Part shown: in pieces, positions 1 through 64,000 of the stretch | Numbering within the stretch: position 1 is the first letter of the stretch | Layout: each line of letters opens with the position of its first letter | Source: Paragordius varius | Lineage: Eukaryota > Animalia > Nematomorpha | Reading direction: 5' to 3' | Assembly: GCA_964247055.1 (NCBI GenBank) | Contig: OZ176056.1 | Location: 1,240,001-1,304,000, forward strand | Length of the DNA: 64,000 nt | Translations under genes and position numbers: made by a program | Notes under the pieces: generated by a model | Databases searched by the model: none | Told to the model about the DNA's origin: nothing | What the model saw: only the letters and a program-made list of their open reading frames with translations

Positions 1-485
1 AATACCCCAGGCCTGTTTAAAATAAAATATTTTTAAAATATGGAAGGAATTGAAGCCATGGCAAACTTTTGCCCTTATATAATATTAATAAACCGCTTGA
101 TATTACTTTTAAGCTAAAACTGAATGGTAAAAATTTAGTCAACGTAACATGTGTGCAATGATAAAATTGAAAATAATACAAAGTAAAATGCTTTTTCTAT
201 TTTTATTGACGTTAGATGTAATTTAAATAAAAATTTAGCTTTAATTTTACCCTTAAAATTAAAAGGACGATATTTTGCCAAAATTTTGTAAAATAAAAAT
301 GTCGAAGTATTTTGACATGGAACTTTTTATTCAAAACAAAATTTTATTAAGATATTTTAGCTTATTAAAATAATCTTTATTAGGACTGAGGTATAAATTT
401 AAATTAGGACCGTTTCTCTCAATAGTTTTTTAGAGTTTAATTTTAATTTAGTATGGGGTATTTAGATACAAATATAATCGAAGTG
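1..485. mobile_element. piggyBac-like MITE, left end cut by the window (same family as 53772-54344, opposite orientation)
   Basis: Reverse-complement similarity to 53772-54344; ends ggggtatttagatac...gtg followed by TTAA at 486-489. Confidence 0.6.
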
Positions 486-1607
486 TTAAATAAATTTTTT
501 CGCACACTACACATGGCCGTAGAATATTTTTTTAAGATTTGGACCATATTTTAAAACGTACCTCCTCTTGAATAATGAATTACCCTATAAAAATTGTAGC
601 GGTCAAAAAATAATAAGCACAAATCGAATTACCAAACATATATTCTAAACTAATTTAAATAATTATTTTTTGATCTTAAATTTACAATATTATTTTTAAG
701 TTTTATTTGGCTATTTTCATACTTTATAAGGAAATCATTAACGATAAATTTTGAGCTTAATAATGAAAATACCCTGTTCTATTATAAATTAGCACAGCTT
801 CAATATCATACAATCACGTAATAACGCGTGTTTTTTCGCTTTAAATTATTATAATCAGATTTTATGTCATCCGATATAAGCGTTTTGGATACATCGATAA
901 ATAATATAAGTACTTCAAAACATGGTTCGCTTACCCTATCCAATCCCGAAGAATTTGTTATAAAATTTGGAGGAACCACTCTAATTCAAAAGGTAATTTT
1001 TATAATGTTTAAATTTAGATCCTTATTGCCAATAATGGTATAGCTGCGGTTAAATGTATGCGATCTATCCGAAGATGGGCATACGAAATGTTTCGAAATG
1101 AACGAGCGATAAAATTTGTTGTCATGGTGACTCCCGAAGATTTAAAAGCTAATGCTGGTAACATATACATCATTATAAGCAAGAGCAATTTTAATTAATT
1201 TTTTTTGACTGTTGATTGATTTAATATTCGGCTTGTTTAATGCTATCTCTAGTTAGTTTTCATTTTTTAATTAAATATAAATTCAAAAATTAAAAATTGG
1301 TTTGAAAATTAATTTATGGACTAATTTTATTTATTTTTCCAATTCCCCTTTAATCACCTCATATATAATTTTTAAAAAAAAACAACGCTTATAAAATAAT
1401 TAACATTTTGCTGATTTTTATGAACTTTTCTGATTTTTTAAAATAAACCTTCTCGAAATGGTTTGTTGGTATTTAAAACGCTCTAATCCATCATTTAATC
1501 TAAATTATTTTAAATTTCATGTAAAATAAAATACCATAACTGATAAAATTGTAAATCTCACAATTTAACTTTTATATATTCTTTAAAAATGCATTGATGC
1601 ATAAATA

Positions 1608-1650
<43 letters not shown>

Positions 1651-1671
1651 TAATTCCCCCTTAATAATATA

Positions 1672-2123
1672 CCATTTACAGTTCAAATTCACCCTTGAAC
1701 AATTGAAATTCACCCTCGAACAATTCAAATTCACTCTTGAACAATTCAAATTCACCCTCGAACAATTCAAATTCACCCTTGAACAATTGAAATTCACCCT
1801 CGAACAATTCAAATTCACTCTTGAACAATTCAAATTCACCCTCGAACAATTCAAATCACCCTAAAAATAAATTATGTGTTTTCGAACTAATATAACTCAT
1901 TATTAATATAAAATATATCTTTATGGCATAATTAATTATTTTTTTCAGTATTATTTTAATTTAAAACAAAATTTTATTTTTAAAAATATATAAAAATATA
2001 GATAATTTTTTATATAAAAAACATGTTATTTATTGGAGGGTGAATTTGAATTGTTCAAGGGTGAATTTGAATTGTTCAAGGGTGAATTTGAATTGTTTAA
2101 GGGTGAATTTAAACTGTAAATGG
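1672..2123. mobile_element. MITE family A (TIR CCATTTACAGTTCAAATTCACCC with 21-bp subterminal repeats, TA-flanked)
   Basis: Inverted ends ccatttacag / ctgtaaatgg; the empty site is visible in copy 2 at ~33930. Confidence 0.85.
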
Positions 2124-2489
2124 TATATTAATATGAATATGAATATAGAGTACATAAAAATGGCGGATCAATATGTCCCGGTTCCAGGCGGTTCCAACAA
2201 TCACAATTACGCCAATGTTGAACTCATTGTAGAGATTTGTGTGCGGACGGGGGCTGATGCAGTTTGGGCCGGTTGGGGTCATGCCAGTGAGAATCCAGCT
2301 CTGCCCTTTGCTTTAGCGGACCGCTGCCTAGCTTTCTTGGGCCCTTCGGCCTTTGCTATGCATGCCCTGGGTGATAAAATAGCCTCCACACTGATTGCAC
2401 AAAGCGCTCATGTTCCTACCCTGGCTTGGAGTGGATCAGGTTAATGTTTTAAGATCTATATTGAGGTTTTGTGGTTTTTTGAGGGGTGG

Positions 2490-2860
2490 TTTTAAAGGTT
2501 AAAAATACCGAAGGGTTAAATGGTTTTGTGAGTTTTTGTTTGGTTTTAAAGGTTGAAATGTAGTTTTAACGGTTAAAAATACCGAAGGTTTAAATGGTTT
2601 TGTGAGTTAGTTTTGTGCCAAGAAATAATTATTAGGGTAATGATTTTTAAAATTTAAAGAGGAGTTTTTCAATACGGTTAAAAATACCGAAGATTTGATT
2701 GGTTTTGTGAGTTAGTTTTGGCTAAGAAATTGAATATATAAGGTAAAGAATGATTTTAGAATTTAAAGGGGTACGGTTAAAAATACCGAAGGTTTTAAAT
2801 GGTTTTGTGAGTTAGTTTTGGCTAAGAAATTGAATATATAAGGTAATGTTTTATAAAATT
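2490..2860 (+). repeat. Intronic minisatellite (about 4 imperfect units with core ggttaaaaataccgaagg...tggttttgtgagtt)
   Basis: Core recurs at ~2496, 2571, 2676 and 2774; only about 2 units in copy 2 (~34310-34500). Confidence 0.75.
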
Positions 2861-4826
2861 TAAAGGGGTGGGGAATTTTGGCTCTTTTATACTTTAAACC
2901 TATAAGTTTGGGCGTATACGTTTCTATTATGATTTTATGGGGATGAGTTAGATCTTCTAATAATTTTAAATGATTGATGAAATGTCAAGGAATTAGAATA
3001 TATATATATTTTCAAAATCTGCCTTTAATTTTAAATATTTAAAATATTGTGCGTATAAAAATTTTAAGGTAAGAACCATATGGTTGAATGGTAAAATATT
3101 GTATTGAAATAAATCATGGTGATATTTTATAATTTTAATGTTGCAACTTATTATGAGACTTATATCACTCTAAATTTTTTAGCTGTACCGGAATATTAAA
3201 AAACCCTTTTGTCATACCGTAATATAATGTATTTTTTTAAAAAGCAAATTCTTGAATTATATTTATATTATCATATTGAGATTATCAAATATAAAATAAT
3301 ACCGTTTTTTAGTTATACAGTAAAAATTGGAATTAAACAGACAAAACTTGAAATCTAAAAGAAAAATTTTTTTTTCCAAAAGATCCATATTGTATCTGGA
3401 CTTTTTTTAAATTTTAACTTATTGTTTTTGGTTGCAAAAAATAGTGATATAAATTGCTATTAAACTTAATTATAATTTAGAGTTTTTATTCAGTTTATGT
3501 GAGAAAAATCAAGGAATAGCAATCTTTTAAAAAGAATTTGGTTTTTTTTCACGTTTTTTTCCTTTTTAATAATTAATTTAACTCAAATGCAGGCATAGAG
3601 ATTGAAAATTTAGAGGTCAAAAGTCGCTCCCTACAACAAAGTATAAATGCCGAACATTTTGTTAATCAATCCCTCATGACTAAAAATATTAGTGTTTCAA
3701 CAACCAAACAAATAACCAATGCTGGAAATAGTGTTTCTACTTCAGCGTCGCAAAACACCGCAACTTATTATGATTTGGATAATTTGAATAATTTGATCCC
3801 AACTGAAATATATGAATCGGCTTGTATCTCAAACTGTGAACAAGGATTACAAGTTTATAGAGATTTTTTTTTCGAGTTTTTTCGGGTTCTTTAAGGTTTT
3901 TCAAGGGTGTTTTAGGTTTTTAAATTAAATTTTATTAATTTTGAAGGCTTTGTGTTAAAAAATTAGTTAAAATTGATATTTACATATAGCGAATTTATGA
4001 ATTATGTTGGTTAAAAACCAATCAAGAATAATATTTTTCCTATATAAAACTCTTTTCTTATCTTTGATTTTAGCTTTAAAACCTTTGTAATTAAAAAAAT
4101 TTAAAATTAAGTAATTACCAATTATTATCTTTTACTTGTATGGCAACTCAAAACGAAATATATTATATCAAAAAATCAAGTTAAAGCAAAATTTTTTTTT
4201 AAAAAAAAGAAATTTCTGTCTTTAACTTAAAGTTTGAATCAAATTATGGCATTTATATCTAATTTTTTATATTTTAAACTAAAAATTTTTTTAGATGAGC
4301 AAAAAAATTGGATACCCCATTATGATTAAAGCTTCCGAAGGTGGTGGAGGTAAAGGCATACGTAAAGTATTAAAACCCGAAGATTTTCCAATAGCTTTTA
4401 AACAGGTATCATTTTTTTAAAAAATAATTTTTTTTTAAAATTATAAATTTATAAATTTACAATATTTGTTTAATAGAGTTATGTTTATGTCTGTAAAATA
4501 GGTTATAAAACAGTGAATGATAAATTATATTTTTATTATCACTTTCGAAATTTATTAGCTAAAATTTGGTTCAACATAATTGACTTAAAATAAGGAAATT
4601 GATTTGTTTATTAAATATTTGCAAATTATCATGATTAATGTTTAATTTTTTCTCACCAATTATGTTACTAATTTTCATTAATTTACATCTCTATACCTTG
4701 TTGTGCATCGTCAATTAAGTTTCCTCTTTAAAAAACCATCCATCTGTTTATATTTATATAATTTAAGTTTAAATCAGTATGTTAATTAAAAAAGATATTC
4801 AATATATATATATATATATATATATA

Positions 4827-5063
4827 CCATTTACAGTTTAAATCCCTTGAACAATTTAAATTCACCCCAAACGATTTAAATTCACCCCGAACACTTTTAA
4901 TTCACTCTAGAAATAAATTATGTGTTTTCAAACTAATATAACTCATCATTAAAATGAAAATATTTTTATGGCATAGTTTAATTTTTAAAAAACATATTTT
5001 AGATGAATTTGAATTATTCTAGGGTGATTGAATTGTTTAAGGGTGAATTTGAATTGTAAATTG
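4827..5063. mobile_element. MITE family A, short derivative, inside the ACC deletion intron
   Basis: ccatttacag ... gggtgaatttgaattgtaaattg within (TA)n; counterpart at 36474-36710. Confidence 0.75.
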
Positions 5064-5845
5064 TATATATATATATATATATATATACATATTAGTCATA
5101 TATTAGATTTCGGATTTTTGAGTCAAAGTTTAACAATAATATTAATCTTTCATAAACTTTTTTAAAAAATATGTTATTTTGGGGTGTTAAATATAATTTT
5201 TGAATTACATTTTCCGGGTATTATTTTTAAAAATTTTTAATTTATTAAATAATTTTTTTTACAAATTTAGTACATTTCCAATTTAATTTCGAATAATTTA
5301 CAGTTTGTTTCGCTTAATTCTTAATTAATTTAGGAATTTGGTTGTTGGCCTTAAAGAGTTATCGATTAAGGGTGATTTTAGAACTACTGTTGAATACCTT
5401 ATAACTTTGTTGACGGAAAGTTTTCAAAAAAATAATTTTGATACCGAATGGTTGGATAAACTTATTGCTGAAAAATTTCAAGTATTATATGTTAATTTAT
5501 TTTACCTAAGATACAATTTTTAGGATTTTTTTATTAAATAAAGATTTGAAGTATTAAATATTTGCTTAATTATATTTAAATTTATGTATTTAAGGCCATT
5601 AAATTTATTATAAGTATATATAAAATGGAATTTTATACATTTTCTTACTTTTACTGATTCCTGAAAACTTCAATTTTAAATTGTAATTGGAATAAATAGT
5701 TTCTCAGTTATCTGATCTTTTAAAAACAATTGAACGCGTCATATAATTTTAAATAAAGCAATAATAATATTAAAAAGTTAACGTTTGGTTTTCACAAAAT
5801 TTTACATCGTTTTTATTGTATAAACGGTTTTAATTAGATTGATGT

Positions 5846-6753
5846 TTGATTGATTTTAAACAAGCTTTGATATATGGTGTAGTTAGTCTTAACAATGTGG
5901 GACAATATGTTCTTAATCAGGAAGGTAATATACATTAAATTTTGTAATTTTACGCATATTTTTTTAAAAACATCTTTTTAACGTTATATATAGATTTGTC
6001 AAGATGGGTGGTCAAAATAAAAGGCGTATCCCTGATAAATGGCACAACCGCTGGAAATACAAATTCTCTAGATTTATTAGTTTTTCTTGCCAACCCCTTA
6101 ATTAATTATCCTGAAAAAGCAAAAGACATCCGTGGCCTAGACATTTTTTTGAGTAGCCCGGGGAAAGATTTACCTGCTAGAAGAGGATTTATTTCGGTAT
6201 ATTTTTGATAGATTTTAATAATTTAAAATTTATGACAAGTTTTTTTACCCAAAACCTGAAACTATAAATATCTTCGGTTTTAAACGACGAAATATAAGTC
6301 TTTATGACAATGTATGTGTGGTTAACAGGAGTCATATTTGAATTATAATATAAAGGCAGACGAGTACGTTTTATAACTAGTTGTCTAAATTTATATTATA
6401 AAATTTGCCTTTTTTACAGTAAATCATGAAATTATACGGATGAACCTAAAAATATAAAGACAAATATTTTTTTAAAGTCTGCTGTAATCTATTAAACTCA
6501 TATTTAAATATTACTCTTTGTTTTTGAATTTTAAAGTATGAAATAAAAATCTATTTTGGTAATACAATTAATTACGTTATTTCCAATTGTAATAAAATAA
6601 TTTCTGTAAATGGTTTATAGTATGATTATCTTGAAAAAGTATATGTCTTTATATTTTTACTGTTCTCTCTATAATTCCAATTTTTACTGTAAAATTTTTT
6701 GAGAGATGTTCTGTCTGTATAAGCATCAATTTTTACTGTATCAAACAATTTCT

Positions 6754-6804
<51 letters not shown>

Positions 6805-7007
6805 TACGACCCAAACATTTTATGTATTTGTATAAAAACTAATGTGTGCATTTCTTTTTTTAGGCGGTTTCTGATAATTATCGCTTCCCATATGTTTTTC
6901 CCGATACGGAATACGAGATTGTGGTTAGACCAGTCTTTATAAATCAAGATGCCGCATCCACAGAAGCAAGTTCACATCGTGTTTATGTTCAAACGAATCA
7001 CTGCTAA
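5846..7007 (+). pseudogene. Probable DEG/ENaC (ASIC/pickpocket-like) channel extracellular-domain fragment, copy 1
   Basis: Exons 5846-5924 (no usable acceptor), 5994-6196 and 6864-~6980 splice in frame: ...GTTAGNTNSLDLLVFL...IRGLDIFLSSPG..LPARRGFIS/AVSDNYRFPYVFPDTEYEIVVRPVFINQD. This resembles the ENaC GL-x-L / G-x-x-V-x-IH / PG-x-ET-x-I-x-V-x-P segments. Family assignment is by motif recall only. Confidence 0.55.
6417..6689. mobile_element. MITE family B (TA|CAGT...ACTG|TA ends, Tc1/mariner-pogo-like)
   Basis: TIR consensus cagtaaaaattggaattatacggac; relatives at 19355-19595, 22248-22526, 30073-30294, ~38060-38340, ~53320-53605 and ~56985-57505. Confidence 0.7.
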
Positions 7008-7404
7008 TCATGAAACTAAATTCTAAAATAACTATTATATAATTAAAATAAATATGGGTTATCGGGCGATGGTTTAAATTACGATGTGATATGTTTGATT
7101 TACAGATTAACCCCCTTTTTTAATAATCTATCTATAGTATATCCTGGAAAGTACAAATAAATTTTAGTTATTATGGCTAATAGATATAAATATATACCTA
7201 ATCAAATGTGTTGGGGTTTTATTTGCTTAATATTCTACTTTACGCTTTTGTTGATAAAAGATCTCTCTCCGATGTTTCAATATCTACCCGTGATTTATTT
7301 TATTGACTCCAGTTTAAATTGAGAAATATTAGGAGATGAGTTGTTGTAATACATTAATCAATATCAAATTTAGGAATTTATATCACTATCCTATGGATAG
7401 GAAT

Positions 7405-7560
7405 CTAACTTGATTTTACTGTAACGGTCAACACAGATTATCCTATTATTGTGTTTTACATCCACTGATTACCGAAGCCGCCAATTTTCAGTAATAAGAT
7501 TGATGTTTAAGGTTGTCTTATACGAGTAAATTGCAAGCAGATTGTGGAGGTCGGTTTATA
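7405..7560 (-). repeat. Single diverged, inverted monomer of the 167/168-bp satellite
   Basis: Reverse complement reads aaaccgac..caatctg..caatcttattactgaaaattggcggcttcggtaatcagtggatgtaaaacacaataa..ttacagtaaaatcaagttag, collinear with the array unit. Confidence 0.85.
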
Positions 7561-8033
7561 TCAAAACTAAATTGGTTTGAAGAAATATGAGACTAACACA
7601 CTAGGTGGATATCCTATAAAAAGTCGATTTTCTTATAAGTTATTATCTTTAATATTTTCAAATTTTCGCTAATTTTTGTATGAAACTTACAGTAATTTAA
7701 CTTACACAGACAACATGCAAAAATTAAAAATAACCATTTCTTTTTTTTGTTTTTTTATTTAACTCTTTGGGTTGTGAAATGGGGATTAGAGATGTAAATT
7801 GGTTTAGCTTATTTTTATAATTATGGGAATCATAATTTATGAATAAGTAGATTAGTCTTTTAAAAAATGATTTTTCAATTTTTCCATGTTGTGTTTGTAA
7901 TATTAATATTTGTGAAATAGCTTTTTCTCGTTATTGTACAAAATGCTTAAAACATGAGCATATATAATTTAAGCAACAATCATTTTATTAAAGTTAATGT
8001 TTTTTAAATAATAACACACAAATAGAATACATA

Positions 8034-11000
8034 AACCCTACAACCTTCTCTTGTTTTGAAAATCGGTGGGTTCGGTGATGAGTGGTGGTAAAAAACAATA
8101 AAACGGTAACCTATTTAGTCCTTTACAGTAAACTCAAGTTAGCCAAATCTTACAATAAACCGTCCGGCAAAATCTGTTTTCAATCAATTCTCAACTCGTT
8201 AACAACCAAAACACCATCTATCTTGTTACTGAATGGCGGCTTCGGTGATGAGTGGATGTACACAATAATACTTTAATCTGTTTAGTCCTTTACAGTAAAC
8301 TCAAGTTAGCCAAGTCTTTACAATAAACCGTCCGGCAAAATCTGTTTTCAATCAATTCTCAACTCGTTAACAACCAAAACACCGTCTATCTTGTTACTGA
8401 ATTGGGGCTTCGGTGATGAGTGGATGTACACAATAATACTTTAATCTGTTTAGTCCTTTACAGTAAACTCAAGTTAGCCAAGTCTTTACAATAAACCGTC
8501 CGGCAAAATCTGTTTTCAATCGATTCTCAACTCGTTCACAACCAAAACACCGTCTATCTTGTTACTGAATTGAGGCTTCGGTGATGAGTGGATGTACACA
8601 ATAATACTTTAATCTGTTTAGTCTTTTACAGTAAACTCAAGTTAGCCAAGTCTTTACAATAAACCGTCCGGCAAAATCTGTTTTCAATCAATTTTCAACT
8701 CGTTAACAACCAAAACACCGTCTATCTTGTTACTGAATTGGGGCTTCGGTGATGAGTGGATGTACACAATAATACTTTAATCTGTTTAGTCCTTTACAGT
8801 AAACTCAAGTTAGCCAAGTCTTTACAATAAACCGTCCGGCAAAATCTGTTTTCAATCGATTCTCAACTCGTTCACAACCAAAACAGCGTCTATCTTGTTA
8901 CTGAATTGGGGCTTCGGTGATGAGTGGATGTACACAATAATACTTTAATCTGTTTAGTCTTTTACAGTAAACTCAAGTTAGCCAAGTCTTTACAATAAAC
9001 CGTCCGGCAAAATCTGTTTTCAATCAATTTTCAACTCGTTAACAACCAAAACACCGTCTATCTTGTTACTGAATGGCGGCTTCGGTGATGAGTGGATGTA
9101 CACAATAATACTTTAATCTGTTTAGTCCTTTACAGTAAACTCAAGTTAGCCAAGTCTTTACAATAAACCGTCCGGCAAAATCTGTTTTCAATCGATTCTC
9201 AACTCGTTCACAACCAAAACACCGTCTATCTTGTTACTGAATTGGGGCTTCGGTGATGAGTGGATGTACACAATAATACTTTAATCTGTTTAGTCCTTTA
9301 CAGTAAACTCAAGTTAGCCAAATCTTACAATAAACCGTCGGGCGAAATCTGTTTTCAATCAATTCTCAACTTGTTAACAACTAAAACACCTTTTATCTTG
9401 TTACTGAATTGGGGCTTCGGTGATGAGTGGATGTACACAATAATACTTTAATCTGTTTAGTCCTTTACAGTAAACTCAAGATAGCCAAGTCTTTACAATA
9501 AACCGTCCGGCAAAATCTGTTTTCAATCAATTTTCAACTCGTTAACAACCAAAACACCGTCTATCTTGTTACTGAATGGCGGCTTCGGTGATGAGTGGAT
9601 GTACACAATAATACTTTAATCTGTTTAGTCCTTTACAGTAAACTCAAGTTAGCCAAATCTTACAATAAACCGTCCGGCGAAATCTGTTTTCAATCAATTC
9701 TCAACTTGTTAACAACTAAAACACCTTTTATCTTGTTACTGAATTGGGGCTTCGGTGATGAGTGGATGTACACAATAATACTTTAATCTGTTTAGTCCTT
9801 TACAGTAAACTCAAGTTAGCCAAGTCTTACAATAAACCGTCCGGCGAAATCTGTTTTCAATCAATTCTCAACTTGTTAACAGCTAAAACACCTTTTATCT
9901 TGTTACTGAATTGGGGCTTCGGTGATGAGTGGATGTACACAATAATACTTTAATCTGTTTAGTCCTTTACAGTAAACTCAAGTTAGCCAAGTCTTTACAA
10001 TAAACCGTCCGGCAAAATCTGTTTTCAATCGATTCTCAACTCGTTCACAACCAAAACACCGTCTATCTTGTTACTGAATTGGGGCTTCGGTGATGAGTGG
10101 ATGTACACAATAATACTTTAATCTGTTTAGTCTTTTACAGTAAACTCAAGTTAGCCAAGTCTTTACAATAAACCGTCCGGCAAAATCTGTTTTCAATCAA
10201 TTTTCAACTCGTTAACAACCAAAACACCGTCTATCTTGTTACTGAATTGGGGCTTCGGTGATGAGTGGATGTACACAATAATACTTTAATCTGTTTAGTC
10301 CTTTACAGTAAACTCAAGTTAGCCAAGTCTTTACAATAAACCGTCCGGCAAAATCTGTTTTCAATCGATTCTCAACTCGTTCACAACCAAAACACCGTCT
10401 ATCTTGTTACTGAATTGGGGCTTCGGTGATGAGTGGATGTACACAATAATACTTGAATCTGTTTAGTCCTTTACAGTAAACTCAAGTTAGCCAAGTCTTT
10501 ACAATAAAATGTCCGGCAAAATCTGTTTTCAATCAATTCTCAACTCGTTAACAACCAAAACACCGTCTATCTTGTTACTGAATTGGGGCTTCGGTGATGA
10601 GTGGATGTACACAATAATACTTTAATCTGTTTAGTTCTTTACAGTAAACTCAAGTTAGGCAAGTCTTTACAATAAACCGTCCGGCAAAATCTGTTTTCAA
10701 TCAATTCTCAACTCATTAACAACTAAAACACCATCTATCTTGTTACTGAATTGGGGCTTCTGTGATGAGTGGATGTACACAATAATACTTTAATCTGTTT
10801 ACTCCTTTACAGTAAACTCAAGTTAGCCAAGTCTTTTGAATAAACCGTCCGGCGAAATCTGTTTTCAATCAATTCTCAACTTGTTAACAATTAAAATACC
10901 ATCTATCGTGTTACTGAATTGGGGGTTCGGTGATGAGTGGATGTACACAATAATACTTTAATCTGTTTAGTCCTTTACAGTAAACTCAAGTTAGCCAAAT

Positions 11001-14000
11001 CTTACAATAAACCGTCCGGCAAAATCTGTTTTCAATCAATTCTCAACTTGTTAACAACTAAAACACCATCTATCTTGTTACTGAATTGGGGCTTCGGTGA
11101 TGAGTGGATGTACACAATAATACTTTAATCTGTTTAGTCCTTTACAGTAAACTCAAGTTAGCCAAGTCTTACAATAAACCGTCCGGCGAAATCTGTTTTC
11201 AATCAATTCTCAACTTGTTAACAACTAAAACACCTTTTATCTTGTTACTGAATTGGGGCTTCGGTGATGAGTGGATGTACACAATAATACTTTAATCTGT
11301 TTAGTCCTTTACAGTAAACTCAAGTTAGCCAAGTCTTACAATAAACCGTCCGGCGAAATCTGTTTTCAATCAATTCTCAACTTGTTAACAACTAAAACAC
11401 CTTTTATCTTGTTACTGAATTGGGGCTTCGGTGATGAGTGGATGTACACAATAATACTTTAATCTGTTTAGTCCTTTACAGTAAACTCAAGTTAGCCAAG
11501 TCTTTACAATAAACCGTCCGGCAAAATCTGTTTTCAATCAATTCTCAACTCGTTAACAACCAAAACAACATCTATCTTGTTACTGAATTGGGGCTTCGGT
11601 GATGAGTGGATGTACACAATAATACTTTAATCTGTTTAGTTCTTTACAGTAAACTCAAGTTAGGCAAGTCTTTACAATAAACCGTCCAACAAAATCTGTT
11701 TTCAATCAATTCTCAACTCGTTAACAACCAAAACACCGTCTATCTTGTTACTGAATTGGGGCTTCGGTGATGAGTGAATGTACTTAATAATACTTTAATC
11801 TGTTTACTCCTTTACAGTAAACTCAAGATAGCCAAGTCTTTACAATAAACCGTCCGGCAAAATCTGTTTTCAATCAATTCTCAACTCGTTAACAACCAAA
11901 ACACCATCTATCTTGTTACTGAATTGGGGCTTCGGTGATGAGTGGATGTACACAATAATACTTTAATCTGTTTACTCCTTTACAGTAAACTCAAGTTAGC
12001 CAAGTCTTTACAATAAACCGTCCGGCAAAATCTGTTTTCAATCAATTCTCAACTCGTTAACAACCAAAACAACATCTATCTTGTTACTGAATTGGGGCTT
12101 CGGTGATGAGTGGATGTACACAATAATACTTTAATCTGTTTAGTTCTTTACAGTAAACTCAAGTTAGGCAAGTCTTTACAATAAACCGTCCGGCAAAATC
12201 TGTTTTCAATCAATTCTCAACTCGTTAACAACTAAAACACCATCTATCTTGTTACTGAATTGGGGCTTCGGTGATGAGTGGATGTACACAATAATACTTT
12301 AATCTGTTTACTCCTTTACAGTAAACTCAAGTTAGCCAAGTCTTTACAATAAACCGTCCGGCAAAATCTGTTTTCAATCAATTCTCAACTTGTTAACAAT
12401 TAAAACACCTTTTATCTTGTTACTGAATTGGGGCTTCGGTGATGAGTGGATGTACACAATAATACTTTAATCTGTTTAGTTCTTTACAGTAAACTCAAGA
12501 TAGCCAAGTCTTTACAATAAACCGTCCGGCAAAATCTGTTTTCAATCAATTCTCAACTCGTTAACAACTAAAACACCATCTATCGTGTTACTGAATTGGG
12601 GGTTCGGTGATGAGTGGATGTACACAATAATACTTTAATCTGTTTAGTCCTTTACAGTAAACTCAAGTTAGCCAAATCTTACAATAAACCGTCCGGCAAA
12701 ATCTGTTTTCAATCAATTCTCAACTTGTTAACAACTAAAACACCTTTTATCTTGTTACTGAATTGGGGCTTCGGTGATGAGTGGATGTACACAATAATAC
12801 TTTAATCTGTTTAGTCCTTTACAGTAAACTCAAGTTAGCCAAGTCTTACAATAAACCGTCCGGCGAAATCTCTTTTCAATCAATTCTCAACTTGTTAACA
12901 ACTAAAACACCTTTTATCTTGTTACTGAATTGGGGCTTCGGTGATGAGTGGATGTACACAATAATTCTTTAATCTGTTTAGTCCTTTACAGTAAACTCAA
13001 GTTAGCCAAGTCTTTTGAATAAACCGTCCGGCGAAATCTGTTTTCAATCAATTCTCAACTTGTTAACAACTAAAACACCTTTTATCTTGTTACTGAATTG
13101 GGGCTTCGGTGATGAGTGGATGTACACAATAATACTTTAATCTGTTTAGTCCTTTACAGTAAACTCAAGTTAGCCAAGTCTTTACAATAAACCGTCCGGC
13201 AAAATCTGTTTTCAATCAATTCTCAACTCGTTAACAACCAAAACAACATCTATCTTGTTACTGAATTGGGGCTTCGGTGATGAGTGGATGTACACAATAA
13301 TACTTTAATCTGTTTAGTCCTTTACAGTAAACTCAAGTTGGCCAAATCTTACAATAAACCGTCCGGCAAAATCTGTTTTCAATCAATTCTCAACTCGTTA
13401 ACAACCAAAACACCATCTATCTTGTTACTGAATTGGGGCTTCGGTGATGAGTGGATGTACACAATAATACTTTAATCTTTTAGTCCTTTACAGTAAACTC
13501 AAGTTAGCCAAATCTTACAATAAACCGTCCGGCAAAATCTGTTTTCAATCAATTCTCAACTCGTTAACAACCAAAACACCGTCTATCTTGTTACTGAATT
13601 GGGTCTTCGGTGATGACTGGATGTACACAATAATACTTTAATCTGTTTAGTCCTTTAGAGTAAACTCAAGTTAGCCAAATCTTACAATAAACCGTCCGGC
13701 GAAATCTGTTTTCAATCAATTCTCAACTCGTTAACAACCAAAACACCGTCTATCTTGTTACTGAATTGGGGCTTCGGTGATGAGTGGATGTACACAATAA
13801 TACTTTAATCTGTTTAGTCCTTTACAGTAAACTCAAGTTAGCCAAGTCTTTACAATAAACCGTCCGGCAAAATCTGTTTTCAATCAATTTTCAACTCGTT
13901 AACAACCAAAACACCGTCTATCTTGTTACTGAATTGGGGCTTCGGTGATGAGTGGATGTAGACAATATTACTTTAATCTGTTTAGTCCTTTACAGTAAAC

Positions 14001-14125
14001 TCAAGGTAGCCAAATCTTACCATAAACCCTCCGGCAAAATCTGTTTTCAATCAATTCTTAACTCGTTAACAACTAAAACACTATCTATCTTGTTACTGAA
14101 ATGCGGCTTCGATGCCAAGTGGATA
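8034..14125 (+). repeat. 167/168-bp tandem satellite array, copy 1 (~36 units)
   Basis: Head-to-tail units containing cttcggtgatgagtggatgtacacaataatactttaatc; decayed units at both edges. Confidence 0.98.
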
Positions 14126-14630
14126 TAAATGACTAGGCCAGAAGGTTTTTTATCGATACAGCAAAAACATCATAAGTACCACATTTTGCTTTTCATATAC
14201 TCCCAATTTGCCTTTCTCAATCTTATATTTGTCACATATCTTATTCTCCAACTCTCGTACCAATTACAAAAGAATTACAGCCATTACATTTATTTTGATA
14301 TCCAATATTTATAATGTTTTATTAAATAATACATATATCACCCATAAAAATGTGGTTATAACACCTTACAGAATAATAAATAAATATTTTTAGTCGTATA
14401 TAGTATTCATATTTTATGGTAATTTTTTTAAAAATATATGTTATATATTTTGATATAAATCAATTAGGACAGACAGCGATTCCGTATACTACCTTCAATA
14501 ACCAAATTAACAATTATTGGCAGGATTAATTTCAAAAATAAAAAATTCTTAAAAATTAAAATTTTACAGTGGACAAAACGTAAAAACTAAAAACATATAA
14601 GTTTTATAAAAGATTACCATATTTCTTAAC

Positions 14631-14702
14631 CAAATCTTATCACCGTTTTGTTTTGCAAAGTAAGGTATATTGATTTAAGTGATGACACTATTATATAATA
14701 TA
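14631..14702 (-). other. Candidate 72-nt exon of an unresolved minus-strand gene (counterpart 48170-48241)
   Basis: ttttaag|...|gttaag boundaries, open in phase 1 (YYIIVSSLKSIYLTLQNKTVIRF), better conserved between copies than the flanks. Confidence 0.35.
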
Positions 14703-15237
14703 CTTAAAAAGATTTAATTTACTTTATTTAGGAATTATCTAGTTAGTCGGTTATCTTTTTAGATTGTCTTTTACTTTTTGTTTTATATATATAAATTATT
14801 TTTATTGTAAAATCGTAAATAAAAATTTAAATGTGCACCAAATCGGGGAAGGTGTTATAAAAAATACCCAATATAATACCCAATATATTTCTGATAAAAA
14901 ATGATAAAAATCCTATGTTGCTTTTGTTTTGGGTCTTACCATTAGGTTGTGAAAAACGGACGAACGGATCCTAAAATGAATGGTTCCACTAAAATAACGC
15001 AAAATGCTCAGATCGCGTGACATTAAAAAAATTTATTTTTAGAAAAAAATGTTTTAAAACTAAGATTTTGGCAGAATTTAGTTGAAGCCATATTGCCTGC
15101 CATTTTCAAACATACATGACGAACGCGGTTTAAATACGCTTTGTAAAATTATGAAAAGACTTTTTTTATATTATTTAGTAATACTCAACATATCACCTCA
15201 GAATTTTGATTAAAAAATAGTTTGTTCAAGTTTAAGT

Positions 15238-15271
<34 letters not shown>

Positions 15272-15671
15272 ACAAAATTTGACCCAATTTGGAAGAAAAA
15301 CCATTGAATTATTATATAGAAAAGTTTTTTATCTCATAATTTGGCAGTAAATAGGAGAGTTTTTGGTGTATTGCCAATTAGAGGCATTTCAGAATTTATT
15401 TTGTTCAAAATAGTAGAGAATTGGGTATTTTGTCTGACATATTTGTTTGGAGAAGTTTTTAAAGGAGTTATTAATAAATTCGTTATGTATGTCCAGCTTT
15501 CAATAGTAATGTGAGAAATACTGGATCTGCTATTGGCTTTTAATTTGATATCATGCGACGACCAAATCTTATTGTATTTTTAAGGGTCAAAAATCTCCCA
15601 CATAGAATGTGTTTTAATGGTTAACTAGTTCCATGCGAACAATTTTTAAATATATGATTTGAATTCCAAAA

Positions 15672-15868
15672 TATTTTATCAAAAAAATTTTTTTCGTTAA
15701 ATGGGCATAAATATTTGGTAAAGAATGGAAAAAACAAGAGCGCTATATTAGTTCTTTATACCTTTTAATGAATATGATATGGTTAATACCATAGAGCTCT
15801 TGTTTTTTCCATTCTTTACCAAATATTTATACCCATTTAACGAAAAAAAATAAATTTTTGATAAAATA
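15672..15868. repeat. Near-perfect inverted repeat (arms ~75 bp, spacer ~45 bp), present only in copy 1
   Basis: ttcgttaaatgggcataaatatttggtaaagaatggaaaaaacaagagc / gctcttgttttttccattctttaccaaatatttatacccatttaacgaa. Confidence 0.9.
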
Positions 15869-17769
15869 AAGGATACATGACTGTAATTAATTATATGGTG
15901 GCTGTAATGGTCTTGCTTTTAATTCTATTAAAAATATTTGACGATATTTTTGAGCTGAGCTGACTGCCTTCATTTTGAAGGAATCAGTTGTCGTTAATCC
16001 ATCCTTTTTACATTTATGTTCCATAATTAGCGAAATTTTAATAATAAATGGCATAATCGTAACATTTAAAATTAAAATATTACAAGAATAAGTATTTATA
16101 CATTTTATTTAACCTGAAATAATGTGAAAAGGGATGTTTTTTGCTTCAAATTTTATATTTATTTACTTAAAAACTTATATTGTTGCTTAAATACTTGTAT
16201 TTCGCACGGATTTACGAATCCCTTCAAAATTAAATTTGTTTACAAATATTTTAAATCTTAAAAACAATTTAACATATTTTGCTTAGGCTGTTATAACGTT
16301 TAAGTAAGAATGTTGTTAATTTGTTTATGCATTACATTGTAGTTGGAGCGTACCTTGTACTATGGATATCTGACCTTATAAAATGTTTTTTTAACGTGAA
16401 TATCCAAACATTTTTTTAAAAAGTATTTTATTTAATATTCCGATGATGAATGCTATTATGCGAACTTTAATTTATAGTTTTATAGCTTGTATTCTACTAA
16501 GTCAAACGACAGGTAATTTGCCGCAGTTTGTGCTTTTAGGAAAACTTGACTGCTTTAAATGGCAAATTACGTCAATTTTTAATTTTAAAAATAATTTTCT
16601 GATTCTTTAGATTTTCACTGTAAAACTTATATTTCGAGTGATATGGTGTTCTGATTAGATAGAGTAAGGCGTCAATGTTAGTAAATAGATTTAAAAACAA
16701 TCAGTCATTTATTAGTTATCTTTAACTATAATAATATATCTCTACTTCATATCCGTCCAATAACCTTTTTATACTTTAGCTATGCAATAATTTTCTAAAT
16801 TTTGAGTTTTTATAAATTGCCAACAATATATAAATTTGATATATTAATACTAAACAAAAACAACTAAAATGATTATGTTAAATCAATCATTATATAATAC
16901 GCCATTACTAGTGTTATGACATGACATTATGTGATAAATCTCGTATTATAGAATTTTTAGTCGGTTTATACTTCAATGGAATAATTAATAATGGCAACTT
17001 TAATCCTTAGTGATTAACCTATAATGTGGTATTTAAGTGAAAAAATATATATTTAACTATATTTGCTTTAAATATGAAAAAATTAAAAACGTTTTATCCT
17101 TAATGATTAATAATCATATTTACTTTATTAATTGCAAAATCTATTATAAATGTTATCATTGTTTTATTGCAATATTAATTGTGATTTGATAGGTTAGTTT
17201 ATATTATACCACACCTCTTCATCTTGAGTAAACTTCTTATTAATTTGCATATTCTCAATACCATGGCATTATTATAGTATTGTAATAATTTTAAAATTTT
17301 TCTTATACTTAGGTATTTTAAGATATTTGAAAACACATAATTTATTTATAGCGTTATTTTAAAATGTCTGAGGGTGAATTTAAAGTGTCAAGAATAAATT
17401 TGAGGAGGTAATGGTTTTTTTTAAATATTGATAAAAGTTTGCAAATAATTGATTACAAAGCCAATCGACCGGTTTTATATATTGATCCATGCTATACGAA
17501 TTTTAATATTTTTTTATATAATTATATAGCATATCGTAAACAAATTGTATTCGGTATTTTATAATTTTTCCTGATTATGATTTATTAAATTACTTAAGAA
17601 TAATAATTATCATTTACTATAAATAAATTTTCATAAATAAAGATATGTTAGCAAAAGTCAATTGATATTTTTTACATATAGTTAACATTTTATTGTAAAT
17701 TAGTTATTGAGATCTAGGATGATAATTATTCACTTAATACTAATCAATCCAAAACGGACATTGAACAAA

Positions 17770-17803
<34 letters not shown>

Positions 17804-18491
17804 TTTTTTAAAAATATTTAAATATGTACTACAATGGTTGATACTAGAATTATTTAAAAACTGGTTCCAAATCAACAATTTTCTGTTTTGGCTTTTCCAC
17901 ATAAACTTTTATGGTTCGTGGTTTTTTAAGTCATTGTCAAATCTCGATTTCATATTTTTATAACACTATTTTTATGGAAAAAATGTATAACCGGACATCG
18001 TATGATTCTAAATCATACAATTTAAGAGATTTTTAAAAAAGAAAATGATTAAGCCGTTTATTACCGCGGTTTACAATGCTGTTTCAATCGATATTATAAT
18101 TTATATTTTTATACATATTTATTATTAGGAATTTCAGAAAATATACAAGTTATAATTAAATATATCCCTTTTTCGTTACCATAATTATTTTTATTTTGCA
18201 ATTATTAACTGGCTAATTCAAATTTTTTATTTTGAAGAATCTCACTAAAATACCCAACGTGTCAGTTACTGAATTTGCAATAAGTAATATTTTTTAGATT
18301 ATATATATGTAGATAATTTTTAGGTTTGCAGGGGTGTCCAGCCCAGCAAAAAATTTAGAAATATATTTTCAAAAAACTTTCTTATGTATATAAAATTAAT
18401 ACTTAAAATATTTTCTGAATTAACTTCGGCAACAAACTAGAAATAGATATATTTGTTTAAAATTTTTTTTATGTCTGAATAATAATATATA

Positions 18492-18805
18492 ACATTTATA
18501 ATTCAAATTTACCCTTAAGCAATTCAAATTCCCCCTCGAACCACTCAAATTCACCCTAAACAATTCACCCTCACCCTTAACATAAATTATATGCTTTCGG
18601 AATGATATAATTCATCATTGATATGAATATTTTTACGAGATAGATTATTTTTTCAGCATTATATTAATTTTAAACGAAATTTGATATTTTAAAATTATTT
18701 TAAAAAGGTAATTTTTAATCTTAAAAAACACATCATTTATTTTAGGGTGAATTTGAATTGTTCGAGGGTGAATTTTTGTTAAGGGTGAATTTGAACTGCA
18801 AATGC
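18492..18805. mobile_element. MITE family A, older shared insertion (counterpart 52527-52775)
   Basis: catttataattcaaatt...gggtgaatttgaactgcaaatg ends. Confidence 0.7.
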
Positions 18806-19759
18806 TATATTTAGCTTATATATATATGTCAAATGCGGCCCGCCGATATTTTGATTCAAAAGCCCCCGAAGCTATTTTATGTTCTTGTTTTAAAGGTTAA
18901 AATTAAATATTTAATATGATACTAACTTATTTTAAGTGGTACAATTTAGAGCTCCATATTAGAGAAATATTGGTTTGACCGATTAAAAATAACGGTTTTA
19001 GTGTTTATAAATGCAATTCCCGCTTTAATATTATGAACAGATAAATGCGGCTTAAAAAGTGAAAATTCAATTTTAATATGACCATATATATCATTAAAAA
19101 TACTTATTTAGTCATAAAATTAAGTTTACCATATGTCAAATTCACATTTTGTTTCAAACGATATCATATGGTTAAAATTGTTTAAGTATTGACTGGTTAT
19201 TTTTAATAATTTTAAGCAACCGGGGTCAGTCTAAATAATAAAATAATTTATCATCTGTTTTTTTCAGATTCAAATGAAACTCAGTTGATGGATAAATATT
19301 ATTATCAGGTCTCGTAATTTTAAAACTTAATTATCTTCTGTATACTAATATTTACAGTAAATTTAAATTATACAGACTAAACGTCAAAATATAAATACAA
19401 ATATCATTTTAACACGGCTATAGTTTTTATGACTTGATTATTTCAATTTTAACTCGTTTTAAAATGCAAAGTATGAAATAGAGATGTATATTGAACACAA
19501 TTTATAAATTCTACAATTGTAAATTGATAGTTTATATAGAAAAAATATTTGTCTTTATGTTTTCAGCTTTTGTCTTAGAATTCCGATTTTTACTGTACAA
19601 TAATTAAGGCTTTACAAAAAAACTTAAACATACTTTTTTAGGCAGGGCCAGGAGAAACAAGTAAAAGCGTGTGGGTTTTATTCTATCTAAATTTTAAGTA
19701 TTTAAACATGTTTTAAAAAATAGATAATTAAGAACACATATAAATTTAAATTTTTATAG

Positions 19760-19934
19760 CAGTATGCATTTTAATGGTTGATTATTTCACACTATAGTAG
19801 GGCAATATGCAAGTATGGAAAAAACAACAAAATGTTGAATAAACAATTTATTCCTTTCTTTTTTCCATACATACACTCCTGTGTTGCAAATCGTTCAGCT
19901 ATAGTGAAATAAGCAACCATTAAAATGCATACTG
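19760..19934. mobile_element. Small palindromic MITE (CAGT...ACTG ends)
   Basis: cagtatgcattttaatggttgattatttcac / gtgaaataagcaaccattaaaatgcatactg, plus inner arms gtatggaaaaaa / ttttttccatac. Confidence 0.75.
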
Positions 19935-22900
19935 GATATTAACTGCCTTTGCTCAATTGTATATATCTTATTTTTATGTTAAAGAATTGATTGCCTCATT
20001 TTTTAGTCTAGAGGTTTTTACATTTTTACACAATGTTAACCAACGATCTTTATAAATATTAAAAATTTTGTTGTTAAAATGGTTAAAGATTTTAATGAGA
20101 TATTTTTAAATAATAATTAAAAAACTTTTTCATTTTTTAATATAGCTGCGAATATAAGGAAAGACCCTCATAAAACGGTTATTATATTGGAAATATGCAG
20201 TGATAATCAGGCTTTATTTTTGTGTTGATCCGATGAACTTAGAGGAATGAATCTAATGAAAATTCATTAATAAATTTATAATTAATTTTGATGATATTGC
20301 ATCAAAAATATATAATTTGCTAGTAATTTTTTTATATTTATAAGATTTCATACTGGTATCCGTGCTTAAAATATTAGTAGTATAAAGTTTCGAATATCAT
20401 TGCGATACGTTTAAAATAAATTCAGTGATATGAAACTGACATTAAATAAAACTTTATAGTAATATTATAATTCTTAGAAGAAGTATGAAAGGCCGAACAA
20501 AACAAATCCAATTTTCAAAGGTCGGACTTAAGTATGAAAATATATTTGTAATATAAAAAGGATTCTGGCATTAATGGAAAAAAACTTTTAGTTGCTTCTC
20601 CTGGTATACTAATTTTAATCATATTTCTATTTTATATTTTTAAAAGGGGCCAGTTTATACAAACAAATAATTAGACATAATGGCATTTATTGTCAATTAC
20701 ATGATTTCAAACAGTAAAAAAATTTAAATATTTTATAAATATAAATAAAAACATTAAATTTGCATTTTAAGATATAATAAAATTAATTATTTTGATTGAC
20801 TCACAATTTATACAAATAAATAATATGTCAAGAATCGTTAAATAACAGGGAAAAAATAAAAATGGCTACATGGGAAGCATTTTCGACTTAATACCATTCG
20901 TAATATATATACTAATTATTCACCAATTTAGCAAAATTTTTCCAAAAAATTTGAATAAAATAAATGGACATATTTTTTCCATTCATTATATTTCATATTT
21001 AATTGATAATTCACAAAAATGTTGGAGGACAGCGGTTCAAGATACCCCTGGATATAACATTATTTTTAGGATTACATCATTTTTAAGCTAAAAAAGTTTA
21101 ATTATACCAGTTATTTAAAAAAATTTGTGTAAATATCGAAGAGTTTTGTCTTAAAAATTTTTTTACTAATTTAATTTTATCATTGATTTAAATTAGTTGT
21201 TGCAGCGATCGGAATTGGTATGATACATATTTGTCTTTTCTATTAATCTTTCAAATATATTTTTGCTTTATAAATTTTTAAGGTGCTCTAGCTCCACAAG
21301 GTATTTCTCATAATTTTCATAAAATTTAGTAATTTTAACCGTTTAGATTTAAAGAAAAATAGAAATAATTAAAACTAAAAAAATATTTTATTCAATATTT
21401 GATAAATATTGATATTTATAAAGTTTTTTATTGCTAAATTGATTTAATTTTCAGAATTACTTTAAATTTGTTTTAATGTTATATTTTGGACCATTTTACA
21501 TAAATCTTTTAAACTAGTTATTATTAATGATTAAAATGAACGTATAATTCTTATGTTTAGAATTTACCATTTTAAAAAAAATATCACACTAAAAATATTT
21601 TTTATAAAGTTGTATTATTTAATATTTTTAGTGGCAGGTAAACATTAAAGATTTAACTTATATTGCAAAAAATATTTTAAATATTACCGAATAAAAGTTC
21701 GGATATTTATTCGACGTAAAATGTAATTTTGAATTTTAATATTTATTTTAATCATAGTAAAATAAATAAAGTACCTAATCATACAAACAAAACGTATAAA
21801 AGACAACTCTTTCTTAAAATCTTGACTTATTTTAAAATTAACTCATCCTTTTGTGGTTTCCAAAATGATAAATTGAGATTAAAATTATTAATAAACTAAA
21901 TAAAAAACATAAAATTTAAATAAGAATAATCAAAGCAAAAGAATGTTTGACTTTTTTGAGAAATCTTTTTTTGTATTGTCCGTATAGTTTCACAGAATTA
22001 AGTCTTACAATAATAAAATATATGTTTTAAATCAAAAAGTTAGCTGATTTGACCTATTTAAGATATGAATTCATTAAATTATATTAGCTTGTATTAATAT
22101 ATCTGGTGTCATTTTCTAACTCTCTCTATTTTATATTCAAAATTAATGCAAGTAAAAATATGTAAATAATGTTTTAATCCAGTCATTTATTATTTTTTTC
22201 ATGAGTCGCATTTAAAATTGTGTCATTTAACCTTTATATATACAGTACAGTAAAATTGATATTATAAGGACCAAACCTAAAAATATAAAGACAACATTTT
22301 TATTTCAAAAGACAACCATATTTTTTTAACCATAAATTTATCCTATAAAAATCATTTAATTCCAATAAAATACATAATTAATTAATTGTGTTTCCAATAT
22401 ATTCTTTACAGTTCAAAACAATAAATTATATTTAAATAAAAGATTTAAAAAGTATGATTGTCTTTTAGATGAAAAAATTTGTCTTTATATTATTACAATT
22501 TGTCCGTCTAATTTAGATTTTTACCGTATATTTATCATTCTAAACCGACAACATTACCACGAAATCTGATAAGGAATAAAGAAAAAAAGATTTATTTGCA
22601 AGAATTGTAAAATATCAAAAATATATCTTTACTATTTTTAAAGGTTTAAAATAATTACATTTTAATTGATTTTATAGATTTTGCTCTTTATGAGGTCCCC
22701 AAAAACCTAACAACTACTCAAAACTATAATTTAAAGCCAAGACTATATTTAAACATCGGAAAATGAGCTTATTTTTCAGCGCGTTACTATAGTTTGCTGG
22801 GAGGGCCATTTAAGGCGGGACGAATGTATAAGGACTCTGATTTTCATAAAAATTAATTTTGGCATATTGTCATTTTTTTCCTAATAAAATTGAAAAAAAT

Positions 22901-24941
22901 ATAAAAATTTTAATATAATTTTCTTTAATTATGAGTAGAGTTTAGATAAGTTATCCACCTAATATAACCATAAAAACATAAATTGTAGCCTTGTGATTTA
23001 ATTTTTGTATGAATTCGCAACTTTTTTTGGTATTTTAATTAAATAAATTTTTTTTACAAATTGCTTTGTTAGAAAACGGTCACTTCAAAGATAATTTTTA
23101 ATAAGTTTAATTATGTAAAAATATAATTTTAATACATATTTTTATTTAGCTACTGTACTCACAGGTAAAACTTAAATAATTTTTTACAAATAAAAATATT
23201 GTAGATGGAGGTATATAATTAAATGATCCAAAAAAATATATGTTATAATAAAAATTAACCATATATTATCATAACCTTTTTTTATTGGGTATTTTTCTAA
23301 ATTTTATTATATTTTGAAATAGTTGAAATCACTGAAGCAGCTAAATTGGTTGAAACAATTGCTAATACTGGTAATTTATATAACAATAATTAAATTTTTT
23401 TCATATAAAAATAACTTTTTGTTTTGTAATTTCTGGTTTTTTAATATTACAATATGTAAACACACTGTAAATTGTATAAAATTATTTATAGAAATATTTG
23501 CTTCACTAAACTATTTGAAACCAAATAAAATCTTTTTCGGAAATTTTTATATGTTTATTTAAAATAAATCTAAAAATCAAGAAAATGGAGGCGAATTGGC
23601 TCAATTAAAACCAAGTAATGACAATGTTTATTTTTGGGTGACAAAGTTATTATCAGTTTTAATTTTAAAATTATTTTTTTATTACATTTTTTTTACTTTT
23701 TTTGATATTCTACCCTAACCTAAGCATTTTTGCCGGTTTATGTTAAAAATAAAAAAATCTTAGTTTATAACTTTTAGAAAATATTTATATTTTATTAGGG
23801 CTCAGTATAGATCCACCAACAACTGAAGGTTTTTTTAATTCGACATTATCTATTTATACATTATTTTATGATAATATATATAAAAGAATTAGGAAATACT
23901 ATTGTTGTTGAAAAATTAAGACATTAGCCTAAGCCTGTGATTTTTATACTTTTTATCTGAAAACATATATTCTTTAGGTTCTGATAATACCATATCTGAA
24001 ATTACCCCACAAAGCACATCAGGTTTTAATTAAAATACTAGCTAAATATTTTTATGATATACATATTATTTTTTCCAATTTTAAACAGAGGCCACAGAAC
24101 CCCAAGCTGGACCATCCGGTCTTCAAAGAATTAGATTTTTATAAAAAATTATTTTACTTTATATGACCTTAGCCGTGCCCGCTTTCAAAAATATTTAAAA
24201 TAACATATGATGTGTGTATGTAGGATTATGTTAAAAATAAATTTTTAAGTAAAAAATTTGCTTATTAATTCAAATAATTTTTATATTACACTTAATGTTT
24301 TGTAATTTATTCAAAATTTAAAAAAGCCAACTTTTTTTAGTACATGTATTGTTTTTGCTACGAAATTTTTTGCACATATGAGCAGCTATCCTAGGTAGGC
24401 TAAATATTATATTAATTATGAAATGTATGAGTCCATATCACACAACATGAAACCAAATTATAAAAATAGGTCTCCAAAAATACGGATGAAAGTTTTTTAA
24501 CCTTTTAAATTAATATGCAATCAAAATAAAAAAGATGTATGATAATAAAAAACCATAATTTACATAAAAGTTTAAGAATAATCACGAAATATTATATTAT
24601 TTTATATATTTTGGCTAATTTATATTATCCTTTTGTAAAGATTAATTTATAAACTTAAGGTCAGTTGACCGATATTTAAAATTTAAGGCCGAAATTAAGT
24701 TATTTCTTAAGACTCCATTTTAATTTTGCTGATTCAGTTCTGATGGAATATATAAAAATATATATAATTCCATAAATTTAGATTCTGATGTAGTTGACAA
24801 TGATTTAAGCGGTATAATTTACAATTTAATTCTAAAAAGAAATATTAATATTTCAAAAGCCGATTTTTCCAAATAATGAAAAAATTGTTTAAATATAGAG
24901 ATTATTTTATCTGTATAAGTAATCTAGACTTCATTTTTTGT

Positions 24942-24974
<33 letters not shown>

Positions 24975-27277
24975 AATTTCAAAAAAATAAAATTGGGTGG
25001 TCAGCACTTCCTAAATCCAAAGTGAAGTCATTAGTTTTATATATTTGAGATTGTAAATTCCTTTTTAATTAAACTTCATTCATTTTGGATAAACAATATA
25101 TATTATTTAAAAAGAGGTAACCATAAAACTTTTCATCACTTTATATACACACATAAAACTCCTCTATCAAATTGTTTCAGATCGGATAACTTTGACTTAA
25201 ATATTATTAAGTATGATTTAATCAACAATTTATAATTTTCCTATATCATTTAGAACTTAGGCCAAGTACACTATTTATAATATTTTACATAAGGCAAAAG
25301 ATTCAAAACTAGCCATGCCAGAATCGTTCAAGGTAAAAGCTAAAAAAAATTTTCATACTTTTTCAAAAAAGAATTTTAATCCACTTCAATTATAAAGGCC
25401 GACAAATATTAGAACGTATATTTTTCAATTCTAAATTTCTTACATATTAAATATTTTTATATAACACATCTTTTGAAGCTAATTGTGCAATTTTTGAAAA
25501 CCATTTTTGCACATATATCGTTTGTATTTTAATTATATAAACCATATATTTCAGATGTCGAAAATTTGAATACAGGTATTTAATAATTTACTGATATGTT
25601 GAATATATTTATTTTATTTTACATCTGCAGAAGGATCCAATCTTATGGAAGGTATATGCCTTACTTTAATCTATATTGAAAAAAAATTAAAATTATAAGG
25701 ACAAAACATGAAAACTAACGCCTGGGAAACCAAGTCAAAAAAAGTGGAGCCAAAATCAGAAGGGTTTTCGCTCGGTTATACCCATAATCGGGTAGTATAA
25801 AATTGAAAATAAACAGCATATCTCTTAAAATTTAGAAAACCTGGATTATAATATAACTTTTTAATACCGGTTTTTAACATTGGAACCGATCTCTTGGATG
25901 GTTTACTTTTTTAGAAAATACGTTTTATAAAATATATTTATTTTTAAAATATAAAACAAAATAATAAATTAAAATTTATTGGAAGAATGATGATATATTA
26001 AGTGGGAAGTTAATGTATAATTTATTCATGAACACATTCTTAAAGAGTTATTTAGCTTTAATGAATTGAAATGAGCAAAAAATATTTGTAAATTCAAATA
26101 TATAATTTATTAAGAATTTTTGTTCAAACACTTAATCTTACTAAAAACTTGAGTTGCCTATATGGATATTTGGTTAATTTAAATAAATCGGGTCAGTAGT
26201 CTTTATAATTTTCCACTCTTTTAAATTGGCGTAGTTTGTGAATGACCCCTTGTACGCTTTTAAGATATTAAGTTTTCGTATAAAGCCAATAGATTAATTA
26301 AAACCGCGGCCCTAAAAGTGCTTTTATACAGCCTGTTTAAATTTTTAAGGAAATACCACTGCGATTGACTTTCAAATTCCCTTTAATCCTTATGAGAGGC
26401 ATGCTGCCTAAAAGATAAATAAACGCAATAACCAAGAGAAACATATGTTTGTTTTAAACTCTTTTATCTAAAATGTAAAACGTTTAAAAATTCTACCATA
26501 TTTGTAATATAAAAATCTTAAAAACATAAAAATCTAAAAGCTTAAATCTCATGTTTTATATCTAAATGTATGACTTACAATAATTTATAAAGATTCCAAT
26601 AAGGTTTTTAAAATTACTTTATGGCAGCTGATATATTTTGATTTTTTTTAAATTTAATTTGATTTTCAAAAAACCCGACTAATTATAATTATAAATATAC
26701 CATTTTCAGTCAAAAGCAACATTTTTCAACTAAAAGAACATTTTTAATTTGATTTGGATAGAAAATGTTGCATTTGGTTAAAAAATGATATGTAGAATCA
26801 TGTGATTTAAGACGGAATAACTTAAAAAAGATTTTTTTGATTATATAAGGTTTATTGTATTTTCACCAAGAACTACTGAGGACTCTAATAAAGTTTTCAA
26901 TACCATCAAACCTTTAATTTATTGGCACATGAACTCCTGAAGACTCTAATAAAGTTTTTAATACCATCAAATTTTAATTTTTTGGCATATATACCGATTT
27001 TTATAACTCAATGACCTTTTATTTTTAAATCAATATAGCTTTGTATTACAATATACTCTTCAATACATTATAGGTCCAATCTTAATTCTATGATTTTTAT
27101 GTTTATTTTTTAGCAATTTTAATTTTTATTTTTTAAAATCTTTAATTAAATTTTCCATATATATATAATTAGAATCAAAAAACTTTTTGGAGGAAACGCG
27201 AAATATTAGTAATATATTTTTATTATATAGTTTTCATTATAAAAATTATATTTTAAAATATTTTCATTCGTGATTAG

Positions 27278-30200
27278 GTCCAGAAAATATAAGTAATTTT
27301 TAAAATTTTAATTAAATCATTAAATTTCGGATAGATCGGGCCAAAATTGGTAATTATTCTATATAAATAATAAAACCTGGTTTAATGAAAAAAAAATTGT
27401 ATGTAAAGATTACTATAAGAGCCCACATTGGGATAAATTTTGTGATAATTGACGACATTAGTTTAAAATCACTTAAATTACTATTAATTACAATAAAATA
27501 TTTGAACAAAAATAAAACTGCCGGTTTTTAAAAGCCATTAAGGTTTCAAGGACACTTTCAAATAATGATTTTCCAATCTTTTCTGAATTCAAATCCCATG
27601 AAATATGGGATTAAAATTATTAATCTATATATTTATAAAAATGGAAAATGCTGGCTTTGTGATCTGTTTCCGGAAAACCGGTGAACCCAATCATATCCAA
27701 ATATCGAAAAAATATAATCATTAATAAATGTCCCGACAATAGCTTCGCCCTTTTTTTGAAATAGGCCCCCAGTTCGGGCCCACCCCGTATGAAAAACGGG
27801 TTTTTTTGAAAACAGAAGTCCACAAAATCGTGTTTTTGAGACAATTTTCCGGAGAACGGGACCATTCAATTTTAAATATGATTTTTGTTTACTTATTTTC
27901 GATTGCGCCGAACATAGTTGAGTCACTTTTTTGATTTAGGCCCTCTTTATACTCGCTCCCCCCGTAAAATGCCATTTTTTTCAAAAAAAACAAAGTCCAC
28001 AAAAATATTTTTTTGATTGTATTTTTTTGCCCACGGTATGAGACTGTAAAAATTCGAGAAAGATTCCACGTATTCCCTGTTAAAAGGCAAAAATTTTAGT
28101 CCACCGTTTATTTGATGATAGCTGCTGGGTAAGGAGCTACCCGCTAAAAACTGATTTTTTATATAACTTTGTGATCTGTTTCCGGAAAACCGGTGAAGCC
28201 AATCAAATCCAAACATCGAAAAAATTTAATCATTAATGAATGCCCCGACAATAGCTTCGCCCTTTTTTGGAATTAGGTCCCCAGTTTGGGCCCACCCCGT
28301 GTGAAAAATGGGTTAAGTCAATTTTTTGGAAACGTGTTGGACCATTCAATTTCAAATATGATTTTTGTTTACTTATTTTCGATTGCGCCGAACATAGTCG
28401 AGTCACTTTTTTGATTTAGGCCCTCTTTATACTCGCTCCCCCCGTAAAATGCCATTTTTTTCAAAAAAAAACAAAGTCCACAAAAATATTTTTTTGATTG
28501 TATTCTTTTGCCCACGGTATGAGACTGTAAAAATTCGAGAAAGATTCCACGTATTCCCTGTTAAAAGGCAAAAATTTTAGTCAGGCGTTTCTTTGATGAT
28601 AGCTGCTGAGTAAGGAGTATCTATCATATGTATAGCATGTTAAAAGATATATGGATATTAAAACATTATTTATGGTAATCTATATATTTATAAAAATGGA
28701 AAATGCTGGCTTTGTGATCTACAGGAAAAACGGTAGACCCATTCAAATCCAAACTTCGAAAAAATATAATCATTAATGAATGCCCCGACAATAGCTTCGC
28801 CCTTTTTTTGAAATAGGGCCCCAGTTCGGGCCCACCCCGTGTGAAAAACGAGTTTTTTTTGAAAACAGAAGTCCACAAAAATCGTGTCTTTGAGACTTCC
28901 GGGGAACGTGTTGGTCCATTATATTTCAAATATGATTTTTATTTAGTTATTTTCGATTGCGCCAAACATAGTCGAGTCACTTTTTTGATTTACGCCCTCT
29001 TTTTACCCGCTCCCCCCGTAAAATGCCACCTTTTACAAAAAACAAAGTTCACAAAAATATTTTTTTAAATCTCTTTTTCGATCAAGACATGAGACCGTAA
29101 AAATTCATTATGGATTTCAAGTATTCCCTGTTAAAAGGCAAAAATTTTAGTCCACCGTTTATTTGATGATAGCTGCTGGGTAAGGAGCTACCCGCTAAAA
29201 ACTGATTTTTCATGTAGCTTTGTGATCTGTTTCCGGAAAACCGGTGAACCCAATCATATCCAAATATCGAAAAAATATAATCATTAATAAATGTCCCGAC
29301 TATAGCTTCGCCCTTTTTTTGAAATAGGCCCCCAGTTCGGGCCCACCCCGTATGAAAAACGGGTTTTTTTGAAAACAGAAGTCCACCAAAATCGTTTCTT
29401 TGAGATAATTTTTCGGAGAACGTGTTGGACCATTCAATTTCAAATATGATTTTTGTTTACTTATTTTCGATTGCGCCGAACATAGTCGTCTCGCTTTTTT
29501 AATTTAGTCCCACTTTTTCCCGCTCCCCTCGTAAAATGCCATTCCCCCCCCCCCCCCCCCAGAAGTCCGAAGGACTTCCTCGGGCTGCGTAGCAGCACGA
29601 GATTTACGCTAGTTTATTTATAAAAAGACATTCTTTAACTTTACTCTTTGATGGAAATTTGCTTTAAAGTTAATCTTTTATGTTTTGTTAATTCAATATT
29701 TCTGTAATCTATTTTATAGACGGCATGAAAATATCCATAAAATGTATGCTTTATAATATTAAAAATTGAAATTTTTTTAACAAATTAATAATTTATATAT
29801 CTCAAATTTAGCTTTGAAAGAGCGCATTAGCAGTATATTTTTTGCATGGATAATTTTGTTACAAACTTTAATATATAAAAATAATATTTTTGGCTTTAAA
29901 ATAATATATATATATATATATAGATATGATGGACTCTATTCAAGGTGAAATAAAGCTTTCTTTTTAACAAAGCAAAAATTTCCAAAAAAGTGTCATTTAG
30001 GCTTTAAATAAAATTTTTATATGAAAATTAATTTTTAGCTTTCTATTTTAATATTTATCAGTTTACTAATCACAGTAAAAATTGGAATTACTCGGACAAA
30101 ACGTAGATATTTTTTCTAAAAAACAACCATACTATTTAATCTTATTTTTATTTCTAAGTCATCTGATGAATATTGGAAACACAATCAATTTTATATTTTA

Positions 30201-31273
30201 CAGTGGTAAATAAATATTTTATATAAGAAAAATGAAATATAAAAAAATGGTTATTTTGAAATTACATTTTGTCTGTATAATCCAATTTTTACTGTAAAAA
30301 GTTAATTACAATATAGGGATATATTTAGTTTAAATTTGAAAGAACATCCATGAAATTTTTTGTTATAACCAAAAAAATTTAGTAGTTTAATAAAAATACT
30401 TTGAAAATTTGGTTTTATTATATAAAAACCAAAATTTATAAAGATTTTTAAACATTTAATAATTAAAGAACCTATATAACGAACCATTTTTTCATAATTA
30501 TGATAACTTAATTAGATTTAATCGACAAAGCAAATGAAAGTAAATAATTTTATTATTTTTATTAATTGTTAAATAAAATATAATAAAAAATAATAAGATA
30601 ATACTTGACAAATTAATTATATATTTTTTTCTTTTAAAATATTGTTAATTAAAATGTAATCAAATATCTGGTTATATGGGATAATTTTAATTTTTATATT
30701 AATCTAGGCTCCATGATTCCACAAGCAGAAGTTGAAAGTTATATATTTTTTATAAATTTTAAATATAATTTTATATTTTTTAAAAATTATTTTTATTAAT
30801 TTTATTATATCAGTTATAATATAACCAAATTGATAATCCTATCATACATGGTGTAAAAAACTCCAAATAATTAAGAACTAGAAAATTTTTGGGTATAAAT
30901 TGACAATGAGTTTTATTTACAGTATACATCCCAAGATTAAAAAATTTATTTAACAATACGCAATACATTATCTAATTTGTTATTCAATACATTCGATAGT
31001 TCAAATAAATTCTACTTTGGAAATAAACTATTTTTTTATGATAATTCTAGATGCATTAGGCTTAGAGGATCCCGATATATCAAAAGGTATATATAGATAA
31101 ATAAATTTTAAATTATAACATACATTGTGAATCAAAATGCATTGCCACATTTAATATTGGTAGATAGCATTTACAACAAAACTATCAATATATATAATTA
31201 ATCCTACCGATAATTCCTAATTTTAGAAGTTTTGGAAGAAGCCATTGGAAATCTAAAGCCAACGCCTGAATAA
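27278..31273 (+). CDS. Second micro-exon cluster B (3' part of a separate gene, or an alternative 3' end of gene A)
   Basis: AG..GT-bounded segments 27278-27292 (15 nt), 27335-27349 (15), 29720-29743 (24), 29812-29832 (21), 29924-29944 (21), 30708-30737 (30), 31051-31086 (36) and last exon 31227-31273 join into the open frame GPENINRAKIDGMKISIKSLKERISNMMDSIQGSMIPQAEVENALGLEDPDISKEVLEEAIGNLKPTPE*; AATAAA at 31367. No second copy is in the window to cross-check. Confidence 0.55.
27624..29612 (+). mobile_element. Non-autonomous Helitron (two head-to-tail copies, internal ~520-bp repeats)
   Basis: A|TCTATATATTTATAAAAATGG 5' ends at 27624 and 28679; 3' hairpins gaagtcc-gaa-ggacttc and gctgc-gta-gcagc, then CTAG|T at 29609-29613. 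Confidence 0.8.
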
Positions 31274-31555
31274 TTTATTTGTTATATATAATATATTTGG
31301 AAGATTTTCCATCTGAATATTAAAGATCAAATATTGTAGAAAAACTATTCACTAAGTTATTTATCTAATAAATATATTTGATATGTGTATATATTTCTTA
31401 AATTGACGATCGTTTAGAAGTTACCGTAAGTTAATATTAGATATAAACTGTAAAATACAATTTAAAACAGAAACTGCACATTGGTCTTATGAAAAAATAT
31501 ATAATTATAAATACTTTTCGGCGCATAACATGGTTCGAAAGAAATTGATTCAAGC

Positions 31556-31800
31556 CAGGATTTTCAATATGCGGCCCTCCAAGACCTCACGTGCGACCTG
31601 CGAAATATTCGAAAAATAATTGGCAAACATTTGCTCACAAAATCTCATTAAAATTAATGTTTAAAACAAAATTTCTACATATACATCTACCCGATTGGCA
31701 AAAACTGGAAATTTTTTTTACATTTATTTAATAAAATATTTATAAATGCCCATATATATTTTAAATGCGGCTCGCGAAATATTTGCTTTGGACACCCCTG
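31556..31800. mobile_element. hAT-type MITE
   Basis: 3' end TTGGACACCCCTG, degenerate 5' end caggattttcaatatgcggccc; a related caggggtgtcca start lies at 18329. Confidence 0.6.
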
Positions 31801-32998
31801 TATAAACCTAATTTTAGTTTGGTCATTTATACCCCCTTTTATTTTTTTTATTTTTACAAACTACATACTTTGATATATAAACTGCTGTTCTTTGGATGTT
31901 ACCTCAATAAATAAACATTTCCTACATTTTATGCATGTGAAATAGATAAAATTTGGGGATTTTGTACGTCAGATCCATGAATTATAAAAAAATTTAAAAT
32001 TTATTAGAAAAAAACTATATTGTATGAGTTCTAGTTTCTAAATTATAGAAAACACTAATTTACATTTACCAGCAACTGACTCCAAAACTAAATAAATTAA
32101 CACTTTTTTACATATTCTGTACGAGATGGCATGTTGGGGGTGGTTTCCTAGTCCATAGCTTTTAGAAAACATATCCTGTTTTGAAATCTGTTTGGCTAAA
32201 ATTTATTTTTTAGGGCCTCTTCTAGATAATAAATTATGATTTTTACAGTAACTTTTATAATCCAAACGGATATCTCCAAAGCATGAATAAAGGTAGCTGA
32301 TATTAGATATATATCAAAGATTTCTTTGTAATCCGAAAGTTTTTAAATCATGATATACATTTATTTGCCTGTTCCGATTAATGGAAAAAAGTCACAGAGA
32401 AGTTTATGGAGATTTTTAACATATTTACTCTAAAAAATTTATTATAGTATGCGCCTAAGAGGCTAAAAAAGCACATTATTAAATTTAGCCTAATGATAAA
32501 ATTATTTTTGAATTATTTTAAAGAAGACTGAATTCTTAAAGTACCCCAACATAACGTGCTAAAATAAAAAAATTTAAGTAAATTTTTATTTTTTAACAAT
32601 TATATACCATAAAATTAGGTTCAAGTTAATTTTTTTAATCATACTCTGTTATAATTTTTTCGACATCTGTAGAAAGGCCTTTTTAAGATATATACCATAT
32701 TTTGGAAACTTGTCTGCTCTAGAGTAATTAAACTACCCTATAAAAATTGTAGCGGTCAAAAATAATAAGCACAAATTATTACCAAACATATATTCTAAAC
32801 TAATTTAAATAATTATTTTTTGATGTTGAATTTACAATATTATTTTTAAGTTTTATTTGGCTATTGCCATACTTTATAAAGAAATCATTAAGGATAAATT
32901 TTGAGCTTAACAATAATACCCTGTTCTATTATAAATTGGCACAGCTTCAATATCATACAATCACGTAAAAACGCGTGTTTTTTTTAAAATCAGATTTT

Positions 32999-33654
32999 AT
33001 GTCATCCGATATAAGTGTTTTGGATACATCGATCAATAATATAAGTACTTCAAAACATGGTTCGCTTACGCTCTCTAACCCCGAAGAATTTGTTATAAAA
33101 TTTGGGGGAACCACTCTAATTCAAAAGGTAATTTTTATAATGTTTAAATTTAGATCCTTATTGCCAACAATGGTATAGCTGCGGTTAAATGTATGCGATC
33201 TATTCGAAGATGGGCATACGAAATGTTTCGAAACGAACGAGCGATAAAATTTGTTGTCATGGTGACTCCCGAAGATTTAAAAGCTAATGCTGGTAACATA
33301 TACATCATTATAAGCAAAAGCGATTCTAATAAATAATTACTTTTTTCTATTTTGACTGTTGATTACACTTGTTTTATTAATGCTATCTATAGTTTTATTT
33401 TTTAATTAAATATAAAATGAAAAATTGAAGCAAAAATTAATTTATAGACATAAAACTAATTTATTTTCCTAATTTGCCTCTAATCACCTCGTATATAATT
33501 TTCAAAAAAACAACGCCTATAAAATAATTAACATTTGCTGATTTTCATGAACATTTTTTGATTTTTAAAATAAACCTTCCTGAAATGATTTGTGGGTATA
33601 GTAAAACCCTATAATCCACTATTTAATTTTGAAATTATTTTAAATTTTATCTAA

Positions 33655-33694
<40 letters not shown>

Positions 33695-35633
33695 AAAGAT
33701 AAAATTGTAAATCTCACAATTTAACTTTAATATATTCCTTAAAAATGCATGATTGATGTGTAAAATTATCTATTTTTCCCACATTCGAGGTCCTTCCGAG
33801 GAGATTATCTTAATAAATTAAAATATAAATAATTGAAATAGAAAAACCATCTCTTAGTTTTTTAAATATTAAAATATACCTTCCTTTCATCCATATATAT
33901 ATATATATATAAATTTCCCCCTTAATAATATGAATATGAATATAGAGTATATAAAAATGGCGGATCAATATGTCCCGGTTCCAGGCGGTTCCAACAATCA
34001 CAATTACGCCAACGTTGAACTCATTGTAGAGATTTGTGTGCGGACGGGGGCTGATGCAGTTTGGGCCGGTTGGGGTCATGCCAGTGAGAATCCGGCCCTG
34101 CCTTTCGCTTTAGCGGACCGCTGTCTGGCTTTCTTGGGCCCATCGGCATTTGCTATGCATGCCCTGGGCGATAAAATAGCCTCCACACTGATTGCACAAA
34201 GCGCGCATGTTCCCACCCTGGCTTGGAGTGGATCAGGTTTGGAATTCAGATTTATTGAGGTTTTGTGGAATTTTGAGGGGTGAATTTAAAGGTTAGAAAT
34301 GTGGTTTTAAAGGTTAAAAATACCGAAAGGTTTAAATGGTTTTGTGAGTTTTTTGCTAAGAAATTGAATATATAAGGTAATGAATGATTTTAGAATTTAA
34401 AGGGGAGTTTTTCTATACGGTTAAAAATACCGAAAGGTTTAAATGATTTTGGTAGTTTTTTTTGCTAAGAAATTGAATATATAAGGTAATGCTTTTTTGA
34501 ATTTAAAGGGGGGTTTTACAACAAATTTAGAGAATTCTGGCTATTTAAACTTTAAAACCATAAGTTTGGGCGTATACGTTTCTTTTCTGATTCGATGGGG
34601 ATTAGTTAATCTTCTAATAATTTTATATGATTTATCATGAAATGTCAAAGAATTAGAAAATAAGTTACATGTTTTTAATATCTGCTATAAACTATAAATA
34701 TTTAAAATATTGTGCGTAAAAAGTCTTAAAATAAGGAACAAATATATGGTTTAATGGAAATATTGTTTCATTTCAATATGGTGGTATTTTAGAATTTTAA
34801 TATTAACTTTGCCATAACTAATATACTTTGTATGAGACTTATATCGCCCTTAATTTTTTTAATTATATCGGAATATTGAGAAACCCTTTTTTACCGCAAT
34901 ATAATGCATTTTTTTAAAAGCAATCCTTATAAAGTATATTTATGTTATATTATCATATTGAGAATATCAAATATAAAAATTTATTACCGTTTTTTAGTTA
35001 ATTTACAGTAAAAAATGAAATTATACAGACAAAATATGACAAATTAAAAGATAAATTTAATTTTCAAAAGACTCATATTGTTTAATTGATTTTTGAAATA
35101 TTATATTTTATTTTTGGTTGCAAAAAATAGACATATAAATTACTTGTAAACTTAATTAATTTTTAGAGTTGTTATTCAGTTTATGTGAGAATAAACAATA
35201 TAACGGACCTTTTAAAAAGAATTTTATTTTTTTAAGTTTTTTCATTTTTAATAATTAATTTAAACTTAAATGCAGGCATAGAGATTGAAAATTTAGAGGT
35301 CAAAAGTCGCTCCCTACAACAAAGTATAAATGCCGAACATTTTGTTAATCAATCCCTCATGACTAAAAGTATTACTGTTTCAACAACCAAACAAATAACC
35401 GATGTAGGAAATAGTGTTTCTACCTCAGCATCGCAAAACGCCACAACCTATTATGATTTGGATAATTTGAATAACCTTATTCCAACTGAAATATATGAAT
35501 CGGCTTGTATCTCAAACTGTGAACAAGGATTACAAGTTTATAGAGATTTTTTTTCGAGTTTTTTGGGTTTTTAAGGGTGTTTTAATTAAATTTTAATAAT
35601 TTTTGAAGGTTTAATTGGAAAAAATTTAGTAAA

Positions 35634-35665
<32 letters not shown>

Positions 35666-37127
35666 GCGAATTTATCAATTATGCTGTTTAATGAAGAATA
35701 AATTTTTTCTTGTATAAAACTATTTTTATCTTTGATTTTAGCTTTAAAACCTTTGTAATTAGGAAAATTTAAAATTAAATAATCCAAATTATTATCTTTT
35801 ACTTGTATTGCTACTCAAAACAATATAGAAAAATTATATATTATATTTTTTTTTATTCATGTTAGTATATAAATTTCTATATAAATATATTTATCTAAAT
35901 GAAAAATTTTTAAATTTTTTATATTTTGAACAAAAAAATTTTTTTTCAGATGAGCAAAAAAATTGGATATCCCATTATGATTAAAGCTTCTGAAGGTGGT
36001 GGAGGTAAAGGGATACGGAAAGTATTAAAACCTGAAGATTTTCCAATAGCTTTTAAACAGGTATCAATTTTTGGGTTTTATTTTCGCCAAAAAATATTAT
36101 TTCAGTAATTGGAAAAAATTCTATTAATATGTTTTACAAAAGTTATATTTCTAAAATAGGTTATAAAAATAGTGAATGATAATTATATTTTTATTATCAC
36201 TTTAGTAATTTATTAGCCAAAAAATTTGGTTCAACATAATCGACTTAAAATAAGGAAATTGATTTGTTTATTAAATATTTGCAAATTATCATGATTAATG
36301 TTTAATTTTTTCTCACCAATTATGTTACTAATTTTCATTAATTTACATCTCTATACCTTGTTGTGCATCGTCAATTAAGTTTCCTCTTTAAAAAACCATC
36401 CATCTGTTTATATTTATATAATTTAAGTTTAAACTAGTAATGTTAATTAAAAAAGATATTCAATATATATATACCATTTACAGTTTAAATCCCTTGAACA
36501 ATTCAAATTCACCCCACACGATTTAAATTCACCCCGAACACTTTTAATTCACTCTAGAAATAAATTATGTGTTTTCAAACTAATATAACTCATCATTAAA
36601 ATGAAAATATTTTTATGGCATAGTTTAATTTTAAAAAAACATATTTTAGATGAATTTGAATTATTCTAGGGTGATTGAATTGTTTAAGGGTGAATTTGAA
36701 TTGTAAATTGTATATATATATATATATATATATATTAGTCATATATTAGATTTCGGATTTTTGAGTCAAAGTTTAACAATAATATTAATCTTTCATAAAC
36801 TTTTTTAAAAAATATGTTATTTTGGGGTTTTAAATATAAATTTTTGAATTACATTTTCCGGGTATTATTTTTAAAAATTTTAATTTATTAAATAATTTTT
36901 TTTACAAATTTAGTACATTTCCAATTTAATTTCGAATAATTTACAATTTGTTTCGCTTAATTCTTAATTAATTTAGGAATTTGGTTGTTGGCCTTAAAGA
37001 GTTATCGATTAAGGGTGATTTTAGAACTACTGTTGAATACCTTATAACTTTGTTGGAAACGGAAAGTTTTCAAAAAAATAATTTTGATACCGAATGGTTG
37101 GATAAACTTATTGTTGAAAAATTTCAA
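32999..37127 (+). pseudogene. ACC: Acetyl-CoA carboxylase 5' fragment, copy 2 (same internal deletion)
   Basis: Exons 32999-33127, 33154-33292, 33946-34236, 35276-35535, 35950-36060 and 36977-37127; same motifs and same missing core as copy 1. Confidence 0.9.
36474..36710. mobile_element. MITE family A, short derivative
   Basis: Nearly identical to 4827-5063. Confidence 0.75.
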
Positions 37128-37491
37128 GTATTATATGTTAATTTATTTTACCTAAGATCAATTTTTAGGATTTTTTTTATTAAATAAAGATTTAAAGTAT
37201 TAAATGTTTGCTTAATTATATTTAAATTTATGTATTTAAGGCCATTAAATTTATTATAAGTATATATAAAATGGAATTTTATACATTTTCTTACTTTTAC
37301 TGATTCCTGAAAACTTCAATTTTAAATTGTAATTGGAATAAATAGTTTCTCAGTTATCTGATCTTTTAAAAACAATTGAACGCGTCATATAATTTTAAAT
37401 AAAGCAATAATAATATTAAAAAGTTAAGGTTTGGTTTTCACAAAATTTTACATCGTTTTTATTGTATAAACGGTTTTAATTAGATTGATGT

Positions 37492-38615
37492 TTGATTGAT
37501 TTTAAACAAGCTTTGATATATGGTGTAGTTAGTCTTAACAATGCGGGACAATATGTTCTTAATCAGGAAGGTAATATACATTAAATTTTGTAATTTTACG
37601 CATATTTTTTTAAAAACATCTTTTTAACGTTATATATAGATTTGTCAAGATGGGTGGTCAAAATAAAAGGCGTATCCCTAATAAATGGCACAACCGCTGG
37701 AAATACAAATTCTTTAGATTTATTAGTTTTTTTTGCCAACCCCTTAATTAATTATCCTGAAAAAGCAAAAGACATCCGTGGCCTAGACATTTTTTTGAGT
37801 AGCCCGGGGAAAGATTTACCTGCTAGAAGAGGATTTATTTCGGTATATTTTTGATAGATTTTTATAATTTTAAATTTATGACAAGCTTTTGTACCCAAAA
37901 TCTGAAACTATAAATATCTGCGGTTTTAAACGACGAAATATAAGTTTTTATGACAATGTATGTGTGGTTAACAAGAGTCATATTTGAATCATAATATAAA
38001 GGCAAACGAGTACGTTTTATAACTAGTTGTCTAAATTTATATTATAAAATTTGCCTTTTTTACAGTAAATCATGAAATTATACGGACGAACGTAAAAATA
38101 TAAAGACAAATATTTTTTTAAAGTCTGCTGTAATTTTTTAAACGTATTTTTAAATATTATTCAAAGTTTTGGAATTTCAAAGTATGAAATAAAAATTTAT
38201 TTTAGTGATACGATTAATTATGTTATTTTCCAATTGCAATAAAATAATTTCTGTAAATGGTTTATAGTATGGTTATCTTGAAAAAGTATATGTCTTTATA
38301 TTTTTACTGTTATCATTATAATTTCAATTTTTACTGTAAAATTTTTTGAGAGATGTTCTGTCTGTATAAAAATCAATTTTTACTGTATTTCTCTATATAT
38401 ATATATATATTCGTACGACCCAAAAATTTTATGTATTTGTATAATAACTAATGTGTGCATTTCTTTTTTAGGCGGTTTCTGATAATTATCGCTTCGCATA
38501 TGTTTTGCCCGATACGGAATACGAGATTGTGGTTAGACCAGTCTTTATAGATCAAGATGCCGCATCCACAGAAGCAAGTTCACATCGTGTTTATGTTCAA
38601 ACGAATCGCTGCTAA
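37492..38615 (+). pseudogene. Probable DEG/ENaC channel fragment, copy 2
   Basis: Exons 37492-37570, 37640-37842 and 38472-~38590 (YVLPDTEYEIVVRPVFIDQD). Confidence 0.55.
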
Positions 38616-39015
38616 TCATGAAACTAAATTTTAAAAAAAAAGGATATAATTAAAATAAATATGGGTTATCGGGCGATGGTTTAAATTACGATGTGATATG
38701 TTTGATTAATTCATTTACAGATTAACCCCTTTTTTAATAATTTATCTATAGTATATCTTGGAAAGTACAAATAAATTTTAGTTATTATGGCTAATAGATA
38801 TAAATATATACCTGATCGAGTTGGGGTTTTATTTGCTTAATATTCTACATTACGCTTTTGTTGATAAAAGATCTCTCTCCGATGTTTCAATATCTACCCG
38901 TGATTTATTTTATGGACCCCAGTTTGAATTGAGAAATATTAGGAGATGACTTGTTGTAATACATTAATCAATATCAAATTTAGGAATTTATTATCATTAA
39001 CCTATGGATAGGAAT

Positions 39016-39170
39016 CTAACTTGATTTTACTGTAACGGTCAACACAGATTATCGTATTATTGTGTTTTACATCCACTGATTACCAAAGTCGCCATTTTTC
39101 AATAACAAGATTGATGTTTAAGGTTGTCTTATACGAGTAAATTGCAAGCAGATTGTGGAGGTCGGTTTAT
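39016..39170 (-). repeat. Single diverged inverted satellite monomer, copy 2
   Basis: Counterpart of 7405-7560. Confidence 0.85.
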
Positions 39171-39617
39171 TTTAAAAAAATATGAGACCTGGTTATTCTA
39201 TAAAAAGTCGATTTTCTTATAAGTTATTATCTTTAATATTTTCAAATTTTCGCTAATTTTTGTATGAAACTTACAGTAATTTAACTTACACAGACAACAT
39301 GCAAAAATTAAAAATAACCATTTCTTTTTTTGTTTTTTTTATTTAACTCTTTGGGTTGTGAAATGGGTATTAGAGATGTAAATTGGTATTATCTTATTTT
39401 TATAATCATGGGAATTATAATTTATGAATAAGTAGAGTAGTCTTTTATAAAATGATTTTTCAATTTTTCCATGTTGTGTTTGTAATATTAATAGTTGTGA
39501 AATAGCTTTTTCTCGTTATTGTACAAAATTATTAAAATATGAGCATATATAATTTAAGCAACAATCATTTTATTAAAGTTAATGTTTTTAAATAATAACA
39601 CACAAATAGAATACATA

Positions 39618-42600
39618 AACCCTACAACCTTCTCTTGTTTTGAAAATCGGTGGGTTCGGTGATGAGTGGTGGTAAAAAACAATAAAACGGTAACCTATTT
39701 AGTCCTTTACAGTAAACTCAAGTTAGCCAAGTCTTTACAATAAACCGTCCGGCAAAATCTGTTTTCAATCAATTCTCAACTCGTTAACAACCAAAACACC
39801 GTCTATCTTGTTACTGAATTGGGGCTTCGGTGATGAGTGGATGTACACAATAATACTTTAATCTGTTTAGTCCTTCATAGTAAACTCAAGGTAGCCAAGT
39901 CTTTACAATAAACCGTCCGGCAAAATCTGTTTTCAATCAATTCTCAACTTGTTAACAACTAAAACACCATCTATCTTGTTACTGAATTGGGGCTTCGGTG
40001 ATGAGTGGATGTACACAATAATACTTTAATCTGTTTAGTCCTTTACAGTAAACTCAAGTTAGCCAAGTCTTTACAATAAACCGTCCGGCGAAATCTGTTT
40101 TCAATCAATTCTCAACTCGTTAACAACCAAAACACCGTCTATCTTGTTACTGAATTGGGGCTTCAGTGATGAGTGGATGTACACAATAATACTTTAATCT
40201 GTTTAGTCCTTTACAGTAAACTCAAGTTAGCCAAGTCTTTACAATAAACCGTCCGGCAAAATCTGTTTTCAATCAATTCTCAACTTGTTAACAACCAAAA
40301 CACCGTCTATCTTGTTACTGAATTGGGGCTTCGGTGATGAGTGGATGTACACAATAATACTTTAATCTGTTTAGTCCTTCATAGTAAACTCAAGTTAGCC
40401 AAGTCTTTACAATAAACCGTCCGGCAAAATCTGTTTTCAATCAATTCTCAACTTGTTAACAACTAAAACACCATCTATCTTGTTACTGAATTGGGGCTTC
40501 GGTGATGAGTGGATGTACACAATAATACTTTAATCTGTTTAGTCCTTTACAGTAAACTCAAGTTAGCCAAGTCTTTACAATAAACCGTCCGGCGAAATCT
40601 GTTTTCAATCAATTCTCAACTCGTTAACAACCAAAACACCGTCTATCTTGTTACTGAATTGGGGCTTCGGTGATGAGTGGATGTACACAATAATACTTTA
40701 ATCTGTTTAGTCCTTTACAGTAAACTCAAGTTAGCCAAGTCTTTACAATAAACCGTCCGGCGAAATCTGTTTTCAATCAATTCTCAACTCGTTAACAACC
40801 AAAACACCGTCTATCTTGTTACTGAATTGGGGCTTCGGTGATGAGTGGATGTACACAATAATACTTTAATCTGTTTACCTTTACAGTAAACTCAAGTCAG
40901 CCAAGTCTTTACAATAAACCGTCCGGCAAAATCTGTTTTAAATCAATTCTCAACTCGTTAACAACCAAAACACCGTCTATCTTGTTACTGAATGGCGGCT
41001 TCGGTGATGAGTGGATGTACACAATAATACTTTAATCTGTTTAGTTCTTTACAGTAAACTCAAGTTAGGAAAGTCTTTACAATAAACCGTCCGGCAAAAT
41101 CTGTTTTCAATCAATTCTCAACTCGTTAACAACTAAAACACCATCTATCTTGTTACTGAATTGGGGCTTCGGTGATGAGTGGATGTACACAATAATACTT
41201 TAATCTGTTTAGTCCTTTACAGTAAACTCAAGTTAGCCAAATCTTACAATAAACCGTCCGGCGAAATCTGTTTTCAATCAATTCTCAACTCGTTAACAAC
41301 CAAAACACCGTCTATCTTGTTACTGAATTGGGGCTTCGGTGATGAGTGGATGTACACAATAATACTTTAATCTGTTTAGTCCTTTACAGTAAACTCAAGT
41401 TAGCCAAGTCTTTACAATAAACCGTCCGGCGAAATCTGTTTTCAATCAATTCTCAACTCGTTAACAACCAAAACACCGTCTATCTTGTTACTGAATTGGG
41501 GCTTCGGTGATGAGTGGATGTACACAATAATACATTAATCTGTTTAGTCCTTTACAGTAAACTCAAGTTAGCCAAATCTTACAATAAACCGTCCGGCAAA
41601 ATCTGTTTTCAATTAATTCTCAACTCGTTAACAACTCAAACACCATCTATCTTGTTACTGAATTGGGGCTTCGGTGATGAGTGGATGTACACAATATTAC
41701 TTTAATCTGTTTAGTCCTTTACAGTAAACTAAGGTTAGCCAAATCTTACAATAAACCGTCCGGCAAAATCTGTTTTCAATCAATTCTCAACTCGTTAACA
41801 ACCAAAACACCATCTATCTTGTTACTGAATTGGGGCTTCGGTGATGAGTGGATGTACACAATAATAATCTGTTTAGTCCTTTACAGTAAACTCAAGTTAG
41901 CCAAGTCTTACAATAAACCGTCCGGCAAAATCTGTTTTCAATCAATTCTCAACTCGTTAACAACCAAAACACCATCTATCTTGTTACTGAATGGCGGCTT
42001 CGGTGATGAGTGGATGTACACAATAATACTTTAATCTGTTTAGTCCTTTACAGTAAACTCAAGTTAGCCAAGTCTTTACAATAAACCGTCCGGCAAAATC
42101 TGTTTTCAATCAATTCTCAACTCGTTAACAACCAAAACACCGTCTATCTTGTTACTGAATTGGGGCTTCGGTGATGAGTGGATGTACACAATAATACTTT
42201 AATCTGTTAAGTCCTTTACAGTAAACTCAAGTTAGCCAAATCTTACAATAAACCGTCCGGCAAAATCTGTTTTCAATCAATTCTCAACTCGTTAACAACC
42301 AAAACACCGTCTATCTTGTTACTGAATTGGGGCTTCGGTGATGAGTGGATGTACACAATAATACTTTAATCTGTTTAGTCCTTTACAGTAGAATCAGGTT
42401 AGCCAAATCTTACAATAAACCGTCCGGCAAAATCTGTTTTCAATCAATTCTCAACTCGTTAACAACCAAAACACCGTCTATCTTGTTACTGAATTAGGGC
42501 TTCGGTGATGAGTGGATGTACACAATAATACTTTAATCTGTTTAGTCCTTTACAGTAGAATCAGGTTAGCCAAATCTTACAATAAACCGTCCGGCAAAAT

Positions 42601-45600
42601 CCGTTTTCAATCAATTCTCAACTCGTTAACAACCAAAACACCGTCTATCTTGTTACTGAATTGGGGCTTCGGTGATGAGTGGATGTACACAATAATACTT
42701 TAATCTGTTTAGTCCTTTACAGTAAACTCAAGTTAGCCAAGTCTTACAATAAACCGTCCGGCAATATCTGTTTTCAATCAATTCTCAACTCGTTAACAAC
42801 CAAAACACCGTCTATCTTGTTACTGAATTGGGGGTTCGGTGATGAGTGGATGTACACAATAATACTTTAATCTGTTTAGTCCTTTACAGTAGAATCAGGT
42901 TAGCCAAATCTTACAATAAACCGTCCGGCAAAATCTGTTTTCAATCAATTCTCAACTCGTTAACAACCAAAACACCGTCTATCTTGTTACTGAATTGGGG
43001 CTTCGGTGATGAGTGGATGTACACAATAATACTTTAATCTGTTTAGTCCTTTACAGTAGAATCAGGTTAGCCAAATCTTACAATAAACCGTCCGGCAAAA
43101 TCTGTTTTCAATCAATTCTCAACTCGTTAACAACCAAAACACCGTCTATCTTGTTACTGAATTGGGGCTTCGGTGATGAGTGGATGTACACAATAATACT
43201 TTAATCTGTTTAGTCCTTTACAGTAGAATCAGGTTAGCCAAATCTTACAATAAACCGTCCGGCAAAATCCGTTTTCAATCAATTCTCAACTCGTTAACAA
43301 CCAAAACACCGTCTATCTTGTTACTGAATTGGGGCTTCGGTGATGAGTGGATGTACACAATAATACTTTAATCTGTTTAGTCCTTTACAGTAAACTCAAG
43401 TTAGCAAAGTCTTACAATAAACCGTCCGGCAATATCTGTTTTCAATCAATTCTCAACTCGTTAACAACCAAAACACCGTCTATCTTGTTACTGAATTGGG
43501 GGTTCGGTGATGAGTGGATGTACACAATAATACTTTAATCTGTTTAGTCCTTTACAGTAGAATCAGGTTAGCCAAATCTTACAATAAACCGTCCGGCAAA
43601 ATCTGTTTTCAATCAATTCTCAACTCGTTAACAACCAAAACACCGTCTATCTTGTTACTGAATTGGGGCTTCGGTGATGAGTGGATGTACACAATAATAC
43701 TTTAATCTGTTTAGTCCTTTACAGTAGAATCAGGTTAGCCAAATCTTACAATAAACCGTCCGGCAAAATCTGTTTTCAATCAATTCTCAACTCGTTAACA
43801 ACCAAAACACCGTCTATCTTGTTACTGAATTGGGGCTTCGGTGATGAGTGGATGTACACAATAATACTTTAATCTGTTTAGTCCTTTACAGTAGAATCAG
43901 GTTAGCCAAATCTTACAATAAACCGTCCGGCAAAATCCGTTTTCAATCAATTCTCAACTCGTTAACAACCAAAACACCGTCTATCTTGTTACTGAATTGG
44001 GGCTTCGGTGATGAGTGGATGTACACAATAATACTTTAATCTGTTTAGTCCTTTACAGTAAACTCAAGTTAGCCAAGTCTTACAATAAACCGTCCGGCAA
44101 TATCTGTTTTCAATCAATTCTCAACTCGTTAACAACCAAAACACCGTCTATCTTGTTACTGAATTGGGGCTTCGGTGATGAGTGGATGTACACAATAATA
44201 CTTTAATCTGTTTAGTCCTTTACAGTAGAATCAGGTTAGCCAAATCTTACAATAAACCGTCCGGCAAAATCTGTTTTCAATCAATTCTCAACTCGTTAAC
44301 AACCAAAACACCGTCTATCTTGTTACTGAATTGGGGGTTCGGTGATGAGTGGATGTACACAATAATAATCTGTTTAGTCCTTTACAGTAAACTCAAGTTA
44401 GCCAAGTCTTACAATAAACCGTCCGGCAATATCTGTTTTCAATCAATTCTCAACTCGTTAACAACTAAAACACCATCTATCTTGTTACTGAATCGCGTTG
44501 TTCTTTGATAAGTGGATGTACACAATAATACATTAATCTGTTTAGTCTTTTACAGTAAACTCAAGTTAGCCAAATCTTACAATAAATCGTCCGGCAAAAT
44601 CTGTTTTCAATTCTCAACTCGTTAACAACTCAAACACCATCTATCTTGTTACTGAATTGGGGCTTCGGTGATGAGTGGATGCAATAATACTTTAATCTGT
44701 TTAGTCCTTTACAGTAGAATCAGGTTAGCCAAATCTTACAATAAACCGTCCGGCAAAATCCGTTTTCAATCAATTCTCAACTCGTTAACAACCAAAACAC
44801 CGTCTATCTTGTTACTGAATTGGGGCTTCGGTGATGAGTGGATGTACACAATAATACTTTAATCTGTTTAGTCCTTTACAGTAAACTCAAGTTAGCCAAG
44901 TCTTACAATAAACCGTCCAGCAATATCTGTTTTCAATTAATTCTCAACTCGTTAACAACTAATACACCATCTATCTTGTTACTGAATCGCGTTGTTCGGT
45001 GATAAGTGGATGTACACAATAATACATTAATCTGTTTAGTCCTTTACAGTAAACTCAAGTTAGCCAAATCTTACAATAAACCGTCCGGCAAAATCTGTTT
45101 TCAATTAATTCTCAACTCGTTAACAACTCAAACACCATCTATCTTGTTACTGAATTGGGGCTTCGGTGATGAGTGGATGTACACAATATTACTTTAATCT
45201 GTTTAGTCCTTTACAGTAAACTAAGGTTAGCCAAATCTTACAATAAACCGTCCGGCAAAATCTGTTTTCAATCAATTCTCAACTCGTTAACAACCAAAAC
45301 ACCATCTATCTTGTTACTGAATTGGGGCTTCGGTGATGAGTGGATGTACACAATAATAATCTGTTTAGTCCTTTACAGTAAACTCAAGTTAGCCAAGTCT
45401 TACAATAAACCGTCCGGCAAAATCTGTTTGCAATCAATTCTCAACTCGTTAACAACCAAAACACCATCTATCTTGTTACTGAATGGCGGCTTCGGTGATG
45501 AGTGGATGTACACAATAATACTTTAATCTGTTTAGTCCTTTACAGTAAACTCAAGTTAGCCAAGTCTTTACAATAAACCGTCCGGCAAAATCTGTTTTCA

Positions 45601-47672
45601 ATCAATTCTCAACTCGTTAACAACCAAAACACCGTCTATCTTGTTACTGAATTGGGGCTTCGGTGATGAGTGGATGTACACAATAATACTTTAATCTGTT
45701 TAGTCCTTCATAGTAAACTCAAGTTAGCCAAGTCTTTACAATAAACCGTCCGGCAAAATCTGTTTTCAATCAATTCTCAACTTGTTAACAACTCAAACAC
45801 CATCTATCTTGTTACTGAATTGGGGCTTCGGTGATGAGTGGATGTACACAATAATACTTTAATCTGTTTAGTCCTTTACAGTAAACTCAAGTTAGCCAAG
45901 TCTTACAATAAACCGTCCGGCAATATCTGTTTTCAATCAATTCTCAACTCGTTAACAACCAAAACACCGTCTATCTTGATACTGAATTGGGGCTTCGGTG
46001 ATGAGTGGATGTACACAATAATATTTTAATCTGTTTAGTCCTTTACAGTAGAATCAGGTTAGCCAAATCTTACAATAAACCGTCCGGCAAAATCTGTTTT
46101 CAATCAATTCTCAACTCGTTAACAACCAAAACACCGTCTATCTTGTTACTGAATTGGGGGTTCGGTGATGAGTGGATGTACACAATAATAATCTGTTTAG
46201 TCCTTTACAGTAAACTCAAGTTAGCCAAGTCTTACAATAAACCGTCCGGCAATATCTGTTTTCAATCAATTCTCAACTCGTTAACAACTAAAACACCATC
46301 TATCTTGTTACTGAATCGCGTTGTTCTTTGATAAGTGGATGTACACAATAATACATTAATCTGTTTAGTCTTTTACAGTAAACTCAAGTTAGCCAAATCT
46401 TACAATAAATCGTCCGGCAAAATCTGTTTTCAATTCTCAACTCGTTAACAACTCAAACACCATCTATCTTGTTACTGAATTGGGGCTTCGGTGATGAGTG
46501 GATGCAATAATACTTTAATCTGTTTAGTCCTTTACAGTAGAATCAGGTTAGCCAAATCTTACAATAAACCGTCCGGCAAAATCTGTTTTCAATTAATTCT
46601 CAACTCGTTAACAACTCAAACACCATCTATCTTGTTACTGAATTGGGGCTTCGGTGATGAGTGGATGTACACAATATTACTTTAATCTGTTTAGCCCTTT
46701 ACAGTAAACTAAGGTTAGCCAAATCTTACAATAAACCGTCCGGCAAAATCTGTTTTCAATCAATTCTCAACTCGTTAACAACCAAAACACCGTCTATCTT
46801 GTTACTGAATTGGGGCTTCGGTGATGAGTGGATGTACACAATAATACTTTAATCTGTTTAGTCCTTTACAGTAGAATCAGGTTAGCCAAATCTTACAATA
46901 AACCGTCCGGCAAAATCCGTTTTCAATCAATTCTCAACTCGTTAACAACCAAAATACCGTCTATCTTGTTACTGAATTGGGGCTTCGGTGATGAGTGGAT
47001 GTACACAATAATACTTTAATCTGTTTAGTCCTTTACAGTAAACTCAAGTTAGCCAAGTCTTACAATAAACCGTCCAGCAATATCTGTTTTCAATCAATTC
47101 TCAACTCGTTAACAACTAATACACCATCTATCTTGTTACTGAATCGCGTTGTTCGGTGATAAGTGGATGTACACAATAATACATTAATCTGTTTAGTCCT
47201 TTACAGTAAACTCAAGTTAGCCAAATCTTACAATAAACCGTCCGGCAAAATCTGTTTTCAATTAATTCTCAACTCGTTAACAACTCAAACACCATCTATC
47301 TTGTTACTGAATTGGGGCTTCGGTGATGAGTGGATGTACACAATAATACTTTAATCTGTTTAGTCCTTTACAGTAAACTCAAGTTAGCCAAATCTTACAA
47401 TAAACCGTCCGGCAAAATCTGTTTTCAATCAATTCTCAACTCGTTAATAACCAAAACACCGTCTATCTTGTTACTGAATTGGGGCTTCGGTGATGAGTGG
47501 ATGTACACAATAATACTTTAATCTGTTTAGTCCTTTACAGTAAACTCAAGTTAGCCAAGTCTTTACAATAAACCGTCCGGCAAAATCTTTTTTCAATCAA
47601 TTCTCAACTCGTTAACAACCAAAACACCATCTATCTTGTTACTGAATTGCGGGCTTAGGTGATGAGTGGATA
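39618..47672 (+). repeat. 167/168-bp tandem satellite array, copy 2 (~48 units, with higher-order structure)
   Basis: Same unit as array 1; variant units recur at a 668-bp period (42512, 43180, 43848). Confidence 0.98.
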
Positions 47673-47880
47673 TAAAAGACTAGTTTTTTATCGATACAAC
47701 AAAAACTAACAGTACCGTATTTTGCTTTTCATATACTCCCAATTTGCCTTTCTCACTCTTATTTTTGTCACATATCTTATTCTCGACTTCTCGAAACAGA
47801 CTACAAATGAATTACAGCCATTTCATTTATTTTGATATCCAATATATTTTAATGTTTTATTAAATAATATATATATAAAC

Positions 47881-48514
47881 CCATAAAAATGGGGTCATAA
47901 CACCTTACAAAATAAAAAATAAATAATTTTAATCGTATATAATATTCAGATATTGTGTGGTTTTTTTATAATATAATTTAGATTATAAAGATCATTTAAT
48001 ACAGACGCAGCGATTCTGTATACTATCTTCAATTTTTTTACCAAATTAAATGTTTTTGGTAAGATTTATTTCAAAAATAAATAAATTTTTAAAAATTAAA
48101 ATTATACAGTAGACAAAACGTTAAAACTAAAACATATAAGTTTTATAGAAGATTACCATATTTCTTAACCAAATGTTATCACCGTTTTGTTTTGCAAAGT
48201 AAGGTATATTGATTTAAGTGATGACACTATCATATTATATACTTAAAAATATTTATTCTAGTTTATTCAGGAATTATCTAGTTTTAAAAGAGTTGGTTAT
48301 CTTTTTAAATTGTCTTTTAATTTTTGAAAATAATTTTTATTGTAAAATCGTAAATAAAAATTTAAATGTGCACCACGGGGGAGGGGGGTAGTTATGTCAA
48401 AAAATACCCAATTATATATATTCTGATAAAAAATGATAAGAATTCTATGTTGCTTTTGTTTTGGGTCTTACCATTAGATTGCGAAAAACGGACGGGTCCT
48501 AAAATGAATGGTTC
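47881..48514 (-). CDS. Candidate small exons of an unresolved minus-strand gene
   Basis: 48514-48472, 48241-48170, 48026-48003 and 47903-47881 are AG..GT bounded and join in frame: EPFILGPVRFSQSNVYNMIVSSLKSIYLTLQNKTVITFDSIQNRCVCVMTPFLW. No start, end or recognisable family. Confidence 0.35.
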
Positions 48515-48761
48515 CTTTAAAATAAATCAAAATGGCAAAATTGCGCGACAAAAATATTGAACACCTATGACATCAAAAAAATTTAATTTAAGAAAAACGT
48601 TTTAAAACAGGGGCTCTTTTTTTATAATTTATATTAAATTTGAGCCCCCTTTCTATTTTGCGGAGGCTCAAAATTATTACCTTTTTTTTATTTTAAATAT
48701 GTAAATAATATTTACCTGATTCTAAATATACTGGCAAAGAATAAAGAGAAAAGTAACTAAA

Positions 48762-49176
48762 ATGAGTGAAGTAGAAATTATCAATCCAGCTAAAAATTTA
48801 ATAATTAATTATCCAAATGATTTGAGTGAATATTTTTTGATTCAAATACTGTCAGTTTCTAATTCTCTAAAGGATAAGATAGCTCAAATTAACAATGCCA
48901 GGCAACTTAGAGCTTATTACCCCAACAGTTTTAGCCAGTTGTGATGAAGTTATAACAGCATTCTTGTTTTTGACTTTACCAGTTACGGTTGCTTCGGCGG
49001 AACGTTCATACTCAAAGTTAAAAATAATTAAAAATTATATTAGATGCACGATGGCTGAAAAAGGGTTAAGCTATTTATTGTTACTAGCAATTGAAGCGGA
49101 GATGGCGGATCAAATGGATAAAAAAGATATAATTAAAAAAATTTGCTTATGCAAAATGGAGAAAACGAAATTTTAA
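48762..49176 (+). mobile_element. hAT transposase C-terminal dimerisation-domain remnant (frameshifted)
   Basis: LTLPVTVASAERSYSKLKIIKNYIRCTM...LLLLAIE matches the hAT dimerisation motif; absent from copy 1. Confidence 0.85.
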
Positions 49177-49420
49177 AACATGATTTTCTGATTAACATAT
49201 ATTCTGAAAAAGTTATTTAATTATAACCTGGAAAAATGAACGTTAATATTAATGAATTGGCGGTGGTTAGGGAGGGCAGGTTGTTACTAACCATCATATA
49301 TAAAAATACCAGGAACGCAAAACATCAGACTCAGGATGCCAAGTCATGTAAATATTATCGTTTTTAAATAATATTTCTTTATGAATCTAAGTGATGCGTG
49401 GATTTCTGTTATCAAAAATA

Positions 49421-49597
49421 AACCATTTTTCACACGGGGTGGGCCCGAACTGGGGGCCTAATTCAAAAAAAGGGCGAAGCTATTGTCGGCGCATTCATTA
49501 ATGATTTTATTTTTTCGACATTTGGATTTGAATGGGTCCACCGGTTTTCCGGAAACACATTACAAAGCCAGCATTTTCCATTTTTATAAATATATAT
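49421..49597 (-). mobile_element. 5' fragment of the Helitron family at 27624
   Basis: Reverse complement of tatatatttataaaaatggaaaatgctggctttgt...cccagttcgggcccaccccgtgtgaaaaa. Confidence 0.85.
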
Positions 49598-50193
49598 ATA
49601 CTCACTACTTGCTTCCTCCCAATATTTATTGCAATATGTAATTAATTATATGGTGGCTGTAATGGTCTTGCGTTTTAACTCTATCAAAAATATTTGACGA
49701 TTTTTTTGAGATGAGCTGACTGCATTCAATTTGAAGGAATCAATTATAAATTAATCCATCCTTTTTGCATTTAAATTCCATAATTAGCGAAACTTAAATA
49801 ACTAATGGCCTAAAAAATTAAAATTAAAATATTACAGGAAAAGTATATATTATACTTATCCTGAAATAATGTGAAAAAAGATGTTTTTTGCTTCAAATTA
49901 TACATTTATTCATTCTAAAAAACTTATATTGTTGCTTAAATACTTGTATTTGGCATGGATTTACAAATCCCTTAATAATTAAAAATGTTCACAAAGTATT
50001 ATTGCAAAATATTTTTAAATCTTAAACGCAATTCAACTTTGTTTTGCTGTTATAACTGAATGTTTGTTAACTTGTTTATATATTACAGTGTAGTTGGAGC
50101 GTACCTTGTACTATGGATATCTGACCTTATAAAATGTTTTTTTAACGTGAATATCCAAATATTATTTTAAAAAGTATTTTATTTAATATTCCG

Positions 50194-53100
50194 ATGATGA
50201 ATGCTATTATGCGAACATTAATTTATAGTTTTATAGCATGTATTCTACTAACTCAAACTACAGGTAATTTGGGCCAATTTGTGGTTTTAGGAAATTTTTT
50301 TGACTGCTTTAAATAGTAAATTATGTCAATTATTAATTTTAAAAATAATTTACACATTCTTTAGATTTTCACAGTAATAGAAACAGTCAGTCACCTATTA
50401 GATACCTTTAACAATAAGACGTCTCTACTTCATATCCGACCAATAACATTTTTAGACTTTAGCTATGAATTTTGAGTTTCTATAAATTGCCAACAATATA
50501 TAAATTTAATATATTATAATACTAAATAAATATAACAAAATCGATTATGTTAAATCAATATTTATATAATACGCCATTATCAGTATTATGACATGACATT
50601 ATGTGATAAATCGCATTCGTAGTATAGCATTTTTAAAGTCGGTTTAAAACTTCAATGAAATGATTAAAAAGAGAAGTGTTTAACATTAGTAACTAACATA
50701 TAATTAGGTATTTGGTAGAAAACTTATATTATAAATAACTTATTTGAGTAAACGAAAAAACATAAACATTTTATCATTGATTAATAGTCATTATATAAAA
50801 TTTATATTAAATGGAAAAAATTTGAAATTATATTTGTTTATTAATTTGCAATATTAACAGTGATTTGATTAGTTCACACCTCTTTACCTTGAGGACAAGT
50901 ATTCGAAAAGCTCTTAAAAATACATTATGAGTCAACTTATTTATTGATTCGTATATTTCTCAATGCTATGGCATTGTTTTTTCGGATATAATAATAATAT
51001 TCAAATTTTATTTAAAAATATATGTAATTTAAGATATTCAAAAACAAAATTTTTTTAGAGTTATACATGATGCTTGGGTGAATTTAAATTTTTGTATTTC
51101 AAAGCCAATCGACCGGTTTTATATATTGATCCGTGCTATACGAATTTTAATAAATTTTTTATAAAACTATATAGCATATCGTAAACAAATTGTATTCGGT
51201 AAAGATATATATACACTTACATATTTTTATGTTTTTTTAATTATGATTTATTAAATTACTTCAGAATATTAATATTTATGATTAACTAATATAAACAAAA
51301 TTTTTTTTATAAAAAAAAGATATATTAGCAAAAGTCAATTGATATTTTTTACATATAGTTAACATTTTATTGTAAATTAGTTATTGAGATCAAAGATGAC
51401 AATTATTCACCTAATACTAATCAATCCAGGACGGACATTGAACAAAGTATACATAAATGCTTTTCTCGAAAAAAACTCTAAATATGCATTGCATTGGTTG
51501 TAGAATTATTTTTAAAATTGGTTCCAAATAAACAATTTTCTGTTTTGGCTGTTCCACAATGAAAAAAAAACTTTTATAGTTTCATTTTAAATGCCATTTC
51601 GCTTTTGATTTTAGTGTCTATGATACACTTGGTGTTTAAAGTCATTGTAAAATCTTGATTTCATATTTTTTAAAACCATTTTTGTAAAGAACCGGACATC
51701 GTATGATTCTAAATCATACATTATAAGAGATTTTTAAAAAGGAAAATGTGAGTTTTTAAACTGTTTATTACCGCGGTTTCCATTACAAAAACAATGCCGT
51801 TTCTATCTATAATAATTTATATATAAATTTATATATTAATTATTAGGAATTTCAGAAAATATTCAAGTTATAATTAAATATTATCCCTTTTTTGTTAGCA
51901 TAATTATATATATTAAGCAATCATTATTTATCTAATTCAAATTTTTGAATTTGCAGAATCTCACTAAAATACCCAACGTGTCGGTTACTGAATTTGCAAT
52001 AAGTAATATATTTTGGAATCAAATATATAATCTTTATATACCATTTACAATTCTAATTCACCCTCGAACAATTTAAATTCACCCTAAAATTAATTAAATG
52101 TTTTTCAAGATTAAACCTTATATTTTTATGTTTTGAAAGAATAAACATTTATTTAAAATTGAAATAATACTGAAAAGTAATAAACTAAGCTAATAAGATA
52201 TATTTCATATTAATAAGGAGTTATATTAGCCCGAAAACACCTAAATTATTTTTAGGGTGATTCTAATTGGTCAGGGGTGAATTTGAATTGTAAATGGTAT
52301 ATGCAATATTTTCATTTGGTTTAAAGTAGAGGTGTCCAACACTTCCGTGATAATTGGTGCGGCACGGGGAAAATTTGGAAATATATTTTTAAAAAATATG
52401 CCTATGAATATAAAATTAATATTTCTTAAAATATTTTCTGTATTATTTTATCCGATAGGCAATAAACTAGAAATTGATGTATATTGTTGGAATTTTTATT
52501 TTTTTATGTTTGAATAATAATATATACCATTTATAATTCAAATTTCCCCTCTCACTCAAATTCACCCTAACAATTCAAATTCACCCTAATTAATTATGTT
52601 TTTTCGGGATAATATAATTCATTAATAAGGAATATATTCTTATGGCATACATTAATTTATTATTTTTTCAGCATTATATTAATTTTAAACGGAAGATATT
52701 TTTAAAATAATATAAAAAGGTAATTTTTAATTTTAAAACATAATTTATTTTAGGTTGAATTTAAACTGTAAATGCTATATTTAGCTTATATATACTTCAA
52801 ATGCGGCCCGCCGATTTTTTGATTCAAAAATCCCCGAATCTATTTTATGTTCTTGTTTTAAAGGTTAAAATTAAATATTTAATATGATACTAACTTATTT
52901 TAAGTGATACACTGATTAATTAGAGCTCCATATTAGATAAATATTGGTTTGACCGATTAAAAATAACGGTTTTAATGTTTATAAATGCAATTCCCGCTTT
53001 AATAATATGAACATATAAATGCGGCTTAAAAAGTAAAAATTCAATTTTTACCAAATATATTACTAAAAATACTTATTTGGTCAAATTATGCTTACCATAG

Positions 53101-55558
53101 TCAAATTTTTATTTCTATTAGCCATATCATATAGTTGTTTAAGTATTGACTGGTTATTTTTAATACTTACAAGCGCGATGTAACCGTCAGTCTCAATAAG
53201 GAAATATTGTATCATCTGTTTTATTTTTTCAGATTCAAATGAAACTCAGTTGATGGATAAATATTATTATGAACAGTTCTCGTAATTTTAAAACTTAATT
53301 ATCTTCTGTATACTAATATTTACAGTAAATTTAAATTATACAGACAAAACGTAAAAATATAAATACAAATATCATTTTAACACGGCTATAGTTTTTGAAA
53401 CTTCATTATTATAATTATAACTCATTGTTTCAAACTGCAAAGTATAAAATAGAGATGTATATTGGTAACACAATTTATATATACTACAAATGTAAATAAT
53501 AGTTTATTCAGTAAAAAATTATGACAAAACATATAATTGCTTTTGAAAAAGATATTTGTCCTTATGTTTTCAGCTTTTGTCTTAGAATTCCGATTTTTAC
53601 TGTACAATATAATTAAGGCTTTACAAAAAATTTTAATCATTCTTTTTTAGGCAGGACCAGGAGAAACAAGTAAAAGCGTGTGGGTTTTATTCTATCCAAA
53701 TTTTAAGTTAAACATGTTTTAAAACATAGATAATTAAGAATACATATAAATTTTTATTATATGAATTTTAACACGTCGATTCAAATTGGTGTATCTAAAT
53801 ACCCCAGACTTAATTTGAGTTAGGATTTTTAAAAAATTACTGAAGGAAACGGTCCAAATTGAAATTTATGCTTCTATCCTAATAAAAATTATATAAATAT
53901 GCCAAAATATATAAATAAAATTTGTTCTGAAAAAAAAGTTCCACATCAAATTACTTCGACGCCATATTTTACAGAATTTTTGCAAAATATCGTCTTCATT
54001 CATTTTTAAGGGTAAAACTAAAGCGATTTTTTTATTTAAATTGCATCTAACATTGATAGAAATAGAAAAAACGTTTCTTTTGTATTATATTTCAATTTTA
54101 ATTGCACACATGTCACGTTGACTAAATTTTTACCTTTCAGTTTTAGCTTAAAATAAGTAATATCAAGTATATTTGAATGAAATTTTTAATATATTTCGGT
54201 TTATTAATGTTATATATGTACAAAATTTTGCCATATTTTCGATTCTTTCCATTTTTTTTAAGAATTAAATTTTAAAAAGGTCTGGGGTATTTAACTACCC
54301 CAATTTGAATCAAAAAACTAAAATGAATGTCTTGTAACCAAGTGTTAATGGTTGCTTATTTCACACTATAGTAGGGCAATTTGCAATATAGTAGTGTATG
54401 GAAAAAACAACAAAATCTAAAATAAACAATTTATTCCTTTCTTTTTTCCAGACACGGCTGTGTTGTATATTGCCCAACTATAGTGTGAAATAAGCAACTA
54501 TTAAAATGCTTACTGTATATTAACTGCCTTTGCTCAATTGTATATATCTTATTTTTTCAATAATTAATTGCCTCATTTTTTAGTCTAAGGGTTTATTTAG
54601 GTTACAATAAAAATTTAAATTATTTTTATAAAATGTTAACCAACGATCTTATAAATATTAAAATTTTGTTGATATAATTGGAAAAATTGACTTATTGGGC
54701 AGTATTTTAAAGCTCATTGTCAGGATTGAAATAAAGAGCGCCCATTTGAAATAAAAAAGCTTAACAATAATAATTACGAATAAAAAATAAACTTTGCCTT
54801 CACCGATTCGGAATACAAAGTCGAATCATTTTTATAATGTGTTGTTAAAATGGTTAAAGATTTTAATATGTAGTTTTTTAACAATAATTGTGAATTTTAT
54901 TCATTTTTAATTTAGCTGCGAATATAAAGAAAGACCCTAATAAAACGGTATATATATTTAAAAAAATGCATTAATAATCAAAATTTAATTTGCTTACTTT
55001 TATAATATTTAAAATTCTATACTGATAATTTTCCGTCCTTAGAATTTTAGTAGTATAAAATTTTGAATGTTATATCAACACGGTTAAAATAAATTCTCAT
55101 TGATATGAAATTTACATTAAATAAAACTTTATAGTAATATTAAAATTCTTAGAAGATATATGAAAGGCCGAACAAAACAAGCCCAATTTACCAAGGTCGG
55201 ACTCAAGTATGAAAATATATTTGTAATATAAAAAGGATTCTGCCATTGATAGAAAAAAACTTTCAGCTGCTTTTCCTGGTATCCTATTTTTACTCATATT
55301 TCTATTTTATATTTTTAAAATGGGACAGTTTGGACAAATAATTAGACCTAATGTCATTTATTGTCAATTTTAAGGATTTTATTTAAGGATTTAATCAATA
55401 AAAATAAAAACAGTACAATAACATTTTAAGATATAATAAAATTAGTTACTTTAATTTACTCACAATTAACAAACCAATAATTAGATAAGATGGGTAAAAA
55501 ATAGGGGTAACTAATACATATGGCTTTATGAGCCGCATTTTCGACTTAATACCAATAG

Positions 55559-55606
<48 letters not shown>

Positions 55607-58600
55607 TAATTATTCACCAATTTAGCAAAATTCCAGAGAATTTGAATGAATAAAATAAGTGGGCATATTTTTGCCATTCGTTATATTTCATATTTAATCT
55701 CTAATTGACAATTCACAAATTTTTGACTGCGTGTAGGATACTTCTGATTAAACCATATTAAGGATTATATCATTTTTAAGCTTGTAAAAAAATAATTATA
55801 CCAGTTATTTAAAATTTTTTGTGTATAAATATCGAAGAGTTTTGTCTTCAAAATTTATTTACTAATTAAATTTAATCATGGATATAAATTAGTTGTTGCA
55901 TCGATCGGAATAGGTAAATGTCTTATAAATATATTTGCATTATAAATATTTAAGGTGCTGTAGCTCCACAAGGTATTTCTTTATAATTGCTTTATATTAA
56001 ACATAATATTTAGTAATTTTAACCGTTAAAATTAATAAAAATATAGAAATTATTAAAACTAAATTATATTTTATCCAATCCAATATTTGATAAATTATTT
56101 ATATTTTTTTGGTGAGTTATTTTATTGTAAATTGATTTATGATTTTTAGAATTACTTTAAATTTGTTTTTATATTATGGACAAAAAATTTTTTTAATTAT
56201 TCTTACATATTTCAAGATAGTTATTATTAATGGTTAAAATGAGGATTTATTAGGCTCAGCAACGTGTAATTCTTTTGTTTAAAATTTACCAATTTAAAAA
56301 AAATTCACACTAAAAATATTTTTTTATTAAGTTATATTATTTAATATTTTTAGTGGCAGGTAAACATTAATGATTTAATTTATATTACAATTTTCATATT
56401 ACTGAAAAAGTTCAGGACAACCGCAACCGCAATTTAATACAGAATTTATTATATATTCGATTTAATTTTTTAGTATTTATATATGGTAAAATAAATAAAC
56501 CTTAATCATACAAACAAAACGGAAAAACTCAAAGAAAGATTTCTTTCCACAAAAGACAACTCTTTAAAATCTTGACTTTTTATAAAATTAACTTATCCTT
56601 TTGTGGTTTCGCAAATGGTAAATAGAGATTCAATAAAAACATGAAATTAAATTTTGGTAAATCAAGGCAAAACAATGTTTGACTTTTTTGAGAAATCTTA
56701 GTACGTTTTGTCCGTATAGTTTCACAAAGCAGTCTTTAATAAAGAATATGTTTTGATTCAAAAAGGTTAACTGATATGACCTTTTTAAGATATGAATTTA
56801 TAATATTAGCCTGTATGAATATATCTAGTGTATATATTTGATCCTAACTACCTATATTAATTAAAAGTATTGGCTAGAATCTTTTATTTTATGAAGTAAA
56901 AATATATAAATAATGTTTTAATCCAGTCATTACTTATCTTTTTGAGTCGCATTTAAAATTGCTTCATTTCAACTTGTATGTATATACAGTAAAATTGATA
57001 TTATACGGACAAAAAAAAATATAATGACAATATTATTTTAAAAAATCCAACCATATTTTTTAACCTATAAATTTATCCTATAAATATCGCAATAAAATAC
57101 ATAATTAAATTATGTTTCCAATATACATCTCTATTACATACTTTACAGTTTAAAACAATGAACTATGCAGTAATAACTGAAAATATACGGATAAAATATA
57201 AAAATATAAAGATAAATATTTTTTTAAAAACAACCATACTTTTTTAAATCTAAATTTTGCCATATAAATTATTTACTTTACAAAATATAAAATGTGTGAT
57301 TGATTGTGTTTTAAAAATCTAAAATTTAAAAAAGTGGCGGTCTTTTAGAAAAAATATTTGTTTTTATTTTTAGGCTTTGTCCGTATAATTTCAATTTTTA
57401 CTATATTTAAATAAATTAGGATTTAAAAAATATGGTTGTCTTTTGGAAAGATAATATTTGGCTTTATATTATTACAAATTGTCCGTATAATTTCAATTTT
57501 TACTGTATATCAACCGACAACATAACCAATAAATATAGAAAAAAACAGATTTATTTGTACGAACTGTATAATATCAACAATATATCTTTACTATTTTTGA
57601 AGTTTTAAAAAATGATAACATTTTAATTGATTATATTGCTATTAGCTCTCTGACTTAACAACTAGTCAAAACTATAATTTAAAGCCAACATAGGAAAAAT
57701 ATGATTATTTTTTAGCGCGTTACTATAGTTTGCTGTGGAGGCCATTTAAGGCGGGACGAATGTATAAGGACTCTGATTTTTTCACAAAATAATTTTAGCA
57801 CATTTTTTTTCTAACACGAAATTGGAAAGTTAATTGATAAAATATATAAAATTTTAATATAATTTGAATTACGAGTAGAGTTTGGATAAGTTATTCACCT
57901 AATATAAACATAAAAACATAAATTTTAGCCTTGTGATTTAATTTTTATATGAATTTGCAATTTAGTATTTTAATTAAATTTTTATAACTAATTGCTTTGT
58001 TAAATAAACGGTCACTTCAAAGATAATTTTTAATATTTTTAAATTATATAAAAATGTAATTTATAATACATATTTTTAAAAATGTAGCCACTGTCCTCAC
58101 AGGTAAAACTCAAATATTTTATAAATACAAATATTCTAGATGGAGGTATATTTGATCAAAAAATTATATGTTATATAAAAATTGATTATCAAACTAACCA
58201 TACATTATAATATATTTTGTTTTATATTGGTTTATCTCTAATTTTGGAATAGTTGAAATCACTGAAGCAGCTAAATTGGTTGAAACAATTGCGAATACTG
58301 GTAATATATATAAATATAATTCAATATTTTTTTATATAAAAAAAACTTTTTTTTGTAACTGTTTTTTCAATATTACAATAAGTAATTAAACACACTGCAA
58401 ATTATATAAAAAATTTTAATTGAAATATTTGCTTCGCTAAACTATTTCAAACCACTTAAAATCTATTTTGGAAATTTTTATGCATTGAATAAAAAAAAAT
58501 CTAAAAATCTAGAAAATGGAGGCGAATTGGCTCAATTAGAACCAGGTAATGACAAGTTAGTTTTAATTTTTGGGTGACAAAGTAATTATCAGTTCTAATT

Positions 58601-61600
58601 TTAAAATTATAATTATTCAATTACCGTTTATAAAGAATTTTACTTTTTGACTGTATTATACCCTACCTAAATATCTTTGGCGGTTTATGTTTAAAACTCA
58701 AAAAATCCTAGTTTATAACTTTTAGAAAATATTTATATTTTATTAGGGCTCAGTGTAAATCCACCATCAACTGAAGGTATTTTTTAATAAGTAACTGATT
58801 AATTTTACATTATCAAATATTGTTCACACAAGTTTAAGATTAATATCAAAAAGGTTGGAAATCTATGATAAATTAATTGCGATTATATAAATTTTCATTG
58901 ATAACTATCCATTTTCTCTTTAGTTTCTGATAATGCCATATCTGAAATTACCCCACAAAGCTCATCTGGTTTAATTTTTATATTATTATTATTATTATTA
59001 TTATTACATTACATGTTTTCACTCGTGAGAGCGGTCATGTTATACAACCTGTCTCGCCATAAAACTCTATCTATGGCGTCCTCTGCATTAAGCTCGTATT
59101 CTGCTAGCTCTCTTTTTACTGTATCTATCCATTTTGTTTTAGGCCGCCCACGTCCTCGTTTTCCCTCAACTATATAACCATCTATTATTTTTGCAATATA
59201 ATTAGAATCTCTCCTTTCAATGTGCCCGAACCAACGTAGCCTATTTTTTGACATTCTTTCCACTATTAGTTTAATATCTGTGCTCCCACGAATAAATCTA
59301 TTCTCGATTCTGTCCTTTCTAGTTACCCCACACATCATTCTGAGCATTTTCATTTCAGTCACGTTAAATTGTCTTTCTTCGGATTTTTTGACACCCCATG
59401 TCTGTGAATTATACATCATTGAGGGCTGGACAACTGAACTGTAAATCTTACCTTTCACTCTAACATCAATATTTCGATCGCATAATACGCTCGAAATTTT
59501 CTTCCAATTTACCCAGCTGCTCTTTATTCTTAAATTAATATCGTCAGTTAACGAACCATCTGCACTTAACATAGCTCCCAGATATTTGCAACTTTCTTTA
59601 CCCTTCAGAACCCAACTATCATCAACTACCATTTCATGTTGTGGACCCCCAAAAGTAATAAGTTCGGTTTTTGCTTTGTTTACTTTCAGACCATATTGAT
59701 CCAGCATAACAACCCATCTGTTTACCGTTCGCTTTAACTCAATTAATGAATCAGACAAGATGATTATGTCATCTGCATACATTAAGTACCATCCTGAACT
59801 CACATTAACAACCTTGGCTACCTCGTCCATACAAATTATAAACAATAAGGGGCTGAGTGATGAGCCTTGGTAGACTCCATGCTTTATTGAAAAGGGCTCT
59901 GATAAACCTTGTGGAGTTTTAATCCTGGAGGTGTGTGATTCGTACATTATTTGTAACAACTTAATATAACTTTCTGGCACCTTTTTACGACGGAGACTCC
60001 ACCAAATAGTTTCTCTAGGAATCCTGTCAAACGCCTTCTCTATATCAATCAAAACACCGTGTAATTCTTTCTTTTTTTCAATGTGTTTTTCAATCAACCT
60101 CCTAACCGCATGTATAGGATCTACTGTTGACTTTCCTGGCATGAAACCAAATTGATTTCCTTCTATAGATATCATTTTTCTGATTCGCTTTTCAATTATT
60201 TTTTCAAACAATTTCATAGTGTGCGACATAAGTTTTATCCCTCTATAGTTACTACATTCATTTATATCACCTTTTCCTTTAAATAAAGGCACAGTTAAAC
60301 TTTCCTTCCATTCAACCGGGATTTCATACGTTGAAACAACTTTATTATACACGCTCCAAAAAATTTAATCCAGAATTTCCAAGCACTTTCCAACAATTTA
60401 TATTTATGTCGTCCGATCCTACAGCTTTGTTGTTTGGCATTTCTAACAAATTAGATTGTACTTCCTTTTGTGTAATTGCTTCTATTGGTCTATCAGTAGC
60501 TTCAACTGTATTTGGCAATATCTCGCCTACCCCTTCATCTAAACTCACAAAGTACTCTTTCCATCTTTTTAATATTTCTACATTTTCGCACAGCAAGCTT
60601 CCATCTTTTCCTTTTATTGCAGTCGCATAACCTGGCAAATCCATCCTGCGTTTATTCCTTTGCTGCGCAACTTTATACACTTTGTTTAAACCTTGCTTAC
60701 TATTTAACTCATCATAAAATAAATTCATTTTTTCTTTCTTAACCTGACCGACTAATTTTTTCAATTCCTTATTTAAACTTTTATACTTATCTCTATCATC
60801 ATCATTTCTTGTATGTCTCCATTTGTCAAAAGCCTTACCTTTTTCTCGTGACATCAATATTATTCTTTCATCGTAAAGCCAAGCCTCTCTGTATACTTGA
60901 GATTTTCCGCCTTTTAATCCACAAACTAGAGTTCCTGCCTTTTTGATTAACTGACTTACTTTATCCCAATCACCATTTAACCCTCCATCCTCGGATAACC
61001 GTATTTCTTTTATAAAAGCCTGCCTTTTTTCGGATAATTTCTCCCACTTAATACTTTTTAATCTCTTTGAATAAGAACCACTTTGTTTAGACTTTTCTTT
61101 CACGAAAAATTTACAAATAAGTAAATTATGTTGCGAACTAACCTCTAAGTTTGGCACGACCTTACAATCTATCACAAGCTTCAATAAATCTCTTGGAACA
61201 AGTATAAAATCTATTTGAGATTTGTTTATGCCGCTCTTAAAAGTTACTAGATGACTCTCTCTTTTTTCGAAAAACGTGTTCGCTATCGCCAAATTGTGAG
61301 ATTGTGCAAATCTGAGCAAATTAATTCCTTCCTCGTTTCTTTCTCCATAAGAATGTCCCCCGTGCCATATTTCAAAAGATTCCCTTTTTGAACCAAGATG
61401 ACCATTAAAATCCCCACATAAAAACTTGACTCTGAGCTGAGGGAGAGCGACTATTTTTTCATCTGAAGTCTCGTAAAATTGCTCCTTTTCTTGTTTGGGT
61501 AAACCTATTTGCGGGGCATATATACTAAATACCGTTATGACCTCGTTACCTACCAAAATATCTAAATTCATGATTCGGCTGTTATAGCGTCTAACCTCTT

Positions 61601-64000
61601 TAACCTGATTGGACAATTTGGGATTAATGATAATTGCCACTCCATTTCGTCCGCCACTTTCACCTGAGTAATATAGTCGATAATTCTCTTCCAAAGTCCT
61701 TGCTCCGTTTCCGCGGTAACGAGTCTCTTGTAATGCCAAAATATCAATATGTTTAACTTTCATTATTCTCACAATATCATTTAACTTACTTTTCAATGAA
61801 CCAACATTTAAACTAGCAAAATACAGGCATCTCGTATTCCTTTTCATTCTCTTTGTATTATTGGCCACAACACCAAAACCGCGGCTGGCCAGGCCTGACC
61901 GGTTATTACTATACACATCAATATTCATTTGACAGCTTTAAACAAATAAAATAAAATAATAAAATTGAAGTGTCGAACTAATTATGACAAATTGATAGAT
62001 GTTAAAAAAAAACCTAGGCTATAGGTATAAACGGAAATTATATTTCGCAATAAAAAAAATTAAAGCAAAAATTATGTATAAAACAATATAAATCAAGGGT
62101 TATTTTATGTGTCATAGTAAAAAAAAAAAATAAATAGTGCTACAATACTTATCCAAGAATACGATCTATATATTTAAGAGAATATTAATAGGCAAATTAT
62201 AGGAAAAGGCCAACGGTAAGTCCTACGTCCAAAAACAAAATGGGAATAGGTATGTTATAACAAAATTTAAAGTATAGGATAAGTGATAAAAGATAGAATA
62301 AACTTTGAAGATAAATAGATAAGAATTTAGAATTTTTCTTTTGTGTAATGTACGAACTCGCGCGCGTACAAATCAGATGTTTTGGTTTAATTTTTATATA
62401 TATGTCTTTTTAATGTTTTACGGGAAATTATTTTTATGAAATACATATTATTTTTTCCACTTATATTTTAAACAGAGGCCACAGAACCCCAACCTGGACC
62501 ATCCAGTCTTCAAAGAAGTAAATTTTATTAGAATTTTTTAAAGCATATATGACCGTAACCGAGACCGTTTTTAAAAATATTAAGATAATATCATATGATA
62601 TGGTGTATGTACAATTATGTTTACAATAAATTTTTAGTTAAAAAATTTGCAATTGTATCAAATAATTTAATTAATATAACCTTTATTAATGTTTTGTAAT
62701 TTGTTAAATAATTTTAAAAAGCAAGCTAGCACATATATTTTTTGCTACCAAAGTTTTTTAACATATAAGCAGAACCCTAAGTAGGCTAAATATTATATCA
62801 ATTATGAAATGTATTAGTCCATATCACATTTATATAACATGAAACAAAATTATAAAAAATAGATGTCTAAAAAGACTGATAATAATTTTTTAACCTATTA
62901 ATTAATATGCAATCAAAATAGATACATCTCTAAAAAGATGAATGACAATAAAAAACCATATTTTACATAAAAGTTTATAAATAATCACGAAATATTATTT
63001 TTTTTATATATTTTGGCTAATTTATATTATCCTTTTGTAAAGATTAATGTATAAACTTAAGGTCAGTTGACCGATATTCAAAATTTAAGACCAAAATTAA
63101 GTTATTTCTTAAGGTTCTATTTTAATTTTACTGATTCCAGTATATATATATATATATCCCTAATTAGACTCTGACGTAGTTGACGATTATATAAGCGGTA
63201 TAATTTACATTTTAATCCAAAAAAGAAATATTTTAATATTTTAAAAGCCGATATTTTTTGCAAATAATGAAAAATTGTTTATATGTAGAGATTATTTTAT
63301 ATGTATAAAGTAATCAGACTTCATTTTTTGTTTGGTTAATTTATAAAATAAATTTCAAAAAATAAAATTGGATATTCAGCACTTTAACATAAGTGAAGTA
63401 ATTATATAGAGTCATTTGATATCGTAAATTCCTTTTAGTTAAGCTTAATATATTTAGAAAAGATAGATATTAACCAAAAAACTTTTCATTCCAACAAAAT
63501 AACACATAAAAACCGCTATCAAATATTTCAGATCGGATAAATTTGACTTAAATACGATTAAGGTAGAATTCAATTTATAATTTGTTTCTCATATTTAGAA
63601 CTTCAACCAAGTATACTATCTATAATATTTACATAAGGCAAAAGATTCAAAACTAGCCATGCCAGAATCGTTCAAGGTAAAATCCACAAAAATAATATTT
63701 TTTAATTTTTTTTTAAAAAATTTTTTTATTTCACTTCACATTTAAAGGCCGGCAAATATTGGAGCGTATGTGTTTTAAATTTGATTTTCTTACATATTGA
63801 ATATTTGGAGTTAATTGAGCAATTTTCGAAAACCATTTTTGCAAATATTAACATATCTTTGATTTTAATTATATATAAACCATATATAGATGTCGAGAAT
63901 TTAAACACTGGTATTTAGTTATTTATTGATATATTAATTATATTTATATTATGATTTTTTTTAAAAATTATTTTTTAAATTCGCAGAAGGATCTAATCTT
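50194..64000 (+). CDS. Secreted micro-exon gene A, copy 2 (open in all exons I could resolve; runs off the window)
   Basis: Signal exon 50194-50263; then 51381-51446, 51690-51700, 51728-51747, 51957-52002, 53233-53281, 53651-53679, 54916-54947, 55153-55206, 55236-55278, 55505-55557; then the run 55893-55913, 55955-55972, 56254-56265, 56354-56359, 56810-56827, 57716-57761, 57879-57889, 58088-58102, 58140-58145, 58253-58300, 58513-58545, 58747-58776, 58924-58968, 62476-62517, 63168-63197, 63638-63676, 63890-63910, 63987-end. Many differences from copy 1 are synonymous. Exons at 50.4-51.3 kb and 55.56-55.89 kb are unresolved. Confidence 0.75.
52041..52297. mobile_element. MITE family A, insertion specific to copy 2
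   Basis: ta|ccatttacaatt...aattgtaaatgg|ta; absent at the equivalent site of copy 1 (~18300). Confidence 0.75.
53772..54344. mobile_element. piggyBac-like MITE with TTAA target-site duplication
   Basis: TTAA|cac...gtg|TTAA (53768-71 and 54345-48); single TTAA at the empty site in copy 1 (~19771); internal inverted repeat gattcaaattgg..aaataccccagac. Confidence 0.8.
58983..62382 (-). mobile_element. Full-length RTE-clade non-LTR retrotransposon (~3.4 kb)
   Basis: 16-bp TSD TGGTTTAATTTTTATA (58967-82 and 62383-98), (TAA)n tail directly after the stop codon, ~450-nt 5' UTR; absent from copy 1. Confidence 0.92.
59009..61928 (-). CDS. APE endonuclease + reverse transcriptase ORF of the LINE, split by one frameshift near 60350
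   Basis: EN motifs LNVGSL, LQETR, YAPQ, GDFNGH, SQIDFIL, SQHNLL; RT motifs NYRGIKL, QFGFMPGKST, DIEKAFD, QGSSLSP, YADD. Confidence 0.95.

What the first reader, a model, noticed from the sequence alone, without database searches (positions are those of the whole stretch)
55893..64000. Hidden micro-exon gene: about 16 symmetric phase-1 exons of 6-48 nt in a secreted-protein gene
Seen: in copy 2, AG..GT-bounded pieces of 21, 18, 12, 6, 18, (46+11), 15, 6, 48, 33, 30, 45, 42, 30, 39 and 21 nt join into one open frame: xVASIGI-GAVAPQ-GSAT-LA-ACMNIS-TRYYSLLWRPFKAGR-IVWI-TTVLT-DG-VEITEAAKLVETIANT-ENGGELAQLEP-GLSVNPPSTE-VSDNAISEITPQSSS-EATEPQPGPSSLQR-NSDVVDDYIS-GKRFKTSHARIVQ-DVENLNT-EGSNL. Nearly all of these exons recur in copy 1 as conserved islands in ~80-85% identical introns, often with synonymous changes (4 in the 21-nt DVENLNT exon, 2 in the 15-nt TVLT exon). 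A signal-peptide exon lies upstream (50194). Known: schistosome micro-exon genes (MEGs) encode secreted proteins diversified by skipping short symmetric exons. Inference: this is an independent MEG-like system able to make many in-frame isoforms, invisible to ORF-based annotation.
Basis: partly seen in the sequence, partly recalled or inferred. Interest (0 to 1): 0.9.

Follow-up and report, generated by a model that had tools for sequence, protein, structure and literature searches.

The report
Phase-1 micro-exon gene, tandem pair
This AT-rich animal genome very probably hides a real gene, present as two tandem copies, that is cut into about 25 tiny frame-neutral exons and encodes a small acidic, probably secreted protein. 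The design matches blood-fluke micro-exon genes and aphid bicycle genes, but no RNA data yet show the splicing or any exon mixing.

Summary
All 18 claimed pieces lie at the stated coordinates with AG/GT borders and join into one open frame behind a 70-nt signal-peptide exon (50194-50263).

Evidence that the exons are real:
- An unbiased scan finds 11 GC-rich, splice-conserved candidate exons on the + strand. Ten have lengths that are multiples of three; none does on the - strand.
- The claimed frame has no stop codon in either copy. The other two frames have 6-15.
- Copy 1 and copy 2 exons are 92% identical with no indels. Introns are 84% identical and gap-rich.
- dN/dS is 0.27-0.39.

I revised the model:
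- The 46+11-nt pair is better read as one 33-nt exon.
- Two missed exons were added: 53655-53669 and 63748-63765, the latter with three differences, all synonymous.
- The "second cluster" at 27278-31273 is the 3' end of copy 1.

Copy 1 then gives a complete 25-exon, 693-nt reading frame of 230 aa. The mature protein has pI 4.4.

Two RNA runs laid no contigs on the locus, which is uninformative because the exons are at most 48 nt. Splicing, secretion and isoform diversification therefore remain untested. Selection is purifying, unlike schistosome micro-exon genes (MEGs). There are no CYC motifs, so it is not a bicycle gene.

The scan has flagged many similar micro-exon genes elsewhere in this genome.

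The parts
50128..50134 (+). TATA box of copy 2; the promoter and 5' region 50100-50193 are ~98% identical to copy 1 (16377-16383)
50194..50263 (+). Copy 2 exon 1: ATG plus signal peptide (23 codons + 1 nt, ends in phase 1)
   Evidence: 3 synonymous and 1 non-synonymous difference from copy 1
53655..53669 (+).
   Evidence: splice sites kept in copy 1; the one difference is synonymous
55893..55913 (+). Copy 2 e1, 21 nt
55955..55972 (+). Copy 2 e2, 18 nt
56254..56265 (+). Copy 2 e3, 12 nt. Doubtful: deleted in copy 1 and in a poor donor context
56354..56359 (+). Copy 2 e4, 6 nt. Identical with its flanks in copy 1; too short to verify on its own
56810..56827 (+). Copy 2 e5, 18 nt (holds the conserved NIS sequon)
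57729..57761 (+). Copy 2 e6alt, 33-nt symmetric exon.
   Evidence: open in both copies, whereas the 11-nt piece has a TAG in copy 1
58088..58102 (+). Copy 2 e7, 15 nt
   Evidence: 2 synonymous differences
58140..58145 (+). Copy 2 e8, 6 nt, 37 nt after e7
58253..58300 (+). Copy 2 e9, 48 nt
   Evidence: 47/48 identical
58513..58545 (+). Copy 2 e10, 33 nt
58747..58776 (+). Copy 2 e11, 30 nt
58924..58968 (+). Copy 2 e12, 45 nt
58984..62382 (-). Antisense non-LTR retroelement inside the e12-e13 intron of copy 2 only; exact 17-nt target-site duplication at 58967 and 62383
62476..62517 (+). Copy 2 e13, 42 nt
63168..63197 (+). Copy 2 e14, 30 nt
63638..63676 (+). Copy 2 e15, 39 nt (39/39 identical to copy 1)
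63748..63765 (+).
   Evidence: all 3 differences from copy 1 are synonymous in the phase-1 frame
63890..63910 (+). Copy 2 e16, 21 nt
   Evidence: 4 synonymous, 0 non-synonymous
63987..64000 (+). Copy 2 e17, cut by the window end (21 nt in copy 1)
16443..16512 (+). Copy 1 exon 1 (signal peptide)
19646..25651 (+). Copy 1 internal exons: xA 19646-60, e1 21197-217, e2 21283-300, e4 21632-37, e5 22088-105, e6alt 22793-825, e7 23150-64, e8 23205-10, e9 23323-70, e10 23582-614, e11 23799-828, e12 23978-4022, e13 24089-130 (donor lost; an internal GT gives a 30-nt form), e14 24782-811, e15 25294-332, xB 25398-415, e16 25555-75, e17 25631-51
27278..31273 (+). Copy 1 3' exons: t1 27278-92, t2 27335-49, t3 29924-44, t4 30708-37, t5 31051-86, terminal exon 31227-31273 ending in TAA.
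   Evidence: they continue the phase-1 frame of e17 to a stop; not checkable against copy 2 (beyond the window)
31367..31372 (+). AATAAA polyadenylation signal 94 nt after the stop of copy 1

Best explanation
This is a genuine protein-coding gene, tandemly duplicated as part of a ~33-kb unit, with an extreme micro-exon layout. A 70-nt first exon encodes a signal peptide. About 23 internal exons of 6-48 nt follow (mean 25 nt), every one a multiple of three and flanked by phase-1 introns of 37 nt to 3.5 kb. A 47-nt last exon carries the stop. The complete copy 1 yields a 693-nt reading frame of 230 aa. After removal of the signal peptide the protein is about 207 aa, acidic (pI 4.4, net charge -20), rich in E/G/I/A/L/S/T, with one N-glycosylation sequon, and is most likely secreted. 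Because every internal exon is 1-1 symmetric, skipping, losing or gaining any exon keeps the frame. That makes the gene tolerant of splice-site loss and exon turnover, as seen between the two copies, and could allow in-frame isoforms. What the sequence shows: exon anatomy, frame, purifying selection and duplication. What is inferred: actual splicing, secretion and any isoform diversity.
For: - All claimed exons are verified and form an open frame.
- In an objective scan, 10 of 11 + strand candidates are multiples of 3, against 0 of 6 on the - strand.
- The claimed frame has 0 stops in both copies; the other frames have 6-15.
- Exons are 92% identical (356/386) with no indels. Introns are 84% identical over 3494 aligned columns, with 848 further gap columns.
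- dS of 0.15-0.19 roughly equals the intron distance of 0.18, while dN is 0.05-0.06.
- Differences by codon position are 15/3/23, chi-square P=6e-4.
- Several exons differ only synonymously: e16 (4), xB (3), e7 (2).
- The donor context matches the canonical MAG|GTA: -2 A in 19/24, -1 G in 17/24, +3 A in 19/24. All acceptors are YAG or AAG.
- Exon GC is 0.40-0.42 against an intron G+C of 0.20.
- Copy 1 reads from ATG to TAA through 25 exons, followed by AATAAA.
- The promoter and TATA box are conserved.
- DNA runs confirm the assembly across exon-intron borders.
Against: - No RNA support: runs X5 and X7 laid no contigs on 53000-58990. This is weak evidence, because exons of at most 48 nt may not be alignable and the gene may be stage-specific.
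- Individual exons of 6-12 nt (e3, e4, e8) cannot be verified one by one.
- Copy 1 shows lesions under some models: e3 absent, e13 donor lost, TAG in the 11-nt piece and in the 66-nt candidate 51381-51446. One copy may therefore be decaying.
- A second hydrophobic stretch at residues ~28-50 (Kyte-Doolittle 19-residue mean 1.94) could anchor the protein in a membrane instead of letting it be secreted.
- The spliced protein was not searched against databases, so homologues cannot be excluded.
Confidence: 0.75

Rival explanations
1. The same real gene, but constitutively spliced into a single product. The symmetric micro-exon layout would then be a by-product of how genes in this genome were fragmented (for example phase-biased intron gain at AG|G sites or serial exon duplication), not a device for isoform diversity.
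For: Purifying selection (omega 0.27-0.39) fits a conserved single product. Earlier notes list many phase-1 micro-exon genes of varied protein types across this genome, which suggests a genome-wide structural habit. No isoform evidence exists.
Against: None directly. Exon presence differs between copies (e3; e13 donor), which shows the layout tolerates variation.
Confidence: 0.45
2. The short pieces are cherry-picked pseudo-exons in AT-rich DNA, so no gene is present. Alternatively, only the longer 30-48-nt exons are real and the 6-21-nt ones are chance.
For: The region holds 649 AG..GT segments of at most 60 nt, so chains are easy to build. Pieces of 6 nt carry almost no information. There is no RNA evidence.
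Against: Strand and length-class asymmetry under fixed criteria. Zero stops in copy 1 in the predicted frame. The synonymous-biased substitution pattern. The canonical donor context at -2 and -1, which is not needed just to build an AG..GT chain with an open frame. A complete ATG-to-stop reading frame with TATA and AATAAA signals.
Confidence: 0.07
3. A membrane-anchored protein rather than a secreted one. After the signal peptide is cleaved, the Ala/Ile/Gly-rich stretch encoded by e1-e5 acts as a transmembrane anchor, leaving the acidic 170-aa tail on one side of the membrane.
For: The Kyte-Doolittle 19-residue mean is 1.94 at residues 28-46, above the usual 1.6 threshold. Earlier notes describe membrane-anchored acidic micro-exon proteins in this genome.
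Against: The stretch contains P, Q, N, S and several G/A. By my own hand sum of a biological hydrophobicity scale recalled from memory (not a tool result) it would not insert. Copy 2 inserts GSAT (e3) in its middle. No dedicated predictor could be run.
Confidence: 0.2
4. Both copies, or copy 1 alone, are recently decaying pseudogenes of a formerly functional micro-exon gene.
For: Copy 1 lacks e3, has lost the e13 donor, and has TAG in two candidate pieces. Copy 2 carries a 3.4-kb retroelement in an intron.
Against: Under the revised model both copies keep an open frame. omega is well below 1. The symmetric layout makes the copy-1 lesions frame-neutral. An intronic antisense insertion need not harm expression.
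Confidence: 0.15

Closest known systems
[quoted passage not shown] 2010, cited in PMC4350168; bioRxiv 10.1101/2023.06.21.545858)
   Same: An N-terminal signal-peptide exon is followed by 10-20 or more very short symmetric exons (6-81 bp, mostly multiples of 3), separated by introns of 0.1-5 kb. The product is small. Gene copies are tandem or duplicated. The genes are hard for gene finders to call. A hydrophobic stretch follows directly after the signal peptide.
   Different: No sequence motif of MEG proteins was seen. Selection here is purifying (omega 0.27-0.39), whereas MEG orthologues show high dN/dS, some above 1 (PMC4350168). Alternative splicing, gland expression and secretion are documented for MEGs and untested here. 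The genome is not shown to be a flatworm's; earlier notes suggest Nematomorpha, which I did not test.
Hemipteran bicycle genes (Korgaonkar et al. 2021; Stern & Han 2022, PMC9168663)
   Same: Many unusually small internal exons (about 17 on average), nearly all starting at codon position 2, which is the same phase-1 grammar. There is an N-terminal signal peptide. The proteins diverge rapidly and have no detectable homologues.
   Different: Bicycle proteins carry paired CYC motifs. This protein has only 2 Cys in its mature part and no C-x-C. Bicycle genes are salivary effectors of aphids, phylloxerans and scale insects; neither lineage nor tissue is known here.
Class 1-1 symmetric exons of extracellular proteins, and phase-1 introns after signal peptides (Patthy's exon-shuffling rules; from general knowledge)
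   Same: The signal-peptide exon ends in phase 1 and all following exons are 1-1, the usual grammar of secreted and extracellular animal proteins.
   Different: In those proteins a 1-1 exon usually encodes a whole folded domain of 40-100 residues. Here each exon encodes 2-16 residues of a probably unstructured acidic chain.

Membership tests
Schistosome MEG family | Most of the coding region is made of very small symmetric exons (multiples of 3) separated by much longer introns | tested here: met
   All 23 internal exons in copy 1 are multiples of 3. Their mean length is 25 nt and 19 are at most 36 nt; those 19 make up 402 of the 693 coding nt. Introns run from 40 to 3133 nt.
Schistosome MEG family | Conventional first exon encoding a signal peptide | tested here: met
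   The 70-nt exon 1 encodes a basic n-region, a 12-residue hydrophobic core and a polar c-region, judged by inspection and hydropathy. No SignalP run was possible.
Schistosome MEG family | [quoted passage not shown] | not testable with these tools
   RNA runs X5 and X7 laid no contigs on the locus, and the single read-laying run is used.
Schistosome MEG family | Sequence relationship to one of the MEG protein families or their motifs | not tested
   The spliced protein has no reference form for the database tools, so no search was run. By eye, the aromatic FL..F..W-type motif described in 10.1101/2023.06.21.545858 is absent.
Schistosome MEG family | Elevated dN/dS in the mature protein | tested here: not met
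   omega is 0.27-0.39 between the two copies, against values around or above 1 for several MEGs (PMC4350168). This is a typical property of MEGs rather than a strict criterion.
Bicycle genes | Many micro-exons with internal exons starting at codon position 2 | tested here: met
   All internal exons begin with the last two bases of a split codon. The bicycle description is in PMC9168663.
Bicycle genes | Paired CYC motifs in the protein | tested here: not met
   There is no C-x-C. Cys occurs only at positions 16, 45 and 51 of the copy-1 model.
Bicycle genes | Hemipteran host genome and salivary-gland expression | not testable with these tools
   The organism is coded in the run table. The ACC exon search gave only 65-70% matches and no lineage signal.

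The most novel reading that the evidence does not exclude
This locus is one member of an independently evolved, genome-wide class of phase-1 micro-exon genes for secreted or surface proteins, in a lineage that is neither a flatworm nor a hemipteran (earlier notes suggest a horsehair worm). Like schistosome MEGs, these genes would use frame-neutral exon skipping to produce families of protein variants. That would make this a third, convergent origin of the design in a parasite.
Probability: 0.25. Interest if true: 0.85.

Novelty: new variant of a known kind. Interest (0 to 1): 0.58.

Why it matters
Genes of this design are missed by ORF finders and by most gene predictors, so a whole class of secreted or surface proteins may be absent from this genome's annotation. 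Micro-exon genes are published only for schistosomes (MEGs) and sap-sucking Hemiptera (bicycle genes). In both, they encode secreted proteins that act on the host. A third, unrelated lineage with the same phase-1 grammar would point to convergent evolution, and would offer a system for asking how 6-nt exons are recognised and how such genes arise. This locus adds three things: a complete ATG-to-stop model, a paralogue pair that gives a direct selection test (purifying), and examples of frame-neutral exon turnover between the copies.

Tried and rejected
- **RNA evidence.** Laying X1, X4, X5 and X7 on 53000-58990 at 90% likeness gave unspliced DNA contigs only and nothing from the RNA runs. This is uninformative, not negative.
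- **Intronic small RNA for the conserved 46-nt island.** Rfam gave no match at gathering thresholds on the whole window, and only chance-level matches at E up to 10 on 57500-58000. Rejected.
- **Lineage from the acetyl-CoA-carboxylase-like exon**. The best matches are 65-70% identical and come from a butterfly, fungi and an oyster alike. No lineage signal.
- **Earlier-findings look-up by sequence**. Blank.
- **Literature on micro-exon genes in Nematomorpha**. Nothing in the held library.
Kept only as an alternative, because the 11-nt piece has a TAG in copy 1 and both pieces break the symmetry. A 33-nt exon using the acceptor 13 nt downstream fits both copies.
- **66-nt candidate exon 51381-51446.** Left out, because copy 1 has a TAG there and its substitutions are mostly non-synonymous.
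- **AT-rich alternative last exon near 25915**. Rejected in favour of the 27278-31273 exons.
- **Not done.** Database, family, structure and signal-peptide searches with the spliced 230-aa protein. It has no contiguous reference and I did not type it.


Full report
**Setting**

The window is very AT-rich: 21-25% GC outside repeats. It holds a ~33-kb tandem duplication, with copy 1 at about 529-31400 and copy 2 from 32680 to beyond the window end. Each unit contains acetyl-CoA-carboxylase-like exons, a 167/168-bp satellite array and the gene studied here. The gene half of the unit is 72-85% identical between copies.

**Observation check**

Every one of the 18 claimed pieces lies at the stated coordinates with AG before and GT after. 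Together they make 455 nt that translate without a stop into the quoted peptide.

The upstream signal exon is 50194-50263. It is 70 nt (23 codons plus one base), so it ends in phase 1 as the chain requires. A TATAAAA box sits at 50128, and the promoter is almost identical in copy 1.

No conventional ORF of 60 aa or more overlaps the exons. The locus is therefore invisible to ORF calling.

**Is it more than chance?**

The region has 649 AG..GT segments of at most 60 nt, so an in-frame chain alone proves little. I therefore applied fixed criteria on both strands: AG|X|GT(A/G), GC of at least 0.4, and an ungapped match to copy 1 with both splice dinucleotides kept.
- The + strand gave 19 candidates at 11 independent loci. 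Ten of the 11 have lengths that are multiples of three and are stop-free in the phase-1 frame (binomial P about 1e-4).
- The - strand gave 6 candidates, none a multiple of three.

The other two frames have 6-8 and 15.

Donor contexts match the canonical consensus: A at -2 in 19/24, G at -1 in 17/24, A at +3 in 19/24. All acceptors are YAG or AAG. Exon GC is 0.40-0.42 against an intron G+C of 0.20.

**Selection**

| Measure | Value |
|---|---|
| Exon identity between copies | 92% (356/386), no indels |
| Intron identity | 84% over 3494 aligned columns, plus 848 gap columns |
| Intron distance (JC) | 0.18 |
| dS | 0.15-0.19 |
| dN | 0.05-0.06 |
| omega, revised model | 0.27 (binomial P=1e-4) |
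| Differences by codon position | 15 / 3 / 23 (chi-square P=6e-4) |

dS is close to the intron distance, as expected if synonymous sites evolve neutrally. I included xA, xB and e6alt after seeing their substitution patterns, so 0.39 is the unbiased figure.

**Revised gene model**

1. The asymmetric pair 46 nt (57716-57761) plus 11 nt (57879-57889) is doubtful, because the 11-nt piece has an in-frame TAG in copy 1. An acceptor 13 nt downstream gives a 33-nt symmetric exon (57729-57761) that is open in both copies. The choice is unresolved without RNA.
2. Two exons were missed. One is 63748-63765 (18 nt), where all three differences from copy 1 are synonymous. The other is 53655-53669 (15 nt), with one synonymous difference.
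3. e3 (12 nt) is deleted in copy 1 and has a poor donor context, so it is doubtful.
4. The e13 donor is GT->TT in copy 1. An internal GT would give a 30-nt, still symmetric, exon.
5. In copy 1, e17 is a complete 21-nt exon (25631-25651). It ends in a 47-nt last exon with TAA, followed by AATAAA at 31367.

Copy 1 thus gives a complete model of 25 exons and a 693-nt reading frame of 230 aa. All 23 internal exons are multiples of three, with a mean of 25 nt, and 19 are at most 36 nt. The 3' exons cannot be checked against copy 2, which runs off the window.

**Protein**

After a typical signal peptide, the ~207-aa mature chain is acidic: pI 4.4, 35 D+E against 15 K+R. It is rich in E/G/I/A/L/S/T and has one conserved NIS sequon, two Cys and no C-x-C.

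Residues ~28-50, encoded by e1-e5, form an Ala/Ile/Gly-rich hydrophobic stretch with a Kyte-Doolittle mean of 1.94. Its P, Q, N and S residues make membrane insertion doubtful, but I could not run a dedicated predictor. "Secreted" is therefore likely, not shown.

**RNA**

The run search returned four runs that hold about 55% of the locus words, and five small RNA runs with none. I laid four of them on 53000-58990:
- X1 and X4 behave as DNA. Their contigs cross exon-intron borders unspliced and cover the introns, which confirms the assembly.
- RNA runs X5 and X7 laid nothing.

With exons of at most 48 nt and a possibly stage-specific gene, this is no evidence of absence. Earlier follow-ups on this genome report the same lack of RNA support.

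**Mechanism**

- *Shown:* anatomy, frame, constraint and duplication. Lesions that would break an ordinary gene (exon loss, donor loss) leave this one in frame, because every internal exon is 1-1 symmetric.
- *Inferred:* the pre-mRNA (about 15 kb in copy 1) is spliced into a ~0.8-kb mRNA for a secreted acidic protein. Exon skipping could yield in-frame variants, but nothing shows that it does.

**Comparison with known systems**

The layout matches the published description of schistosome MEGs: a signal exon, 10-20 symmetric exons of 6-81 bp, and introns of 0.1-5 kb (10.1101/2023.06.21.545858; PMC4350168). It also matches hemipteran bicycle genes, which have about 17 small exons, nearly all starting at codon position 2 (PMC9168663).

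It fails the bicycle CYC criterion. It differs from MEGs in showing purifying rather than accelerated evolution. Homology to either family was not testable.

The lineage was not determined here. An ACC exon search gave only 65-70% matches. Earlier notes call the genome a horsehair worm's. I found no paper on micro-exon genes in that phylum in the held library.

**Verdict**

This is a real, duplicated phase-1 micro-exon gene (confidence about 0.75). It is a new variant of a known gene design, and one of many such loci this scan has flagged in the same genome. Splicing, secretion and isoform diversity await RNA.

Noticed in passing
window 8071-14111 and 39655-47671: Satellite arrays of a 167/168-bp unit (36 and 48 copies, 94-95% matches), one inside each copy of the ~33-kb duplicated unit. 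Diverged single units lie in inverted orientation at 7405-7559 and 39016-39176.
   Followed up: partly
window 2040-2444, 5338-5523; duplicated at 33930-34283: Exons resembling the N-terminal biotin-carboxylase part and a central part of acetyl-CoA carboxylase, duplicated with the unit and running into the satellite array. This may be a truncated gene fragment. The best database matches are only 65-70% identical.
   Followed up: partly
window 58984-62382 (- strand): Non-LTR retroelement with an EEP endonuclease and a reverse transcriptase in two ORFs that overlap at 60345-60352 (apparently one frameshift). It has a (TAA)n tail and an exact 17-nt target-site duplication (58967, 62383). It was inserted in the e12-e13 intron 15 nt past the donor (the duplication itself overlaps the donor), in copy 2 only, so it arrived after the duplication.
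   Followed up: partly
window 27621-29543, 49398-49599: About four tandem ~530-bp GC-richer repeat units, ending in a poly-C tract (29543-29562), inside the long t2-t3 intron of copy 1. One inverted partial copy lies just upstream of the copy-2 promoter.
   Followed up: no
window 53200-54600 and 57000-57600: Intronic stretches with summed word depths up to 3.4 million in the DNA runs, against 2-8 thousand nearby. These are very high-copy repeats (MITE-like). Related ~290-nt copies lie at 6413-6695, 19351-19601 and 38059-38342.
   Followed up: no
window 2646-14127 vs 34285-45678, compared with 15882-25617 vs 49637-63952: The two halves of the same duplicated unit differ in divergence: about 92% identity in the satellite/ACC half against 72-85% in the gene half. 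This suggests homogenisation (gene conversion or unequal exchange) of one half.
   Followed up: no
window 51381-51446: A 66-nt phase-1-symmetric candidate exon with good splice sites. It is open in copy 2 but has a TAG in copy 1, so I left it out of the model.
   Followed up: partly
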